Positions 1 to 64,000 of a stretch of DNA of 64,000 bases are shown here, piece by piece. The number at the start of each line of letters is the position of its first letter. Within the stretch, counting starts at the first letter, position 1. Below the pieces are notes generated by a model. That model was not told the DNA's origin and ran no database searches. It saw only the letters and a list, made by a program, of their open reading frames with translations. This stretch comes from Penicillus capitatus (lineage: Eukaryota; Plantae; Chlorophyta), in NCBI GenBank assembly GCA_965649825.1, contig OZ287695.1:1663288-1727287 (forward strand), written 5' to 3'. Made by a program: the position numbers and the translations under genes.

Positions 1-1097
1 AAAACAAGTTCGGCGGAGAACCTTGCCAGATTATCATGGTCATTATGCCGGACTTCGCTGAAAGGGAAGGAAGAAGCATTGTCACGACCGAGGATCTCTA
101 CACAGAAGTCAAAGTGGCTTCTGATCAGCTGGTCGGCATTCCTTCCCAGTGCATCCGAACAACCAATGCAGGACTCGAAGGCAGAGCTGCCGACCACAAT
201 CGCCGTGCGTATGTTGCTAACCTGACGCTGAAGATCAATGCAAAACTCGGAGGCATCAACACGACTCTCTACAATCTGCAGGGCCAACAGCACCGCACAT
301 GCTCCTTCCCTTTGCTGGGAGACAGACCTTTCATGGTTCTGGGCGCCGACTTGACGCATCCACCACCCAGCAGCGAAGACAAGCGATCGGTGGTCGGTGT
401 CGTGGCCTCGATGGATCGAACGCTGTCCCACTATGCCTGTCGGACGCAGTTCCAGGAATGCACGGACACCGGCCGAGAGGTCATCCGAGATCTCAAGAAG
501 ACAGTCAAGGAACTGCTGAAGGCGTACTACGTCAAGAACAACGGAGTCAAACCCGAGGCGATCCTCTTCTACCGAGACGGCGTCTCCCAGGGCGAATTCC
601 CGAAGGTCGTCGAGCACGAGTACGAGGCCATCCGAGCCGCCTGTGCCGAGATGGGAGACCCGTCTGCCGAGTACTGTCCACCCATCTCCTTCATCATTGT
701 CTCCAAGCGTCACGGCATGAGATTCTTTCCCAGCAATTCAGCCGACGCCGACAGATCCGGTAACGTCTGTCCCGGTCTGGTGGTGGATTCCCATGTCTGT
801 CATCCACATGGCTTCGACTTCTATCTCGTCAGCCACACCGGAATCCAAGGCACTTCCAGACCGACGATGTACTCAGTTCTTATCGACCAGGTCGGTTTCA
901 AGCCAGACGATCTACAGTTGCTCACATACTGGATGTGCCATCTTTTCTGCCGCTGCACACGAAGCGTGTCGTACTGCCCGCCAGCATACTATGCGCATCA
1001 TGCAGCAGCCCGTGGAAAACTTCTCTGGACAAACAAATCTCGTAACACGGAGAATGCCGTACACCCTAACTTGGAAGACACTCTCTTCTTTGCGTAA
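1..1097 (+). CDS. AGO: Argonaute, C-terminal MID/PIWI part (5' end lies outside the window)
   Basis: Frame is open from the window start. PIWI motifs GADLTHP, GREVI, FYRDGVSQGEF, HTGIQGTSRP, CPPAYYAH; ends LFFA* as Argonautes typically do. DEDH tetrad intact. Confidence 0.97.
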   Translation, partial: NKFGGEPCQIIMVIMPDFAEREGRSIVTTEDLYTEVKVASDQLVGIPSQCIRTTNAGLEGRAADHNRRAYVANLTLKINAKLGGINTTLYNLQGQQHRTCSFPLLGDRPFMVLGADLTHPPPSSEDKRSVVGVVASMDRTLSHYACRTQFQECTDTGREVIRDLKKTVKELLKAYYVKNNGVKPEAILFYRDGVSQGEFPKVVEHEYEAIRAACAEMGDPSAEYCPPISFIIVSKRHGMRFFPSNSADADRSGNVCPGLVVDSHVCHPHGFDFYLVSHTGIQGTSRPTMYSVLIDQVGFKPDDLQLLTYWMCHLFCRCTRSVSYCPPAYYAHHAAARGKLLWTNKSRNTENAVHPNLEDTLFFA

Positions 1098-1916
1098 CTT
1101 TTGCTCGGTTGCTTCTAGACAATGGATGCAAAACGTAACGTTGCCTATTTTGCCACGCATTGTTTGTCCCAAATTTTGGATTAGACTTTGCATTCTTTTT
1201 CGTTTACAGTAATCACCTGATATGTTCAGGTCATGCAGAAACAGAGGGCAGTTTGGTAATGCATGAGGAGTTTGGTATCTATCCCTACCACTGTTATGTC
1301 CCCTTTCAAATTCTGTCTCCGAAGCAAATGCAGTACTCTACTTGCAGATGAACGCATTGCTCATTATCGTAGTAACTATTGAAGACGTATACGATGTAAG
1401 CTATCTTGGTCGTCACGAGGCCGACCTGCAGAGCTAAGATGCGTCCCTTGATGCACACGTTCCGCAATCGAAGATCTGTAAACGCCCCCTCTTGTCTGAA
1501 TCTTCAGATTTATCATCGGTACGACATTTTTTGTGTGACCTCGAGTGAGGCACTCCGATCGTCATCGTGGCCAATTGGGTCAAAGATCCGACAACCATCG
1601 ACGATGGTTTACCAAGAATTATTGCTCAACGCTTTACAAATAGGATGAGTGAGGACACATGAACACAAGAGAAATGATAGCATCGTGCACACTTTTCTGT
1701 GTTTGTATCGCATTCGAGATCATCTTTCAAAGGTTGTTCACAGAAAAGATAAGGGCAGTGCTGTTGCGATGGACAGGTCGACGGATGCTGATAGCACCTT
1801 CGGTTAGTGAACCGCTTTTCTCTTTAGCTTCTCCCAAACATGACGCATAGACATTACACCTATACGTCGTTTCCATGCCGGGAAGCGGAAGCGTGTCATT
1901 TTTCGCGAGCACCTCT

Positions 1917-3351
1917 TCATTCTCTGAGCGCCAGCTTCGCAGCAATCGGAATGTGATTCGAGGGCGCCATTGCATTGGGCATTGGTCGAAGCTTGACATG
2001 CCGTGGCAGTACAACAGGATCTGCTGTGTACGGCAGCTGCAGCGTCGACACCACATCAATGGTCCTGGGCGTGTAGAAGATATAATCTGAGACATCCCGA
2101 TACACTGGTGTGCATTTCGTCACGTGAGGCTCCAATCCACGCGCTCTGAAATAAGCACTTTCAAAGCGGAACGTCGAAGTGTTGAACTGCAGGCTCTTAA
2201 TACTGTTAGCCTGAATCGTGCCATTATGGTTGCGCACGTAGGGATGGTGCACATGCGTGTTTTCTAGTGTCCCCGATGTCAACAAACTGTAGATGCCACT
2301 GACGATGGAGCGATCCTCTACCCACTAGATATGACCATCTTACAGAAACGGAGAGAATGTGAACGCGATCGCACTTTGTCGTTTATATCGGTTGTCCATT
2401 TCTTCCAGTAAGAGGCAAAGTCGCCCAACACCACAGCTGGAGTTTCTCGCGGTCGAGATTGGCGTTTAAGGACGCTGTACATCGTCTCACATAAAACATG
2501 TATCTGGGCAACGCGTGCATCTGGCCAAGATTCATGTTCATAGAGATCCACGCCGCCAACCAGCACTTCCTTTTTGGAAGGGACATGGTGTAGCAAAGCC
2601 AGGGCAAATCCATCTCTCAGGCTGCGCAGACGTCGAAAGAACATCCCTACACAAAGAACCCTTTCCCACCGGAAGGCTGTGCTTAAGGGAAGTGGCTTAC
2701 CCTGTCCAGCAATCTCAAGATAATCGCGGAATGGGGCACAGACGGAAAACACGCGAACGAAAGAAGATCTCTTGTACATGAGGGCCACACCCTCTTCGAA
2801 GCCTTCCTCGACTTGAGGCTTTTTACAGAAATAAACGCCTTCGTAGCCGTTTTCGAGAAACCAAGGTTCGAGATCCTCTTCGAATATCACTCTCTCGACT
2901 TCTTGCAAACACAAGAGATCAGCATCCAGTCGTGCAATCTCACTCAAAATCCTCGTTCGTCGAGAAGACCATTTAACCACCTCTTTTGGGCAAAACCCAA
3001 CCTCGCTGCATGCACCCCATCACACACGACTGCTTTGATGAGAGAAGAGATGGCCTCAGACCCTTAGTTAACGTGTCATGGCGTCATGGAGTGTATCCGC
3101 GGACGTGTTGGTCATCATCGGCGCTAGAAAAGAGTGACTTACTGATGCGATGCGTAACAAGGCGCAAGGATATTGTATGTTGCCGCTTTGAACTGATGTT
3201 GTGGGGTGATCTGAAACCGCGATCGAAAATCCTTAACTGTTGGCGGCTCGTAGGGATCGACGACCTCGACGAGGGACTGCGACGCAAGCGCCCGCAACGT
3301 AGGCAACTGTCGTTGTAATAGAAGACCGGCGAGAGATCGGCCGGAAATCAT
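1917..3351 (-). CDS. CCR4/nocturin/PDE12-like EEP-family protein with a putative organellar transit peptide; multi-exon
   Basis: Motifs YNILAP (exon 1), LCLQEV, EGVALMYK, GDFAS, DYIFY, PSNH. N-terminus MISGRSLAGLLLQRQLPTLRAL is presequence-like. Intron ~3142-3006 joins YASH to HEVGFCPKEVVKW. Confidence 0.85.
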
Positions 3352-3364
3352 GATACCCTCTCCG

Positions 3365-4895
3365 TCAACACACCAAATTTGTAATAATGACGGAATGGGC
3401 AGGTCCTCGACACATGGGACACTGTCTGAGCTTTGTCATCTCCCAATGACGCTCCAGACATTCACCACAGTACACGAAATGCGAACATGGGAGAATGAAT
3501 GAGTTTCGGCGGCGTACCATGCAAATCTGACAGAGGGCTGTGCTTTCGTAGAGCCTCTGATACTTCTCTCTTTCTTTTCGCTGGCGCTCTGTCTCTGTCC
3601 TGAGCAACTCTAGTTCCAACTCCAGTTCAGAAATTCGTTCGCGACAGGCCATGAGTTGAGGAGCCTCTTCTAGTTGGTGGTGATGTGACTGAAGGGCAGA
3701 GGGTGGCGGCGGATGTGCATCGGCCAGAGTTGGCAGAACATCGCCAGGAGAATGCTGAGGCTCTGCATCGAAGTAGCTGTCAGGAGTAAGAACATCATGA
3801 CGGTCATTGATGCGACAGATGGGTCCTTGACTGAGTGGAGATGAGGCAGTCTGAGACACGGCGCTCATGGGTCTCTGAAAATCGACACCTCTCTTGGACG
3901 GAGGTTTGGCTCGAGCGGGAGCGGGGCTGCGAACAGGCGCTGCTCCTCGTGTCGCAGCTGGGCGGGGTTCCGGTGGCTCTTCACGCGAAGCGATGAGCTG
4001 CTGATGCCGTTTCGGAACGGAGGTGTGCAGATAGAGGGACCCTGAGGGAATGAAAGCCCGTCCAAAATTGCGACCCGAAGCCAAAGCAATGACAGGTGTG
4101 GCCATCACAGGATCCTCGAAGCCTGGTGTTGTCTGCCAGTAACGACAGTAGCAACAGTTCTCGAATGTGTTCGGTCCATAATGTACCCAGCCTTGTTGGA
4201 AGGGCATATCTCTCTCGAGAACCTCACTAGTCATCTGCGTATTCTTGCCTCTTCGAAAAAAGACGCGATCCATGTTCTCGGGTCCAAAGGCTGGTCCCAC
4301 AATAGGTTCGCGTGTGCAGGGGACTACAACAGAACGCAGCATCCCGTTTCGTAGACGATCGTTCGTCGTGCGGCACACCTTTTCTCTTGGCTTCGTTGGT
4401 GCCTGTCTTCTGGGTCGTCTCCTCCAATCGACACTCTCCCTTTTCTTCTCGTTCTTTTGGCGGCCTCTCCAACGTTTCTCGCTTCTTTTGCCCACGTTTT
4501 TGTGACGTCTTTCTATTAAGATGTTTCTGTGCGTCGTATTTAAGAGTGATGTGACAGGACAGGGTAAGATACCATTCTGCTCTGGCATTTCAATCGATGT
4601 CCCTTGTTCCGCGCAACCAACATCTGGCAAGCTCTGGTCAGAATTCGTTTGGGACACTGCCAGATGTCAGCAAACGGCAATGCAGAGGCATCGCCTATAA
4701 TCACATCTCTCTCGACACAGCTGCGTCAGGGTCGGCATATGTTCATTAGGGTTCGCATGTCAGACGTCGCCGTGCGCATCGCCGCCGCAACTCACTTTCT
4801 TTCGAGGTCTCTTCGGTATGGGGCAGTTCATCCCATTCGACACTCGTCGATTGCAGTTTCGGTGGGACGACATCGGTCGTCGAATCGGATGCCAT
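3365..4895 (-). CDS. C-terminal RING-HC (C3HC4, IAP/MGRN-like) E3 ligase preceded by a coiled coil
   Basis: CQIC..LPCSH..CGEC..CPMC at the C-terminus of ORF 3365-4657. That ORF begins at GTG; a likely first exon starts at ATG 4895 (inferred). Confidence 0.8.
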
Positions 4896-5054
4896 TTCGC
4901 AATCGCGACGACGCCACTTCAAACGAAATGACGAAACGCAATCATCGATTCGTCGATCTCTTGACATGATCACCATCCAAACCAGACACGTTCACCTCCT
5001 TCTCGGCGCATACCAGGCAAAGGACCGTCATTTAGGTCGTCTGGCACAATTGCC

Positions 5055-5593
5055 GTGCAAAGGAGAGATGGACGGCGGTCCACTGCTCGAAGGGATTCGA
5101 TCCTAACCCGAAACCGCCGCCCAAAAAACCGAAAGTGCTCTCCTCGATCGCATGGCCTCGTGCAGTACCGTCGTGCACAGAGTACGGCAAAAATGAACTT
5201 CGTTGAAGATACCAATGACGTTCGAGACGTTCGAGAGCCGAAAGGTTTTCAACAAGAAGTGCCATCCTACGTCACCAACCGCATGTTACGCCGAATCGCT
5301 ATCTTCAGTGGCGTTCCCGTTTTCCTCGGCATCTGTCTCCTCCCAGTCTTCTACTATCTCCAAGTCATTACCTGCATCGCCATTCCTCTCTGCAACGCAG
5401 GCATCCGTTCCAGGTGGCGAAAGATTTCAGTGTGCCGACGGTGCTTGTCTATTTCTGTCAGTTCCTTACATTTGGAGGCGGCGTGTTTGGCATCAGCTAC
5501 GCCATTTTCTCTACCAGTCCCGGCAGTCAAGAGGATTTTATTGGATTCGAGACATTCAAAGCCAATATCAAAAATCTCTTGGGCCGTCGGTAA
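5055..5593 (+). CDS. PAM68: PAM68 (DUF3464) thylakoid PSII assembly factor; start uncertain
   Basis: VPSYVTNRMLRRIAIFSGVP; a 50-nt intron (5364-5413) restores VAKDFSVPTVLVYFCQFLTFGGGVFGISYAIFST; stop TAA 5591-5593. Confidence 0.85.
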
Positions 5594-5609
5594 ATGCCCA
5601 TACACGCCT

Positions 5610-5876
5610 TTATCTCTTCTTTTTCTTCGGGGCCATCACCGGAGGGGTTTGCAGAATTTTGAGTCTGGATCCTTCATGAGCCACCATGGCCCGTGTCTTC
5701 TCTTCTGTCTTTTGTCCGACCATTTTGTGCACCGCCGTCTCTAATGCCAGCTGCTTCTGCGCCGCCTTCCGTTTAGGCGCCTTCACCACACGTCCTTTCT
5801 TTGTCTTGAGCGCTTTCGTCCGTCTCTGCGTTTTCTGTCCCTCGATCGGGCGTTTCTTGAAACTCCCTTGCGGCAT
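5610..5876 (-). CDS. UPF0390/DUF2462 (Leydig cell tumor 10 kDa protein-like) small basic protein, 88 aa
   Basis: MPQGSFKK...KKGRVVKAPKRK...LETAVHK pattern typical of the family; single exon. Confidence 0.75.
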   Translation of the reverse strand: MPQGSFKKRPIEGQKTQRRTKALKTKKGRVVKAPKRKAAQKQLALETAVHKMVGQKTEEKTRAMVAHEGSRLKILQTPPVMAPKKKKR

Positions 5877-5969
5877 CGCAGCGCTGAGAATGTGAAAAGA
5901 CGTGTGGGACCGGGACCCATCACTTCTGCGTCTGTTTGTCGAGTTCACCCATCGACGTCATCAGCCATC

Positions 5970-8900
5970 ATGCTTCGCGTGAACAAACACGTCCTCGGCA
6001 TCGCACAGCCTCGTCCCCTTGCGTCGCGCATCTTCCATCGACGCGTCGTGCGCCGTGGCGTCCATGGCGAGCAACGCATGCGTGTGTCGCCCTATCGTCG
6101 GCCAGTCGTGGCTGTCCACATCGGACGACGTGCCTTCTCTTCTGTCCAGTCCACAAATGCGCTACGCAACGTCGAATGCCACGCTCACAGCGACGTCCCT
6201 CCGGCGAAAGGCCTCTTCGATCCGAAGAACGACAGAGATGCATGCGGTGTTGGATTTATTGGCGAATTGTCCAAAAGACCGACGCGACGGTGCGTGGACG
6301 ATGCATTGGAGATGCTTCGTCGCATGACGCATCGCGGCGCTTGTGGATGCGAGGAGAATTCGGGTAGGGTTGCCACAAGACACATCCTGTCCCCTGAGCA
6401 TACCACGAACGATTCTCTGCTGTAGGCGACGGTGCCGGGATCTTGTGCTCCATTCCACATGATTTCTTCGCGGATGCGCTTAAGACGCAATACGACGTGG
6501 CCTTACCTTCAAATGGCGACTACAGTGTCGCGATGGTCTTCTTCCCAAAAGATCCTGAACTGCGCGAGAAATGTCGCAGAATTTTCGAGAACATTGCCGT
6601 CCTGCGTCATCACACGACACTCGCTTGGCGGAAAGTTCCTGTCAACGATTACAATTTGGGAAATGCGGCTCTCCGAACAGAGCCAGTTGTTGAACAGTGG
6701 TTTGTAAAGCCGAATGCTAACAGTACCTTGCATGTAGAAGTAGAGGTGCGATTGAAAAGTGTGAGATTTCTGTGCAAAAGAGTGAGAAATGTCTGTAGAT
6801 GTTCGTCGTGCGTCGTTTGATCGAAGTGGCATTGAAGGAAGAAGGAATTGATGACAATGAATGTTACATTTGCTCACTATCATCCAAAACAATTGTGTAC
6901 AAAGGGCAACTCACTCCTGCTCAAGTACGCGCCGCCCAAGAATGGCAGAGGGTGTATGTGACCGGGTGCTATGTTGCTGCAGTTGTCTTCTTATTATGAG
7001 GATTTGAATCATTCGCTCTTCAAGTGTTATGTGGCAATCATGCATCAACGATTTTCGACCAACACATTTCCAAGCTGGAACAGATCTCAGCCAATGAGAA
7101 TGTTGGCGCACAATGGAGAGATTAACACACTTAGGGGCAACAAGAATTGGATGCTGGCAAGAGAAGGCTGTATTGCAGCGGAGGCTCTTGGACTCTCGAT
7201 GAAGAATCTCGAGCGCATTTTGCCCTTTATTCCACCAGAGAGCTCAGATTCTGGAAGCTTTGACGCTGTGCTAGAGGTCATGACACGAAGTGGAGGCCGA
7301 GATGCAGCAGAGGTCATGATGATGATGATTCCTGAAGCCTGGCAGAACGACAGACTCATGCCTCAAGTCTCAGCCTCTCCTCTCTCCTTGCGTGTCATTT
7401 TGCTGTTCTTTAGCTCAAGAAAGATTTCTACAAGTATCACAGTGCGATCATGGAGGCATGGGACGGTCCAGCCTTGGTGACCTTTACCGACGGTCGCTAT
7501 ATCGGTGCCACATTGGATCGCAATGGATTGAGACCAGGGAGATACTATCTCACGAAGAATGGTCGCGTCATTATGGGCAGCGAAGTTGGCGTGGTCGATG
7601 TTCCACCAAAAGACGTGCTTTACAAGGGCCGTCTGAAACCGGGGAACATCTTCTTGGTGGATTTTGACGAGCACCGTGTGGTGGACGACAGCGAAGTCAA
7701 ACTCAAATACGCCAAGAAGCATCCGTATGGCGATTGGCTGAGACAGCAGGCGTTTTCCATGAGCGATGTGAAGAAGAGCATGGCTGGAGGGATGCATAAA
7801 GCATCCCCATCCGAAAACAATGGATCAACGATGAATGGTGTGCCTTCTGACAACGATGAGACGCGCGGGCCGTCTTTCGAAGAGTTATTGCCAAAGCTCA
7901 GGACGTTTGGATTCACACGAGAGTCTTTGGATATGCTGATGATTCCGATGGCACTCAAGGGCGCCGAACCCTTAGGCAGTATGGGCAACGATGCGGCATT
8001 GGCATGCATGTCCGATCGACCGAAGCTCCTTTCCGAGTACTTTAGGGAACTCTTCGCGCAAGTGAGAATCGTCAAAGTGTGACCATGATATTTGAAAGAG
8101 TGATAGGTGACGAATCCTGCCATCGATCCTTTTCGCGAGTCCATTGTGACGTCATCCAGATGTTTCATCGGTCCAGAACTGGATCTCACGACTGTGACGG
8201 CCAGACATGCGCATCGTCTGGATCTCCCTTACCCACTGCTGTCCATCGAAGAAATGGAATGCATTAAACGTATGAGCTTTGGAGGGTGGAAGACGAAGGT
8301 CAGAACCTCTAATGCTCGAAACGCACAACATTCCTGAAAAACGGTGTCTAGGTTATTGATACGACGTTTCCAGTTAATGGAGGAGAGACAGCACTGGAGG
8401 ATGCACTGAATCGAGTGGGCAACGAATCGCTGCAGGCCGTGGATGATGGATATCAACTGATTGTCTACTCAGATAGAGGCATCAACGCAGAGAGGGCTCC
8501 AATCAGTCCAATGCTTGTGATTGGACGCGGACATCAAGTTCTTGTGCACGCCAGAAAACGAACTAAAATCGGTAGATTCGTCGAGATTCCGTACGATGCT
8601 GGCAGACGTGGATGGTGACCAGGATTGCTGTGTGAGAGTGGCGAGACAAGAGAAGTCCATCAGTTCTGCACCCTATTGGGATACGGTGTTGATGCGATCT
8701 GTCCATACATCGCGATCGAAACACTCAATGCCCTCCACGTACATTTCCTGAGACTCGAACCTCGCCCTCTTATCGTTGGTGCGTTTAGGACGAAGGCAAG
8801 ATCTCAGATCAGATATCCAAGGAAGATATCTTCCTCCGTTACCGCCAAGCCATTGGAACAGGCGTGCTCAAAGTGATGGCCAAGATGGGCATTAGTACCT

Positions 8901-11900
8901 TGCAGAGTTACAAGGGCGCACAGATCTTTGAGATTTTGGGATTATCGGATGCTCTTGTCGAGTTCTGCTTCAGCAACACGCCCAGTCGAATTGGAGGAAT
9001 CGATCTCGATACATTGCAACGGGATGCTCTCTATCTACACAGTCTGGGATTCAGCAAAGTGCCGATGCCAGAAGACAGTGCCGAAGCACGATCTGTTCCA
9101 GACACGGGAGACTATCACTATCGCGAAGTGGGCAAGTCAGAGGAACACATGAACAACCCCGTTGCCATTCATCTCCTCCAGAAGGCAACACAAACAGATA
9201 GCTATGAAACATACAAGGAGTTTTCCAAACTCAATGGGGAGCTGTCTAAGAAATGCACGCTGAGAGGACTGCTCAAATTCAAAGAGTCGTCCAGTCCAGT
9301 GGCGTTGGAAGAGGTCGAACCTGCCAAAGAAATCGTCAAGCGTTTCTGCACTGGAGCCATGAGCTACGGGTCCATTTCTCTGGAAGCGCATACCACATTG
9401 GCTTTGGCGATGAATACGATCGGCGGTAAGAGCAATAGTGGAGAAGGGGGCGAGAATCCCAAAAGAATGGCTCCTCTCAAAGACGGATCGGAGAACCCGT
9501 TGAAGTCTGCCATCAAACAGGTCGCTTCCGGAAGATTCGGTGTCAATGCCTTCTACTTGACGGGCGCTAAGGAACTGCAGATCAAAATCTCGCAGGGGGC
9601 AAAACCTGGAGAGGGAGGGGAATTGCCTGGGCATAAGGTTCAGGGTGACATTGCCAAAACACGTCATTCCACGCCAGGTGTCGGTTTGATCTCGCCGCCT
9701 CCACATCACGATATCTACTCCATTGAAGATCTGGCTCAGTTGATCTATGACTTGAAATCTTCCAATCCCGCTGCCAGGATCAGTGTGAAACTCGTGAGTG
9801 AGAATGGAATTGGCATCGTGGCATCGGGTGTTGTGAAAGGCCACGCAGATCACGTCCTCGTTTCGGGGCACGATGGAGGAACAGGCGCCGCCAAGTGGAG
9901 CAGCATCAAGCATGCCGGCCTTCCTTGGGAATTGGGTTTGGCTGAAGTACAGCAGACGCTTGTTGCAAATGACCTGCGCAGTCGTACAGTCCTTCAAGTG
10001 GACGGGCAGATCCGAACAGGCAGAGATGTCGTGATCGGTGCCCTCTTGGGTGCCGAGGAGTATGGCTTCTCTACGGCTCCTCTGATCACGATGGGATGCA
10101 TCATGATGCGAAAATGCCACACGAATACCTGTCCCGTCGGCATTGCCACTCAAGATCCAGTTCTCCGCAACAAGTTTACAGGGGAACCTGAACATGTGAT
10201 CAACTACTTCTTCATGGTGGCAGAAGAAGTCCGCGAGTACATGGCGCAGTTGGGCTTCAGAACAATGGATGAGATGATTGGACGTGCCGATTGCTTGGAA
10301 CCTAACAGAGAGTTGATGGACAGTCATCCAAAACTCAAAGGCATTGATCTGTCCAAAGTCATCATGCCGTCTTCCGAACTGCGCCCTGGAGCAGGCCAGC
10401 GTTTCTCACTCTTGCAGGAACACGGTCTTGAATCCTCCCTGGATCCGCATCTTCTCCAGGCGAGTCGCCCGGCCTTGGAAGAGATCAAGAAAGGATCGGT
10501 GCAGCCGATTGATCTGGAATCAAAGATCTGCAACGCCCATCGATGCACAGGGACTACATTGAGCCATGAGATCACGAAGATGTTTGGCGCCAAAGGTCTT
10601 CCGGACGACACCGTTCGTGTGTTCCTTTCGGGGCATGCCGGGCAGAGCTTTGGCGCCTGGGTATGCCACGGCGTGACACTTGAGTTGGAAGGTGATGCGA
10701 ATGACTACGTGGCTAAGGGACTCTCTGGAGGTCGTATCATTGTCTATCCTCCTAAAGATGCAGATTTCCTGGCGCACAGAAACATCATTATCGGCAACGT
10801 GGCTCTGTATGGTGCTATCAATGGAGAGGCTTTCTTCTCGGGGATAGCGGCAGAACGCTTCTGTGTGCGGAACAGTGGAGCCAACGCTGTCGTGGAAGGC
10901 GTTGGAGATCATTGCTGTGAATATATGACTGGCGGCATCGCCGTCATTCTGGGAGAAACTGGCAAGAATTTTGGCGCTGGTATGTCTGGCGGTATTGCTT
11001 ATGTCTACGATCCCATGCGCAAATTCCTCTCTCTTTGCAACGATGATATCGTTGGAGACATTGTCGAAGTGACTTCTGAGGAGGACGAGGCACAGCTCAT
11101 GTCTTTGATCCGCAATCATGCAAAGTACACTGGCAGTCCTAGAGCTCGTGAGATTTTGAAGAGTTGGGATCAAGAGAAGATCAATTTCAAAAAGGTCTTC
11201 CCCCACGATTACCGCCGTGCATTGGAGGAATCCAAAGAGATTCAGAAAGCAAAGGAAGTGGAGAAAATGATGATCGAAGCGGCCGGACTGGAGGAGACCG
11301 ATGCCTTCGAAGAGCTGAAGCAGATTGCCGCACATGCCACCATCGAGCACCCACCACCTCCGCTTTCCCTCGAGAGAGTCTCCGAATCTCCCGAAGTCGA
11401 CAAGAGACGACTGCTCTTGGACGCTGAGCTGGGCAATCCTGTTAGAGGACGATCGCCGACATGGGACGAAGGTCGGCCGACAGTCATGAAGAAGGGCGAA
11501 GCAGACAAGCACGGAGGATTCATGCATTATGAGCGACAACCCTTGCCGTACCGACCAGAAGAGGAGCGCATGCAAGACTGGAAGGAAGTGGTGGCAGATA
11601 TGACCTCCGAGAGTCGTGAGGATCTGTTGCATACACAGGCTGCACGGTGTATGGGTTGTGGCACACCGTTCTGTCATCAATCCCATTCTGGATGTCCTTT
11701 GGGAAACAAGATTCCCGAATGGAACGATTTGGTCCACAAAGGCCGTTGGCGCGATGCCTTTGATCGACTGCTGGAGACAAACAATTTTCCTGAATTCACT
11801 GGACGTGTCTGTCCTGCCCCGTGTGAAGGCGCTTGTGTTTTGGGCATTAATCAGAACCCAGTCAGCATCAAGACGATAGAACTGAGCATCATCGACAAAG

Positions 11901-13081
11901 CGTACGAAGAGGGCTGGATGAAACCTCGTCCTCCTCAGGTCCACACAGGCAAAGCGGTGGCGATCATCGGCAGCGGTCCGGCTGGATTGGCCGCAGCTGA
12001 TCAGCTTAATAAAATGGGCCATACGGTGACGGTCTATGAACGCGCTGACCGTGTGGGAGGGCTCATGATGTACGGTGTTCCGAATATGAAGACAGACAAG
12101 GTCGATGTTGTGCAGAGGCGCGTTGATATCATGGAGCAGGAAGGTGTGCGGTTTGTCACCAATGCGCATGTGGGAGTCGATATCTCCTCTGGTGAGATTC
12201 TGGCCTCCAACGATGCCGTTTTGTTGGCAGCTGGTGCCACAAAGCCACGATCTCTGCCAATTGAAGGGAAGGATCTTAAAGGCATCCACTTTGCGATGGA
12301 TTTCTTGACTGCCAATACCAAATCGCTGTTGGATTCTCAACTGCAGGATGGTCAGTACATAAGCGCCGCCGGCAAGAATGTCGTCGTCATTGGAGGCGGA
12401 GATACAGGCACGGACTGCATTGGCACAAGTGTCAGGCACGGTGCCAAGAATGTGATCAATCTGGAATTGTTGGACAAGCCTCCTCCAACGCGTTCTGAGG
12501 CGACTCCGTGGCCTTTGTGGCCAAGAATGTTCCGTGTGGACTATGGCCATGCGGAATCCGCCAAGAAATTTGGCCACGATCCACGCGACTATAATGTCAT
12601 GAGCAAGCGTTTCCTCGGAGACGACGAAGGAAATGTTGTTGGCATCGAAGTCGTCCGTGTGAAATTTGAGAAAGATCCCGAAACTGGAAAATCTCAGTTG
12701 GTAGAGATCCCCGGTAGCACACAAGTCATCGAAGCAGATATGGTTTTGTTGGCTCTCGGATTCTTGGGTCCCGAAAAGACGTTGGCCGATGCTTTTGGAC
12801 TGGATACAGATGCACGCAGCAACTTCAAAGCAACCATGCGCGATTTCAGCACAAGCGTTCCAGGAGTCTTTGCTGCGGGCGATTGCAGAAGAGGACAGTC
12901 CCTCGTTGTTTGGGCCATCGCTGAGGGCAGAAAAGCCGCAGATGCCATCGACACGTAAGCCTGCCCTCTACCGAAGGGTCTTGTCAAGACATGGCTGCTG
13001 TTGTGATGTAGGTATTTGACAAAGGACGTTACGGAGGTCACACAAGGAGCAGTGCTGGCAACAACAGCCAGGGAAGAGTAA
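5970..13081 (+). CDS. GLT1: NADH-dependent glutamate synthase (fused large and small subunit GOGAT), plastid-targeted
   Basis: DACGVGF (N-terminal Cys nucleophile), [73 protein letters not shown]. About 9 short introns; a final intron after 12955 restores AIDTYL, stop at 13079-13081. Confidence 0.98.
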
Positions 13082-13218
13082 TGCCCTCCTTGAAATTCAT
13101 AGTTCTTGACGCTGGTGGATTTTTGACTTTCATGGTGACTCCTTGCACATAACCAAAGAACGACAAAGAACTTTGACATTGCATGACGATCCATTTAAGA
13201 AGCGTTGATCATGACACA

Positions 13219-14443
13219 TCAAGTGAATTCATGGGGAAACATGGCGCCCGTAACTTTCCGTCGAGTTCGTGCCACAAGCTCCAGCAAGTCGGGCAGATGA
13301 TATTTCTTGCTGATGTGTAATACAGCATCATCTGAAACGGGATGCAAGAATCTAGGAATCCACAACGCACATACTAAGCATGTTCGCCCCCGAGCACACA
13401 TGACACGTACCGTTCTTGTGGCTGTAAAACCTGATCCATCGTCTGGCAGCCATCAAACTTCACCGCAAGGTCTCTGTTTCGTCCACATGATTAGATGACG
13501 CATGAGTGATTTGAGAGGGATTACAGTGGAGGAATGGCAGGCGATGTGTTCGCTGCCGTTGTCTGAATCCTCTTGCTTTGAGACTTGGCCAATAGCATCA
13601 GCAGAACAGCGCATCTGCGCCGGACCACAAGGTTGGAGTAGATGCGATAGATGGCATAGTAGAAAGGCAGATTTGGCAGAGGCGTTAACTACAAAGCCAC
13701 AGAGCACATACAACTCAAGTCATACTACTACTGCATGAGGACTTACAAACAATAAGAGCAAAGGCATTGCACTGATGCTCCACGTCGCCTGAACCAACAG
13801 CCCGTTCACAAATGTATGCGTTCTCTTGACTGGCATCTGATGCACGTACCAGAGAAAGGGTGTGCACAGAGCGTCGCTGTTTGAGCAAGATTCGAAGACG
13901 TCTTCTCACAAACGCTTCCCTGAGACTGTCCTGCATCTCCCCACTCACGCATCGCAGTAGTGGATGTAAAGGAGTGTGTTCTCTTTACTGGATAGAGAAT
14001 GTGCAGATGGTGGATGTCAGATGCTTTGGGTATCTTTTTGAAGGATGTCTCGTGGGGATCCTCACGCGCCAGGACACGTTGTGCCAATCTGATCACCCGG
14101 TACAATGTCATGGCAGATCTGCCCATGCGCTCTCACTTGTAGATTCTGCCTTTCATGGTCTTCTCACGAGCCTTTTCGAAATCTGTCCACATCTGAGCCA
14201 ACCGTGTCTTAAACTATCGCACAGACATGTCCCGTTATGCATAGTGGGCGACAGAGTCTGGAGATAGACGCTGTTCTGGGCTCGGTTCAGGAGCTGTTGC
14301 ACTTCGCGTTGGAGCCGCGATCGCGCTGCTGTTCGCAAAGAAGGCGTCTTTTGCGGTACGACATGTGTTGATTTGGAGACGGCAGTATAGAAGAGGTAAT
14401 GCCTTTGGAAAACAGGGAGAACAAACACACGCACAAGCGACAT
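13219..14443 (-). CDS. Mitochondrial K+/H+ exchange-related protein (Mit_KHE1-like), multi-exon
   Basis: VRVFVLPVFQRHYLFY, AQRVLAREDPHE, FVRRRLR, spliced LTPLPNLPFYYAIYRIYSN, C-terminal DDAVLHISKKYHLPDLLELV. Confidence 0.75.
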
Positions 14444-14517
14444 CGCAGACAATGTTCATTTATCCCATCCATCCATGAACAGGCAAAACAAATGGAAGAA
14501 GGTAGACGTAGATGGTC

Positions 14518-15999
14518 TCACTCTTCTAGCAACTCAACAACGGCGGCCTCCTGGTCATCACACTTGATGAGGGACTCACCGACCAAGACAGCTTTGCATC
14601 CAGCCTGCAGAAGAGCATTGTCATTTCAGCAGAGCTTTGCCAGTACGCACTCGATACAAAGTCTTGAGATCGCCTTTTGTGCAGATACCCGATTCTCCCA
14701 CAATTAGCACGCCGCGATACAGGAGCTGAACAGACAGGAAAGTGTGAGAGGGTGTATTGAGCGGTGTCCTACGTCTTGGCCATCCGGAGTGGAGAGAAGA
14801 CGTGCTGTTGTGCTCAAGTCTACTTCAAAGGTTTCCAAGTTGCGATTATTGATTCCGATCATATGATATTCCAATCCTTCGATTTGCGCCACGCGTTGCA
14901 GCTCTCTTTCATCATGAACCTGTGACCATGCTCACAGTCCGTGCCAGATACTGGATGCGTGATGATGAAACTTCTATAAGACATTGCATGCCTAGACTGC
15001 TCGCTGCGCTAATGAAGTAGTTAAGGTCCTTGTTCGGCAGCACAGCAGCAATAAGCAAAATGGCATCCGCTCCACTAAAGGCGATTGTTTATTCGGCAGA
15101 TGAATCCATAAGTGTGTACTGAGCACGGGCCATGAATAGCTGATAGGCTTCTATAATAAACTCTTTGCAGAGAAGAGGACATGCCACACCTGCCTCCAGA
15201 ATCGACTTTAGATTCTTGAACCCTCCCTATCATCACACCACACCTCATGTTCGTCTTTGTCCGGACCAAGAGGTGTCACCTGAAAGTACTTCCTATCCGT
15301 TAAGACGCTCAGACAGGAGGCGCCGCCTCTCTCGTAACTCTGGGCGATGCGGACGGGGTCAAAGTTGGGTTGGATGACACCCTTGCTGGGAGATGCCTTT
15401 TTCACTTCGGCAATCAATCCAGGGCGACCTCAACCGTATCACTCTGACGTCGTCTTCATTGGTGATATGGAAACCTGTTCTCGCAGCTGCATCGAGCAGT
15501 CGTTGTTTGAAATCCCTTGGAGGTGGCATCTTTGCGATCATATTCGCGAGAGACTGCATCGATCGTATGCTCCGCATATCTTCAATTTCTTGATTTTTGT
15601 ACCTGAAATCACTTCTCACTCTTTCTCACACGACGCACTCAGTAGAAATACCAGACGATCTCTTCCAGAATGCTTTGCGGTTTACAAGTTGGATCGGAAT
15701 TTTCGACTTCGAACATCAATGGCCCACACCTGCACGATCCTTTCCGCTAAGCATTTGATTTCACAGATCCAGAAATCGAACTGCTGATTAATGGAGCCTG
15801 TCGGGGGTCGCCTGCGGATGCTCACCTCTGAATCTTTCTATCGAACAACACAAGAACAGCAGATCGCGCGTGCCTACCCGTCTTTTACCTCGCAAGCGAC
15901 ACCAAGGCGGCGACTGCGTTGCGAAGACACATGTCTTGTCGCCGGACGAAGCGGTCGCCGATGAGGAGCGGCAATAGCGCGGCGAGATACCAAACTCAT
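14518..15999 (-). CDS. IGPS: Indole-3-glycerol phosphate synthase, plastid
   Basis: Transit peptide [12 protein letters not shown], plant-type [58 protein letters not shown]. Confidence 0.95.
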
Positions 16000-16080
16000 T
16001 AAGGAATGATGTGCTATGCGTTCATTTGTTACACTCTTGTCAATTCAATCTCGGGAGAAGCAAAGCATGGGTCGTGTTGT

Positions 16081-18075
16081 CTAAATACTCGGAAAATCCA
16101 GCGATTCTTTAGCAGCGAGTTCGGACATCTCCGCGGAGAAGATGTCATTGGGTGCATAGATACGAGCCTTGAGATAACTCTCTATCGCTTTCCTATGTTG
16201 ATCCTGGAGATGATAGATGAGGCCGATCGCATTGTATGTCCCCGGTTCAAAAGGACAAAGGCTCAGTGCTATGTTGTAGTGTTTGAGTGCCTCTTTGAAT
16301 CTTTTCTCTTTGCGCATGGCATGCCCCAAGTTCACATGAATCGGCTCCCATTGAGGATTCCTTTCTGTGGAGGGAACACGGGCCAATGCACGGAGAAAAG
16401 ATTCTGTTGCCTCTTTGTACTCGGCCCTGTAGTACTGAACCATGCCAAGCTGTGCCAAAGGCAGCGGATCTCCGGGACAGAGATTGTATGCCGTCTCAAA
16501 ATTGACTTTGGCACTTTCCAGAAGATTCAGACGCAGATTTTCCATTCCAATGTACACACTGGGCAAATGCAATCCAGGAAACAGACTCTGCGCCGTTCGA
16601 TAGGCAGCCAGGGCCTAGAACGACAGAAGGAACAATTTCGGAGTAAAGACATTCGCCACACCTGTTCCGTTTCTGATTGGGCAGCAAAGGCATTTCCGAG
16701 GGCAATCCAGGCAGGGGCGAAGTATCGGTCGAGGGAATTGGAACGACTGAAAGCCTTCCGAGCCGCCGTATAATTCTTGACAGACATATAGTACACACCG
16801 AAAGCATAAAAAGCCAAAGCGCTCTCCGGACAGAGACGGGCCAGTGCTTGACCAAGGATGTAGAGTTCAGGCGTTTTCTTGAGCTCCAGGCAAACAGCAA
16901 GATGCAAGGGATAGATCTGCAATGTCTCTTCGGATTTTTCAAGGAGGCGTTTGGTGATGACAAACGCTTTGATGTTCGATCCCCTAAAATGCAAGAATCT
17001 CTCGTGCTGTCTGCCGAAGAGCCGACCTGCTGTAGTGCCACTCTGCTCGAGAGAGTTGGACATCGATACTGTTCTCCAAACTCGTCCGTCCCGAATCTAC
17101 AACGTCAGCATCCAGATTCTCTGGCTGATCTGTCACTCCTGCCCTCGACATACAGAGTCACGCCTTTTGCCATATCCGAAATCTGTGACCTGGAGAGGAA
17201 CTGCGATGCGAGTCGGTGTGAGACTGTCGCGATCGATTTGTTTGATCGCTCGGCCTCAACGGAACGGACGCATCGAGAAACTTCACCGATTCCTTCAAAT
17301 GCATCACCGTTGCTTCAAAGACCTCAGCATACTATGCACGCCCTCGCCCATACCTTCCAACTCAGGTCACTCTACTTTGGCATTAATGCAAGAATAGAGG
17401 GCCTTGATCCATGTGATGTCGGAACTGCATAAGAGTCCCTCAATAAAGTACGCTCCGTCTTTCTGAGACAGCATGTGGTTTTCGACCAAGGCATGGAATG
17501 CCTCGTAACAGTAGGGATCCGTCTTCAATGCCTTCTTATACCACATGACTGCCACTTCCAAGTTTTCCAGCGCCTCCCATGCCTGAGCGCGAATCACGAA
17601 GAGTGTGGCGAGCCATCCCGGTGCCTACACAGACACACAACAGATCGCAGGAATCGACTGACAATGGCGCTGCGTACCGTTTCCGCCTCTTCGAACTCTC
17701 TCTCATCTGCATCGTCCTCTCCACCGATCGCGTGAATACAATCCTCATAGGCCTTGCAGTTTAGAAGGCATCTTCCGACGAGGCAAGTGAATCGGCAGTT
17801 GCGCAGGGTCAGGCGGTACTGGTTGATCACCGCCACTGCCCGACGATATTCATCGTTATCATACAACGCCTGTACGCATCCATACTCCGAAGCCGGCCTT
17901 CGATCCAATGCGACGCTCCGCTCACCTGTGCGAAGATATAGACGTCTTCTGGCGTCGACGACAGCGTGACGAGCTTCTCCGCATAGAACACCGCTGTCTT
18001 CGTCTGGCGCTTCTCTGTCGCTCCCTTAACGCAACGACGCAACATTTCGCAGAATCCATCGCGTGTTTGCGACAT
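16081..18075 (-). CDS. APC6: Anaphase-promoting complex subunit 6 (Cdc16), TPR protein
   Basis: TAVFYAEKLVTLS, ALKTDPYCYEAF, FAPAWIALGNAFA, HLPSVYIGME, WEPIHVNLGHAMRK. Confidence 0.93.
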
Positions 18076-18198
18076 CTCGAATCTCTCTCGCTAAAGAAAA
18101 GAGTCGATGACGCAAATGTCATGCACGTTGTCAGGTGTAAGTCATCGATAACGACGACGACGTTGTCTCCATCTATTATCCGTCTCCCTTTTACCAAC

Positions 18199-19686
18199 AT
18201 GATTATCCGCATCCGTTCGCGGTTGGACCCCTGAGGCACTGCCCCGGCCAACGTGTGCTACGTAGTGACGGCGTGGAACGCGTTGATGTGAGAGAAGGGG
18301 GGTCGGTCGGGGATCTCTACCAAGTGGTAGCGACACAATTGGGTATTCCCCTAGACGACCTGCGACTGTCGAAAGACCCCAAACTGGTAAACGTCTCTTC
18401 TTCGAAAAACGGTCTCCGACGGTGTCGGACAGCTACTGGCGGGGACGACGGTCCATCAGTTCTCGGATTTGGCAAAACGTGGAATGAGTCTGCAGAGAGC
18501 CAGACTTGAAAATGGGACAATGGTGTATGCACTCTATTCTGAAGAAAGGACCGTCGAGCCTGTCTATCGCAAATCCAAGTTCGAAGAGCGCCTCTTCGGT
18601 AAGGACAGAGCAGACAGACGTCACATCCTTCACGAATGGACGGTGGTAGGGAACAAGATGACTATTGAAGAGATGGTGGCACAGCAGGTGCGCATTGAGC
18701 GACAAGAGAAGGCAGTGGCCGCCTCTGTGTCATTCGATCACAGCGCTGCCAATGAATTCCAAGTGTATGTTCGTTCGGCATTGGCCTTCTCTGTCAAACG
18801 CGGAGGACTGCTTTACGGAACGGTGGATGAAGAGAACAACGTCAAAGTGGAATTCGTATACGAGCCGCCACAACACGCAACACAATTCGAACTCCTCTTG
18901 GAGAGGGAGACAGAAGAGGAACACCTCGTCGATCTGATTGCCGAAAATCTAGGGTACCTACCATCCAGTACACAGAGGGAGTATCTGCGTCTACTGTTTG
19001 CTGGGGTGTAGTTTGACGAAGGTAGGATGGATTTTTGCCCAGAGCTCTGAAGAGAGAGACTTCATCGTTTCGGCCGAGGAACTGAGACAGATGGCTGCTA
19101 TGCAAGCAGAGATCGGCGAGACTGGCATCACCGCCATTGTCTCTCTGGACATGAGCGAAGACGAAGGCCACGTTCACTTTGAAGTCGTTCTTCCGCTATG
19201 GATGCTGAAGTGGTGGAATGTGTCTTGTGTCGTCAGGCTTATCAGTGTTCAAGGCAGTGTGTGTCGCTGTGGAGCAAGAACTGGTTTCGTGATGAAGCGG
19301 GTAGCTCGATGGGTGTCATGAAGATGCGAAATCCAGATAAACCGTCGGACAAGACACCTGTCATCTTGACAGGGAAGGAAGTGGAGGAAGTCGACAATCA
19401 TTTCTTTCTCTGTCCCGTGAACATTCTGGATCACCAAGGCTCCCTGAAATGTGGCTTTCCTGTGGAGAATCGACTCCTGACACAGGGCAAAGCAGATCTG
19501 AAGAAAGCGTTGACATTGGATCGCTCTGCTGCTTACAACAAGAAGCTGGCAGATTTTCATTTGCTGCTGTACTTAGCTGGAAAACTGGAGAGAGACGACC
19601 TGGTGGCCATCTGTTCGTGCATTCGCAGCGGCGAGGCCATCTTGGAAGGATACCGATTTCTGATAGATTCAATTGCGGAGCTGTAG
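18199..19686 (+). CDS. NPL4: NPL4 (CDC48/UFD1 cofactor)
   Basis: Spliced MIIRIRSRDGVERV, KRGGLLYG, VEFVYEPPQ, VGWIFAQ, VHFEAYQCS, FPVENR. Confidence 0.93.
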
Positions 19687-19827
19687 GGCGTACATTGCGA
19701 AAATACTTTGAGACATACAAGTTCGAATGGTATAAAACACAAATCCAATGGATCGATGGACGCCGACTCTTTTCTCTGTCATCTGAACGACGCCGCCAGT
19801 GAGCGTAACCACAAAGGCGGCGTACGG

Positions 19828-21400
19828 TTATTTCATCGGGGGTGCGTTTTCGTCAGCCGAGTACCATTCCGTCAACGGATCTTCGATGCCACTGTCGCGA
19901 CAGAAGTACCGAGCAAGCTTCAGTGCTCTTTGCTCCTGCGCACGACAAATCACGTTCGACTCAACCGATCGTGATCTGGATGTCGATACCTGCTCCAATG
20001 CTCGGTCTTTGTGAAAACACGCCGCCTGCAGTGCCTCGTTCATTTCGCGATCCATGTCTTCCAGAACGCGCGATGCAGATGAGGGTGTGGCAGAGTCATG
20101 GAGCGTCTCTGTGTTGTCGGAAGGGCGGCGGCTGTTTTCCACTGTCAGACATTGGCTGTACGAGGATCCGAGTGAGCTGTGCGATCTCGAAGTGCGTCTG
20201 GAAATACGTGCTCTTGACCTGCAACGTCTCTCCGAGTGCCTTCTTTCGGAAGGACGGCCACCGGATCGTCTGCTGGACGGGCGATATTCAGTATTCCGAT
20301 CTGTTCGACGGTTTCGTCGAGGTGTGGGTCTCGTTGTCTCCGGAATACATCCAGAGTCCGCCGTTGACGAACTCCCGCTGCGCGTGACGCTGCTCGTGTG
20401 CGTTAGCAGGCATTGCGAAGGGGTTTGTTTTTCAGACAGGCATGGCGTATTCCGCGGACCGTCATCGTTAGCGTCATCTCTCTGGGTATCTTCCAGTTGC
20501 AGATCTTCGCAAGGCGACCGAATGGCCATCGGCTGTCGGTCTTCCTGATCGACATCCACGGTGCTGCGCTCCGAGAGTCCCCTTTCTCTCAAATGACAGG
20601 ATCGCGTTGCCGTGGCAGGAGAAAGAGGCGGACTTGTGGGCGGCAACAGATATGGCGATGAACTGACAGAGCGCGGTAAGCTTGAATAGAAGCTCCTCGG
20701 CGCGATGCCCTTCCAATTCTCAGCGAGGCCAATTCGATGTCGCGGAGAAGACTCCATCGCGACTGGGAGGCTCGCTTTAACTCCGGCAGAGGGTGGTCGG
20801 AGAGAGGCCATCTCATTCATCGACATTGGATGCGGTTTGCTAAGCACCTCAGTCGTCTGCACGCTGGCATTCTTCTTCTCGGTTTCGGATCGGAATGTCT
20901 GCGTCTGCGCATGACAGGGCGGCGAAACCAATTCTCGTTCTTTCATCTCGTTCTGCAGTGTGGATAGCTGTGCTTGAAGCTTTTTTCGCGTTTTTTCGAG
21001 CTTCTCTTGTCGCGCGTTCGAAATCTGGAATAGAAGGATCTCGGTCAAGTATGGAAATCAAGCGAGAGTCATTGCCTGCCGAAGTTCTCGAAATCGCTCT
21101 TTCTTCGTCGGCGTTGTAAGGCTCGGTGCGACGCCCTAGGATCAGATATCATCGTTGTTCGTGTCGACGAACGAGCCAAACGTCGTCTCTTTCAGCAAGG
21201 CGCCATTCGCGCAGTGTCTGGCGAAGTCGAGCTGTCTCCTCTTCTCTGGACATCGCAATTCTCTCCCATAGCTGCGCTCCACGTTGCAAGTCAACGTTTC
21301 GCATCTCCGTCTCTCGCAGTTTCTCTTTCAGATAGACGACTTCTTTCTGAAGATGATCGCAGGCGCAGTGCGCTGAAAACAGAGAGGTATGACCACTGCC
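19828..21400 (-). CDS. Unknown Ser/Arg-rich low-complexity and coiled-coil protein; 5' end unresolved
   Basis: 406-codon ORF with coiled-coil segments, plus an upstream coiled-coil exon (DHLQKEVVYLKEKLRETEMRN); no family recognised. Confidence 0.5.
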
Positions 21401-22085
21401 TGGCGCGACAATGAGAGTATCGCACCGACACGAGCGGTATCGCGAAGACGATGCAGTTCACCACTCAACGAGGCGAGCAACGGAGACACTGTCCACAGCA
21501 AACACCGAGTCTGCAGCTCGGATAGGCTCAGAACTGCACGGAGGACTTACGGCGTTGAGGAGAATCGTAGATGCTATTGCCTCCTGTCATCTCGCCGGTC
21601 GAGGATGTCAAAGGCGACGACGGGCACTGGTTTGACGATTTTCACGGTTGGATGCTTTGCAATGCGATGCAATCCGCTTCGTTCGTTTCCGAAGCAAACG
21701 CGGAATCCAGATCGATCACGGCTCACGTATCCGACATGCTTTGATGCGCATGGAGGGTTCTCGCCTCGATAGCACACGACACATACATGCAACGGTTCTC
21801 CTTTACACCTAGCGGCCTTGTGTTTCGTCTTTTCCGTATCGGGCGATCGACGACGCTTGGAAAAAGGCGAGATTGACGACGCCCGACAAACCATCTCGAA
21901 ACCTCGGAGACTCTCGGGATTTGGTCTCAGACGAACGCACGTTCTCGCTCACGTCATCGAGAAACGAGATTTGGTTTGTACACTGCACAACCCCGTGCCC
22001 GTTCGTCAAAGAAGTGCCCACTCGCATACGAGAGTGAGTTCCGTGGATATGCAGTTGACCCGCCATGTGTCGATTCAGTCTCCGG

Positions 22086-23237
22086 TCAGAGGAGGAACAC
22101 CGATTCCTCAACGCATGTCACTCGAGTGGTGCCGCAGCTCTGTGCGCAACTGTAGACGGCAATAGACGACCAATCCCATTCTAAGGAACAGACATATCCA
22201 GAACGAACAGCTTTCTGGATGTCGACGCGCTCCATAGATCCATTGTCCGACTGAAACCACACAGCCGCTTCGTAGAGCGCTCCAATGAAATGTGGCATGA
22301 GTTGCATCTCGTAGACGCGATGGCTGCCACACTCTGGACAGCAACTCGGTCTAGGCACCATGTTGGTTGGATTCAACAGAGGCGCATGGAAGCCGTAACG
22401 AACGCATTGTTGGGGACAGGCTTGGATTCGTTGCTGGAATCTCCAGAAAGCGCCATCATCGACGGCTTTGTAATCAGCCTTCTCATAGGTTTCGTTCTGC
22501 CAGGATGCATCTTCGCTTCCTTTGGTCGTCACTCGCTCGTACCTCTCCAGCGACGACTGAACACGCAGCAGATCTGTACAGTCATCTTTGATGCTCTCTT
22601 CGACAGGAGGCTCTCTTTCGGCATAGATATGAAATTCAGGCAAAAGAGCTTCTCTTTCGATCTTTGCTCCGCCAACCGGATGACTGCCAACAGATGTTCT
22701 TTTTTTCTTCGACGGTTTCTTGCTTTTCTTCTTGGGTGCAGATTCCAGCGCCTCTCTCAGTCCTTCCAGAGAGAAAGATGCATTTTCTGTCATCGGTTTC
22801 GTCTCCTCTGCCAACTCTTTCAAGAAAGAAGGAGCAGTGGCGTTCTCTGTAGAGGCGAGTTGGGTTGCTGGACGCGTCGTCGAATCAAACTGAATTCGGA
22901 AGCATTTCCAGCATCTCTGTTCTTTGCCGCATCCTTTTCGAACACATCCGAAGACGAAGAGCCATCTTTCAGGGCAGTCATGTCCAATCTGATTGCGTTT
23001 CAACGGGGCATGTGTCTATCAGCGGAGATCAGAGATGCACTCTTTCCATTGGAAAACGCCTCTTACTTGCAGTGCCAATGCCAACGGATCTCCACATACA
23101 GTGCAGAACGCAGACTCGAATACCTCCCGACGACAGAAGGTCGGTAGGATGGGACAGCCGCCGACTTTGGTGCCATAGACATCCGGCCTCTCTTCAGAAA
23201 CGATGTAGTCCCCCGGAAGTCCGATAAACACGTTCAT
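22086..23237 (-). CDS. PDCD2L: PDCD2-like (uS5 chaperone family) protein
   Basis: TKVGGCP, CTVCGDPLAL, LFVFGC, FQQRIQACPQQCVRY, CPECGSHRVYEMQLMP, DWSSIAVYSC. Confidence 0.88.
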
Positions 23238-23376
23238 TGATAGGACCCTGCCCACACTTCTGCGTAAGTTCTCAACTGAGAAAGTGATCAACACCTCCAC
23301 ACGCGCACCTCGTCTGTCACTTCAAGAACTGGCTAAAAGATGCGTCATTTCATTGTGCAACCTGTTGAACTTTACC

Positions 23377-25035
23377 ATGGCTGCTATTCGTTTTACGCAG
23401 AGAACCGAGTTAAATGCCTATGTTTACAATACAGAGCACACAGTTGATGTGCTCATCACGATAAGGGCTGACAGATTAGCCCAGGAAGAGAATCGAGCAC
23501 GGTTGTGTCTCAGTGCGGCTATCGACCGTTCGTCCTCAATGCGTCGGCGAAAAATCTCGCTCGTCAAGAAAACGATGCAGTTTGTCGTGCGGCAGCTCTG
23601 CGAGACGGACCGCCTCGGACTCATAACTTATCACACAAACGTATACTAACCCCCATCATTACACAAGTCACACTTTTGACATGCGTTCGCGAACAGGCAG
23701 AAGAAGTGTTTCCGATGACGAACATGACTGCCGAGGCGAAGCAGAAGGGAGACAAAGTCGTGCGGAGTATCCAGAGCGACCGGTTCACCGATTTGTCCGG
23801 CGGACTCTTCCAGTCCATTAGCCAGCTCAAGAGATCCCTTCCAAATGATGAAGATGGCAATCCAGGTGGCATCCCTACTGCCATGTGACCACAAAGCATG
23901 TCTGTTTATTAGGCCCCGTTGCCGCGGTCCTGCTTCTGACAGATGGTTTACCGACAAGGGGCATCAGAGATCCTATGATACTCAAAAATACATTGAAGGG
24001 TGCATTGAGCATGGGACCGCCAATCAAGATCCATACCTTTGGCTACGGCAGCGATCACGATGCAGAACTGCTGAAGGATTTGGCAGACATCGGCGGCGGA
24101 AACTATTATGCCATCTCAGCCGATACAGATGTTCCCACATTCTTTGCCGATGCTCTGGGCGGCCTCGTCTCCGTCGTTGTCCAGAACATCGTTGTAGATA
24201 TCTCTACAGCTCGACGCGATGTCCAGATCCAAAAGATCTTCACAGGATTAAAGATCGAGGGGAAGGAGGATGGAAGCTGGTCTGTGCGTTCAGATGATCT
24301 CTATGCCGAAGAGCGTAAAGATATCATTGTGCGTTTAAAGATTCCACCTTTGCAGTCTCCTGTCGAAGCAGAAGGATTACTTCATGTCCAACTCTCCTAC
24401 TTCGACGTCCAAGAAGCACAGAGCATCACAAACGAAGCTGTTGTATGTGTCAAGAGACCGGAAATGATCGTGGGGGATCAAGTCGCCGATGAAGATTTCT
24501 TGGACCAACGTCTCCGTGTGGAAGTGACTGATACCATCGAAAAGGCAACCAGTTTGGCAAACACCGGAAACCTGACGGGTGCGCTGAGACGTGTCGATCG
24601 GCAACTGGAAGATGTGCAACAGAATCATCATTCGGAGTATGCCAATGCTGTTCTCTCCGATCTCATCGAAACGAGAAGCGTCGTCTCCGATGCCGAGGTA
24701 AGATCCATATCATTGCACTCGATCTCGATTCGTGGTGTCTGATGCCGAAGGTTTATCGATCGAGTTACCATTCGCTGTATCGTATGGCAAGTTCGCATGG
24801 TAATCAGCGAGGATCTTCACACTTTTGGTCAGACATTCAATGCCGCAGTATCGACGGAGCTCAACAGTCTGTTTTTGCCAATACGCGTACTCTGTCGAAC
24901 GCATCAAGTGGCATCAATCCGCCGTTGAGTGTTGCACCCAATGCCAACGGACAGGAGTGTGAATCAAACCATCGTCTAGATAGTGGATCTGCTTTCAATC
25001 CACCAAGATCGCAGAGCTCGATGAACGCTCCGTGA
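23377..25035 (+). CDS. von Willebrand factor A domain protein with a Vwaint-like C-terminal helical domain
   Basis: MIDAS motif DRSSSM, TDLSGGL, LLLTDG, IHTFGYGSDHD, GGNYY, FADALGGLVSVV; C-terminal SSHGNQR. Confidence 0.88.
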
Positions 25036-25078
25036 GACACAGTCTCTGATAAAATGCGAAGGATTCGCGAAATTTTGG

Positions 25079-25705
25079 CTATTTATGATTGGATAACACG
25101 TCCTGTGCTTTTGAAGGCATGCTGTGACTCCTTCCCGATCTTCTGTTTCTTGTCAAGGCAGTGTTTAGCTGCATGAACTGTTTCTTCTTCTTGACGTCGA
25201 ACAACCATTTGGCATTCGTGCGACCTGACGAGGAATATGTGCCGAGATTTGGGGGAATCAAGATCAGGTGCTTTGCTCGTACATTGTCGTCGAAGAACGA
25301 TTCCAGTACTAAACGAAACGTAGTGACGGTGTCACATTACCTGTAACGACCCTGTTGTTTTCGTTTGCATCCCGTGTGCCAACAGAGCTGAAGGCTAGAA
25401 AACGCCAATCACATGAGGGTCTATTCCTCGATCGAATGAAAGGACATGCAACACGAGAGTCCATCGATCACTCAGGAAAAGCAATCCACCCCATCTGTAT
25501 CGGAACAGGCCTTGCATTTCTCGAAGTCAAACACAACACACGCATTCTCTCTTCAATAACGTCCTCATTACGCACCGTCGAGACAAAATGCTCGACAGTC
25601 ACATCTCCTGCAGAACAGATGATGATGCATCAAGATTCTTTTACTCCTCTCAGGATATCGTCCAAAACAATCATCGTTGTTAAGAATATGCATTTGTTGT
25701 GGCAT
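25079..25705 (-). CDS. Possible small multi-exon gene of unknown function
   Basis: Several GT..AG-bounded segments join short open frames, but the model needs unusually short (32-37 nt) introns and no family is recognised. Confidence 0.3.
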
Positions 25706-25717
25706 AACAGCTGATAC

Positions 25718-27388
25718 TCAATTTCCCCATGGCCTTCGACGTCGCAAGAAATCAGGTATCTGAACATTGCTGCCGCCTGTCCCTGTTTCCCGAGGCGTCG
25801 TGGCAGCTGGTTCCGTTTTCTCTGCGGATCGTTTCTTCTCTCCGCTGCTCACTGCTGATCGGCGATCCATGTAGGCACCCAAAGCTGTATTCTCTGTATC
25901 TGATCTGGCACCAAAACCTGTGGCGATGAGTGTGATGTTGACTTCTTGCTGCAGCGCCTTGTCCACCACTGCACCGAAGATCAGATTGGCACTGGGATCG
26001 ACCAAGTCATAGATGATCTCTGCCGCTTCGTTCACTTCGAAAAGCGTCATGTCCGATGGGCCAGTGATGTTCCATACGATGCCGGTGGCGCGTTCGATGC
26101 CGACATCCAGCAAAGGCGAAGAGATGGCATTCATAGCAGCATCGCGAGCTCGGCCCTTCCCTGTTCCCATTCCTTGGCCCATCAAAGACGATCCAGCATC
26201 TTGCATAATGGCTCGGACGTCTGCAAAGTCGACGTTGACCAATCCAGGAACGGTAATAATATCTGAGATCCCTTTGACGCCCTGCCTCAAAACGTCATCT
26301 GCCATTCGAAAGGCATCGGTCACTGGCATGTTTGGATCGACTGCCTTCAGCAATCTATCATTGGGAATGACAATCAAGGTATCCACAGCATTGCGCAGAT
26401 TCTCGATAGATTCTTGTGCCTAAAAACCGAATCCATAGAGACAATGGTATCTTCCTGTAGAGGAGGCATGGACGGACCTGCAACGATCGCATTCTGCCTT
26501 CGAACGAAAAGGGAGTCGTAACGATGGCGACCGTCAGAATGCCCATGCCCTTTGCTGTTGAGGCGACAACAGGTGCTGCTCCGCTTCCGGTACCGCCTCC
26601 CATTCCCGCCTAATAACGCATCTCACACGATCGATCCTCTGCCCATCCACACGCACCGTTACAAATACCATATCCGATCCCTGCAAGGCTTTCTCGATCA
26701 TGCCTTTGCTCTCATTTGCTGCTCTCTAAGGACAACAAACATCATCGCTCTGCATTAACCGTAAGTCATATGTGTGACCAGGCCGATTTCGGGATTGCCT
26801 CCAGCGCCTAATCCCCGCGTCAGTTTTGCTCCGATCTGCAACTTGTTCTCCGTTTCCACCGGAGACGAAACTAAAGCCTGGGATGACACATTTGCGTCAT
26901 CCTGTATCCTATAGGGTATGCTTCGTTCACTTGTGAATCTGTGTTGACGACAAAGAACTCGACGCCGCCCACATCGGACTGGATCATGCGATTGACGGCG
27001 TTTGATCCGCCTCCACCCACTCCTATGACCTGCATCAGCACACAGGACTCGTTCAGCGTCTTCCCTGTATCGTCTCGTTCACCTTGATCGTGGCTTTGTC
27101 TTCGACAATATCATAAGCACCGTCGCCACTTGACGCAAATTCCGTCCCGCCTGGACTTGACCGAAACGCGCCGTTGTTACCATAGGACGAAAGAATATCA
27201 GAAGGGCTCGAATAACCCGCGCGGACAGTGAAATTCATGCGCACGATGGTAGCTCGCTTTCCACGAAGGCGGCCAACGTGCTCAGCTGAATGCGGTTTCT
27301 TAAGACGACGGGCGCGTCCGACATGGGAATTCACTCCGGCTGATGGAGAAGCCGAGTGACCGACCACATCACTTAACTTCAATCGCAT
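25718..27388 (-). CDS. FTSZ2: Plastid division protein FtsZ, FtsZ2 type
   Basis: [37 protein letters not shown], and the C-terminal core motif VQIPDFLRR characteristic of FtsZ2; transit peptide. Confidence 0.96.
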
Positions 27389-27546
27389 GGCGCTACAACT
27401 CGACGACGATCCAGACGGCGGAACAAGGAAGGGCGCAAAAATGCGTTAACGCGCAAAACGAACGCAACCTCGTGTGCGGGCGTCGCATCATATGGCTCGC
27501 GCTAGATCTCATTATTGCCCTTAACAAAGCAGTTTGGACGACGAAA

Positions 27547-28228
27547 ATGCTTCAGCAGTGGGTTGCCCGTGGTCTGTCCTGCGCCTCGCGCGGTGCTCTG
27601 CGCTCACATGGCGTTCCTCGTGTTGTGTTCGGATCGCCGAGCTTAGCGCCTCGGCGTCGAGATCTGTCGGCTCAGGTTCAAGTGACCGATGTCGAGTCTG
27701 GCCGAGAAGTGAACGCCAAAGTGACGAAGCTCGCGGATGAGATCCTCGAGTTGAACCTTTTGGAGATTTCCGACCTCTCCAGCATACTGAAGGAACGGTT
27801 AGGTCTAGACGCAATACCTATGGGTGGCATGATGCCCATGGCGGCCGCCCCTGCTGCTGCCACGGCCGGAGAAGCGGCAGCAGAAGCACCTGTCGTCGAA
27901 GAGAAGACCTCCTTCGATATTAAACTCGAAAGCTACGACAAAGCGGCGAAGATTAAAGTCATCAAAGAGATTCGCACCATCACAGAACTTGGACTGAAGG
28001 AAGCCAAAGACATGGTAATCGGTTCTCGAATAAAACGCCTGACGATAAGGGGCGCGATGGCAATATTAGGTGGAGAAAGCGCCTGTCATGGTGAAGGAGA
28101 ACGTCGATAAGAAGACGGCTGAGGAGATCAAACAGCAATTGGAAGGAGGTCTGCTTGTCTTGTCATCGATCTGGATGCCTTACATCGATCCTGTTGTTTT
28201 AGTGGGTGCCGTGGTCGCACTGGAGTGA
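27547..28228 (+). CDS. MRPL12: Organellar (probably mitochondrial) ribosomal protein L7/L12
   Basis: KVTKLADEILELNLLE, FDIKLESYDKAAKIKVIKEIR, LGLKEAKD, spliced VEKAP, GAVVALE*. Confidence 0.92.
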
Positions 28229-28553
28229 AAGTGGCTTTCTGCTGGTCTGGAGAGAGAACGGTATATTGTCTATCTTGCCACAGACCTCGACGTTTTGTTA
28301 GACGCTGCAACGCGTTGTAATCCACAGAGAGTGATTTTGAATATGGCTCGCTTGTTGATGACGACGAAATTGATGTGACGTTGAACACGTCAGACGTCAA
28401 CGTCACGCATCGGTACTTTGAACGACGTCGTTGACCACGTCGCATCGTTTCATTTTCGCAACACCGCTAAACAAGAACGTCGATTGGTGCGTGATTTCCA
28501 CGGTCCGTGAAGGAATTGCCTGTCGTGTTAGCGTACTGCCACACAACGACGAC

Positions 28554-29940
28554 ATGGAATCGAGAACGATGGTATGCGACGTTGTCTTCGTGGGAGCGTC
28601 TTTGTCGAATCTACTCTCAGCCACGTCTCTCATCGAACGATTTGAAAACATTAGAATCAAGGTAAGGGGATAAGCACACGACCTCGATGCGTCACTTCTG
28701 TCAGCTTAGGTTCTAGAATCGACCGAAAATCGACTTCCAGTACCTTCCTCCGTCACGGTCCGTCGACGCTGTTTGACAGGTTCGTCTGTGACATATTTCT
28801 GAGGTGTGTACTGCAGGCGGTCTCTCCTGGTGCATGGAAAGAAATGACAGATCACTACGCCCACGTGACGAAAGAGGTTCTCAGACGGGGTCTGTTCTTG
28901 AATGGAGGGGGAGAAACTGTCATGGACAGAAGACAAAGCCTCACCGAGATGCAGACTATGACGACAGAGAGTCTCATAGATTTGCTGATTGCCTCTTTGC
29001 CTTCTCATGTCCTGTGCGACGGTCAAATCGTTCAGAATGTTTGTGAAACGGCAGATCTGGTGATTGCCGAGACACAGGTATGCCTCTCCATTTTCTCCGC
29101 CCTTATGGAGAGAGTGCGTTGTAGACGGGAGTCGTTTATGAAACAAAACTTCTTATCATGGACAAATCTGTTGCGGGAGAGGCAGCAGATAAGTCGCCCT
29201 TTCATTTTGCAGAGGTCACTTTTGCTGTAAAGAATTGCCGTTTGGCTTCTGGTTCCAGATGGAGCGGTAAGTGTGATGCAGGGTATGCGAGCGAGTACGT
29301 GATGGATATGTCTTTTCAGGAAGCGACGTGTACATCAGTCATGATGTGACGGATACAGGACTGCAAATTGTATCTTGTCTCTTGAGGATAGAAGATATAT
29401 CCATACACAGCATTCTAGAAAAGCTCTGTATGATACCAGAGCTGGAAGATGCGTTCTCCGGCGTAGAAGTGCAAATGCCATCGATCCGCCCCCTTTGCCG
29501 CTGCACCTGTGATACCATACACGGGAGAGTAGCGCCATCGAGCGAGCTCAGCTCATGTATTCCACATTTTTCGCCCCTCAAGATGGAATACGAGATCGAA
29601 GAAGCTTTGCACCTCAAGGAAGCGATTTTGCAAAGGGGTCTCACAGCTGCAGCTTTGTCCGACTGGAAACGCCGCCAGGCAATATCCACAAGAACACAGG
29701 TTTGATGCACTACCCCCCACACGGTCATCTTCCCATTCTCCCTATCTGCTGCAGTTTTTGAAGGAGGTCCATTCTCCAATGAAGCTTTTTTCTGTGGTGG
29801 AGGATGTGTTGAATAATGGCCACCGATCCAAAGCAGATGACTCTGGATGGACAAGAAATCGGGTCTATAGGAATGACATAGGAAAGCCACTCGTCTGCAG
29901 TCCAGTCAAGCGTTACACAGCTCTGATGTCAAACGACTGA
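28554..29940 (+). CDS. Orphan multi-exon protein of unknown function
   Basis: Chain of open segments bounded by clean GT/AG ~50-nt introns (e.g. 28664, 29079, 29700); TGTAA at 30053 downstream; no family recognised. Confidence 0.5.
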
Positions 29941-30099
29941 GAAGTTTTTAGCACTAGAGATGTGTCTTTTATCGCTGCTATCCTTCAGTGTCAATTATTC
30001 TTCACCTATTATCTCTCAGTTATGTTCTGGCTTTCGGTATCTACATTCTGTCTGTAAGTCATCCATCGCATTCCATTGCTGAAGTTATTAGCTTGTGTA

Positions 30100-32201
30100 T
30101 CATGGTTTTAATCCAATGACCTTTCCAAAAGGAATTCCCGCAATCGAGGTGCTTTTTATTTGCCAAAGTCTTTTCAGGCAATAGAGAAACGGATCTTTCA
30201 GCAGAAACTGCATGTCTTGCGGAATGGACTGCATTTTATAATGCCAGACACGAATCTGCCTTTTCCCTTTGCCGTTCACCACGAGAGTCCCGGAGCTTTC
30301 CCTCAGCGCCGAAACTGCGATAACGCCTGAAAAGATTTGAGCGAAATGATCATAAGAATTTAGTAGCGTACCAGGAAAGAGGGAAGGGATGAACAGACGA
30401 AGAACCAGAGGGATGCATGGATTGCAGATGAGCAGATGGATGAGACAAGCCAGAAGAGACCGCACGATGACGACGGTCAACTGGCATCCCAATGAAAAAC
30501 AAAAGAAGAGGAGTGACGTCGGCATCAAGGCCAACAGAGGTGTAAAGAGAAGAACGCCGACAATCAGATGCTCCATGAGCACTTCGTCATCCTAGACGAT
30601 CACTTGAGACAAAGCAGACAGCCGATGGACAGATAGACCTTTGATTTCTTGTCCTTGCCAAAATGTGAATGCACAGAAGCGGCAGGTATTGCGGATTTCT
30701 TTTTCGTATTTCTTTTGTCCTGTGAGAACTGACCTCTGAGCAGTTTCCATGTCAGGATCAGACACTTCAGATGAACGCATGTTATAGCGAGGAACCCTAC
30801 AATCGCACATGGCGGCTGTCTTATGTCCATTCGAATTGCAGATGAGAAACCTGTGTGGACGAGACTCAGTGGCAGATGAAAGATGTACAAGAGATCGCTG
30901 CCGATGGCCAACTGTGCGGAGACGCCAAGAAAAGTCGAAGAGATCCAAAAGAGCATCCACATATGTGCCAGCACTCTTAGCAGGACAGACTGATATACGT
31001 GCATGATTTCAGCCGTCCGATACAGACAGAGGCCATAGAAATCTGCCAGTGGTTTGTGCAGCTTTAGACCGGCTGGTGTGCCAGATAACCAGACGGACTG
31101 CGCCTTCAAGAAGTCACAAAACACACCGATAGATTCTGCCACACATACCTTCCGTTTAACAAACGCTATTCACTTTCTCACACAAACCTTGCAACATCGA
31201 AAAGATATGCTGGGATCGAGGTATGCTGTAGACAGCGATGGCAATGCCCAAGATCCACTGCAGAGCGGCAGCAATGATTGCGCGGACCACACAGATTGTG
31301 CTCTCGTTTAAAGAGACAACATCTTTCACGGCGCTTCTTTGCTGTTCATACCATCGAAAGGATTCTTTCCATCTCTGCATCAGCCTTCCTGCAGATCCGA
31401 AGCAACAGAGAAGCTACACGCATTTCATTGGCTCTTTCGTGGATCTACCTGTTTCGAAAGGATACGTCTGGAAGGCGGCATCCACATGCCCAGCGAAACA
31501 CCCACAGAAGAGAGACACGGCAATTCTTGACATGCGCCCTGAGCAACTCTGCTTTGAGCTTTGCATGCTCTGCTGGACGTCACATCCCTTGTGAATTGCC
31601 TCTACAGCAAAATCCATGACGGTTCTTAGTGTACCTAGCACAGAAGACAGACATTCTCGCACACAGTCTTGTCTCCATGACGTTCACCGTTTCCTGGGTT
31701 TGATGGAGACGGGTAATGCATCTGACCCGGCATCGCTGGTCTATAATGAAACACCTAAGCTCAACGCTGCACTTCAAGGGCTCCTTCCATAGCTTCCCTG
31801 TTGACTTTAACAGGTGTCATGCCGTCCCACTGGGCCACATCGATCGTATCGAGATGCAGTTCCGCTGCCCCGATCATCCATTTCATCCAGAACGACGAGG
31901 ATGGTGGTTTTGAAAGAGTATCCGTTTCTGAACAGCAGCATCCGACCCACTCTAATGAGATCTTTTCGTCTTCATCTTCACATCTGGTACATTCTTGAGC
32001 GATGTGATCCTTCAGCAGACTGTCATGCATGATTCTATCTTCCGTTCCACCGAGGACGATAACGGTCAGGTCTCCCTTCGGATTTCGGTACCGCTTGAGT
32101 CCATAGAGCCACTGGACGGTGTTCAGATTCCATGGCAGAAAAATCCGAATCTCTGTCAACGTATGCATCGGTACCAGAAAACGATGTACGTCGTCAATCA
32201 T
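30100..32201 (-). CDS. PIGQ: GPI-GlcNAc transferase subunit PIG-Q/GPI1
   Basis: WLSGTPAGLKLHKPLA, HLIVGVLLFTPLLALMPT, N-terminal RIFLPW..WLYG; several hydrophobic segments. Start is ATG 32201 or 32168. Confidence 0.85.
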
Positions 32202-32245
32202 GCCGTCCACGATCCGTACATGCACGTCCTTTATGAGCGACAGAG

Positions 32246-33212
32246 ATGTCAACCACCTGCATCTCTGTGAGAATAGGGGTCCTTGCGCTGCAGGGCGCCT
32301 TTCGTGAACATATTGCTTTGCTGAGGACGATTCCTGGTGTATATCCCGTCGAAGTTCGCACAGCTGTGGAGCTCTGCTCTGTGAGTGGACTCATCATACC
32401 GGGCGGCGAGAGCACCACCATCGCCTCGGTTGCTCAACGTTGGGGTCTCCTCGGCCCTCTCACAAACTTCGTACGATCTGGACGGCCCATTTGGGGAACA
32501 TGTGCTGGACTTATTCTTCTTGCTGAGAAAGCAGATGGTGATCCTTGTAACATCAGCTCTCTCAGGAGCATAGACTGTCAGCGCAGGTCTAAAGCAAGGG
32601 GGACAGGCATTGATCGGTGGTCTCGATGTCACCGTTGCTCGAAACTTCTTTGGCGCTCAGGTCGGCCACCCTTGAGGCATTCGTTATGGGCGATGGCTTT
32701 AGCAGGTGGAGAGCTTTGAGAATGAGATGCTTGCACCGCCTTGTCTCTCTGTATATGGCAGGTATGACGCAAATCTTGTTCCTTATTTGTACTTAATAGC
32801 ATGTCCATTTGTTTCAGTCAACCTTTTCGTGGCGTCTTTATTCGTGCCCCAGCGATTGTGGACGTTGGAAAGGACGTTGAGATTCTTTGTTCTTTGGAGT
32901 TGGATGATCGACAGCGACAAAAGAGTGAGAAAGATCATGTCGTTGTGGCTGTTCGATCGCAGTCTTGCCTTGCTACAGCCTTTCATCCCGAACTGACGGG
33001 AGACAATCGATGGTCACACTTTTCTCAATGGCATTTCATTTCTCACACATTTTACCTGTAGGCATCAACTCTTTGTCACCATGGTGTTGGAAGATGTTCA
33101 AAACAGCAACACCGTAGCCTCGACAGTGAGCACGGCGGCGCCGTCGAAATGCACGGTGCCTTCTGACTTACCTATCTATGGCAAGCATCACATGAGCTTC
33201 TCTCAGACATAG
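32246..33212 (+). CDS. PDX2: Pyridoxal 5'-phosphate synthase, glutaminase subunit
   Basis: [44 protein letters not shown]-terminal DLPIY. Confidence 0.96.
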
Positions 33213-33445
33213 TCCTCCCTGAAACGCTCGTCTAACATTCATTTCTTCGCTTCTGCGTTAAATTGAATCCCTTAAACTTTAAGAGACATTGAACTTTGTC
33301 GGTACATAAAGGAAACAGCGCAAAAGCAGGTGCCAATCATGGATTCATCTTAGAAATCGAGAAAAGGCAAATGATAAAAGCTCGCGACCACAGGCTCGTA
33401 ATGCGCTTAGTCCATGAAATAGAATGCCATGGTGCGTTCTTTCTT

Positions 33446-36400
33446 TCAGGAATTAAGACGCTTCGTCTCATCTCCAATAGGCTCATAAGGAACATTTCCA
33501 CCAGATGCACGATTTGCAGCTGGGGGCTGAGAATCCACAAAGCCGGGTGAGATGTATGCTTCTTCGGGATCGACAGCTGCCAGATCGTAACGATGATATG
33601 AGCGCCCGAATGCAGAATTGATGCGATCCTGAGCACCCTGCACAACAGTACGTACGCCAGGTGCATACTCATAGATCGTCTCGCGCTTTCTGTAAACAAT
33701 AAAGGCAAGGAAGGCGAGGAAGGCGAGCACGAAAAGGACAATGAAGAATGTGGCAACGCCGCTCTTTCCTTTCTTCTTGTGCGGCACATCTTCGGACTCC
33801 ACTTCTGTGTTTGTAAAGAGTCGAGCACTTGAGCTTTTTGCAGAGCTCTGGTCTTCTTTGGGGTCAGAATGAGATCTATCGGATTTGTCTTTATGCGTAG
33901 TGGCATGTCCATGCGTCGTCGAGTCTCCAGAATCCCATTTGTGTTGAGTACAGACGGATGGACTGGTGAGAGTACAGACATAGTCCTTCTCTATGCGGCA
34001 ATTGTCATCGCAGCCATCCCCATTGACGCGGTTTCCATCATCACAGAGCTCGGTTGCTTCCAGAATGCCATTGCCACAATGGTGCATCCAATTAGGCACG
34101 ACCCACTTTGGCTCCGACAGGATTCTGAGAGTATTTCCATGTCCCGTTTCGTCCCTGACCGTGTATCCACTTCCCTCATCGAATTTCCACCACGCCACAA
34201 GATTTGGATCCTTTTTGCTGATGTAGTCGCTTTCGACGCCAGATCCGACGTTCATGTCATGTGTCATCCCATCATAGATCTCTGCACTCGAGCGGGCAAC
34301 ACGCCAGATACGAACCTCTTCAATGAGCCCATAGAAGTCCTGGGGTCCGTACTCCAAATTCGTCACGGCCTGGACATCTCCCGTAGCACCGGGCGCAGAG
34401 TCGAAGCAGCCACCAAGGCAATCCTGCTCGCGTCCAATAACGAGGGTTCCTCCGGCAGGAATCTTCTTTCCTTTGGCCCGAGCAACACGCCACTGAGCGA
34501 TGCCGTTGTCATAGAACACGGCATTTCCCGTTTCGCTCTCCCAGGTGACAGCAATGTGATGCCACTTGCCATCCGTCGAAGAAAATCCTGCGTTGTGATC
34601 ATCTATCGTTCCTTCATCTTCCATCACTGAGATTCCCCAGTTGTTGTAATTGAAGATGAGGAAAGCGTTGTCATTGGACTGGTACTCTCCATGTGCATAG
34701 GAGAACGGCACACCTTCGCGACAGGCATCGATACTCCACATCCAAAACTCGACCGTAATGGCTTCCGATGGAAAATCATGGAAATTACGCAGCATCAGCA
34801 ATTGCTTATCGGTGAGTTCAAGGACGTAGCCCATGTATCCCGGTTTAGGAAGCTCTGCAGGGATACCGTCGGCATCCGACAGGGGTACAGTCGAGAACTG
34901 GAAGGCAGGTGCCACGGATCCAAGTTCGAGATAACGGTTGCCGTTGTCGTCCATGACACGCCGACCACGCTCGACGCTTCCGACGAATTGGGTTTCTTCG
35001 AAGATAAAATTCATGACCAGGCCATCCTTGTTGTCTGGCCTCTTCTCGAACATGTTCTTAACGATCTCACTCTTTGTGAGAACGCGATCCCATATACGGA
35101 CGTTTGCCATGGAGCCATCGTAAGACGAAGCTGGCGAGAAGCAGCCTGCAACGCATTCCTGGTTCTGACCCAGAACCAAAGATCCGACAGCGTCTCGAGA
35201 CGTCTTGGCTGCCAGTTTGTTTGAGACACCCCCATTTTTCGGATCTTCATCTGAGATTTGGCCGTTGGCCGCTCTCCAGAAAGGTTTCACACTTTCTCCA
35301 TCAAAGTAGAGATTCACTTCTCCTGAACTGTGCTTCCATGTCACAGCCAAATGATGCCACTCGTCGTCCGTCCTTAACACAACATCACTCGGTCGTATCA
35401 TGAATCATCCATCCATTGACAGGAACGTACCAATCCGTCGCAAAGTCTAACCAATTGTCGTTCGCTTTTCCGTTTCCTTGACGATTGGAATTGATATGGA
35501 CAGAGACAGAGCCCAAGGTATTGGTCTTGGCGTTCCTCAAGTACTGGGATTCGTTGTATTCCATCAAGTAACGTTCAATTCGAATGGCATCATCGATGAG
35601 CACCGAATCTGCAAAGCCTCCGTCGTTGTCCGTATGCCCATCACCCGGCTGAATGGTTGCATAAGATAAGAACTCGGCGTGCTGTTCACTGGACACTCCA
35701 TGGGAGCGAATTGGTCCACTTCGTGCCCAAAACTCAATCGTGATATCCTCCGAAGGCATGCCCATAATGTTGGGATTAAAGGCATGGTTGTTCTTGAAGG
35801 TCAATGCTCCCGTTTCCATGTGATTGTCTTTCTGTCGGATCATCACATCAGAGCGACTCGGAGGAACCAGCAAATCCAAATGGTTGCCCCGTCCACTGGA
35901 GTCCATCACCGTACCATACTGCTCAAATTCATCTGTTCCTGGATCATCAAATTTCCAGTAGGCGATGAGCGCGTCTCTGTTTGGCATTTCGCCCGTTGCT
36001 AGAAAAGGACTAACCGTTAACAGAAGGAAAGGTGCAAATTGCATCGTACATCTCATAGTGCTCACGATTTCGTCCTGTGAGCGGGCAACGTTCCATATTC
36101 TGACCTCATCCATGAGACCGTAGAATCCTTGTTTGGGATCTGTGCATCCTCCATAGCAATCCTGCTCACCTCCAAGCATAAAGGATCCTCCCGGCTGTAT
36201 CTGCTTGTCGCTTCCGGTCGTGGCGCGGCCAGCCAAACTGCCATCGATGTAGACAAGAGTTTCGCCATCCCTCTCCGAATCCCACGTCACTGCCAAATGG
36301 CGCCACTTACCTTCACGACGGACCAGTTTTCCTGTCGTGGGATTAAAATCCGTCTACAGACAGACATAGAGCGTAAGAGCCGTAGAGTCTGAGAGCAGAG

Positions 36401-37054
36401 GTGGACGGACGGCGGAATGGTTGTAGTGCCCGTGGCAACTCATGTGCAGAAAATCCGGAATCACATCAATGAACTCGAAATCGTGACAGGCAATGACATT
36501 CTTCACATCGAATATGACAAAATGATTGGCCGCTCTCGTAAGCTCGGCGATATCCTCTGAATCCGACTTCAGAGCATAAGACATGATGGCACCTCACACA
36601 TTCTCACACTTAATGGCGATTTCTCTTGAAGATAGCCTACCAGGATGGCAGAAATCTGTGGTGCTGATCCATGCTTCGAAAGTCATGGCCTTGGTCGGGA
36701 AATCCTATGGCAACGGTTATAATGGCGGCGGTCCGACGAGGCGCCGCCCCACCTTAAAATCGTTCTTAACGATGACGGTATCGTGGAAGACAAGGGCGTA
36801 GCCGGCTTTGCCTGGCACAGCGTTGTGATTCTGAGCGCCTTCGCCATAACCTGAACATTCACAGCTGTCAACGTGTAACCCTCGACACGCGTCGCATCGT
36901 CCGTATTTTGTTGTGCGGCCTCAGCACGGACACTTCGAGGCCGTTTTTTCGCAAACGTATCCATTATGTGGCTGTTCGACTCACCGCGATGCACCGCGAG
37001 GCTGAGGAAGACAAGGAGAACTGGAAACGTTCTCCAACGTGACCCGAATCTCAT
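33446..37054 (-). CDS. Type I membrane protein: signal peptide, three LamG/pentraxin-like domains, Myxococcus-type Cys-rich repeat, TM helix, cytosolic tail
   Basis: Three W.H(L/I)AVTW / LG.EQ(D/E)C.GGC repeats; CGNGILEATELCDDGNRVNGDGC; TM FFIVLFVLAFLAFLAFIVY. Confidence 0.88.
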
Positions 37055-37450
37055 GTTCGTTTTTTGCTGTCGATGAACAAACGACAACGCGTGTCGCACG
37101 GAGAACAGAAGAAAGAAACGCAAGTCACAACGACAAGACTGTGACTATTTCAAACGCGGACAGCACACCCACTGACGCGATGTCCGCTCATGACGTGACG
37201 ATCAGTCACATACTTCGTTGTATAAAATATTATCGCTAGTCAGAAGCAAACGAAAAAGTATGGAAGACTAACAGCGCCGGTTAGGAAAACACCTACTGAA
37301 ATAAACATCTCCACCAAATGGCGCCATGTCCATACAGACGCGCAAAAAACTGTACACACTGTTTGGAATACATAGAAGGGTGAGATGCTTACCAGCAATG
37401 TGACATTTCCATCACCCCTGTGGTCAGAAGATCTGCACAGCAGCGAGCAT

Positions 37451-38224
37451 CTACAAACAGATATAAGTCGTCGAAGAGAAGACGCTAAGAATGCAAAACA
37501 TGCCACTAAAGCCGCCGCAGCTGCGTGCAAACACCCGACGTACGTGGGTTGCAGATGGGCATGGTTCTGTAGGGTCGCATGTCTCGATTTCTTTCACATA
37601 GTTCTCCTCGTCTTCACTGGTTTCACCGATTCCGATGTCTGCATCCCTATGCCTCTTGACTCCATCCGTTTCCATACCTCCCATGTCGCTCTCGCCGCCC
37701 TCTTCGGCATCTCTGCCTCGATCATTCAATGCCGCGATGAACTCGGTCGTGACAAAGGGCCTGGTGTCAGGGACATCGTGAATGATGGCTGATGGGATGA
37801 CATTTTCGAGGGTAGCTTCTTGTGGGAATAGTCTCTTGACCGTGCTCCTCTCTTCCACGTCGTCCTCTGCTGTCGCTTCTCTTCTTTTGCCCTGAACGAC
37901 ATCTTCGATTCTTTGTTTCCGAATTCCACCGCGATCGATGTTCAATGCCTTGGCGACGGCGCCATTTTTTTGGAATGTTGAAAAGACAGGGCCCCTATCG
38001 TTCTGTTGCAGTGCTCGTCGAGGATGCCGCTGCCAAATGAAGTCGGGGCGTCTCTCTAACAGAGAGCTGGCGTGGCGAATGGCCGAAGGCTCAGGGATCA
38101 GCGAAGGATTTCTTAAAAGCTTTCGAGATTTTGAAGCTCCCGATATTCCTTGCGCTGATCCCAGGATAACGCATACCATCAGAAGAACGCGCCAATAGGG
38201 TTCCATTCCGCATAAACTCGCCAT
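37451..38224 (-). CDS. Putative secreted or membrane protein with an acidic region; 3' end uncertain
   Basis: Signal-peptide-like WRVLLMVCVILGSAQG, acidic stretch, hydrophobic C-terminal region; no family recognised. Confidence 0.5.
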   Translation of the reverse strand: MASLCGMEPYWRVLLMVCVILGSAQGISGASKSRKLLRNPSLIPEPSAIRHASSLLERRPDFIWQRHPRRALQQNDRGPVFSTFQKNGAVAKALNIDRGGIRKQRIEDVVQGKRREATAEDDVEERSTVKRLFPQEATLENVIPSAIIHDVPDTRPFVTTEFIAALNDRGRDAEEGGESDMGGMETDGVKRHRDADIGIGETSEDEENYVKEIETCDPTEPCPSATHVRRVFARSCGGFSGMFCILSVFSSTTYICL

Positions 38225-38871
38225 CGTATCATTGCGGTCTTAACAAGTAGCCGTCAAAGACGCGAGAGTGACGGGACGTGTCGGTAGAGCACTAGCTGGT
38301 AATGACTCTTTTTGCCACATAGATCGAATCCGTGTCCTTCTTGGATGATTTCCACCTACCGAAAGCCGATTCTTCGTGAGAAGAAACGACAGAGGGTCAA
38401 CAAACATAGACTGCTGAAAGGACACTGGAAGATTGGACAGTTCGACTTGGCTATATCGTCTGATTGCTGAGCGGGAATCGAGGAACGAGAGAGTGTCGTT
38501 GAAGTCTTGTTGCTCGCCGTGAAGTCATAGCAGGACACTTATGTACAACTGTCACTTGATGATCGCCAAAGTCAGCCGATTTTTATCGAAGAATGCATTC
38601 AGAGAGAAATACGTCGCTGCAACGTATTGGGTCATCCGTTCGCAGCAGCTCGATCGTCGTGATGAAAGTCTTGTTTCATGGTAGCATATGTTTTACAGCA
38701 TGCTATTCGATAAAGAACATCATCGTGTGAACGAAAGAGATGATCATACAACATAATATACTGAAAAACAAGTAAGATTCTTTACAGGCTAGAGGTTGAG
38801 TCACCATCGAAAGAAAAAAACAGAAGCAGTATCGACTCATGCATCTGGAGATAGATACACAGATATTCTGC

Positions 38872-39963
38872 TCATGTCGAAGCAATAATCGGAGATGATA
38901 GGGCTACTCTGTGTTCACTATACGTAGATGGAAGATCGGTTTCATGACAGAACTTCCAGTTATTCTTTGGTAATGCTGTGAAGTACATAGAGTACCAAAA
39001 CGGCCACCCGACAAACACCAAGGCGCCAACAGCATTGCCCACGATGACAGGCAGTATATTTGCATAGAAGGATCTGCTCCAGCCGATGGGGCTGACCTTG
39101 GATATCAGCCCCAAAAAGATCTGTCCGTTGGTTGCAGCTCCATGCTGAAGCCCCAGAACAGAAAACATGAAAACACAATAGAATATCCCGGCCACTCTTC
39201 CTGTCACATGTCGCGCAGAGGTGGCATTGATTACGCAGTGGCCGACGATCCAATTCGCCAGCATTGCTGAGACGAACACGACAAAGATCCCAACAATCCC
39301 ATCATCAGCATCCTACACCAAATGTCCCCCATCAGTTCAGAGGAATGCATCATTGCGTCACGCATTGTTACTTTGAGCTTATCTTGGAGAATGATACCGA
39401 GGCGCTGTTCGTCTGCCTCGTTGAAGATTTGGACGTAGACAAATAAGGCGGAGACTCCCATTGCGCCAAGAATATTGCCAATGTTCACGATGCACCAAAA
39501 CAGAGCTACTCTAGCGACGTGCGCCTTGTTGTATCCAGAGGTTAAGCTGTTCAGCAGGAAGATGGAGTACTCCACATTGACCGCACTATTGAGAATCGCC
39601 CCTGTGCGCAACGTCGCATTCCGATCCGACCAGAAAACTTTAAACCGCACCGGACAAAGAGACGACAGTGAAGCCGGCTAGGAAACCGAAGGTCACCATG
39701 AAATGCTCTACCCCCGCGCTGTTCAATCCCTGCTTGTCATGACACATCACGCAAGAGAGCGGTCGTGTTTGAAGAGATACCACGTAAAGGCGGACTCCCA
39801 TCGCGGCGCCATAGCAGAGAAGTCCTCCAGCGATGAGCGAAAGAACGAAGATTCGGATGGGATGCAGAAGCAGTTGTCCTTTGACGTTGTTGATTATTTT
39901 TCCAATGGTCTCTTTACCAACACGTCGCGCGTCGGGCTTTTCGTCGGTTATCTCAAAAGTCAT
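38872..39963 (-). CDS. Divergent formate/nitrite transporter (FNT) family channel
   Basis: LSLIAGGLLCYG, NIGNILGA, SAMLANWIVG, LGLQHG, VIVGNAVGA; about six hydrophobic helices. Confidence 0.8.
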
Positions 39964-41054
39964 ACTCCTGTAAATTACGGTCAAAACTTAGCCTGCCTCT
40001 TTAAAAGCGAGAAAAGCGTCAGCCTATACATAACGTGAAGTTCGGGCGAGCGATCATCGGTAAGGAAGTCGCGTCAGAGACGGCGGATGACAAGAGGGAA
40101 ATCGACAGAACAGGAATCGTCATCGAACTGCTGCCGCTGGTTCGTGTGTCTTTTCTCCAAGGAATTTCAGAATCTCTGCGTCGTAGAATCCGCTAAAACG
40201 AGAATTGGCGAGGCACCGGAAACCAATGCGGATTTGTCATAAACCATTTCTTAGGGCTGCTGTGTCCGAAAGCCGCCTGGACAGATGGTACTACTGCAGC
40301 GTATTCGAAGAGATTTACAGAAAAGGGCAGACAAATGACACGACCTCCCATGCAGGCCCAGTGCAGACGGCTTAGAATTTTGGACAAGCTGAAAAGGGAA
40401 ACTGAAGAGGAGGGATCTCTTCCAGAGGATGGGGGTAGAGCTCAATGACCGCTATGGATGCCACTCATTCTTGATTAATGAATCCATCGACGTTAAGGAA
40501 AAGCTAGAAAGCCGAAGACGAACCTATTGTCTTCACAGCGAAACAAAACACGGCTCAGTAACTGATCCATTCATGAATAATCTGGAAGCATTAGAAATCT
40601 GATGAACAACCGATGCCTAACTGAAGAAGGATCTGTTCCATTCAAGAACCAATGAATAGCGCCTGATAGCTGAAGAGATAGGTGAGTCCTTCACGTCGGT
40701 CAGAGGCATGTGTATCCAGATCAATCGCAAAGGGACGCAAAGGTGAGCGGCTTTCAAAAGAGTTTTCAATGACGTGACTGACGGACATGTGGAATGGATG
40801 AGAAACCACAGATGTAGATCAGTGATCTGAAACGGATGCCGTTATGGACGGCCGATTAACACATACATGTAACTGCCGTTTTCACACACACCACGTGTTC
40901 TGCATGAACGATCCCAACTGCGTTCGACAGTAGGAAAAAAAGCAGCTTGTAACTTGATGTTTGTTCCGGGGTGCTACTCTACGTGCAACGGATCCACTCT
41001 AGTGGTATCTTAACCCTGGAGCTTGTGCATCATTTGTTCTGACGTGACACAAGG

Positions 41055-42081
41055 ATGCAGGTTGCTCATCGTTTTCGTCGTGTCGAGATCGCCGGCGTTT
41101 CGGTGTAGGGAGTGTTATTTCGCTACGGGATCGAGCCATCGCAGATCGCTTTTCAGAGTGGCGCTCATCGACGTCATCTGATTCTTATTGGCGGATTGAC
41201 GGATGGACTACTAAGCTTGCCTTACGCACCAGCCCTTGCCACGGCATTGGACAACAGAAGATGGTCTCTCGTCCAAGCCCAGATTTCATCGAGTTATCAG
41301 GTCCATTCAAAAACGCCGTTGCAAGACGAGAAGGTCTGGATAAGGGATACGGTGTGGGATCTCTGGATCGCGATGCAAAAGAGCTACGTGACTTGGCCGT
41401 CTACTTAAAAGAGAAACGAAGCTGCGAGGAAGTTGCCGTCATGGGTCATTCAACAGGCTGCCAGGATGCTGTGCGCCTAATACAGCGTTATGGAAAGGAC
41501 GAAGCTTTTCCCAAGCTAACAGGCATCATTCTTCAGGCTGCGGTGTGTCTTTTGCGATCCCTTTATGTTTTACAGCATTGAGATGTCCTGCAGATAAGTG
41601 ATCAGGAGATGTACGAAACGTTTCCCGTGACAAAAGAACGTATTGCAATGGCATTAGAGATGCAGGCAGCAGGAAAAGGACACGAGATTCTCCCTCGAGA
41701 TTTTGATCATGATGACGGCGTTCCGACCTCTGCCGATAGGTACCTGTCGCTGGCTCAGAGAAGGGGAGATGATGACATGTTCAGTTCGTATCTCACAGAC
41801 GATGAGCTTAAAGTAGACACCGTGTTTTGTGAGCTTTTGTGAATACGAGGTGATACAATTGTCAGGTCCTTATGGGTCACATGGAATCTGTCAGATGTCT
41901 CATGCTGGTATCGGGAAGCGATGAGTACATGCCAGAACATGTGGATAAAGAGCAACTGGCAAAGCGACTGACAAAGGCGATGGGTCCATTAGCCACATAC
42001 AGAATCATCGAAGGCGCTGTTCATGACGCACGCGACCATTCTGAGGATGTCATCAAAGAGACACTGGAGTTTTTAGACTAG
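41055..42081 (+). CDS. DUF1749/UPF0613 alpha/beta hydrolase
   Basis: Spliced MQGVLFRYG, LIGGLTDGL, nucleophile motif GHSTGCQD, ILQAAVSD, DDDMFSS, SGSDEYMP. Confidence 0.9.
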
Positions 42082-42487
42082 TCATGCAAAGCAACAAGAC
42101 TTCTGCGTGTGTCAATTCGAACAAGGGTAATTTTGGGACTCTAGTGAATAAGAGGGAGCAAATGTTTCCAGCTGCCCCTTTTGCCAGATACAATCGCATG
42201 CTTCGCGAGTCTCTTCTCAAAAAAAGCTATCTACCAAAAACAGTGCTTGCTGTCACCAGCAAATCATCAGTCTTATATCGTTGTTCAACATCAAAGGGGC
42301 CTGTCAAGGGCGAAGACGGTTAGAAGCGGCGTTTGGCGTTTTCAGACGGTATTGTTTTGGCAAAGCCTGTGCCCTGGAGAGGCAGACAGATTGCATTTCT
42401 TGAACAGTAGAGATCCAAAGTGTCTCAGGGAAGAGGATGCGCTTGCTTCTCCTTGTCGCTGTTATAGTTGAGTGACAACCTGCTTGC

Positions 42488-43750
42488 TCAATTGGAGACC
42501 ATAGACTGAGCCTCCTTGCTAAAACCGTCGCCCGTCCAATCTGAATCCGTCACGAGTCTCTTCTGTGCAGCCTTTTTCTCTTTTCTTAACTTCTCCTGGA
42601 TCTGTACAAGTCTTGCATGTGTTGTGACATATGGCAGTGCTGTTCCTCTGAAGTCTTCAATCGTTTGAAAATCGTGTTTCTGCATAAACGCCTGCAATCC
42701 ACCACAAAGCTTCTGGATCACTCCATAGCCATGCACCATGATTCCTGTACAGACTTGGACAGTATTGGCTCCCAGCAATAAGAATTCGGCAGCGTCTGAT
42801 CCAGATCCAACGCCGCCGATGGCTGAGAGAGATTTCTCCCCTTGAAAATCATTTTGAATCATCGTCGCGCATTTTTGGACATGTGCAAGGGCAATGGGCT
42901 TTACAGCTTTGAAGGAATAACCTCCAGGAGTCGTATAGCCACCGACACTTGGTTGAGGCTTCAGCGTCTCCAAATCCACCCCCATGATCGAAGAAATCGT
43001 ATTGATGGCTGATATCCCACTGCATCCACTGCCAAGAGCTGCACGCGCCGGTTCTCTAATGTCTGTGATATTCGGCGTCATTTTTGCCCAGACAGGAACA
43101 GTCGCCTTCTCGCAAATCCATCTGCTGACTTCCTGCAGCATTTCTGGACACTGACCCATAACCATTCCCATGCCCATCTCCGGCAAACCGTGTGGACATG
43201 AAAAATTGATTTCGATGCCATTCACACCTGTGGCTTCGACGCGCTCAATGAGCTCTTCCCATGCTTCCCTTTTGTTTTTCTCCATGATCGACGCAAACAA
43301 TATGCGATCTGGATACTCGTCCCGCAGTCTTTTCATATCTTCTAGCATAGTCTCGAGGGGACGGTCACTTGTGAGTTCAATGTTCTCCCATCCAACGACT
43401 TCTGCCCGATCTCCAGCATGTAACTGAGCGTAACGTGGGGTCACGTTGTGAATGGCTGAGGCATCGAGAGTCAACGATTTGCAGATGACGCCTCCCCAGC
43501 CTTCATCGAATGCCCGCTTCATCACTGCGTAGTTTGTTCCAGGAGGACCGCTTGCGACGACGAAGGGATTTGGCAGTGTCAGGCCACCCACAGAGACGGC
43601 GAGACTCGGGCCATCGACGGGCACCCCGTTTGAGATCTTCACGGATGGTTCTGGTTGGCGACTGCCGTTTTTTCGCGCCGCGATAATCGTCAGTCGCCTA
43701 GAACGATGAATGCGGAGTGGTTTGTGTGAAATTCTCGCCGAGAGTTTCAT
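42488..43750 (-). CDS. PYD1: Dihydropyrimidine dehydrogenase (plant/plastid type), intronless
   Basis: NPFVVASGPPGTN, GWENIELTSDR, EINFSCPHG, VWAKMTPN, SAINT, TPGGYS, VQVCTG. Confidence 0.97.
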   Translation of the reverse strand: MKLSARISHKPLRIHRSRRLTIIAARKNGSRQPEPSVKISNGVPVDGPSLAVSVGGLTLPNPFVVASGPPGTNYAVMKRAFDEGWGGVICKSLTLDASAIHNVTPRYAQLHAGDRAEVVGWENIELTSDRPLETMLEDMKRLRDEYPDRILFASIMEKNKREAWEELIERVEATGVNGIEINFSCPHGLPEMGMGMVMGQCPEMLQEVSRWICEKATVPVWAKMTPNITDIREPARAALGSGCSGISAINTISSIMGVDLETLKPQPSVGGYTTPGGYSFKAVKPIALAHVQKCATMIQNDFQGEKSLSAIGGVGSGSDAAEFLLLGANTVQVCTGIMVHGYGVIQKLCGGLQAFMQKHDFQTIEDFRGTALPYVTTHARLVQIQEKLRKEKKAAQKRLVTDSDWTGDGFSKEAQSMVSN

Positions 43751-44610
43751 CGTAAAGAGATAGAGTACGTATTTTTGTCAGGCACACGCTCATGGTGGAC
43801 CGTCGATGTGACGTGCGCATCTTGGCAGAAAGTCAGGTCAAGTCAGTCGGTATTCGCGAGATACTATGCTCATTCTCGTCGTGTTATAGTTCGTTCTCGT
43901 GCCAATGACGCGATTTATAGACGACTTACATAGACCCCACAATTCATCTTATCACGTTATCAGCCAGCCACTCTGTGAGTCTGTGCCGCCAAACTTATCC
44001 GCGGTAAAACGTTTCCTAATGCGTTTTATCGAACACCGTACAAGAATCTATCTCACTCGTCTACCGTGATGGGACGTTTCTACCAGCCACATGCAAAATC
44101 ACTGGGTAGAGGCCACTTTTGATCAACACTCCCAATTTCTGCGACTTAGATGTTTGCGGATACATGCGTTTCACCATCATGCGTGATCGAAACTCCGATG
44201 GACTCCTTTTACTGGAACTGCCAACGCGCGAGAGAAACCAGGGATCAAAATCATCAAATCTCGATAACGTCCTTGCTTCTAGACAAACATCAAAGGACTG
44301 GGTGAAGGCCACCGTTGCTTTTCTGCGACATTAGGAATACTTGATGTCTACAATGTACACACATCAACTGCGAGTGACCTGTTCACTCAGTTACTAAGCG
44401 TCAAGACTTATTCCGGGCACACAGGACCGAAAGTCACTTCCCATTGACGTATGGACACAGAACCTTCTGTCGCCATCATTAGTAAGACCAAATTTCTAGA
44501 CGCAGAAAAGTGAGCGTACGAAGGCAGTCTTCAGCAACTGCCTCGTTATGAAATACTGTTTGTCAGAAAGAGAGAAACAACAAATGCGAAGAAACTGCCT
44601 AACGTCAGGA

Positions 44611-45661
44611 TTATGCTTCTGTTCCTAAAAATCGATGGGCCACGAGCCATTCTTGAATCATATCTCTCAAGACAAGGTTGGGGTAGAGGTGGTCGATTTT
44701 CAAAGGTGCTTGAGTAGCGGGGTCCGTGTGATGGGCTTCGATCCAATTCGCGAGGGACTGACGATCGTATGTGATGCCAGATGGTGAGACAACTGGCTGT
44801 GTCATGAGTTCCATCGAGATGGGACAAAGAAAAGAGCGTGGCACACTCGTGACAAGACGGCGTTGGTCTTCAGGACAAGTGAGATGTAGATCAATGGCAG
44901 GCGGCTGGACGCTCGTATTCAGCAGAGGCTGCTTTTCTCGAAAGGCAGATTCCACTTCCAACCGACGAATCAAAATCTGCACCAGCGAGAAGGATGAAGA
45001 TCATAGAAGAGTGAAAAGGTCACAGTACTTTATCTGCGAGACCTGCAATGCCATGATGATCATTCCAGTACTGATCCACCTGAAAAAGAGTGAGATTCAA
45101 AATGTGATGCCGGATCTGTGTGTACCTTTGCTGTGGCCGTCCAGAGGCGACGGTCTAGACTCCATTGCCAGATTTTGCACTGGGCGTCACCACTGAGGCT
45201 CCCTCTCGCCATTCTCAGATAAAGCTTTGCGCCGCCACGTGTCCTGCGAGTGTAGACACCGTGCTTGTCCGGCTGTCCGAGGTCCTGTCCAACAAGTCCA
45301 GCAGACCCGAGACCCTGTGGACGAGAATCGATACCGTGTCGATATTTCCTGTCCGTACCTGCTGCGCAATTTTCCATACGCGTTCTATAAACCTCTTCGA
45401 CTCGTTCCAGTTCTCCCACAAACCCAGACACGTTCGCACAATGGAGTAGACTCCCACACCCGCGAGTGTCAGATTGAAACAGCAAGCAGCATACCACGCA
45501 TATACACTTGCCACTGTGTTGCTGGAACGGACATCTCCTGTTCCCGACAAGGAATTCACGAAAAGTGTGATGGTGTAAATGCCGAGGACGTATGGAAGCC
45601 AAAAAGGTAAACGCTCCAGAATGGCTTTGCCATGGCGATCGACACAACTCTTATTTATCAT
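44611..45661 (-). CDS. U-box E3 ligase with N-terminal transmembrane segments
   Basis: FLCPISMELMTQPVVSPSGITYDR..TDPAT..LYPNLVL; two hydrophobic segments in the upstream exon. Confidence 0.82.
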
Positions 45662-45727
45662 GACCAGGAGAGCGCGTTTGTCAGCGTGCCAAGGTACAAT
45701 GTCGACAGTACTGGCCACAGACAGGAG

Positions 45728-45740
45728 GGTGACGCGTGCC
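45728..45740 (+). promoter_or_regulatory. Candidate promoter-proximal element GGTGACGCGTGCC (copy 1)
   Basis: Identical 13-mer at 56819-56831; both copies lie just upstream of an ATG. Confidence 0.35.
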
Positions 45741-45774
45741 GATTAATGTCTTCAATACTCGCATTGTGAGCCGG

Positions 45775-47852
45775 ATGATGAGGTCCAAAACGATCCCCAA
45801 CGAGGCGTCTGGAATCTTGTCGATGGACACTCGCGTATGGAAACGGCGTTTGGATGTGTTCTATGGATGGCTAACGAGACCCGTCCACGCCTCCTCTCTC
45901 TGCCTTTTCCGCATCGTCTACGCCTACGTCATGATGGCCCAGATTCTGAAATGGAGCGACATGTTTGAAAAATTCCAAGTGACTCTCGCCTATCACGTCC
46001 ATGCCTCATGCGCGTCTGCAGATGAGCATCTATACGTTGCACTACCCAGGGGTGGGTTGGATCAAACCGGTATCTCCGTTCATGGGAGATATGATGCTGA
46101 CAGTCTGTTTCTTTTCATCCGTGGCATTGGGCATTGGATTTATGACCCGGATCGCATCTATTACGAACTTCCTCGTCTTTGCTTATCTCTTTCACATCTG
46201 TCATTCCAACTACAACAATCATTATGTTCTGATGTGCCACATTAATTTCGTGGGGTGCTTTGTGAACTGGGGGACGTGGGGATCACTGGATGCATTTCTG
46301 AAGAAGCGCCATAGAAAGCCGACAGAGAACACCGTTCCCTATTGGCATTTGTGGTTGATGCAGTTGCTCTTCTGTGTTCCGTACTTCTGGGGATCGGTGG
46401 CAAAGATGAACAACGACTGGCTTTTCCGAGCACAGCCACTCATTCGCTGGTTTTCCAAGAAGAACGGATGGCTCTATCGCCAATGGTGGTTCCCTTGGTT
46501 CATCGCCTGGTCCGGCATGGGCTACGATTTCACTGTGTGTCTTCCTTCACAAGTCTTTCCTGCCGCACATGTTTTCTCCTAGATCTCTTTTCTCCTCTTC
46601 TGGAAGAAAACGCGATTCATAATGGGATTCCCAGGCGCCTTCGTTTTTAACATCTCCAATAAGATGATGTTTGTTGCTCTCTGCTGGAAATCGTTTTTGA
46701 GCGGCGGTTTTTCTTTAGGTTCAACATCGGGGTCTTCCCGTTTGCCATGATGGCCTCTCTCGTGCTTTTCTTGGATCCAGACCATCCAGCAAAATGGTGG
46801 AAGATTGTCGTGGAGCCGCCATCCTTGCCATCGACAGAAACGCCGCCGGGATCGGAACCGGATACAACACAAAAGAACGAGATCAAAGTCATCGTGATCC
46901 AGCTGATGAGCACGGAAAGCATTCTCTGTTTCTGTCCAGTCGAAGCCTCCAGCGATGGGACAGGCGTCGAAAAAGCGTTATGTGCTGACCTTTGTGATAG
47001 GGTTCTTGCTCTTCCATTCACTCTATCCTCTGCGACACTTTGCCCTGTATAAATCAAATCCTTCCTGGACAGAAGAGGGGCACACAGGTCACTCAGAAAG
47101 GGCTGATCTGTTCAAAAGACGGTGTGATTTAGGAGCTTGGCATATGAAGCTGCGTTCCAAACATGGATGGGTATATCTCGAGTTCATCGAAGAGAACGGC
47201 AACAAGACCAAGCTCTCTCCCAGACTGGATCCTTTTATTGGCAGCTCGCAGCTTCGCAAAGTCGAGACGCGTCCAGACGATTTGCTCAGCTACGCTGCAC
47301 GTCTCCGTCAAGTTTTTGACGAAGCGAAACGTCCAGTGAAAACCATCCAGTCTGTTCAATCACAACCCGTTTGGCTTCTCTTAACACTTTTGATGCACGC
47401 AGTGTCTACAGTTGTTTTTCTCTGAACGTGAATTCTCCTCGGGAGCTCTACATCACCGCCGCCAACCTATTGGACTACATAGGTGGTCACCCTCCAGTTG
47501 ATTTCTCAAAAGATTGCATCCGAATGATCTGCAGGAAAGTATGAGTGGATTGGTGTGTCGGGTGTTAACAGGTGGATTCACGCATTCGATGAGGCACCCG
47601 CCTGTGATCGCCGAGACCCCATCAAGGAAACGCGAGAGATCGCAGAGGAAGTCATGACCAATTATGAGTCTCTCATACCTTCCTTGTCGCTTCCGGGATC
47701 TTCTTTGTCTCTCTAGGAAACTCTATAGCGAAGCGCACTTGTACACAGGACACGAACTTGATCTCTTTCCCAGTCAATCGAGATATGTGTACTATGTCCG
47801 AGACGTCGAGAAAAAGGAAGGTTATACGCCAGGCTATGTCTGGAAGATGTGA
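45775..47852 (+). CDS. Vitamin K-dependent gamma-carboxylase-like protein (HTTM domain plus carboxylase C-terminal domain)
   Basis: ASSLCLFRIVY, YNNHYVL, VPYWHL, YFWGSVAKMNNDW, GYDF, FNIGVFPF, WTEEGH..WHMKLRSK. Confidence 0.88.
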
Positions 47853-47964
47853 TCGGTGGCTGCTTCGCAGCGTTGTCGCTATCTCTCATTCGATTCCGTC
47901 ACTTTCCGTGTTGAATTATTTTTTGAAGATTAAAAAAGTGAAGGCTGGCGGCGGAATGGCGTTC

Positions 47965-48644
47965 TTATTTCTCAGTGTCTTGCTTTTCGACAACTACAAT
48001 GTCCTCAACGGGCTCATCGTCCAAAACAAAACTGGCCAGATGTTCATCTCCTACATTCGGAACAGTCAAAGGCGGCGGCGGAGAGCAGATCTCACCGAAA
48101 ATGACGTTGCTCCCCACGTTCAATGCCTGCGCTTGCATAGGCATCAGCTCTTCTTTGTCGATGTAGGTCCCATTCGTGCTCTCCAAATCCGTCACCGTCA
48201 CAGACGATTCGGCTAAACATGTCGCATTGTTCTCATTAGTTCAAGTGACAGAAGGCGACGTACTGATTCTCAGCAACGCATGGCGCCCAGAGACCGTCGG
48301 AATGGGGAGGACGATATCGACAGGAGCCTCGCGTCCCACTTCAAACACCCCTGGCCGCAAAGGGAAGTCTCTGAAAACTGGAACCGGACCACCGCCTAGA
48401 TGCTCGGTTGTACCATCCCCTGTATACCCTTCACTCTGGAAGTGTCCACATCGAACGGGGATGACTACCGACAGGACGCAGAACGAAACGGTTGTCGATT
48501 GCCAATCGCGACAATCGTGCCAGGCGAGCCGTATCTAAATACAGAGAGGTTTTGAGGCGCAGCGTGCGATCGTTGTCTTCAACGTTGTTTGCTGCGGGTG
48601 TTTTTGATCGGTGATCCGCGGATGAGCCGAAGTTGGGTGATCAT
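47965..48644 (-). CDS. Plastid FHA-domain protein
   Basis: Spliced RFVLRPVGDGTTEHLG, FEVGRE, PTVSGRHA, VTDLESTNGT, VIFGDEHLASF; transit peptide. Confidence 0.85.
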
Positions 48645-48799
48645 CGTCGTTTCGGTACAGGTCAGAGATCCATCTGAAGGTCACGTCGCGTTACATTACG
48701 CGACGTATCCATCGCACACGCGTCGCGCGAATGGCAGATCAACGCAGAACGCCTGCTATTTTCAACGTGTCTGTTTTTTCAGTTTATGAATGATTCTCT

Positions 48800-50725
48800 C
48801 TACTGATCTTTCTTTGAAGGTAGAGGACGCGCCACCTCTGGCGTGCGTCCATAATTGCCAGGAACGATCAGACTACAGACATGTCGCTCAAATGCCGTTT
48901 GCGGAGAATGGCCACTGGCAAAGCGGAAAGAGTCTTTGCTAGATGCCACCACAGAATCCAGTTTTTTCTCGATATAAGCATCCATGCGTTTCTGCTCTGC
49001 TGCAAAGACTTTCATATAACGCTCCGTTTTCTAAGAAACGACACACATTCCTGAGCATGCCTTTGGATTTGCACCTTGAGATGCTTTGTCAGCGTATAGA
49101 GCTGATCAACGTCGACCGTGAGAGTATTCTGTGTGGTCATGCAGGTACGGAACACGAGAAATGCACTGATGCAGATGCAGGAGAACTGAATGAGCCATCC
49201 GACACGGAATCCAGAACCGAACACCGTCACCATCGTTTCAAACCAACCTCCCTGCAGAACAGCCTCGAACAGAACGCCGAACGAACAGAAGACGGACGTC
49301 TGAATCCAGAAAGCTGACATGGTTCCATGTGTCACACAGAAAGCGATGAATGAGTAGTCCAGCGCAGAAAACGGCAAATACGGGTCCCCCTGCGGCATGG
49401 GTCTTCCGGACGTTTCCCAATGACAGCCCCACAACCATGCCCATGATGTAGACAGCGAGATCGTAGAACTTAAAGGATCTGCCCAACACTTGTCGTATGG
49501 CCTTTTCGGTTTTGGCTTCATAGTCAAGGAGTTTCACCAGGGTGCCCTGGAGATCGTTTGAGCGAGACATGAGTGTCTCGGAAGTGGACAGCAAGTGATC
49601 CTTGACACACAGAACTGCCTCTTCTGCGAAAAACGGCGAAACAGGACCTGCATTTCTTGATACCTCTGTTGCCAGACCATCATCTTCTGCTGAAATTCCT
49701 CGAACATCTGCATCCAGGCCAGGGCATCCCATATATCCCTCCTTTCTATCCTTGCCTACCTGAAAATGCGATTCCACTCTCAATGCACGTGCCGCTTCCA
49801 TGGCCTCATGCGTCTCATGCCCCTCCAGTAACTGAAGTTGGCGATTGTAGAGCATGGTCTACATAAAACGGCAGCATGAGAGAAGGCATCCATATAGGGT
49901 TGATGTCTGACTTCGACTTCCAGAGAGGCATGCATCTGTTCCTCCAAACGTGCTGTCGATCGTTGGAGATCCACCACTTCTTGTATGCCGCGTGTGACTC
50001 CTTCTTCCACCAATTTCTGCATTCGACTCACTTCGACGATCTGAGTCGAAACGCCACTCAATTGTCCCTCTTGCTGATCGATCTTAGCCCTGATCTCCTT
50101 CATCTTGCCAAACATATCATTCGTGCTGCGATACAGCTGCTGCACCAAATGTTCCGTCTGCTTCTGAAAATTATCGTTCTCCAGAAAAATGCAGATACTA
50201 CAGCCAACACCCAAAGATCCATCGAATCATGGTTTCTGGATGCACATGTGTAAAAACGGACTTGTAGATGTTGATGAAAAAATGCTGATAGGTCGAGAAG
50301 GATTCTTCGTCCATCGACGAAGTACAGTCACGAATGTGCGTTCCTGTGCATCGCATGGTTGGACGTCCCGAGTTATCCAAGAAGCAATTCGTGATGAGGA
50401 ACGCCAGTGTTGCATGCTCGTCCGGTGTCATCAACTTGCATCCCTTATCCAACGAACGTACGGCACGCGAATAGCAATCCGTGCCGAAGATATAGTCCAC
50501 AACCGACTCTGTCTGCGCAGCGTCCTTGATCTTGTTGTACGCCTCTGGGGACAACGCGCTTTGTCATTGATTCCGGAGAACGACGCCGTCGCCATTGTTA
50601 CCTTTGCCATGTTTTACGGAATCGACCGGGTAGGACTGATAGGCGTTGGCGCCGTCTGCTGGGACGATGCTGGCGATGATCGAGAGAAGACAGAGACGTG
50701 CGAAGAGGAACAGGAAACGCGACAT
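48800..50725 (-). CDS. GEX1: GEX1/KAR5/Brambleberry nuclear fusion protein
   Basis: Signal peptide, Cys-rich domain (DCYSRAVRSLDKGC..LAFLITNCFLDNSGRPTMRC..DCTSSMD..YQHFF), coiled coil, three TM segments. Exact 3' end uncertain. Confidence 0.85.
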
Positions 50726-50760
50726 TCGCTCCGAACGATACGTGAAAGAAGTGTACGACG

Positions 50761-51397
50761 ATGTTCTCCGTTCGACCGTGTCGTCTGCCACGACGCACCT
50801 CCTTGCAGACATGCGCTCTCTTCGGCGGGTAAGACAAAAGCAAACGGTCCTCTGTCCTCGACCATACAATACGATGCAGTGAGAATAGAGAGGCAGAAAA
50901 AGAGGAGATGTGGAAACGGCAGCAAGAGATTCTCGCGGAGCGACGCTCTGGATCGCGTAAATCGATCAACGAAGCGGAGAAACGCCGTCAACGTGTCCGA
51001 CAAGAAGTTGATTGTCCACGGCCTTCTCGAGTGCTCACTGCATTCCGCAGATTCAAGAGAAGGAAGATGAAAAGCGACAGTGGCGTGAGGCGTTGGCTCG
51101 AGGAGAGAAACCAAAGAAAAAACCGAGAGTGAGCCCAAACAGCACTCGTTCGCATCTCGGTGATGTGACGTGTGTGATTAGGAGGTATACTCTGCCGAAG
51201 ACAACGAGCTGGGCATCGTTATTCCTTTGGCGCCGTTCGGCATTCCGAAGTTTGACAACGGCGAACGCTTTGATCTTCGTTTGCCGTACGTCGAAGAAGG
51301 ATGGGTGGATGAAGATGCCGATCCATTCAAATGGATCAAGAACGTCTTCAACAAAGGAAAAGATAAAAAAGAGGATGCAGAGGAGGAGGAGTCCTAA
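50761..51397 (+). CDS. Plastid-targeted protein of unknown function, probably conserved in the green lineage
   Basis: Spliced MFSVRPCRLPRRTSLQTCALFGGENREAEKEEMWKRQQEILAERR; C-terminal GIVIPLAPFGIPKFDNGERFDLRLPYVEEGWVDEDAD. Confidence 0.65.
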
Positions 51398-51596
51398 AAG
51401 TGTGAGATTATTCTTTACTCTTTGCTGATGTGACAGCAACGATGATATGAGAGGACAAACACGATTCTTCATTTTTGATGTTTGATTCAGAGAGAGACTC
51501 ACGTGATCCTTCATTCTATGCACCAGAGATGCGTTTCTGGTAAAGCAGGAAAAAGAGTGATTGATAGGTGTGATATGTTGAGGGAAGCACAAGATC

Positions 51597-51616
51597 GGTT
51601 GGTTGGTTGGTTGGTT
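51597..51616. repeat. (GGTT)5 microsatellite
   Basis: Five perfect copies read directly. Confidence 0.9.
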
Positions 51617-51866
51617 GTAGACGGCTCTACGTTTCAGCAGTAGATGAAAAGCCGATTCTCCTTCGAGTCCTCTACGTGCACAGCGTCATCTTCTGAGAGA
51701 ACGCTCCTCGGTTAATGCACTTTGCTTGGTAAGGAAGACAGGTGTGATGCCTTTGTGATCGGCAGCACTGATCAATTATTTGACCTCCTCCTCGTCCTGG
51801 ATGGGATCCCACAACCGCTCCAGTACTTCAGCTTCACCCAATCGTGTGGTCAAATGAATCGCCGTT
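51600..51866 (-). pseudogene. Ankyrin-repeat gene fragment with an in-frame TAA
   Basis: TAIHLTTRLGEAEVLERLWDPIQDEEEVK*LISAADHKGITPVFL; TAA at 51776-51778. Confidence 0.55.
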
Positions 51867-52020
51867 CTGAAGATGGGACAAGATGATACATAGATAGCGA
51901 ATCTCCGGAGAGAACGTCACATCAGATGCGTCGCACTGATCCAGACAGAACGATCCAAGACTAAACTTGAGAGACTAATAGATACTTTCAACACGGACGA
52001 GCGTAAGTGAGCCTTCGCCA

Positions 52021-52420
52021 TCAAATGCCATCCATACAGCAAACGCCACAAGCAGAATGTTGCCCAGCAGAAGGAGCTAGTCCGTTCTGAACCAGACCAA
52101 GGGTCTGACTCTGACCAAATATGTGAATTAGGCGGACGACTCGGGGATGGAAGTCGTCGTCTCTGCCAAAACGCGTGCGTTCGTTATTGTCGCACAGCGG
52201 CGGCTTGTGCAGTGGCCCTCCCGCTGCACAGACGCCTCCAAAGGAGACGTCAGGAGGACGGATTCGCGTACGGACGCAGAGGAGAACGGCGAGACCGGCC
52301 TGGCGCTGGAGGAGACGTCGGGCGAGTTCGAGTCGCCGCAAGACCCAGGGCGTATGCGTCCCTTTGGCCGAGTGGCCGCCTCCGAGAACGCAGATGGCGT
52401 CGTCGTCGTCGCGCGCCCCA
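52021..52420 (-). pseudogene. DUF218 (YdcF/ElyC-like) gene, apparently degenerate
   Basis: DAICVLGGG..PWVLRRLELA, GGPLHKPP and LVQNGLAPSA are recognisable, but the usual E..S.DTIGNA and TS.FH segments cannot be recovered intact. Confidence 0.55.
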
Positions 52421-52657
52421 GTCCCTCTGCCGAACTCCAGCTCAGGCACGCAGCCGCGCCGAGAGCAGATCCGTCTAAGGATCCGTCCTTCTAAAAGATC
52501 CGGGATGGGAGAGCGGCCGTTTACGGCCCCTTGGCAAGGTCGCGGCGTCGCGCACAGGTCAGGCGTCGCAAGTTGAATGATAGCCGAAGAGCCACACATT
52601 TCATGAGAACAGCGTCGACTTAGGAACAATCGAGTGAGTGGTACATTGTGGACGTCG

Positions 52658-53961
52658 CTATCTGCCGGAACGCATCGCCTTCTTTGCCTCTGCCTCGCTC
52701 AGATTGGGAGCCGTTTTCAGCAGGCGACGCAGGACGTGGTCGGGAGCCGTCTTCCCGTCCTGACGCCTCTTCTTCTGGGAGGGGTCGCTCGATGCACGGC
52801 ATGCAGCATCCTTCCCGGAGGACGAGACCTCGGTCGTCGATTCGACGGCTCTGTGCCTCTTCACTGCGCCGCCGTCTTGCGCCCGGCGCTTGGGAGCGAT
52901 GCCCAGTCTCGTGATGTCGTTTCTCTGATCCTGCAACACGTTCCTGAGATCGATGGCATGGCGCATCACGGCGTGGCGCTGCTGGATTTCTGGATCCGAC
53001 AAGCTCTCCACGTGGACGTGCATCGCAGCCGAGATCAGGCTCTGCAGTCGGGGGATGAGTCTCTTGTGCATCGACTCGAGCGATTCCAGGAGATACTCCT
53101 CCACGGCCGGATCCATACACTCCACCTCCTTCGGAGGGATATCCTGAAATCCGTGTTTCCCACCCGAACCTGCCTGGTCAGTGCCCTCCTTGGCAGCTTT
53201 CTCCCTGCGGCGGAACAGCTCCTGTTTCGAGGACACGGGCAGGTCGTCCCACTCCACGGAGCACTGCTCGTGTAGATCAAGAGCCTCTGTGATCTGCGTT
53301 CTCACGCGGTGACATTCTGCGAAGAGCTCGTTCTTCTGAGACAGGGCCCGGCGGTATGCTTCCTGCTGTCTCTCCCTCGACCGAATCTCGCTGAGGGGCA
53401 CATACGGAGCCGAGCCGTCCGGCAGTGACAGTTTCAGATTCTGCTCGACGTGATGACAGGCCATCAGAATCTGGGTAAGTATTCCCTACTAAGCTTCTCG
53501 CCAGCATGCGGATGATGCTTGCTCACCTCGGGATAGAGGTGACCAAATCGGCATCTCCACGTCGCAAGCGCGTAAGTCATGCGATGTTCCAGGTTCTCTA
53601 GCGTTTCCGCGGACATCGACGGTCCACTCGGTGCATCTCTGATGCAGCAACAGTTCACGAGTCGTTCGAGTCGCCACGCAGCGACGCGGCGAAAAATCTT
53701 CGAGCGAAGGAAGAATCGGTCAACCAGGTCCAACGTGTGACACCTTGTCTGCACACAACGTGTTTGTTATCCCTGTATCGGCCGACGTGCCTGCGCATCT
53801 GGAATCTGCAACTGTGTTAAGAGTGCGTCAGCGACCGCCTCGGCCTCGGTGTCCTCCCTTGCCGCTTTGAGGTAAGATGTGAGGCGGTCGCAACTCTCCT
53901 CCCTGAGCGCGAACGAAGTTGCTGGGCACGTGAATGTTGAGACCAGAGATTCGACTTTCAT
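52658..53961 (-). CDS. UVSSA: UV-stimulated scaffold protein A homolog (transcription-coupled repair), apparently C-terminally truncated
   Basis: VHS-like LVDRFFLRSKIFRR..WRCRFGHLYPE, central AIDLRNVL..RLGI, RRLLKTAP; stop at 52658 precedes the expected zinc finger. Confidence 0.72.
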
Positions 53962-54153
53962 AATGACGATGACAAAGTGATCTGCGCGTACAGCTCTCTG
54001 AATGTTCTGATTCTCTCTATTGTTTCTCACGGCAAGGTGAGCAATAGGTGCCCAAGTTGCCACGGCCGTCGGGCTTACATTGGTGTGTTGGCCGACAAAA
54101 ACGGTCGCCGTGGGCAAACAACCGTCAACGACGTAGTATTTTGGAACAAAACT

Positions 54154-54504
54154 CTACAGCCGCAGCGCTTCATTTGACAGGCATGTTAGGCTATCTAGAG
54201 AACACAGGTTAGCGTAGAAAGGGATAATGACGGCGACTACTTCTCTACGACCCATTCTGTTGCGGACCATCACCACGGTGCCGGCAATGATAGTAGCGAC
54301 AACCACTCCTCCACCGAGGCGTTCAAGTACTTTTTTCTTCGAACCGCGACGGGCAGACATGCTGCAGGCTCCACACGACGCGTCACAATGGTTACAGCCA
54401 CAGGGTCCGGAGTAATCAGCCGATGGGTTCCCCGATTTACATCTGCACTCCGTAGGACACGCACATCTTGTGTCACACTGGCCGGCGGAGCAAACGCAAC
54501 GCAT
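54154..54504 (-). CDS. Small Cys-rich (metallothionein-like) protein with a C-terminal TM helix
   Basis: AAAATG start; 12 Cys within the first 47 aa; basic patch RRGSKKK; TM GGGVVVATIIAGTVVMV; probable 57-nt intron with a GCTAAC branch site. Confidence 0.7.
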   Translation of the reverse strand: MRCVCSAGQCDTRCACPTECRCKSGNPSADYSGPCGCNHCDASCGACSMSARRGSKKKVLERLGGGVVVATIIAGTVVMVRNRMGRREVVAVIIPFYANLCSLDSLTCLSNEALRL

Positions 54505-54687
54505 TTTTAAAAGGTATTCGGAAAGCCGTAAGTTTGAAGTCTGAGTTGTGTCCAAAAACAGGCGATGCGACAAAACAAAACAAATATGGCGAACGTGTGT
54601 TATGTTCGTTCTCACCAAAGTTCTTAGAATTTAAGGTTTCAATTTAACGATCTGACGTGTCCATCCGTCGTTTCACCCAGAAGGTGT

Positions 54688-55425
54688 TCAGGTGAAGCGA
54701 AACGGTAGTTTGTCTCCAGGGCGCACTTGCATGGTATCCCCCTTCCAGTCGTAGAGCGGAGGGTCCGTGCCGTCCTTTTTTCCTAACAGCACAGCCTAAC
54801 AGGGCATGAGAACCCTGCTCATCCATGACACTACCTTTTGCTGCATCTCATGAAGTTCTCCTACGGCTGTTTCTTCTTGACCGGTTAGGGAAACCGTCTC
54901 AGAGGCCGCTGCTGCAGTGGTTATGTGAAAGACCGTCCACTGCGGTGAGCTGTCCACAATCCGTTCCTGCATCTCTGTCGTCCATGTTCGATGGAAGTCT
55001 TGTGGAATGGTATTCCACAGTGCCTCGATGCCGGAAAGGCTATCGAATTCCAACTCCAGCTACATAGCGACACTTCATAGTCGATAGCCGGCACGGGATG
55101 GACTTCAATTCTGGACTCGGGGACTCCAATGGCTCCATGTAAAATCTGAGGAGACGCGTGGGCGAAAACGGCTGTATGACGGGACACTTCCTGAACCCAC
55201 TCGTTCAACAGTTCTAGCGCCTCTTGTTTGCGGCCAAATCTGCTTTACAATGTCAGATGTGCAGGAGATGGCGACTGCGAACCTGGCATCGAAGGACCAT
55301 CGCGCCTTGACAGCGTTCTCGACTCGTAGAAACCGCCGTTGAGGGCGACGATTGAGAAAGCGTCGTCTGGAAAACAAAGGGACGCTTCTTCGACCCCGAA
55401 CCGCGGTTTGCTGCATGATGATCAT
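54688..55425 (-). CDS. Organelle-targeted protein, putative NIPSNAP-like dimeric alpha/beta barrel
   Basis: Spliced RWSFDARFGRKQEALELLNEW..HGAIGVPESRIELELEFDSLSGIEALW..VDSSPQW; last exon DWKGDTMQVRPGDKLPF. Confidence 0.6.
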
Positions 55426-55962
55426 TTTGACAGGAATGGTCCGTGTTGTACTTACCGACTCTGCTGAGTCCCGCGGGTTATCCCGATTATAGTCCCGTAG
55501 CTATTCTTTCATGATGAAGGATGTCCGGAGGTGGCGCTGTCTAAACAAAGCAGATCTATCTACGAGTCTCTGATCTTCCGAGCAGCCTTTTTTGGATTTT
55601 GGCACCGACGTGCTCTTTTCGGAAGCGAACCATGCGACTCTGTAAATAACAGTTTCGGGATTCTAAGCTGTGAAGTAAAACCTTTGCGTAGGTTTCTCAC
55701 TTCTATGTCATGGCAGAGGCAGGTCGTCGACACAAACATGTGAGCCAACAAGTTTATCTGCCCTGGAGCTCTCTAGCAGAAAACCTGAGTTGAGAATAGC
55801 CAGGTCAGTCTCAGGATGACCGTTGCAGTTTTGTATCTTTCATCGAATGTGTTGCCGCAACGATGCCTACATGTTAAGGGAGACGTGGACTGCATTTAAT
55901 GCTCTAGTGACTTGCTTCACTGGGGTGCCACATCCATACCGTCATAGCTAAGACATTTGTTA

Positions 55963-56070
55963 TACCTTTGCGTTGATATCGATGTCGATTTCGCGTTCGA
56001 CTCTATGGAGGATCTGTTGACGCTGGCCGCATTCGGCAAGTTCATGTAACGTCGTCGGAGGAGTCGTCAT
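55963..56070 (-). CDS. Ankyrin-like first exon with no recoverable downstream exon nearby
   Basis: MTTPPTTLHELAECGQRQQILHRVEREIDIDINAK followed by a GTATAA donor. Confidence 0.4.
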
Positions 56071-56110
56071 GTCGAACGAATTGCCTTGACGTACGTGCAT
56101 TATTTTTGCC

Positions 56111-56475
56111 ATGACCTTCAGCGAACGCGTCCACGAACACCGCGAAATCTCTCCGAGAGCAACGCTCGACGAGGAGACATCGCCGGACGGCAAAAAGAAA
56201 CGCAATTATGCTACAATTGGAGCCATGGCTGTCCTCATTGGCGGTATCATTATATGGAAACATACACGGGGAGATTCGAAAAAGCCCAAAGATCCACGTT
56301 TCGCCGCTGGTCAAGCAGCACAGCGTCGCCTCGAAGTCTCCCTCTTATTTTCAGCCTTGGCACGTGTATGACGGTGTATTACTAGGGTTTGAACAAACAG
56401 GACACAAGATTGGGAGGGACGCCGCATCAAAGAGGGACTCCAAAGAACAAGTCCTCAACTATTGAAAGCAGATGA
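56111..56475 (+). CDS. Small single-pass membrane protein of unknown function
   Basis: GCCATG start, TM YATIGAMAVLIGGIIIW flanked by basic residues, one ~50-nt intron. Confidence 0.55.
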
Positions 56476-56818
56476 GAGCTGATGATGGGTTTGCCTGAAG
56501 TGAAGGTCTACTTCCTCTGCCTAGTTGGTTGGAAATACGCCTCAAGTTTTAAGCCGTTCGGTTCGCCGTGGATTTTCGTTTCGGCATTCTCGACACGGAC
56601 CTCCTAACTGCATCATACATTCGTACGACGGAAGATATCCAGAAGCATTATTATTTTCCAGCAGGTATAACAGGATGTATAGCAGGCTACCCTGCATGCT
56701 CAAGTGATTTCGGTTGTGTAATGCTTATCGCATGATGTGACAGACGTATGATAAAGACGATTGATTGATGAGTCGTACGACAACAGCAATTATTACACAC
56801 CCTCGACATTCGTTGTTC

Positions 56819-56831
56819 GGTGACGCGTGCC
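56819..56831 (+). promoter_or_regulatory. Candidate promoter-proximal element GGTGACGCGTGCC (copy 2)
   Basis: 3 nt before the PDH E1-alpha ATG; identical to 45728-45740. Confidence 0.35.
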
Positions 56832-56834
56832 AAC

Positions 56835-58344
56835 ATGATGCGTCAGGCGTTGTGGCGTTCACGAGACTGTTTGCCGGGCATGGGCATGAAATTGTTGGGC
56901 ATCCGTGGTGTCGCCACGGCGAAAGCGCCCGTCGAAGAGTTTACGTTTACGGTGATATCAATTCGCATCCGCCCCGACGGTAAGGGCTCGATAGGAACGG
57001 TGTTGTCGATAGGTGCCGGAATTCAAGGGACATCGTATCGACCCTCCAGGAAATAGCGTCACGACGACAAAGGAGGAATTGACTGAGACATTGCGCATGA
57101 TGGCCTCCATGCGTTCCATGGAACTGGCGGCGCACAAGCTCTATCAGAAGAAGCTCATTCGAGGATTCTGTCATCTCTATGATGGACAGGAAGCAATTGT
57201 GGCCGGCATGGAACGCGCCTTGAACAAGAAAGACTCGGTCATTACATCCTACAGAGACCACTGCACACACATTGGCCGTGGTGGTACCGCCAAGGAAGTC
57301 TTGGCCGAGCTGTTTGGACGAGCTGATGGATGTTCAAGAGGTTTGAAATGTCACATCATGTGTTATCTTATGGCTGAGGATGTGACAGGTGTCGGAGGAT
57401 CCATGCACATGTATAAGAAGGAGCATAACTTCTATGGTGGATGCGGTATCGTTGGGGCACAGATTCCATTGGGCGCTGGCCTGGCCTTCGGCCACAAGTA
57501 TCGAAATGACGGCGGTGTGGCTGTGACCATGTCAGCTCAGAAGAGTCATTGGGTGTATATGAGATGGAGTTCTTCCTAGGTATGGAGATGGCGCAGCAAA
57601 TCAGGGACAGAAGTACGAGGCGCTTAACATGGCTGCGTTGTGGAAGCTACCTGCCATCTTCGTTTGCGAGAACAACAAATTCGGTACGGATGCAATCTGT
57701 TTTGGCTGAGCAGTAGACAATCATCTGTTTTCAGGAATGGGCACGGCAATCATTCGTGCAGCTTTTGAGCCGAACTTCTATAAGAGAGGGGATTACGTTC
57801 CCGGTATCTCTTGTGACGGACAGAACGTGTTGGCTGTCAAGAGAGCATTCCAGTTTGCTAAGGAACATGCGCTGAACAATGGCCCCATCGTCATTGAGAT
57901 GGACACCTATCGCTACCACGGTCATTCAATGTCGGATCCTGGCCTGACTTACCGTACAAAAGTCGATGTCGCAAAAGTCAAACAAGAAAGGCAAGGTCGT
58001 CACGGAGTCATGCCCATGGGGAGTTGGATTGTCATGAAGGGATCCCATCACGCAAGTCAAAGACATGTTAGAAACGCATGGTTTGATGTCGGAAGTGGAG
58101 ATCAAGGCCATCGAAGTCGGTGCCAAGAAAGAGATCGATGCCATCGTCAAAGAATGCGAAGTATCATGCCGGCGGCGCAGCACCTTCCATTCTCACACTC
58201 TCTGTCTGTTCCTAGGCAGCTCCATTTCCTCCGGGAGAATGGCTCTATCGCAATATCCTTAAGAACCCATCGCCGGCGACGGTACGGGGCACCGATTTCC
58301 GCACGCAGCGTCAGATCACTTATGATCCGACCTACACCACTTGA
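56835..58344 (+). CDS. PDHA1: Mitochondrial pyruvate dehydrogenase E1 alpha subunit
   Basis: [52 protein letters not shown]. Confidence 0.97.
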
Positions 58345-58620
58345 ATGGCCGACCGGAGAACCGTGCGTTGCGTGTTTGGGCTGATTCAAAATGTGTATTG
58401 AGACAATGGCATAAGTGAAATGAAATTAATTGTGGTCTACGAGTGTCATCGAGCGTCGTTGTTTCCTTACAGCATCCTTCCTTCTACAAGGCTTCAATCG
58501 TTGTACGTTTGAATGCCGCTGTCTCATTCGAATGATTCCTTTTCATCTGAGACATTCAGATTCATTGCTCCAGATCGCAGTCTAAAGGGAAAGTTAGGAA
58601 GGCAATGCAACAGGATGGTA

Positions 58621-61335
58621 TCAAAGAAGCCATGGATGCCCAAGCATTTCTTCAGCGCTCGGTCGTTTTGTTGGATCGGTCGTCAGCAACAAGGACACAA
58701 AACTGACAAACTTCTCATCTGCCGTCCTTAGAACATCGCTTAGCTCACAGGGAACAGGAGACAGGATTTCGTATTCATGTGTTGTCGTGTTTTTCCTGAA
58801 AATCTTCGACGAAATCGTATAGTACTTGCTGGAGAACTTCCCTTGATATATCATCCACCAAGGCAATGTGCCTCGGACACTCTCGATCTGCACCACAGGA
58901 ACATGCCTTTGACAGGGACAGTCTAAAAGAGGCCTCACTTTTGCAAGGAGATCGGCAAGACTGACACTCTGAAACAGAACAAATCCAGTAAACAGCTCAG
59001 CCAAGAGACATCCCAAAGACCAAACATCCACCTTCTGATCATAGTCAACACCCAGAACGACTTCCGGTGCTCTGTAGGATCGCGATTGAACATAGGATCC
59101 CAGGTAATCTGTCACGAAACATGAAGATCCCAGATCAATGACTTTCACTGTGCAGCGCTCTGCATCTTTGATCAGTACATTTTCTGGCTTCAGATCTGAA
59201 TGAATGATATTCTTAGAATGGAGGAAGCGCAAGGCAACAAGAATCTGTCTGGCAATGCTCTTCATCCGGGAAGCCGAAAAATAGTATGTGGCAGAAGTTA
59301 CAGCTCCACAGTCCTTGATGCTTTTCTGCTGAAGATCATACAGATTCTGGCGCAGCAGTTCAAAGACGAGAAATAAATGTTCTCTGTAATAGAAAAAGTC
59401 GAGAAGGCGTACAACTCCCTGGTCATCGTTGGGATCCAGCCGATTCAAATATCGCAGAAGCTTGATTTCATCCAGACTCTGATCGAAATAGTCCTTGACA
59501 TTCTTCACCATTTTCAGACAAACAGATCTACATCCACACACCACTGTCCTTTACCATGGATAGCGCATTCAGCAGTGGTTACCTGTTGAGTTTGAGGTCG
59601 ACGGCTTTTATGGCTTTACTGAAAACAGCAGATCCGACGACCTTGATCACTTGATATCTGCCTGCAATGATATCTCCCATTTCTACATACAGGTCTTTGT
59701 GACTCTCGAATCCTGTCTTTCCTCTTTTGTGATAGATTTTGAGATCGATCAGATCGTATGTTTCGTCTATGTATCTCTGAGAAAACGCGTAGCGAGGGAG
59801 CAGATATCCAGCTGTCTTTTCCTTATTGCTTCCTTTATTCATCCACAGTTCCTCTGGGAAAGAATCCAATGGCATGTTCCCTTGCATCTTCGATGACCGA
59901 ATGTCACTCAGGATTGTCTCCCAGTCATACCCGCCTGTGCCTAGACTCAGACTGACGCGCTTTTCGGTGCCCAATCCAGAAGGCTTGAGGAGCAACGGAA
60001 GACAGGACGGCGGTTCGCTCTCATTGGGGGAGCTCATTTCTCCGGAGGATTGAGAAATGTCTACTCTAGAGGACATACTGCCAATGGAAAGCTCCAAGCC
60101 AAAGGGTGTCTTGGATGTCTTGGACGATGTGGTGCCACAAGAGGGGAGATCTGTTGAGCGGGTGCTATTAAAACTCTTCAAAACATTCAGGCCACCTCCA
60201 GATCCAGCATCGGATCCCTGAGGCGTCTGGGGAAAACTAAAGGTTTTGGGTTCATTCACAGCAGGCGGAACTGGATCAGGCGACGGTTGAGCAAATACAA
60301 ATTCGGCAGCAAATGGAGATGGGTCGCTTTCAGGTAAAGATACAACAGTTGCATTGTCAATTTCTCCATCTTCATCCACTGGATTGCTGGAACAGTCTTT
60401 AAAAGGTAACCTGGAACAGAGAGTGGGATGAACATCGATGCATCAGAGGAGAGATATCCATACCCAGCAATCGCTTGAGGTAATTCCTGTGTACTGTTCA
60501 ATGAGTCGACTCGTGAGAAGCTCTCGGATCGTTCCATCTTGATGGGACTATCTCGAGGCACTTGATCCTCAGTCTCCGCTTCTCGATGTCCGGAATCTAT
60601 GGATCATTGCTCGACTTCTGAGCCGTGTGGGAGAGAGTGGATCGACAGACTTTTGAGGATGAACTGAGGAAACTCGAGTGGCGGCGGAGAAGATACAATG
60701 TGTGGTTCTGAAGTCGTCTGCGCTTCAGGAATGTCCCATGTGAAAGGGTACTGAGTAGGGAAATGGCTTGGGGCACTTGCGGGCGGTTCTGTAAACGCTG
60801 TGCTTGCCTTGGAAGTAGAGGATCTCGCCGAAAAGCAGACAGGAGTGACAGGATAACTAGACGAACATCACTCATAAGCGTTTTCCAAAAGTGTGACCTC
60901 TCACTCTTCGTAGTTTGCCCTATCCGAGAAGGCTTTATTTGACAATTCGGTCATTTTGAATTCCAATTGATCATGGACCGGAACGACAATAAACTGAGGC
61001 GTTGTCTTGCGTCTTCTCGGTGGTGACTTCGTCGTGGCGCTATCCGCAGAATGTCGGTGCGGAAGTGGCGGTCCCGGTTCTGAGTACACCGGCTGTGCAA
61101 TAGCTAACGGCGTTAACTCTACTGCCGACTGTGACGATTCCACTTTCGAGAGCGAAGGCGTCGGAGACGAAGTGGATTCCGCGTCAAAAAACGTACCCGT
61201 CGTGCTCTTTCCACCTCGATGCCCACTCGTCTTTGCCTCGCTTTTCAGTGTTTCGAGTGTTTGATAGAGACCGAGGCGCGCCAATTCCTCCTCCATCCGC
61301 TTCAAAGCGTCCATCGACGACGAGGACGACGACAT
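58621..61335 (-). CDS. DYRKP: Plant-specific DYRK family kinase (DYRKP/STD1-like)
   Basis: DLKIYHKRGKTGFE, GSAVFSKA, VCLKMVKNVKDYFDQSLDEIKLL, IHSDLKPEN, DLGSSCF..SYVQSRSYRAPE. Confidence 0.88.
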
Positions 61336-61371
61336 GGTGGTCTTGTAACAATTCTGAGGCAGCACACGCCG

Positions 61372-62475
61372 ATGATGACATTCGACAGGATGCGGCTAGG
61401 AGAAATGATGACGTCGACGGTCGAAGCATTTGCGATGGGCATCGCTGTCGGAGCCCTAACCAGTTACGCGCTGTACAAAACGGCTACGTTGACACGAAAG
61501 CCGTCGCTCTTTGCGAGATGGCGGAAGGGAAAGGAGGATGGAGCGAAGGACGAAGAGCTCGAAAGCGAAATTGCTTTTCACTTTGCTGATCCAAAACTCT
61601 ATGTGCCATTTCCTCGTGGCCCTTCGGTGCGAGCATGAGACGATGGTGGTTGTCGGTTAGACATGATCGTGCTCCAGGCAGCAAGTTTTGCTCCACGTTG
61701 TGCCGTGCTGTGTGAGAAGTACACGGGGATTCTGCAAGATTTTACAGGGGAGCTGGGCGAGCCGAAATGTCTGGATGTGGGATGCTCCATCGGTGCCACG
61801 ACCATGGAACTGTCCAAAAGGCAACAACAGCATTTCTTCCACACAGCTATGCCAACATGAAAGGGATTGATTTTAGCTTCGCTCACGTTCTCGGCGTGGA
61901 TATCTCAAAAAAATGCATTGCTTTGGCCGAGAAGCTCAAGCAACAACGCTCGGCTGAGTATTCCTCCGTCATTGAGGGCGACATGCGAGTGAGATAGCTC
62001 TATCTCCACGTGTGATGCGAGATATCTGCTGCAGGAGATGCAGACCGTCACACTAGACCCGCTCTATGAGTTAGACAATGTGCGTTACATGGTGGGCGAT
62101 CCATGTGCGCTAACAGAAGATTTGTTGGCCATGGATTGCGTGTTAGCAGCACTGTCGATGGATGCAATGTCAGATCCGAAGAAATTTCTTCGATCTCTCC
62201 CACGGCTTGTCAAAAGAAACGGAACAGTGGTTATCGTCACACTGTACAACTGGAATCGTGATGCAAAGGAGATCAGCAGCAACAAAGAGAAGGAAGGAAA
62301 GCATGTCCGATGCGAAGAGCTCCTGAAGAGTATGATGAAAGATATGGAATTTTCGCTCATTCACGAAGAGAACATCCCAATTCTCAAAAGAGAGAACGAA
62401 CGCATGTATCGATGGCATGTCCCGCACGCCACAGTTTGGAGATTTCAGACGGAGAAATCTGGCAGTCCTGCTTGA
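61372..62475 (+). CDS. SAM-dependent methyltransferase resembling the OvoA C-terminal domain, with an N-terminal hydrophobic anchor
   Basis: FHF, FAPRCA, LDVGCSIG, VLGVDIS, EGD, VGDPCAL, LYNW, IPILKRENER, VW. Start is ATG 61372 or 61405. Confidence 0.75.
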
Positions 62476-62639
62476 CGTTTCTTCCCCTTGCCTATGCGCT
62501 CCATCCCGAATGTAGATGGAAAAAGAGTGACTTGTGTGGTTCCGGTCTTTGTGTAGAGATATGTCCTTGCAGCAGAAGAGAGAATGGCATTTAACCCTTT
62601 AGCGAAATCCAAGTCCGATTCAGATAACATCATCAGTTT

Positions 62640-64000
<1,361 letters not shown>

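What the first reader, a model, noticed from the sequence alone, without database searches (positions are those of the whole stretch)
3349..3367. Only 13 nt between two long same-strand ORFs: candidate bicistron or stop-restart junction
Seen: on the minus strand the RING gene ends TGA-CGGAGAGGGTATC-ATG, starting the CCR4-like gene. No TGTAA occurs on that strand until ~540 nt downstream (2823-2827). Known: chlorophytes commonly use TGTAA as poly(A) signal, and polycistronic nuclear loci in Chlamydomonas, Chromochloris and Auxenochlorella are attributed to leaky scanning past an AUG-poor first ORF. Inference: this first ORF is >400 aa with many AUGs, so leaky scanning is implausible; termination-reinitiation, a promoter inside the RING CDS, or transcript processing would be needed. 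The purine-rich spacer and a TGGGA ~77 nt upstream (3441-3445, similar to a calicivirus TURBS core) are weak hints that could be chance.
Basis: partly seen in the sequence, partly recalled or inferred. Interest (0 to 1): 0.75.

Follow-up and report, generated by a model that had tools for sequence, protein, structure and literature searches.

The report
Conserved 13-nt two-gene junction, green alga
In an unidentified green alga related to the seaweed Caulerpa, a RING ubiquitin-ligase gene stops 13 bases before the start codon of an unrelated CCR4-type nuclease gene, and this 12-14-base gap is kept in three other diverged lineages. That makes it a good but unproven candidate for two proteins made from one mRNA by a route other than the leaky scanning known in green algae.

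Summary
On the minus strand, TGA (3367-3365), the spacer CGGAGAGGGTATC and ATG (3351-3349) separate a 387/407-aa C-terminal RING protein from a 397-aa spliced CCR4/EEP-family protein. Both ends are natural. The RING C-terminus ...TNLV(C)* is conserved in six lineages. The nuclease start, a basic presequence, matches the start of the standalone Caulerpa lentillifera orthologue. The junction recurs with spacers of 13, 12 and 14 nt in three further lineages. Spacer sequence, base composition and relative frame all differ there, which excludes fusion by read-through, frameshift or the one in-frame candidate intron.

ORF1 is not AUG-depleted (12-21 internal ATGs, observed/expected 1.0-1.2), so leaky scanning is unlikely. 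No TGTAA lies between the RING stop and the nuclease gene. In one lineage the first TGTAA comes 79 nt after the nuclease stop.

The TGGGA "TURBS" hint and the purine-rich spacer are not supported. TGGGA is simply Trp-Glu codons, and it is also present where the genes are not adjacent.

Best reading: one bicistronic mRNA, with short-range post-termination reinitiation (confidence about 0.45). An internal promoter or alternative splicing remain live rivals. No transcript data could be found.

Side finding: a conserved box C/D snoRNA-like element in the nuclease gene's first intron.

The parts
3365..4588 (-). ORF1, a C-terminal RING (zf-C3HC4_3) protein. It is 407 aa read straight through and 387 aa if the probable 60-nt intron at 4572-4513 is removed. 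The stop is TGA at 3367-3365.
   Evidence: Pfam. Orthologue alignment with the conserved C-terminus ...AHSV(I/M)(I/L)TNLV(C)*. The start context TTGA(A)ATGCC (Met-Pro) is shared with L004. The intron is inferred because L002 carries a 2-nt indel there that only splicing keeps in frame. dN/dS 0.26 against L002.
3392..3538 (-). RING finger domain of ORF1 (residues 374-422 of the 430-codon frame).
   Evidence: Pfam PF13920, E 1.6e-11. It is the most conserved part of the protein.
3352..3364 (-). 13-nt inter-ORF spacer, CGGAGAGGGTATC.
   Evidence: The orthologous spacers are CGAAGGGGGTATC (L002/L003, 13 nt), ATCTTGTTTTTC (L004, 12 nt) and ATTTTTAATCCTGA (L005, 14 nt).
3349..3351 (-). Start codon of ORF2. 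It is the only in-frame ATG in exon 1, and an in-frame TGA lies 87 nt upstream at 3438-3436. The ATG overlaps a TGA in the third frame (ATGA).
   Evidence: The standalone Caulerpa orthologue P0001 starts at the equivalent position with a basic presequence.
1917..3351 (-). ORF2, a CCR4/EEP-family nuclease-domain protein of 397 aa. Exons are 3351-3143, 3005-2701, 2646-2375 and 2324-1917. Introns are 137, 54 and 50 nt. The first 20 residues have no acidic residues, three Arg and seven Ala or Leu, which looks like an organelle-targeting presequence (inference).
   Evidence: Model built. It agrees with the Caulerpa orthologue P0001 across all three splice junctions. It maps onto L002 with no gap or stop, dN/dS 0.23. 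PDB similarity.
1854..1858 (-). First TGTAA after the ORF2 stop (58 nt downstream). It is the candidate poly(A) signal for a transcript carrying both ORFs.
   Evidence: A TGTAA lies within 360 nt after 8 of 13 ORF ends in the window, against 0.58 per kb per strand overall (binomial P about 9e-4). In L004 the first TGTAA after the RING stop is 79 nt past the ORF2 stop.
3441..3445 (-). It is the Trp-Glu codons of the HWE motif and shows no sign of being a conserved RNA signal.
   Evidence: It is TGGAA in L004. It is present in L006, where the genes are not adjacent.
3053..3122 (-). Box C/D snoRNA-like element inside intron 1 of ORF2. It has a terminal stem GCC/GGC, box C TGATGA at 3117-3112, box D CTGA at 3059-3056, and the guide-like sequence AACTAAGGGT 5' of box D.
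   Evidence: AACTAAGGGTCTGAGGC and TGATGAC are invariant in four lineages while the rest of the intron has diverged. Rfam gives only sub-threshold generic C/D hits.

Best explanation
The RING gene and the CCR4-like gene form one transcription unit. It is driven from the promoter region upstream of the RING gene, which is shared divergently with a PAM68-like gene, and is polyadenylated after the CCR4-like stop. Ribosomes translate the roughly 390-400-codon RING ORF and terminate at TGA. A fraction of post-termination 40S subunits stay on the mRNA, move the 12-14 nt to the next AUG and reinitiate. This produces a smaller amount of a CCR4-family nuclease-domain protein that carries an organelle-type presequence.

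Shown here: two complete, unrelated, selectively maintained genes. The junction has no room for a promoter, a 5' UTR, a 3' UTR or a poly(A) signal. The arrangement is conserved. ORF1 is not AUG-depleted.

Inferred: the single mature mRNA, the reinitiation step, and the targeting of the ORF2 product.
For: 1. Both ends are natural. The RING C-terminus is conserved in six lineages, including two where no nuclease gene follows. The ORF2 start matches the standalone Caulerpa orthologue g2538.

2. The junction is conserved at 13, 13, 12 and 14 nt in W/L001, L002/L003, L004 and L005. RING identity to the window falls to 50-54% in the two most diverged. Spacer sequence and base composition are not conserved.

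3. ORF2 lies in frame +1, 0 or +2 relative to ORF1 in different lineages, so no fusion mechanism can be conserved.

4. ORF2 is under purifying selection (dN/dS 0.23 at dS 0.41), so it must be expressed.

5. ORF1 has 12-21 internal ATGs, observed/expected 1.0-1.2, in all four lineages. Documented leaky-scanning bicistrons differ: ORF1 median 291-357 nt and AUG observed/expected 0-0.7 (PMC11892635).

6. TGTAA is enriched after gene ends in this genome (P about 9e-4). It is absent between the RING stop and ORF2. In L004 it first appears 79 nt after the ORF2 stop.

7. There is a precedent. Synthetic Chlamydomonas bicistrons with 6-10-nt linkers and ORF1 up to 654 codons express ORF2 without any special element. 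The authors attribute this to post-termination reinitiation (PMC5144980).

8. The last 60 RING codons show no excess synonymous constraint (dS 0.30 against 0.32 for the gene). This fits a mechanism that needs proximity rather than a sequence element.
Against: - There is no transcript, ribosome-profiling or protein evidence.
- Reinitiation after long ORFs is generally inefficient. Duenas et al. 2025 found that leaky scanning, not reinitiation, explains the algal bicistrons they tested.
- Length conservation of a 13-nt segment is weak evidence on its own. The neighbouring introns also keep their lengths within about 10-15 nt.
- W and L002 have a TGTAA inside ORF2 exon 2, 537 nt after the RING stop, which could end a RING-only mRNA.
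- Only four related lineages carry the junction, and it arose once.
Confidence: 0.45

Rival explanations
1. There are two overlapping transcription units. The CCR4-like mRNA starts from a promoter inside the RING coding sequence. Its leader is either under about 64 nt or carries the last RING-frame AUGs as a short uORF of 17-25 codons. That uORF ends at the RING stop, so reinitiation would follow a short ORF rather than a long one. The RING mRNA runs into, or ends within, the CCR4-like gene.
For: Same-strand overlapping units occur in compact genomes (general knowledge). The nearest upstream ATGs lie at -64 and -88 in the RING frame in W and L002, at -60 and -67 in L004, and at -35 in L005. 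A short leader or short uORF is therefore possible in every lineage. W, L001 and L002 have a TGTAA 537-538 nt after the RING stop. A short-uORF route would also explain why the stop-to-AUG distance stays small.
Against: The promoter would have to sit in the most conserved coding part of the RING gene. Yet synonymous divergence there is as high as in the rest of the gene (dS 0.30 against 0.32). L004 has no TGTAA for a RING-only mRNA before the end of ORF2. The arrangement has persisted in four lineages with no gain of intergenic space.
Confidence: 0.27
2. The two genes share a promoter and are separated by alternative splicing. A 5' donor of the RING gene, for example the one at 4572, joins an acceptor just upstream of, or within, the first codons of ORF2. 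This removes the RING ORF and yields a monocistronic CCR4-like mRNA.
For: Short introns of 50-137 nt with GT-AG ends are used throughout the locus. AG dinucleotides occur in the W and L002 spacers. L004 has TACTAAC, a pyrimidine run, and a TTAG just before its second in-frame ATG. All of this is seen by eye only.
Against: No acceptor is conserved. The L004 and L005 spacers contain no AG. The only AG shared by all lineages, about 55 nt upstream, is the Arg-Gly codon pair, and it is also present in L006, where the genes are not adjacent. In L005 an ATG intervenes.
Confidence: 0.1
3. There is one bicistronic mRNA, and ORF2 is reached by leaky scanning from the cap, as in the Chlamydomonas and Auxenochlorella bicistrons.
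For: This is the experimentally supported mechanism in green algae (PMC11892635). The organism is a chlorophyte.
Against: A scanning 40S would have to pass 12-21 AUGs over 0.9-1.2 kb. AUG observed/expected is 1.0-1.2 in every lineage. ORF1 is about 3-4 times the median ORF1 length of the known loci. The ORF1 start has a purine at -3.
Confidence: 0.05
4. The pair is really one gene, or the ends are mis-called. Either a RING-nuclease fusion is made by splicing (the in-frame 67-nt GT 3373...AG 3307 candidate), read-through or frameshift, or the true ORF2 start is elsewhere.
For: A GTGTGT...ACGACAG interval of 67 nt would join the two frames in W.
Against: The acceptor CAG is CCG in L002 and L003. 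The relative frame differs among lineages (+1, 0, +2). The RING protein ends at the same residues in lineages that lack the downstream gene. The Caulerpa orthologues are separate genes, g4579 and g2538. Exon 1 of ORF2 has no other ATG in W or L005. The next Met lies inside the catalytic domain, after the conserved YNILA and LQEV motifs.
Confidence: 0.03

Closest known systems
Exclusively bicistronic nuclear loci of green algae (Gallaher et al. 2021, PMC7896298; Duenas et al. 2025, PMC11892635)
   Same: The host is a chlorophyte. Two unrelated, conserved ORFs are colinear, with an inter-ORF distance far below normal intergenic distances. Colinearity is conserved across species. The reading frames are unrelated. 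There is one apparent poly(A) signal after ORF2.
   Different: ORF1 here is about 1.2 kb, against medians of 291-357 nt. It is not AUG-depleted (observed/expected 1.0-1.2, against 0-0.7). The spacer is 12-14 nt, against medians of 40-183 nt. The lineage is an ulvophyte related to Caulerpa, a group not sampled in those studies. The defining evidence for those loci, full-length transcripts, is missing here.
Synthetic short-linker bicistrons in Chlamydomonas (Onishi and Pringle 2016, PMC5144980)
   Same: A long, AUG-containing ORF1 (up to 654 codons) is followed by a stop, a linker of 6-10 nt and an ATG. No IRES or special element is needed. ORF2 is expressed at a lower level, and the authors attribute this to post-termination reinitiation.
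   Different: Those constructs are engineered, and only one marker (APHVIII) worked at the ORF2 position. Their mechanism was never proven, and Duenas et al. argue that leaky scanning contributes. The present case would be a natural, evolutionarily maintained counterpart.
TURBS-dependent termination-reinitiation of caliciviruses and influenza B (from my own knowledge)
   Same: Reinitiation follows a long ORF, with the stop and restart codons close together. A UGGGA lies about 75 nt upstream in W.
   Different: The stop and start are 12-14 nt apart rather than overlapping. The UGGGA is a Trp-Glu codon pair. It is lost in L004 and is present in L006, a non-bicistronic relative. No conserved motif 2/2* stem and no synonymous constraint were found.
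CDC26-TTM3 and similar conserved plant and algal bicistrons (cited in PMC11892635)
   Same: A deeply conserved pairing of two unrelated proteins on one locus.
   Different: In those loci ORF1 is a very small protein, compatible with uORF-like behaviour. Here ORF1 is a full-size protein.
Multigene or overlapping transcripts in highly compacted genomes such as microsporidia and nucleomorphs (from my own knowledge)
   Same: Adjacent same-strand genes have essentially no intergenic DNA, so transcripts must overlap neighbouring genes.
   Different: This genome is not extremely compact. Other gene ends in the window have 60-360 nt to the first TGTAA, and neighbouring gene pairs are several hundred nt apart. 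The tight junction is therefore a local exception, not the rule.

Membership tests
Green-algal bicistronic loci (Gallaher 2021 / Duenas 2025) | Both ORFs are present on the same mature, polyadenylated mRNA (Iso-Seq or EST), with no monocistronic form. | not testable with these tools
   No transcript-derived sequence for these lineages was found in the searched collections.
Green-algal bicistronic loci (Gallaher 2021 / Duenas 2025) | Colinear ORFs have an inter-ORF distance far shorter than normal intergenic distances, and colinearity is conserved in other species. | tested here: met
   The spacers are 13, 13, 12 and 14 nt in four lineages. The genes are not adjacent in the Caulerpa lineage.
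Green-algal bicistronic loci (Gallaher 2021 / Duenas 2025) | Signature of leaky scanning: a short ORF1, and AUG depletion upstream of ORF2. | tested here: not met
   ORF1 is 915-1224 nt with 12-21 internal ATGs, observed/expected 1.0-1.2. The published medians are 291-357 nt and observed/expected 0-0.7.
Green-algal bicistronic loci (Gallaher 2021 / Duenas 2025) | A weak Kozak-like context at the ORF1 start. | tested here: inconclusive
   The context is TTGAAATGCC, with G at -3. No genome-specific Kozak consensus was derived, so its strength cannot be graded.
TURBS-type viral termination-reinitiation | A conserved motif 1 (UGGGA), complementary to 18S rRNA helix 26, lies 40-90 nt upstream of the restart site. 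| tested here: not met
   TGGGA is present in W, L002 and L005, but it is TGGAA in L004. It is also present in L006, where no ORF2 follows. It is the Trp-Glu codon pair.
TURBS-type viral termination-reinitiation | A motif 2/2* stem presents motif 1, and the RNA structure is conserved. | tested here: not met
   W alone folds a hairpin over the stop and spacer (z = -2.9). L002, L004 and L005 give z = -0.4, -1.6 and +1.3, with different folds. There is no excess synonymous constraint.
TURBS-type viral termination-reinitiation | The stop and restart codons overlap or lie within a few nucleotides. | tested here: inconclusive
   They are 12-14 nt apart. That is close, but not overlapping.
Short-linker post-termination reinitiation (Onishi and Pringle type) | A long translated ORF1, then a stop, then a short linker, then an AUG, with no dedicated cis-element. 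| tested here: met
   The sequence anatomy fits. No conserved element was found. The linker is unstructured in L002 and L005, but it is paired in the W fold.
Short-linker post-termination reinitiation (Onishi and Pringle type) | ORF2 translation depends on ORF1 translation terminating at the adjacent stop. | not testable with these tools
   This needs reporter mutagenesis or Ribo-seq.
Spliced-leader operon | A trans-splice acceptor (AG preceded by a pyrimidine tract) lies between the cistrons. | tested here: not met
   The L004 and L005 spacers contain no AG. Rfam found no SL RNA in the window at gathering threshold.
CCR4/EEP deadenylase family (ORF2 product) | An Exo_endo_phos fold with the conserved catalytic motifs (N of YNILA, E of LQEV, D/N of GDFN, D-H of SDH). 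| tested here: inconclusive
   The domain is found, and YNILA, LQEVE and the His are present. However, GDFN reads GDFA, and SDH reads SNH (SSH in Caulerpa). Activity is not testable here. There is no LRR domain.

The most novel reading that the evidence does not exclude
This is a natural cellular bicistron, kept through deep divergence. In it, ribosomes that have just translated a full-length ORF of about 390-400 codons, with a normal AUG content, reinitiate 12-14 nt downstream. They do so without any TURBS-like RNA element and make a second, unrelated, probably organelle-targeted enzyme. If so, efficient long-ORF termination-reinitiation would be a normal capacity of the green-algal translation machinery and a second route to polycistrony beside leaky scanning.
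Probability: 0.35. Interest if true: 0.8.

Novelty: new variant of a known kind. Interest (0 to 1): 0.6.

Why it matters
Polycistronic nuclear genes in green algae are currently explained by leaky scanning past short, AUG-poor first ORFs. Whether algal ribosomes can also reinitiate after long ORFs has been open since the 2016 short-linker transgene vectors. This locus is a natural, conserved test case with the opposite anatomy: a long, AUG-rich ORF1 and a 12-14-nt gap.

There is a built-in comparative control. In the Caulerpa lineage the same two genes are separate. If reinitiation is confirmed, three things follow. The rules for eukaryotic gene annotation would widen. Bicistronic transgene design would gain a minimal natural linker. 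Nuclear polycistrony would extend to the ulvophyte/Bryopsidales branch.

If an internal promoter is found instead, the locus becomes a clean example of a promoter embedded in a conserved RING-domain coding sequence.

Tried and rejected
- **Fusion through an in-frame 67-nt intron (GT 3373...AG 3307).** Rejected. The acceptor is CCG in L002 and L003, the relative frames differ among lineages, and the RING C-terminus is ancestral.
- **TURBS motif.** Rejected as a conserved signal.
- **Conserved RNA structure at the junction.** Only W folds significantly.
- **Purine-rich, Shine-Dalgarno-like spacer.** Its composition is not conserved.
- **Spliced-leader acceptor in the spacer.** Absent in L004 and L005.
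- **Rfam on the whole window.** No hit at gathering threshold.
- **More syntenic loci from JGI metagenome contigs.** The search returned only two distant RING-domain hits from compost metagenomes, which are not orthologues.
- **Transcript evidence.** No RNA-derived orthologue appeared in the protein searches. The exact 70-aa exon-1 product is not on record.
- **Other stop-gap-ATG pairs in the window as possible further bicistrons.** Five of the ten other pairs were scanned against Pfam. Three look like intron-split single genes (DUF1749, Gpi1, SNO), and the rest had no Pfam hit or were not scanned.
- **Spacer-length conservation as proof of selection.** Judged weak, because neighbouring introns also keep similar lengths.
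- **Identity of the organism.** It could not be fixed beyond its closest named relative, Caulerpa lentillifera (GOGAT 79%).
Full report
**1. What is there**

On the minus strand the sequence reads ...AAT TTG GTG TGT TGA-CGGAGAGGGTATC-ATG ATT TCC.... The positions are:
- TGA at 3367-3365
- a 13-nt spacer at 3364-3352
- ATG at 3351-3349

The upstream frame is open for 430 codons, or 407 aa from the first ATG at 4588. It ends in a C3HC4 RING finger (PF13920, E 1.6e-11).

The downstream frame belongs to a spliced gene. I modelled its exons as 3351-3143, 3005-2701, 2646-2375 and 2324-1917, which gives 397 aa with introns of 137, 54 and 50 nt. Its product has an Exo_endo_phos domain. It aligns end to end with the nuclease domains of yeast Ccr4 and human CNOT6L/CNOT6 (E 1e-18 to 1e-16). 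It has no LRR domain. Two canonical motifs are altered: GDFN reads GDFA, and SDH reads SNH.

The first TGTAA after the RING stop is at 2827-2823, and TGGGA is at 3445-3441.

**2. Is the pattern itself unusual?**

No. A long ORF, a gap of 40 nt or less and an ATG-started ORF occur 11 times in this 64-kb window. I scanned five of the ten other pairs against Pfam. Three look like one gene split by an intron (DUF1749; Gpi1 and SNO domains cut off at an ORF edge). The others gave no hit or were not scanned.

This pair is singled out by homology, because both ends are the natural ends of two unrelated proteins.
- In an alignment of six orthologues the RING protein always ends at ...CRGPAHSV(I/M)(I/L)TNLV(C)*. 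Two of those lineages have no nuclease gene downstream.
- ATG 3351 is the only in-frame ATG in exon 1. An in-frame TGA lies 87 nt upstream.
- The next Met lies inside the catalytic domain.
- The orthologue P0001 (56% identity, 401 aa) starts at the equivalent position with a similar basic presequence, and it confirms all three of my splice junctions.
- The first 20 residues have 3-5 Lys or Arg and 0-1 acidic residues in all five lineages. This looks like an organelle-targeting peptide, but that is an inference and no predictor was run.

**3. Whose genome is it?**

The NADH-GOGAT ORF next door (8864-12958, + strand) is 79% identical to Caulerpa lentillifera g4578. It is 64-69% identical to the enzymes of Chlorophyceae, Trebouxiophyceae and land plants.

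The window is therefore from an unidentified chlorophyte whose closest sequenced relative in these databases is a bryopsidalean ulvophyte. The nearest DNA matches are long contigs in two ENA metagenome assemblies and three Logan assemblies.

**4. Comparative evidence**

I fetched the syntenic region from five other sources.

| Locus | Relation to the window | Stop | Spacer | Start |
|---|---|---|---|---|
| L001 | about 99% identical | TGA | CGGAGAGGGTATC (13 nt) | ATG |
| L002/L003 | RING 86% aa | TGA | CGAAGGGGGTATC (13 nt) | ATG |
| L004 | RING 54% | TAA | ATCTTGTTTTTC (12 nt) | ATG |
| L005 | RING 50% | TGA | ATTTTTAATCCTGA (14 nt) | ATG |

In each case the ATG opens the orthologous nuclease exon 1. 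ORF2 lies in frame +1, 0 and +2 relative to ORF1 in the different lineages. The spacer is purine-rich in W and L002, pyrimidine-rich in L004 and AT-rich in L005.

The Caulerpa branch differs.
- L006 (RING 42% to the window, 66% to Caulerpa g4579) has no nuclease gene within the 960 nt that follow the RING stop.
- In Caulerpa itself the RING orthologue is g4579, next to GOGAT g4578 as in the window. The nuclease orthologue is g2538, elsewhere in the genome.

So the two genes were brought together, or separated, once. In the clade that has the junction, it has stayed at 12-14 nt while everything around it diverged. Both genes are under purifying selection between W and L002: dN/dS is 0.23 for the nuclease (dS 0.41) and 0.26 for the RING protein (dS 0.32). 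ORF2 must therefore be expressed despite having no intergenic DNA of its own.

A caution applies. Length conservation of a 13-nt segment is not strong evidence on its own, because the neighbouring introns also keep their lengths to within 10-15 nt.

**5. Tests of mechanism that the sequence allows**

*Fusion.* This is rejected.
- A 67-nt GT...AG interval (3373-3307) would join the frames in W, but its acceptor CAG is CCG in L002 and L003.
- The variable relative frame rules out conserved read-through or frameshifting.
- The RING C-terminus is ancestral.

*Leaky scanning.* This is unlikely.
- From the ORF1 start to the ORF2 start there are 20, 14, 21 and 12 ATGs in W, L002, L004 and L005. The numbers expected from base composition are 17.1, 13.3, 17.8 and 12.1.
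- The documented algal bicistrons have ORF1 medians of 291-357 nt, AUG observed/expected of 0-0.7 and inter-ORF medians of 40-183 nt (PMC11892635).

*TURBS-like element.* This is not supported.
- TGGGA is the Trp-Glu codon pair of a conserved HWE motif.
- It becomes TGGAA (Trp-Lys) in L004, and it is present in the non-adjacent L006.
- Only W folds a significant hairpin over the stop and spacer (z = -2.9). L002, L004 and L005 do not.
- Synonymous divergence in the last 60 RING codons (dS 0.30) equals that of the whole gene (0.32). This also argues against a sequence-specific promoter or IRES-like element there.

*Spliced-leader operon.* This is not supported. The L004 and L005 spacers contain no AG.

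*Poly(A) signals.*
- TGTAA occurs at 0.58 per kb per strand overall, but it lies within 360 nt after 8 of 13 ORF ends (binomial P about 9e-4).
- After the RING stop the first TGTAA is 537 nt away, inside ORF2 exon 2, in W, L001 and L002.
- In L004 there is none until 79 nt after the ORF2 stop.
- In W a TGTAA follows the ORF2 stop by 58 nt.
- The simplest reading is one poly(A) site after ORF2.

**6. Most likely mechanism**

The best reading is a single transcription unit, in which ORF2 is translated by short-range post-termination reinitiation. Its promoter region is shared divergently with a PAM68-like gene upstream of the RING gene.

This has a direct precedent in a chlorophyte. Onishi and Pringle obtained ORF2 expression in Chlamydomonas from constructs with a 6-10-nt linker after ORF1s of up to 654 codons, with no special element. 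They attributed it to reinitiation (PMC5144980). Duenas et al. could not exclude some reinitiation, but they showed that leaky scanning dominates at the loci they tested.

I put this reading at about 0.45. That comes from roughly 0.6 that a mature bicistronic mRNA is the main source of ORF2, multiplied by about 0.7 that reinitiation is then the route.

The rivals are:
- **Internal promoter in the RING coding sequence (0.27).** The last RING-frame AUGs (-64 and -88 in W) might act as a short uORF that ends at the same stop.
- **Alternative splicing that skips the RING ORF (0.10).** No conserved acceptor was found.
- **Leaky scanning (0.05).**
- **Fusion or a mis-called start (0.03).**

None of the first three can be settled without RNA data, and none was reachable. 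No transcript-derived orthologues appeared in the protein searches. The exon-1 product is not on record.

**7. Comparison with known systems and novelty**

The locus works most like the green-algal bicistrons, and it meets their comparative criterion of conserved, tightly spaced colinear ORFs. It fails the features tied to their mechanism, namely a short and AUG-poor ORF1. Their defining evidence, a single mature mRNA, is untested here. It is not a TURBS system.

I rate it a new variant of a known kind. It is a candidate natural long-ORF reinitiation bicistron, in an ulvophyte lineage where I found no report of nuclear polycistrons.

Interest is 0.6. The anatomy and its conservation are solid, and they make an open question testable. 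The central claim of one mRNA and reinitiation remains an inference.

**8. Side findings**

Intron 1 of the nuclease gene contains a box C/D snoRNA-like element at about 3122-3053.
- It has a GCC/GGC terminal stem, box C TGATGA and box D CTGA.
- The 17-nt AACTAAGGGTCTGAGGC is invariant in all four lineages, while the rest of the intron has diverged.
- Rfam gives only sub-threshold generic C/D hits.

Any transcript that supplies this snoRNA must pass the junction or start inside the RING gene. The locus therefore yields three products. Other side findings are listed separately.

Noticed in passing
window 3053-3122 (-), inside intron 1 of the CCR4-like gene; also L002 about 7220-7290, L004 about 5110-5175, L005 about 2240-2315: A conserved intronic box C/D snoRNA-like element. 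It has a terminal stem GCC/GGC, box C TGATGA, box D CTGA, and the guide-like sequence AACTAAGGGT just 5' of box D. The 17-nt AACTAAGGGTCTGAGGC is invariant in four lineages while the rest of the intron has diverged. Rfam gives only sub-threshold generic C/D hits, and the target RNA was not determined.
   Followed up: partly
window 3355-3400 (-): In W the stop codon and spacer (UGACGGAGAGGG) pair with the upstream CCCAUUCCGUCA, forming a hairpin (120-nt fold, z = -2.9). It is weakened in L002 and absent in L004 and L005, so it is lineage-specific.
   Followed up: yes
window 3348-3351 (-); the same position in L002 and L004: The ORF2 start reads ATGA. The third reading frame therefore terminates on a TGA that overlaps the start codon, and in W every upstream frame closes within 16 nt of the ORF2 AUG. 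L005 instead has an in-frame TGA immediately before its ATG.
   Followed up: partly
window 4513-4572 (-): A probable 60-nt intron in the RING gene, multiple of three and free of stops, so an ORF caller reads straight through it. L002 has a 2-nt indel here that only splicing keeps in frame. Removing the intron gives a 387-aa protein.
   Followed up: partly
window 1917-3351 (-), protein level: The CCR4-like protein and its Caulerpa orthologue have non-canonical residues in two EEP catalytic motifs: GDFN reads GDFA, and SDH reads SNH or SSH. They lack the LRR domain and carry a basic N-terminal presequence. The enzyme may have an altered activity and may be organellar.
   Followed up: partly
window 21809-22793 (-) and 23975-25035 (+): Two further tight same-strand ORF pairs. 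A PDCD2_C-containing ORF (22793-22086) is followed after 19 nt by an 85-aa ATG ORF. A VWA_3 ORF (23975-24742) overlaps a 97-aa ORF through TGATG. The second ORFs have no Pfam hit. They could be extra exons, chance ORFs or further bicistrons.
   Followed up: partly
window about 1-13000; L001-L004, L006; Caulerpa g4578/g4579: The gene order GOGAT, DUF2462, PAM68-like (DUF3464), RING is conserved, and the GOGAT-RING adjacency reaches as far as Caulerpa. Downstream, W and L002 have a convergent Argonaute/Piwi gene. L004 instead has an acetyl-CoA synthetase ORF that starts only 130 nt after the nuclease stop on the same strand, with the TGTAA lying between them.
   Followed up: partly
window 33446-36296 (-): A large ORF pair with Pentaxin / Laminin_G_3 (concanavalin-like lectin) and DUF4215 domains, which is an unusual domain set for a green alga.
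   Followed up: no
window 52001-54000: A local G+C peak of 0.59, against about 0.50 for the window as a whole.
   Followed up: no

What the first reader, a model, noticed from the sequence alone, without database searches (positions are those of the whole stretch)
54154..54504. Metallothionein-like domain fused to a tail anchor: candidate membrane-tethered metal buffer or sensor
Seen: MRCVCSAGQCDTRCACPTECRCKSGNPSADYSGPCGCNHCDASCGACS (12 Cys, four CxC, one His), then RRGSKKK, a ~17-aa TM helix flanked by RNR, and a short tail (~97 aa after splicing). Known: metallothioneins are small, soluble CxC-rich proteins, and short basic-flanked tail anchors often target organellar outer membranes. I know of no described family with this combination. 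Inference: a novel Zn/Cu/Cd-binding (or S-acylated) protein tethered to an organelle surface.
Basis: partly seen in the sequence, partly recalled or inferred. Interest (0 to 1): 0.75.

Follow-up and report, generated by a model that had tools for sequence, protein, structure and literature searches.

The report
Membrane-anchored metallothionein-like small protein gene
An unannotated small gene in an unsampled microbial eukaryote encodes a cysteine-packed, metallothionein-like head joined to one membrane-spanning helix; selection keeps it intact in a sister genome and a distant paralog, it matches no described family, and metal binding is untested.

Summary
On the minus strand, 54504..54154 is a 116-codon ORF. 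It starts with a 48-residue domain holding 12 Cys and 1 His, followed by a basic linker, an 18-residue hydrophobic helix and a basic patch.

It is a real gene under purifying selection. A sister-genome ortholog (70% aa identity) keeps all 12 Cys, and 8 of those codons switched TGT/TGC. dN/dS is 0.18 over codons 1-88. A 43%-identical paralog keeps all 12 Cys, the His, a Tyr and the helix.

All three genes instead share a 46-nt GTA...YAG candidate intron directly after the basic patch. Splicing it gives two codons and a stop in each, so the product would be a ~90-aa tail-anchored protein with a 10-residue tail.

No Pfam, NCBIfam or PDB family matches. Exhaustive searches of 1.8 and 5.8 billion proteins and a JGI metagenome scan found no member outside this lineage.

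Best reading: a cytosol-facing metal-thiolate domain tethered to a membrane. Metal binding, target membrane and transcription are untested.

The parts
54241..54504 (-). Exon 1, codons 1-88. The ATG at 54504-54502 has A at -3. It covers the Cys-rich domain, basic linker, TM helix and basic patch.
   Evidence: Searches give the translation. Against the L001 ortholog there are 64 nt differences, split 12/15/37 by codon position, with dN/dS 0.18. There are no differences from the L002 allele.
54361..54504 (-). Metallothionein-like domain, residues 1-48. N-lobe is C3xC5x4C10x3C14xC16x3C20xC22. The linker is KSGNPxxxYSGP. C-lobe is C35xC37xH39C40x3C44x2C47.
   Evidence: All 12 Cys are invariant in three genes, and 8 of 12 Cys codons switch TGT/TGC between window and L001. 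dN/dS is 0.14. Random placement of the observed substitutions keeps all 12 Cys with P = 2.6e-4.
54319..54360 (-). Basic juxtamembrane linker, residues 49-62 (MSARRGSKKKVLER). Net charge is +5 over the 15 residues before the helix.
   Evidence: The sequence is poorly conserved in the paralog (3 of 14 identical) but stays basic.
54265..54318 (-). Transmembrane helix, residues 63-80 (LGGGVVVATIIAGTVVMV), with conserved small-xxx-small positions G65/G66, A70, A74/G75.
   Evidence: Kyte-Doolittle mean is 2.25. G65, G66, V68, A70, I72, A74, G75, T76 and V78 are invariant in three genes. The only PDB similarity is to the solved APP single-span helix, at a non-significant E of 0.1-0.3.
54241..54264 (-). 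Basic patch after the helix, residues 81-88 (RNRMGRRE).
   Evidence: R81, R83, M84 and R86 are invariant. Tail net charge is +3 to +4.
54195..54240 (-). Candidate 46-nt intron: GTAGTC...GCTAAC...TTCTCTAG.
   Evidence: The same position and the same 46-nt length, with a GTA donor and a pyrimidine tract plus TAG acceptor, occur in L001 and in the paralog L003. The unspliced codons 86-116 that span it have dN/dS 0.98. The only allele difference inside the ORF (54200 C>T) lies in its pyrimidine tract. Validated introns in this genome are 48-55 nt. No transcript evidence is available.
54186..54194 (-). Candidate exon 2: ATA GCC TAA (Ile-Ala-stop), giving a 90-aa product.
   Evidence: After splicing, all three genes read two codons then a stop: IA-TAA, VA-TGA, AA-TGA.
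54154..54194 (-). Remainder of the unspliced ORF up to TAG 54156-54154. This is coding only if the intron is retained; otherwise it is 3' UTR.
   Evidence: The paralog's read-through tail has a quite different length (169-aa ORF) and no second hydrophobic segment.
54654..54661 (-). GACACGTC 8-mer about 150 nt upstream of the ATG. It is a possible shared cis element or remnant homology (weak).
   Evidence: It lies at -157, -152 and -149 in window, L001 and L003. A second shared 8-mer, CGCTTCAC, lies at -195/-194 in window and L003. In window and L001 it overlaps the end of the upstream gene.

Best explanation
This is a real, previously unannotated small gene. Its product is a tail-anchored single-pass membrane protein, about 90 residues if the conserved 46-nt intron is spliced and 116 if it is not.

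The protein has no signal peptide, and the flank before the helix is more basic than the flank after it. The N-terminal 48-residue domain should therefore stay in the cytosol. That domain has two lobes, with 7 Cys in the first and 5 Cys plus 1 His in the second, joined by a conserved 12-residue linker. I infer that it folds around soft metal ions (Zn2+, Cd2+ or Cu+) as thiolate clusters, as metallothioneins do. On this reading it holds, buffers or hands over metal at the surface of one membrane rather than throughout the cytosol.

The helix is conserved at specific small residues (GG-x3-A-x3-AG). This suggests self-association or docking to a partner membrane protein rather than passive anchoring.

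Shown: the ORF, purifying selection, the conserved Cys/His/Tyr pattern, the conserved hydrophobic helix and basic flanks, and the absence of any family match. Inferred: splicing, topology, metal binding and oligomerisation. The target membrane is unknown.
For: - Sequence and architecture are as described.
- The ortholog in the sister genome (L001 9920..10270) has the same 116-codon length. All 12 Cys are kept and 8 of the 12 codons switched synonymously.
- dN/dS is 0.14 for residues 1-48 and 0.18 for residues 1-88.
- Permutation tests give P(all Cys kept) = 2.6e-4 and P(24 or fewer aa changes) < 1e-5.
- The paralog P0003/L003 (E 1.5e-20, 43% identity) keeps all 12 Cys, His39, Tyr31, the helix and the basic patches. 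Non-Cys identity is only 40%.
- The start codon context is conserved, with a 1-nt indel and, in L001, an in-frame TGA just upstream.
- The wobble-matched antisense frame is closed at the Tyr31 codon in all three genes, so it cannot explain the constraint on codons 1-30.
- The candidate intron and the post-splice stop are conserved in all three genes, and genome introns measure 48-55 nt.
- The paralog's Cys domain gives a weak Metallothio_5 match (E 0.018, below cut-off) and nothing else.
- The helix resembles a solved single-span helix.
- N-flank net charge is +5 against +3 for the tail.
Against: - There is no transcript or protein evidence. No spliced or full-length product is in the protein collections; only two truncated prokaryote-style ORF calls exist.
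- No metal-binding data exist, and no HMM-level membership in any metallothionein family.
- The AlphaFold single-sequence model is uninformative (pLDDT 52.5).
- Flanking non-coding DNA is about as conserved as the ORF (75-85%), so nucleotide identity alone is not evidence.
- Only three independent sequences exist, all from one lineage.
- A conserved Tyr and a conserved membrane helix are atypical for metallothioneins. A structural Zn module or another cofactor is not excluded.
Confidence: 0.5

Rival explanations
1. Structural zinc-cluster or adaptor domain. The Cys12His domain binds Zn only to fold, like CXC/pre-SET Zn3Cys9 or other small zinc modules. The folded domain recruits a protein or nucleic-acid partner to the membrane, with no metal-buffering role.
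For: The non-Cys residues R2, G8, K23, G25, P27, Y31, P34, G36 and S43 are invariant and the inter-lobe linker has a fixed length. That is more typical of a folded module than of a plastic metallothionein. The N-lobe spacing CxCx4Cx3CxC resembles the start of CXC domains (from memory, a lead only).
Against: There is no hit to TCR/CXC, pre-SET or any zinc-finger Pfam model at E<=10, and no PDB sequence match. With only three sequences the 'invariant' list is inflated.
Confidence: 0.17
2. Membrane-tethered Fe-S or redox-sensing protein. This would be functionally analogous to mitoNEET/CISD1, an outer-mitochondrial-membrane 2Fe-2S protein ligated by 3 Cys and 1 His.
For: The C-lobe CGCxHCxxSCxxC offers Cys/His ligands, with His39 invariant. 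The cytosol-facing membrane tether is an analogous architecture (inference).
Against: No CDGSH motif is present on inspection, and there is no Pfam hit. Twelve Cys is far more than an Fe-S site needs. CxC density is typical of thiolate clusters.
Confidence: 0.1
3. Extracytoplasmic disulfide-rich head. The protein inserts N-out as a type III protein, and the 12 Cys form six disulfides in a small surface or lumenal knot. This would be a miniature of the Cys-rich surface proteins with a C-terminal TM and basic tail known from diplomonads (VSP/CRMP).
For: The Cys count is even. A C-terminal TM plus a basic tail motif resembles the [KR][KR]X[KR][KR] and CRGKA tails of CRMP/VSP.
Against: There is no signal peptide. 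The N-flank is more positive than the C-flank in window and L001 (+5 against +3/+4). A 10-residue tail implies post-translational tail-anchor insertion, which leaves the N-terminus in the cytosol. The paralog has 13 Cys, an odd number.
Confidence: 0.1
4. Poly-S-acylated (palmitoylated) cysteine-string type membrane adaptor. The Cys are lipidation sites, not metal ligands.
Against: The Cys lie 16-60 residues from the helix in a strictly conserved CxC/CxxC spacing with a His. Acylation strings are contiguous and tolerant of spacing changes. This argument rests on general knowledge and was not tested.
Confidence: 0.05
5. Not a protein-coding gene. The ORF would be a chance reading frame in conserved non-coding DNA, or the antisense shadow of a plus-strand gene.
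For: Flanks are as conserved as the ORF. The wobble-matched antisense frame is open over sense codons 31-88 in all three loci. No transcript is known.
Against: - Codon-position bias is 12/15/37.
- Synonymous sites are saturated in codons 1-30, where no antisense ORF exists.
- Conservation of 12 of 12 Cys has P = 2.6e-4.
- 24 or fewer aa changes has P < 1e-5.
- A 43%-identical paralog has the same architecture.
Confidence: 0.03

Closest known systems
Metallothioneins (Cys-rich metal-thiolate proteins; Pfam Metallothio_5 is the nearest model; plant Ec and bacterial types use Cys plus His)
   Same: The 48-residue domain has 25% Cys, CxC/CxxC spacing, two Cys lobes separated by a Cys-free linker, one conserved His and almost no aromatic residues. 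It probably works like one by forming thiolate clusters with Zn, Cd or Cu.
   Different: No metallothionein HMM reaches its cut-off; the best is E 0.018 for the paralog only. The protein carries a conserved transmembrane helix and basic flanks, whereas metallothioneins are soluble. It also has a conserved Tyr.
CYSTM tail-anchored proteins (PF12734; Digitaria CDT1, yeast YDL012C, Arabidopsis PCC1; PMC2804304)
   Same: These are small tail-anchored eukaryotic proteins with many Cys, proposed to chelate metals or buffer redox at a membrane.
   Different: In CYSTM the 5-6 Cys sit inside the TM helix, including a run of consecutive Cys. The helix is followed by an acidic residue, and the cytosolic head is Pro/Gln-rich and disordered. 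Here the helix has no Cys and is followed by Arg residues, the Cys are all in the head, and there is no Pfam hit.
Lipid- or helix-tethered cytosolic metal proteins: plant HIPPs (farnesylated HMA-domain proteins) and mitoNEET/CISD1 (from general knowledge)
   Same: They share the logic of a small metal-binding domain held on the cytosolic face of a membrane.
   Different: The folds and ligand motifs are unrelated (HMA CxxC; CDGSH 3Cys-1His 2Fe-2S). The anchors also differ (prenyl group; N-terminal helix).
Diplomonad VSP/CRMP cysteine-rich membrane proteins (PMC3916229)
   Same: They have CXXC/CXC-rich sequence, a C-terminal TM helix and a short basic tail.
   Different: Those are large, signal-peptide-bearing, extracellular type I proteins from a very different lineage. 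This protein is about 90 aa with no signal peptide.

Membership tests
Metallothionein (operational definition) | Small, 15-30% Cys in CxC/CxxC/CC motifs, few or no aromatic residues | tested here: met
   12 Cys in 48 residues (25%), four CxC, two CxxC, one aromatic residue (Tyr31).
Metallothionein (operational definition) | Binds several metal ions in thiolate clusters | not testable with these tools
   Needs ICP-MS or ESI-MS on purified protein. The AlphaFold model without metals is uninformative.
Metallothionein (any curated sequence family) | Scores above the gathering threshold of a Pfam Metallothio_* model | tested here: not met
   Window and L001 proteins give 0 families at E<=10. The paralog gives Metallothio_5 at E 0.018, 15.6 bits against a cut-off of 25. 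No metallothionein chain in PDB matches at E<=10.
Metallothionein (operational definition) | Soluble, no membrane segment | tested here: not met
   An 18-residue segment of GRAVY 2.25 is conserved in three genes.
CYSTM (PF12734) | TM helix containing 5-6 Cys with a consecutive Cys patch, followed by an acidic residue | tested here: not met
   The helix LGGGVVVATIIAGTVVMV has no Cys and is followed by RNR. The definition is from PMC2804304. No Pfam hit.
Tail-anchored membrane proteins (class, not homology family) | Single TM helix close to the C-terminus | tested here: met
   The TM spans residues 63-80. The tail is 10 aa in the spliced model and 36 aa unspliced.
Tail-anchored membrane proteins (class, not homology family) | No N-terminal signal sequence | tested here: met
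   Judged by inspection only; no signal-peptide predictor was run. The N-terminus MRCVCSAGQCD is polar, and the strongest hydrophobic 17-residue stretch of the protein is the TM at residues 63-80.
Tail-anchored membrane proteins (class, not homology family) | Post-translational insertion with the N-terminus cytosolic | not testable with these tools
   Inferred from flank charges (+5 N-side, +3 tail). Needs a topology assay.
Tesmin/TSO1 CXC and pre-SET Zn3Cys9 domains | Match to the CXC (PF03638) or pre-SET models | tested here: not met
   No Pfam family at E<=10 for any of the three Cys domains other than the weak Metallothio_5 hit.
CDGSH iron-sulfur (mitoNEET) family | CDGSH motif with 3Cys-1His ligation | tested here: not met
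   No C-D-G-[SAT]-H in the sequence on inspection, and no Pfam hit. The motif itself is recalled from memory.

The most novel reading that the evidence does not exclude
This would be a previously undescribed family of natural tail-anchored metallothioneins. A Cys12His metal-thiolate head would be permanently stationed on the cytosolic face of one membrane, with a helix built for pairing with itself or with a transporter. That would give a cell spatially restricted metal buffering or hand-off. The family has at least two old paralogs (43% identity). In the sister genome they sit in recently duplicated segments, each about 2.5 kb from a cysteine synthase gene, which hints at a local thiol/metal module.
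Probability: 0.35. Interest if true: 0.7.

Novelty: new variant of a known kind. Interest (0 to 1): 0.55.

Why it matters
Metallothioneins are treated as freely soluble buffers. Membrane-displayed versions are known mainly as engineered fusions for bioremediation. The only natural Cys-rich tail-anchored family, CYSTM, has its Cys inside the membrane.

A natural, selected fusion of a metallothionein-like head to a tail anchor would show that cells can localise thiolate-cluster metal storage or hand-off to one membrane surface. It would also provide a compact, ready-made module for surface-tethered metal capture.

The finding further illustrates how short, intron-containing genes in unsampled protists escape annotation. 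Here only truncated prokaryote-style ORF calls existed.

Tried and rejected
The donor GT is GC in L001 and AC in L003, so it was rejected in favour of the 46-nt intron.
- **Antisense plus-strand ORF 54227..54415.** It shares wobble positions with the sense frame and is about as conserved. It stops at the Tyr31 codon in all three loci, so it cannot explain codons 1-30. Rejected.
- **P0004, a 931-aa ankyrin protein (E 8.7e-6).** It matches only residues 76-104, the hydrophobic and read-through tail. Spurious.
- **JGI metagenome scan.** All four loci were off-frame matches inside bacterial methyltransferase-like or sigma-factor genes. No relatives.
- **Profile search with the three-sequence alignment.** Nothing new.
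- **AlphaFold2 on residues 1-88 without an alignment.** pLDDT was 52.5, so no fold search was run because it would be meaningless.
- **PDB sequence and profile searches.** They returned only non-significant similarity to the APP transmembrane helix.
- **Ab initio histogram of GT..AG pairs joining long open frames.** It was flat and uninformative for intron length. Intron sizes were taken instead from the PDH E1alpha gene, validated against human PDHA1.
- **Rfam.** No RNA family anywhere in the window.
- **Organism identity.** An exact look-up of a window protein found only ENA assembly ERZ25074695. Piwi relatives with names are 49% identical or less. The taxon is unresolved.
- **Second copy in the window.** None found by tblastn.

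Full report
**What is there.** On the minus strand, an ATG at 54504 opens a 116-codon frame ending at TAG 54156-54154.
- The 48-residue head is MRCVCSAGQCDTRCACPTECRCKSGNPSADYSGPCGCNHCDASCGACS, with 12 Cys (25%), four CxC, two CxxC, one His and one Tyr.
- It is followed by a basic linker, MSARRGSKKKVLER.
- Next is an 18-residue hydrophobic segment, LGGGVVVATIIAGTVVMV, with a Kyte-Doolittle mean of 2.25.
- Last is a basic patch, RNRMGRRE.

Twelve Cys in a stop-free 48-residue stretch is the maximum over all six frames of the 64-kb window. The runner-up has 8, and 20 shuffles gave 6-10. The window is eukaryotic, about 50% G+C, gene-dense and carries very short introns.

**Is it a gene?** A word-indexed search of 5.8 billion proteins found only two truncated, prokaryote-style ORF calls. 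Both come from one long-read ENA assembly, ERZ25074695.
- P0001 lies on a contig (L002) that is 99.5% identical to the window over 19.8 kb. It is the same species, or possibly an allele.
- P0002 lies on a contig (L001) that is 81% identical over 3.8 kb. It is a sister genome.

In L001 the full ORF is present with the same 116 codons and the same stop.

Nucleotide identity is no higher in the ORF (77%) than in its flanks (75-90%), so identity alone proves nothing. The pattern of change does.
- The 64 differences in codons 1-88 fall 12/15/37 by codon position.
- dN/dS is 0.18 for codons 1-88 and 0.14 for the Cys domain.
- Synonymous sites in codons 1-30 are saturated.
- All 12 Cys are kept. Eight of the twelve Cys codons switched between TGT and TGC, and none changed at positions 1 or 2.
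- Placing the observed substitutions at random keeps all 12 Cys in 0.026% of trials. It never gave as few as the observed 24 amino-acid changes in 100,000 trials.
- Between the window and its near-identical allele there are 8 differences in the 150 nt upstream, none in codons 1-88 and one in the candidate intron.

One antisense frame shares wobble positions with the sense frame and is open over sense codons 31-88. It is closed at the Tyr31 codon in every copy, so it cannot account for the constraint on codons 1-30.

The ATG has A at -3 in all copies. The frame upstream is broken by a 1-nt indel, and in L001 by an in-frame TGA, so the Cys domain is the true N-terminus.

**A distant paralog.** An exhaustive HMMER scan of 1.84 billion cluster representatives found one further relative, P0003 (E 1.5e-20, 43% identity), plus one spurious ankyrin hit. 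P0003 lies about 35 kb from P0002 on the same sister-genome contig.

P0003 keeps all 12 Cys, His39, Tyr31, the Gly/Pro positions of the inter-lobe linker, the hydrophobic helix (G65, G66, A70, A74, G75 and T76 invariant) and basic patches on both sides. Non-Cys identity is only 40%, which gives a chance of about 1.6e-5 for 12 of 12 Cys. The architecture itself, not just the sequence, is therefore under selection. The window holds a single copy.

**Gene model.** That donor is GC in L001 and AC in the paralog, so it is not supported.

All three genes instead carry a candidate intron directly after the basic patch.
- It has a GTA donor: GAA|GTAGTC, GAA|GTAGCC and CAA|GTAACC.
- It ends in a pyrimidine tract plus TAG.
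- It is exactly 46 nt in each copy, including the paralog, whose intron sequence is otherwise unalignable.
- After removal each gene reads two codons and a stop: IA-TAA, VA-TGA and AA-TGA.

This gives 90-, 90- and 96-residue proteins with 10-residue tails. Without splicing the tails differ wildly: 36 residues in the window against 70 or more basic residues in the paralog. The second weak hydrophobic stretch of the window ORF is also absent from the paralog. The unspliced codons 86-116 evolve neutrally (dN/dS 0.98).

Such tiny introns are normal in this genome. Five introns of 48, 49, 51, 49 (GC-AG) and 55 nt in the PDH E1alpha gene at 57013-58390, when removed, give a protein that aligns end to end with human PDHA1 (E 9e-111) with no gaps at any of the five junctions. 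I put the 46-nt intron at about 70%. It lacks transcript proof. Either way, the membrane helix is near the C-terminus.

**Family tests.**
- Pfam gives nothing for the window or L001 proteins at E<=10. The paralog's head touches Metallothio_5 at E 0.018, below cut-off.
- NCBIfam gives nothing.
- PDB sequence and profile searches match only the helix, non-significantly, to the solved single-span helix of APP (GGVVIATVIVITLVMLKK). No metallothionein or zinc module matches.
- AlphaFold2 without an alignment is uninformative (pLDDT 52.5).
- A JGI metagenome scan returned four false positives, and a profile search added nothing.

The head is therefore metallothionein-like by composition and spacing, but it belongs to no curated metallothionein family.

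The closest natural Cys-rich tail-anchored family is CYSTM. It is defined by 5-6 Cys inside the helix followed by an acidic residue, with a Pro/Gln-rich head (PMC2804304). This protein has no Cys in the helix, Arg residues after it, and all its Cys in the head, so it is not CYSTM.

The literature search found no natural membrane-anchored metallothionein. Diplomonad CRMP/VSP proteins share 'CXC-rich plus C-terminal helix plus basic tail', but they are large secreted-type surface proteins.

**How it most likely works.**
- There is no signal peptide.
- Net charge is +5 in the 15 residues before the helix in window and L001 (+3 in the paralog), against +3/+4 after it.
- The tail is very short.

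Together these argue for tail-anchor insertion with the head in the cytosol. That compartment is reducing, so 12 conserved Cys plus a His are far more likely to be metal ligands than disulfides.

The two lobes, CxCx4Cx3CxCx3CxC and CxCxHCx3Cx2C, resemble metallothionein cluster-forming segments. I infer thiolate clusters with Zn, Cd or Cu(I).

The conserved small-xxx-small face of the helix suggests pairing with itself or with a partner, possibly a transporter.

The target membrane cannot be called. TMD GRAVY of 2.1-2.25 is in the range of yeast ER tail-anchored proteins. A +3/+4 tail shifts mammalian tail-anchored proteins towards mitochondria or peroxisomes (PMC5450235).

Rival readings are a structural zinc adaptor, an Fe-S or redox sensor, an N-out disulfide knot, an S-acylation string, and non-coding DNA. 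They are scored in the report sections.

**Context.** Neighbours in the window give no functional hint. On the same strand, an upstream gene ends near 54650-54690 and a downstream gene starts near 53961; neither has a Pfam domain. PDH E1alpha, a DYRK-type kinase and an Asp-type tRNA synthetase lie further out.

In the sister genome the two paralogs sit in a segmental duplication. Its flanks are 92-94% identical, but the metallothionein-like genes themselves cannot be aligned at the DNA level. Each copy has a cysteine synthase gene about 2.5 kb downstream, and that gene is missing from the window.

The organism is unsampled. An exact look-up of a window protein finds only the ENA contig. The best named relatives of its Piwi domain are chlorophyte algae at 49% identity or less.

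**Verdict.** The gene is real, selected and unannotated. 'Metallothionein-like head on a tail anchor' is a fair description and has no described counterpart. Splicing detail, topology, destination and metal binding remain inferences.

Novelty: a new variant of a known kind. Interest: 0.55.

Noticed in passing
L001 6529-14299 versus L003 7917-14395 (sister-genome contig ctg340362_28x): This is a segmental duplication about 35 kb apart. The flanks are 92-94% identical, but the segment holding the metallothionein-like gene is unalignable at DNA level (43% aa identity). L003 also lacks the upstream gene that L001 and the window have. The cause could be old paralogs captured in a recent duplication or gene conversion, or a replaced core.
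   Followed up: partly
L001 12791-14142 (-), L003 12883-14234 (-); window junction near 52185-52189: A cysteine synthase gene (CysK-like, TIGR01139, E 6.5e-82) lies about 2.5 kb downstream of both paralogs in the sister genome. It is absent from the syntenic place and from the whole window.
   Followed up: partly
window 57341-57388, 57531-57579, 57684-57734, 57991-58039, 58161-58215 (+): The PDH E1alpha gene has five introns of 48-55 nt with weakly conserved donors, one apparently GC-AG (57991). Splicing them gives an alignment to human PDHA1 with no gaps at the junctions.
   Followed up: yes
window 54654-54661 (-); L001 9768; L003 9852: GACACGTC lies about 150 nt upstream of the ATG in all three genes. 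A second shared 8-mer, CGCTTCAC, lies at -195/-194 in window and L003, although the paralogs' upstream regions do not otherwise align. It could be a shared cis element or remnant homology. In window and L001 it overlaps the end of the upstream gene.
   Followed up: partly
window 54533-54653: Eight single-base differences from the 99.5%-identical contig L002 cluster in 120 nt just upstream of the gene. There are none in codons 1-88 and none in the 245 nt downstream of the intron.
   Followed up: no
window 54663-54722 (-): The 3' end of the upstream same-strand gene (…DGTDPPLYDWKGDTMQVRPGDKLPFRF…) differs from L001 by a 7-nt indel, so its C-terminus or last intron differs between the two genomes. 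The gene has no Pfam domain.
   Followed up: no
window 36-1097 (+): This is an Argonaute Piwi domain. The closest named relatives are chlorophyte algae at 49% identity or less, and unnamed Logan and ENA contigs reach 57-96%. The lineage has no close sequenced, named relative.
   Followed up: partly
window 42488-43750 (-): This DHO_dh-family ORF of 420 aa has a basic, Ser/Arg-rich N-terminal extension that looks like an organelle transit peptide, reminiscent of plastid dihydropyrimidine dehydrogenase of plants (from memory).
   Followed up: no
window 33446-36296 (-): Two adjacent ORFs encode pentraxin/LamG (Laminin_G_3) repeats, a DUF4215-type Cys-rich repeat and a C-terminal membrane helix. 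Together they look like a large surface protein.
   Followed up: no
window 54265-54318 (-): The membrane helix (GGGVVVATIIAGTVVMV then RNR) is strikingly like the APP transmembrane helix (GGVVIATVIVITLVMLKK). The match is non-significant (E 0.1-0.3) and is presumably convergence of Gly-zipper single-span helices.
   Followed up: yes
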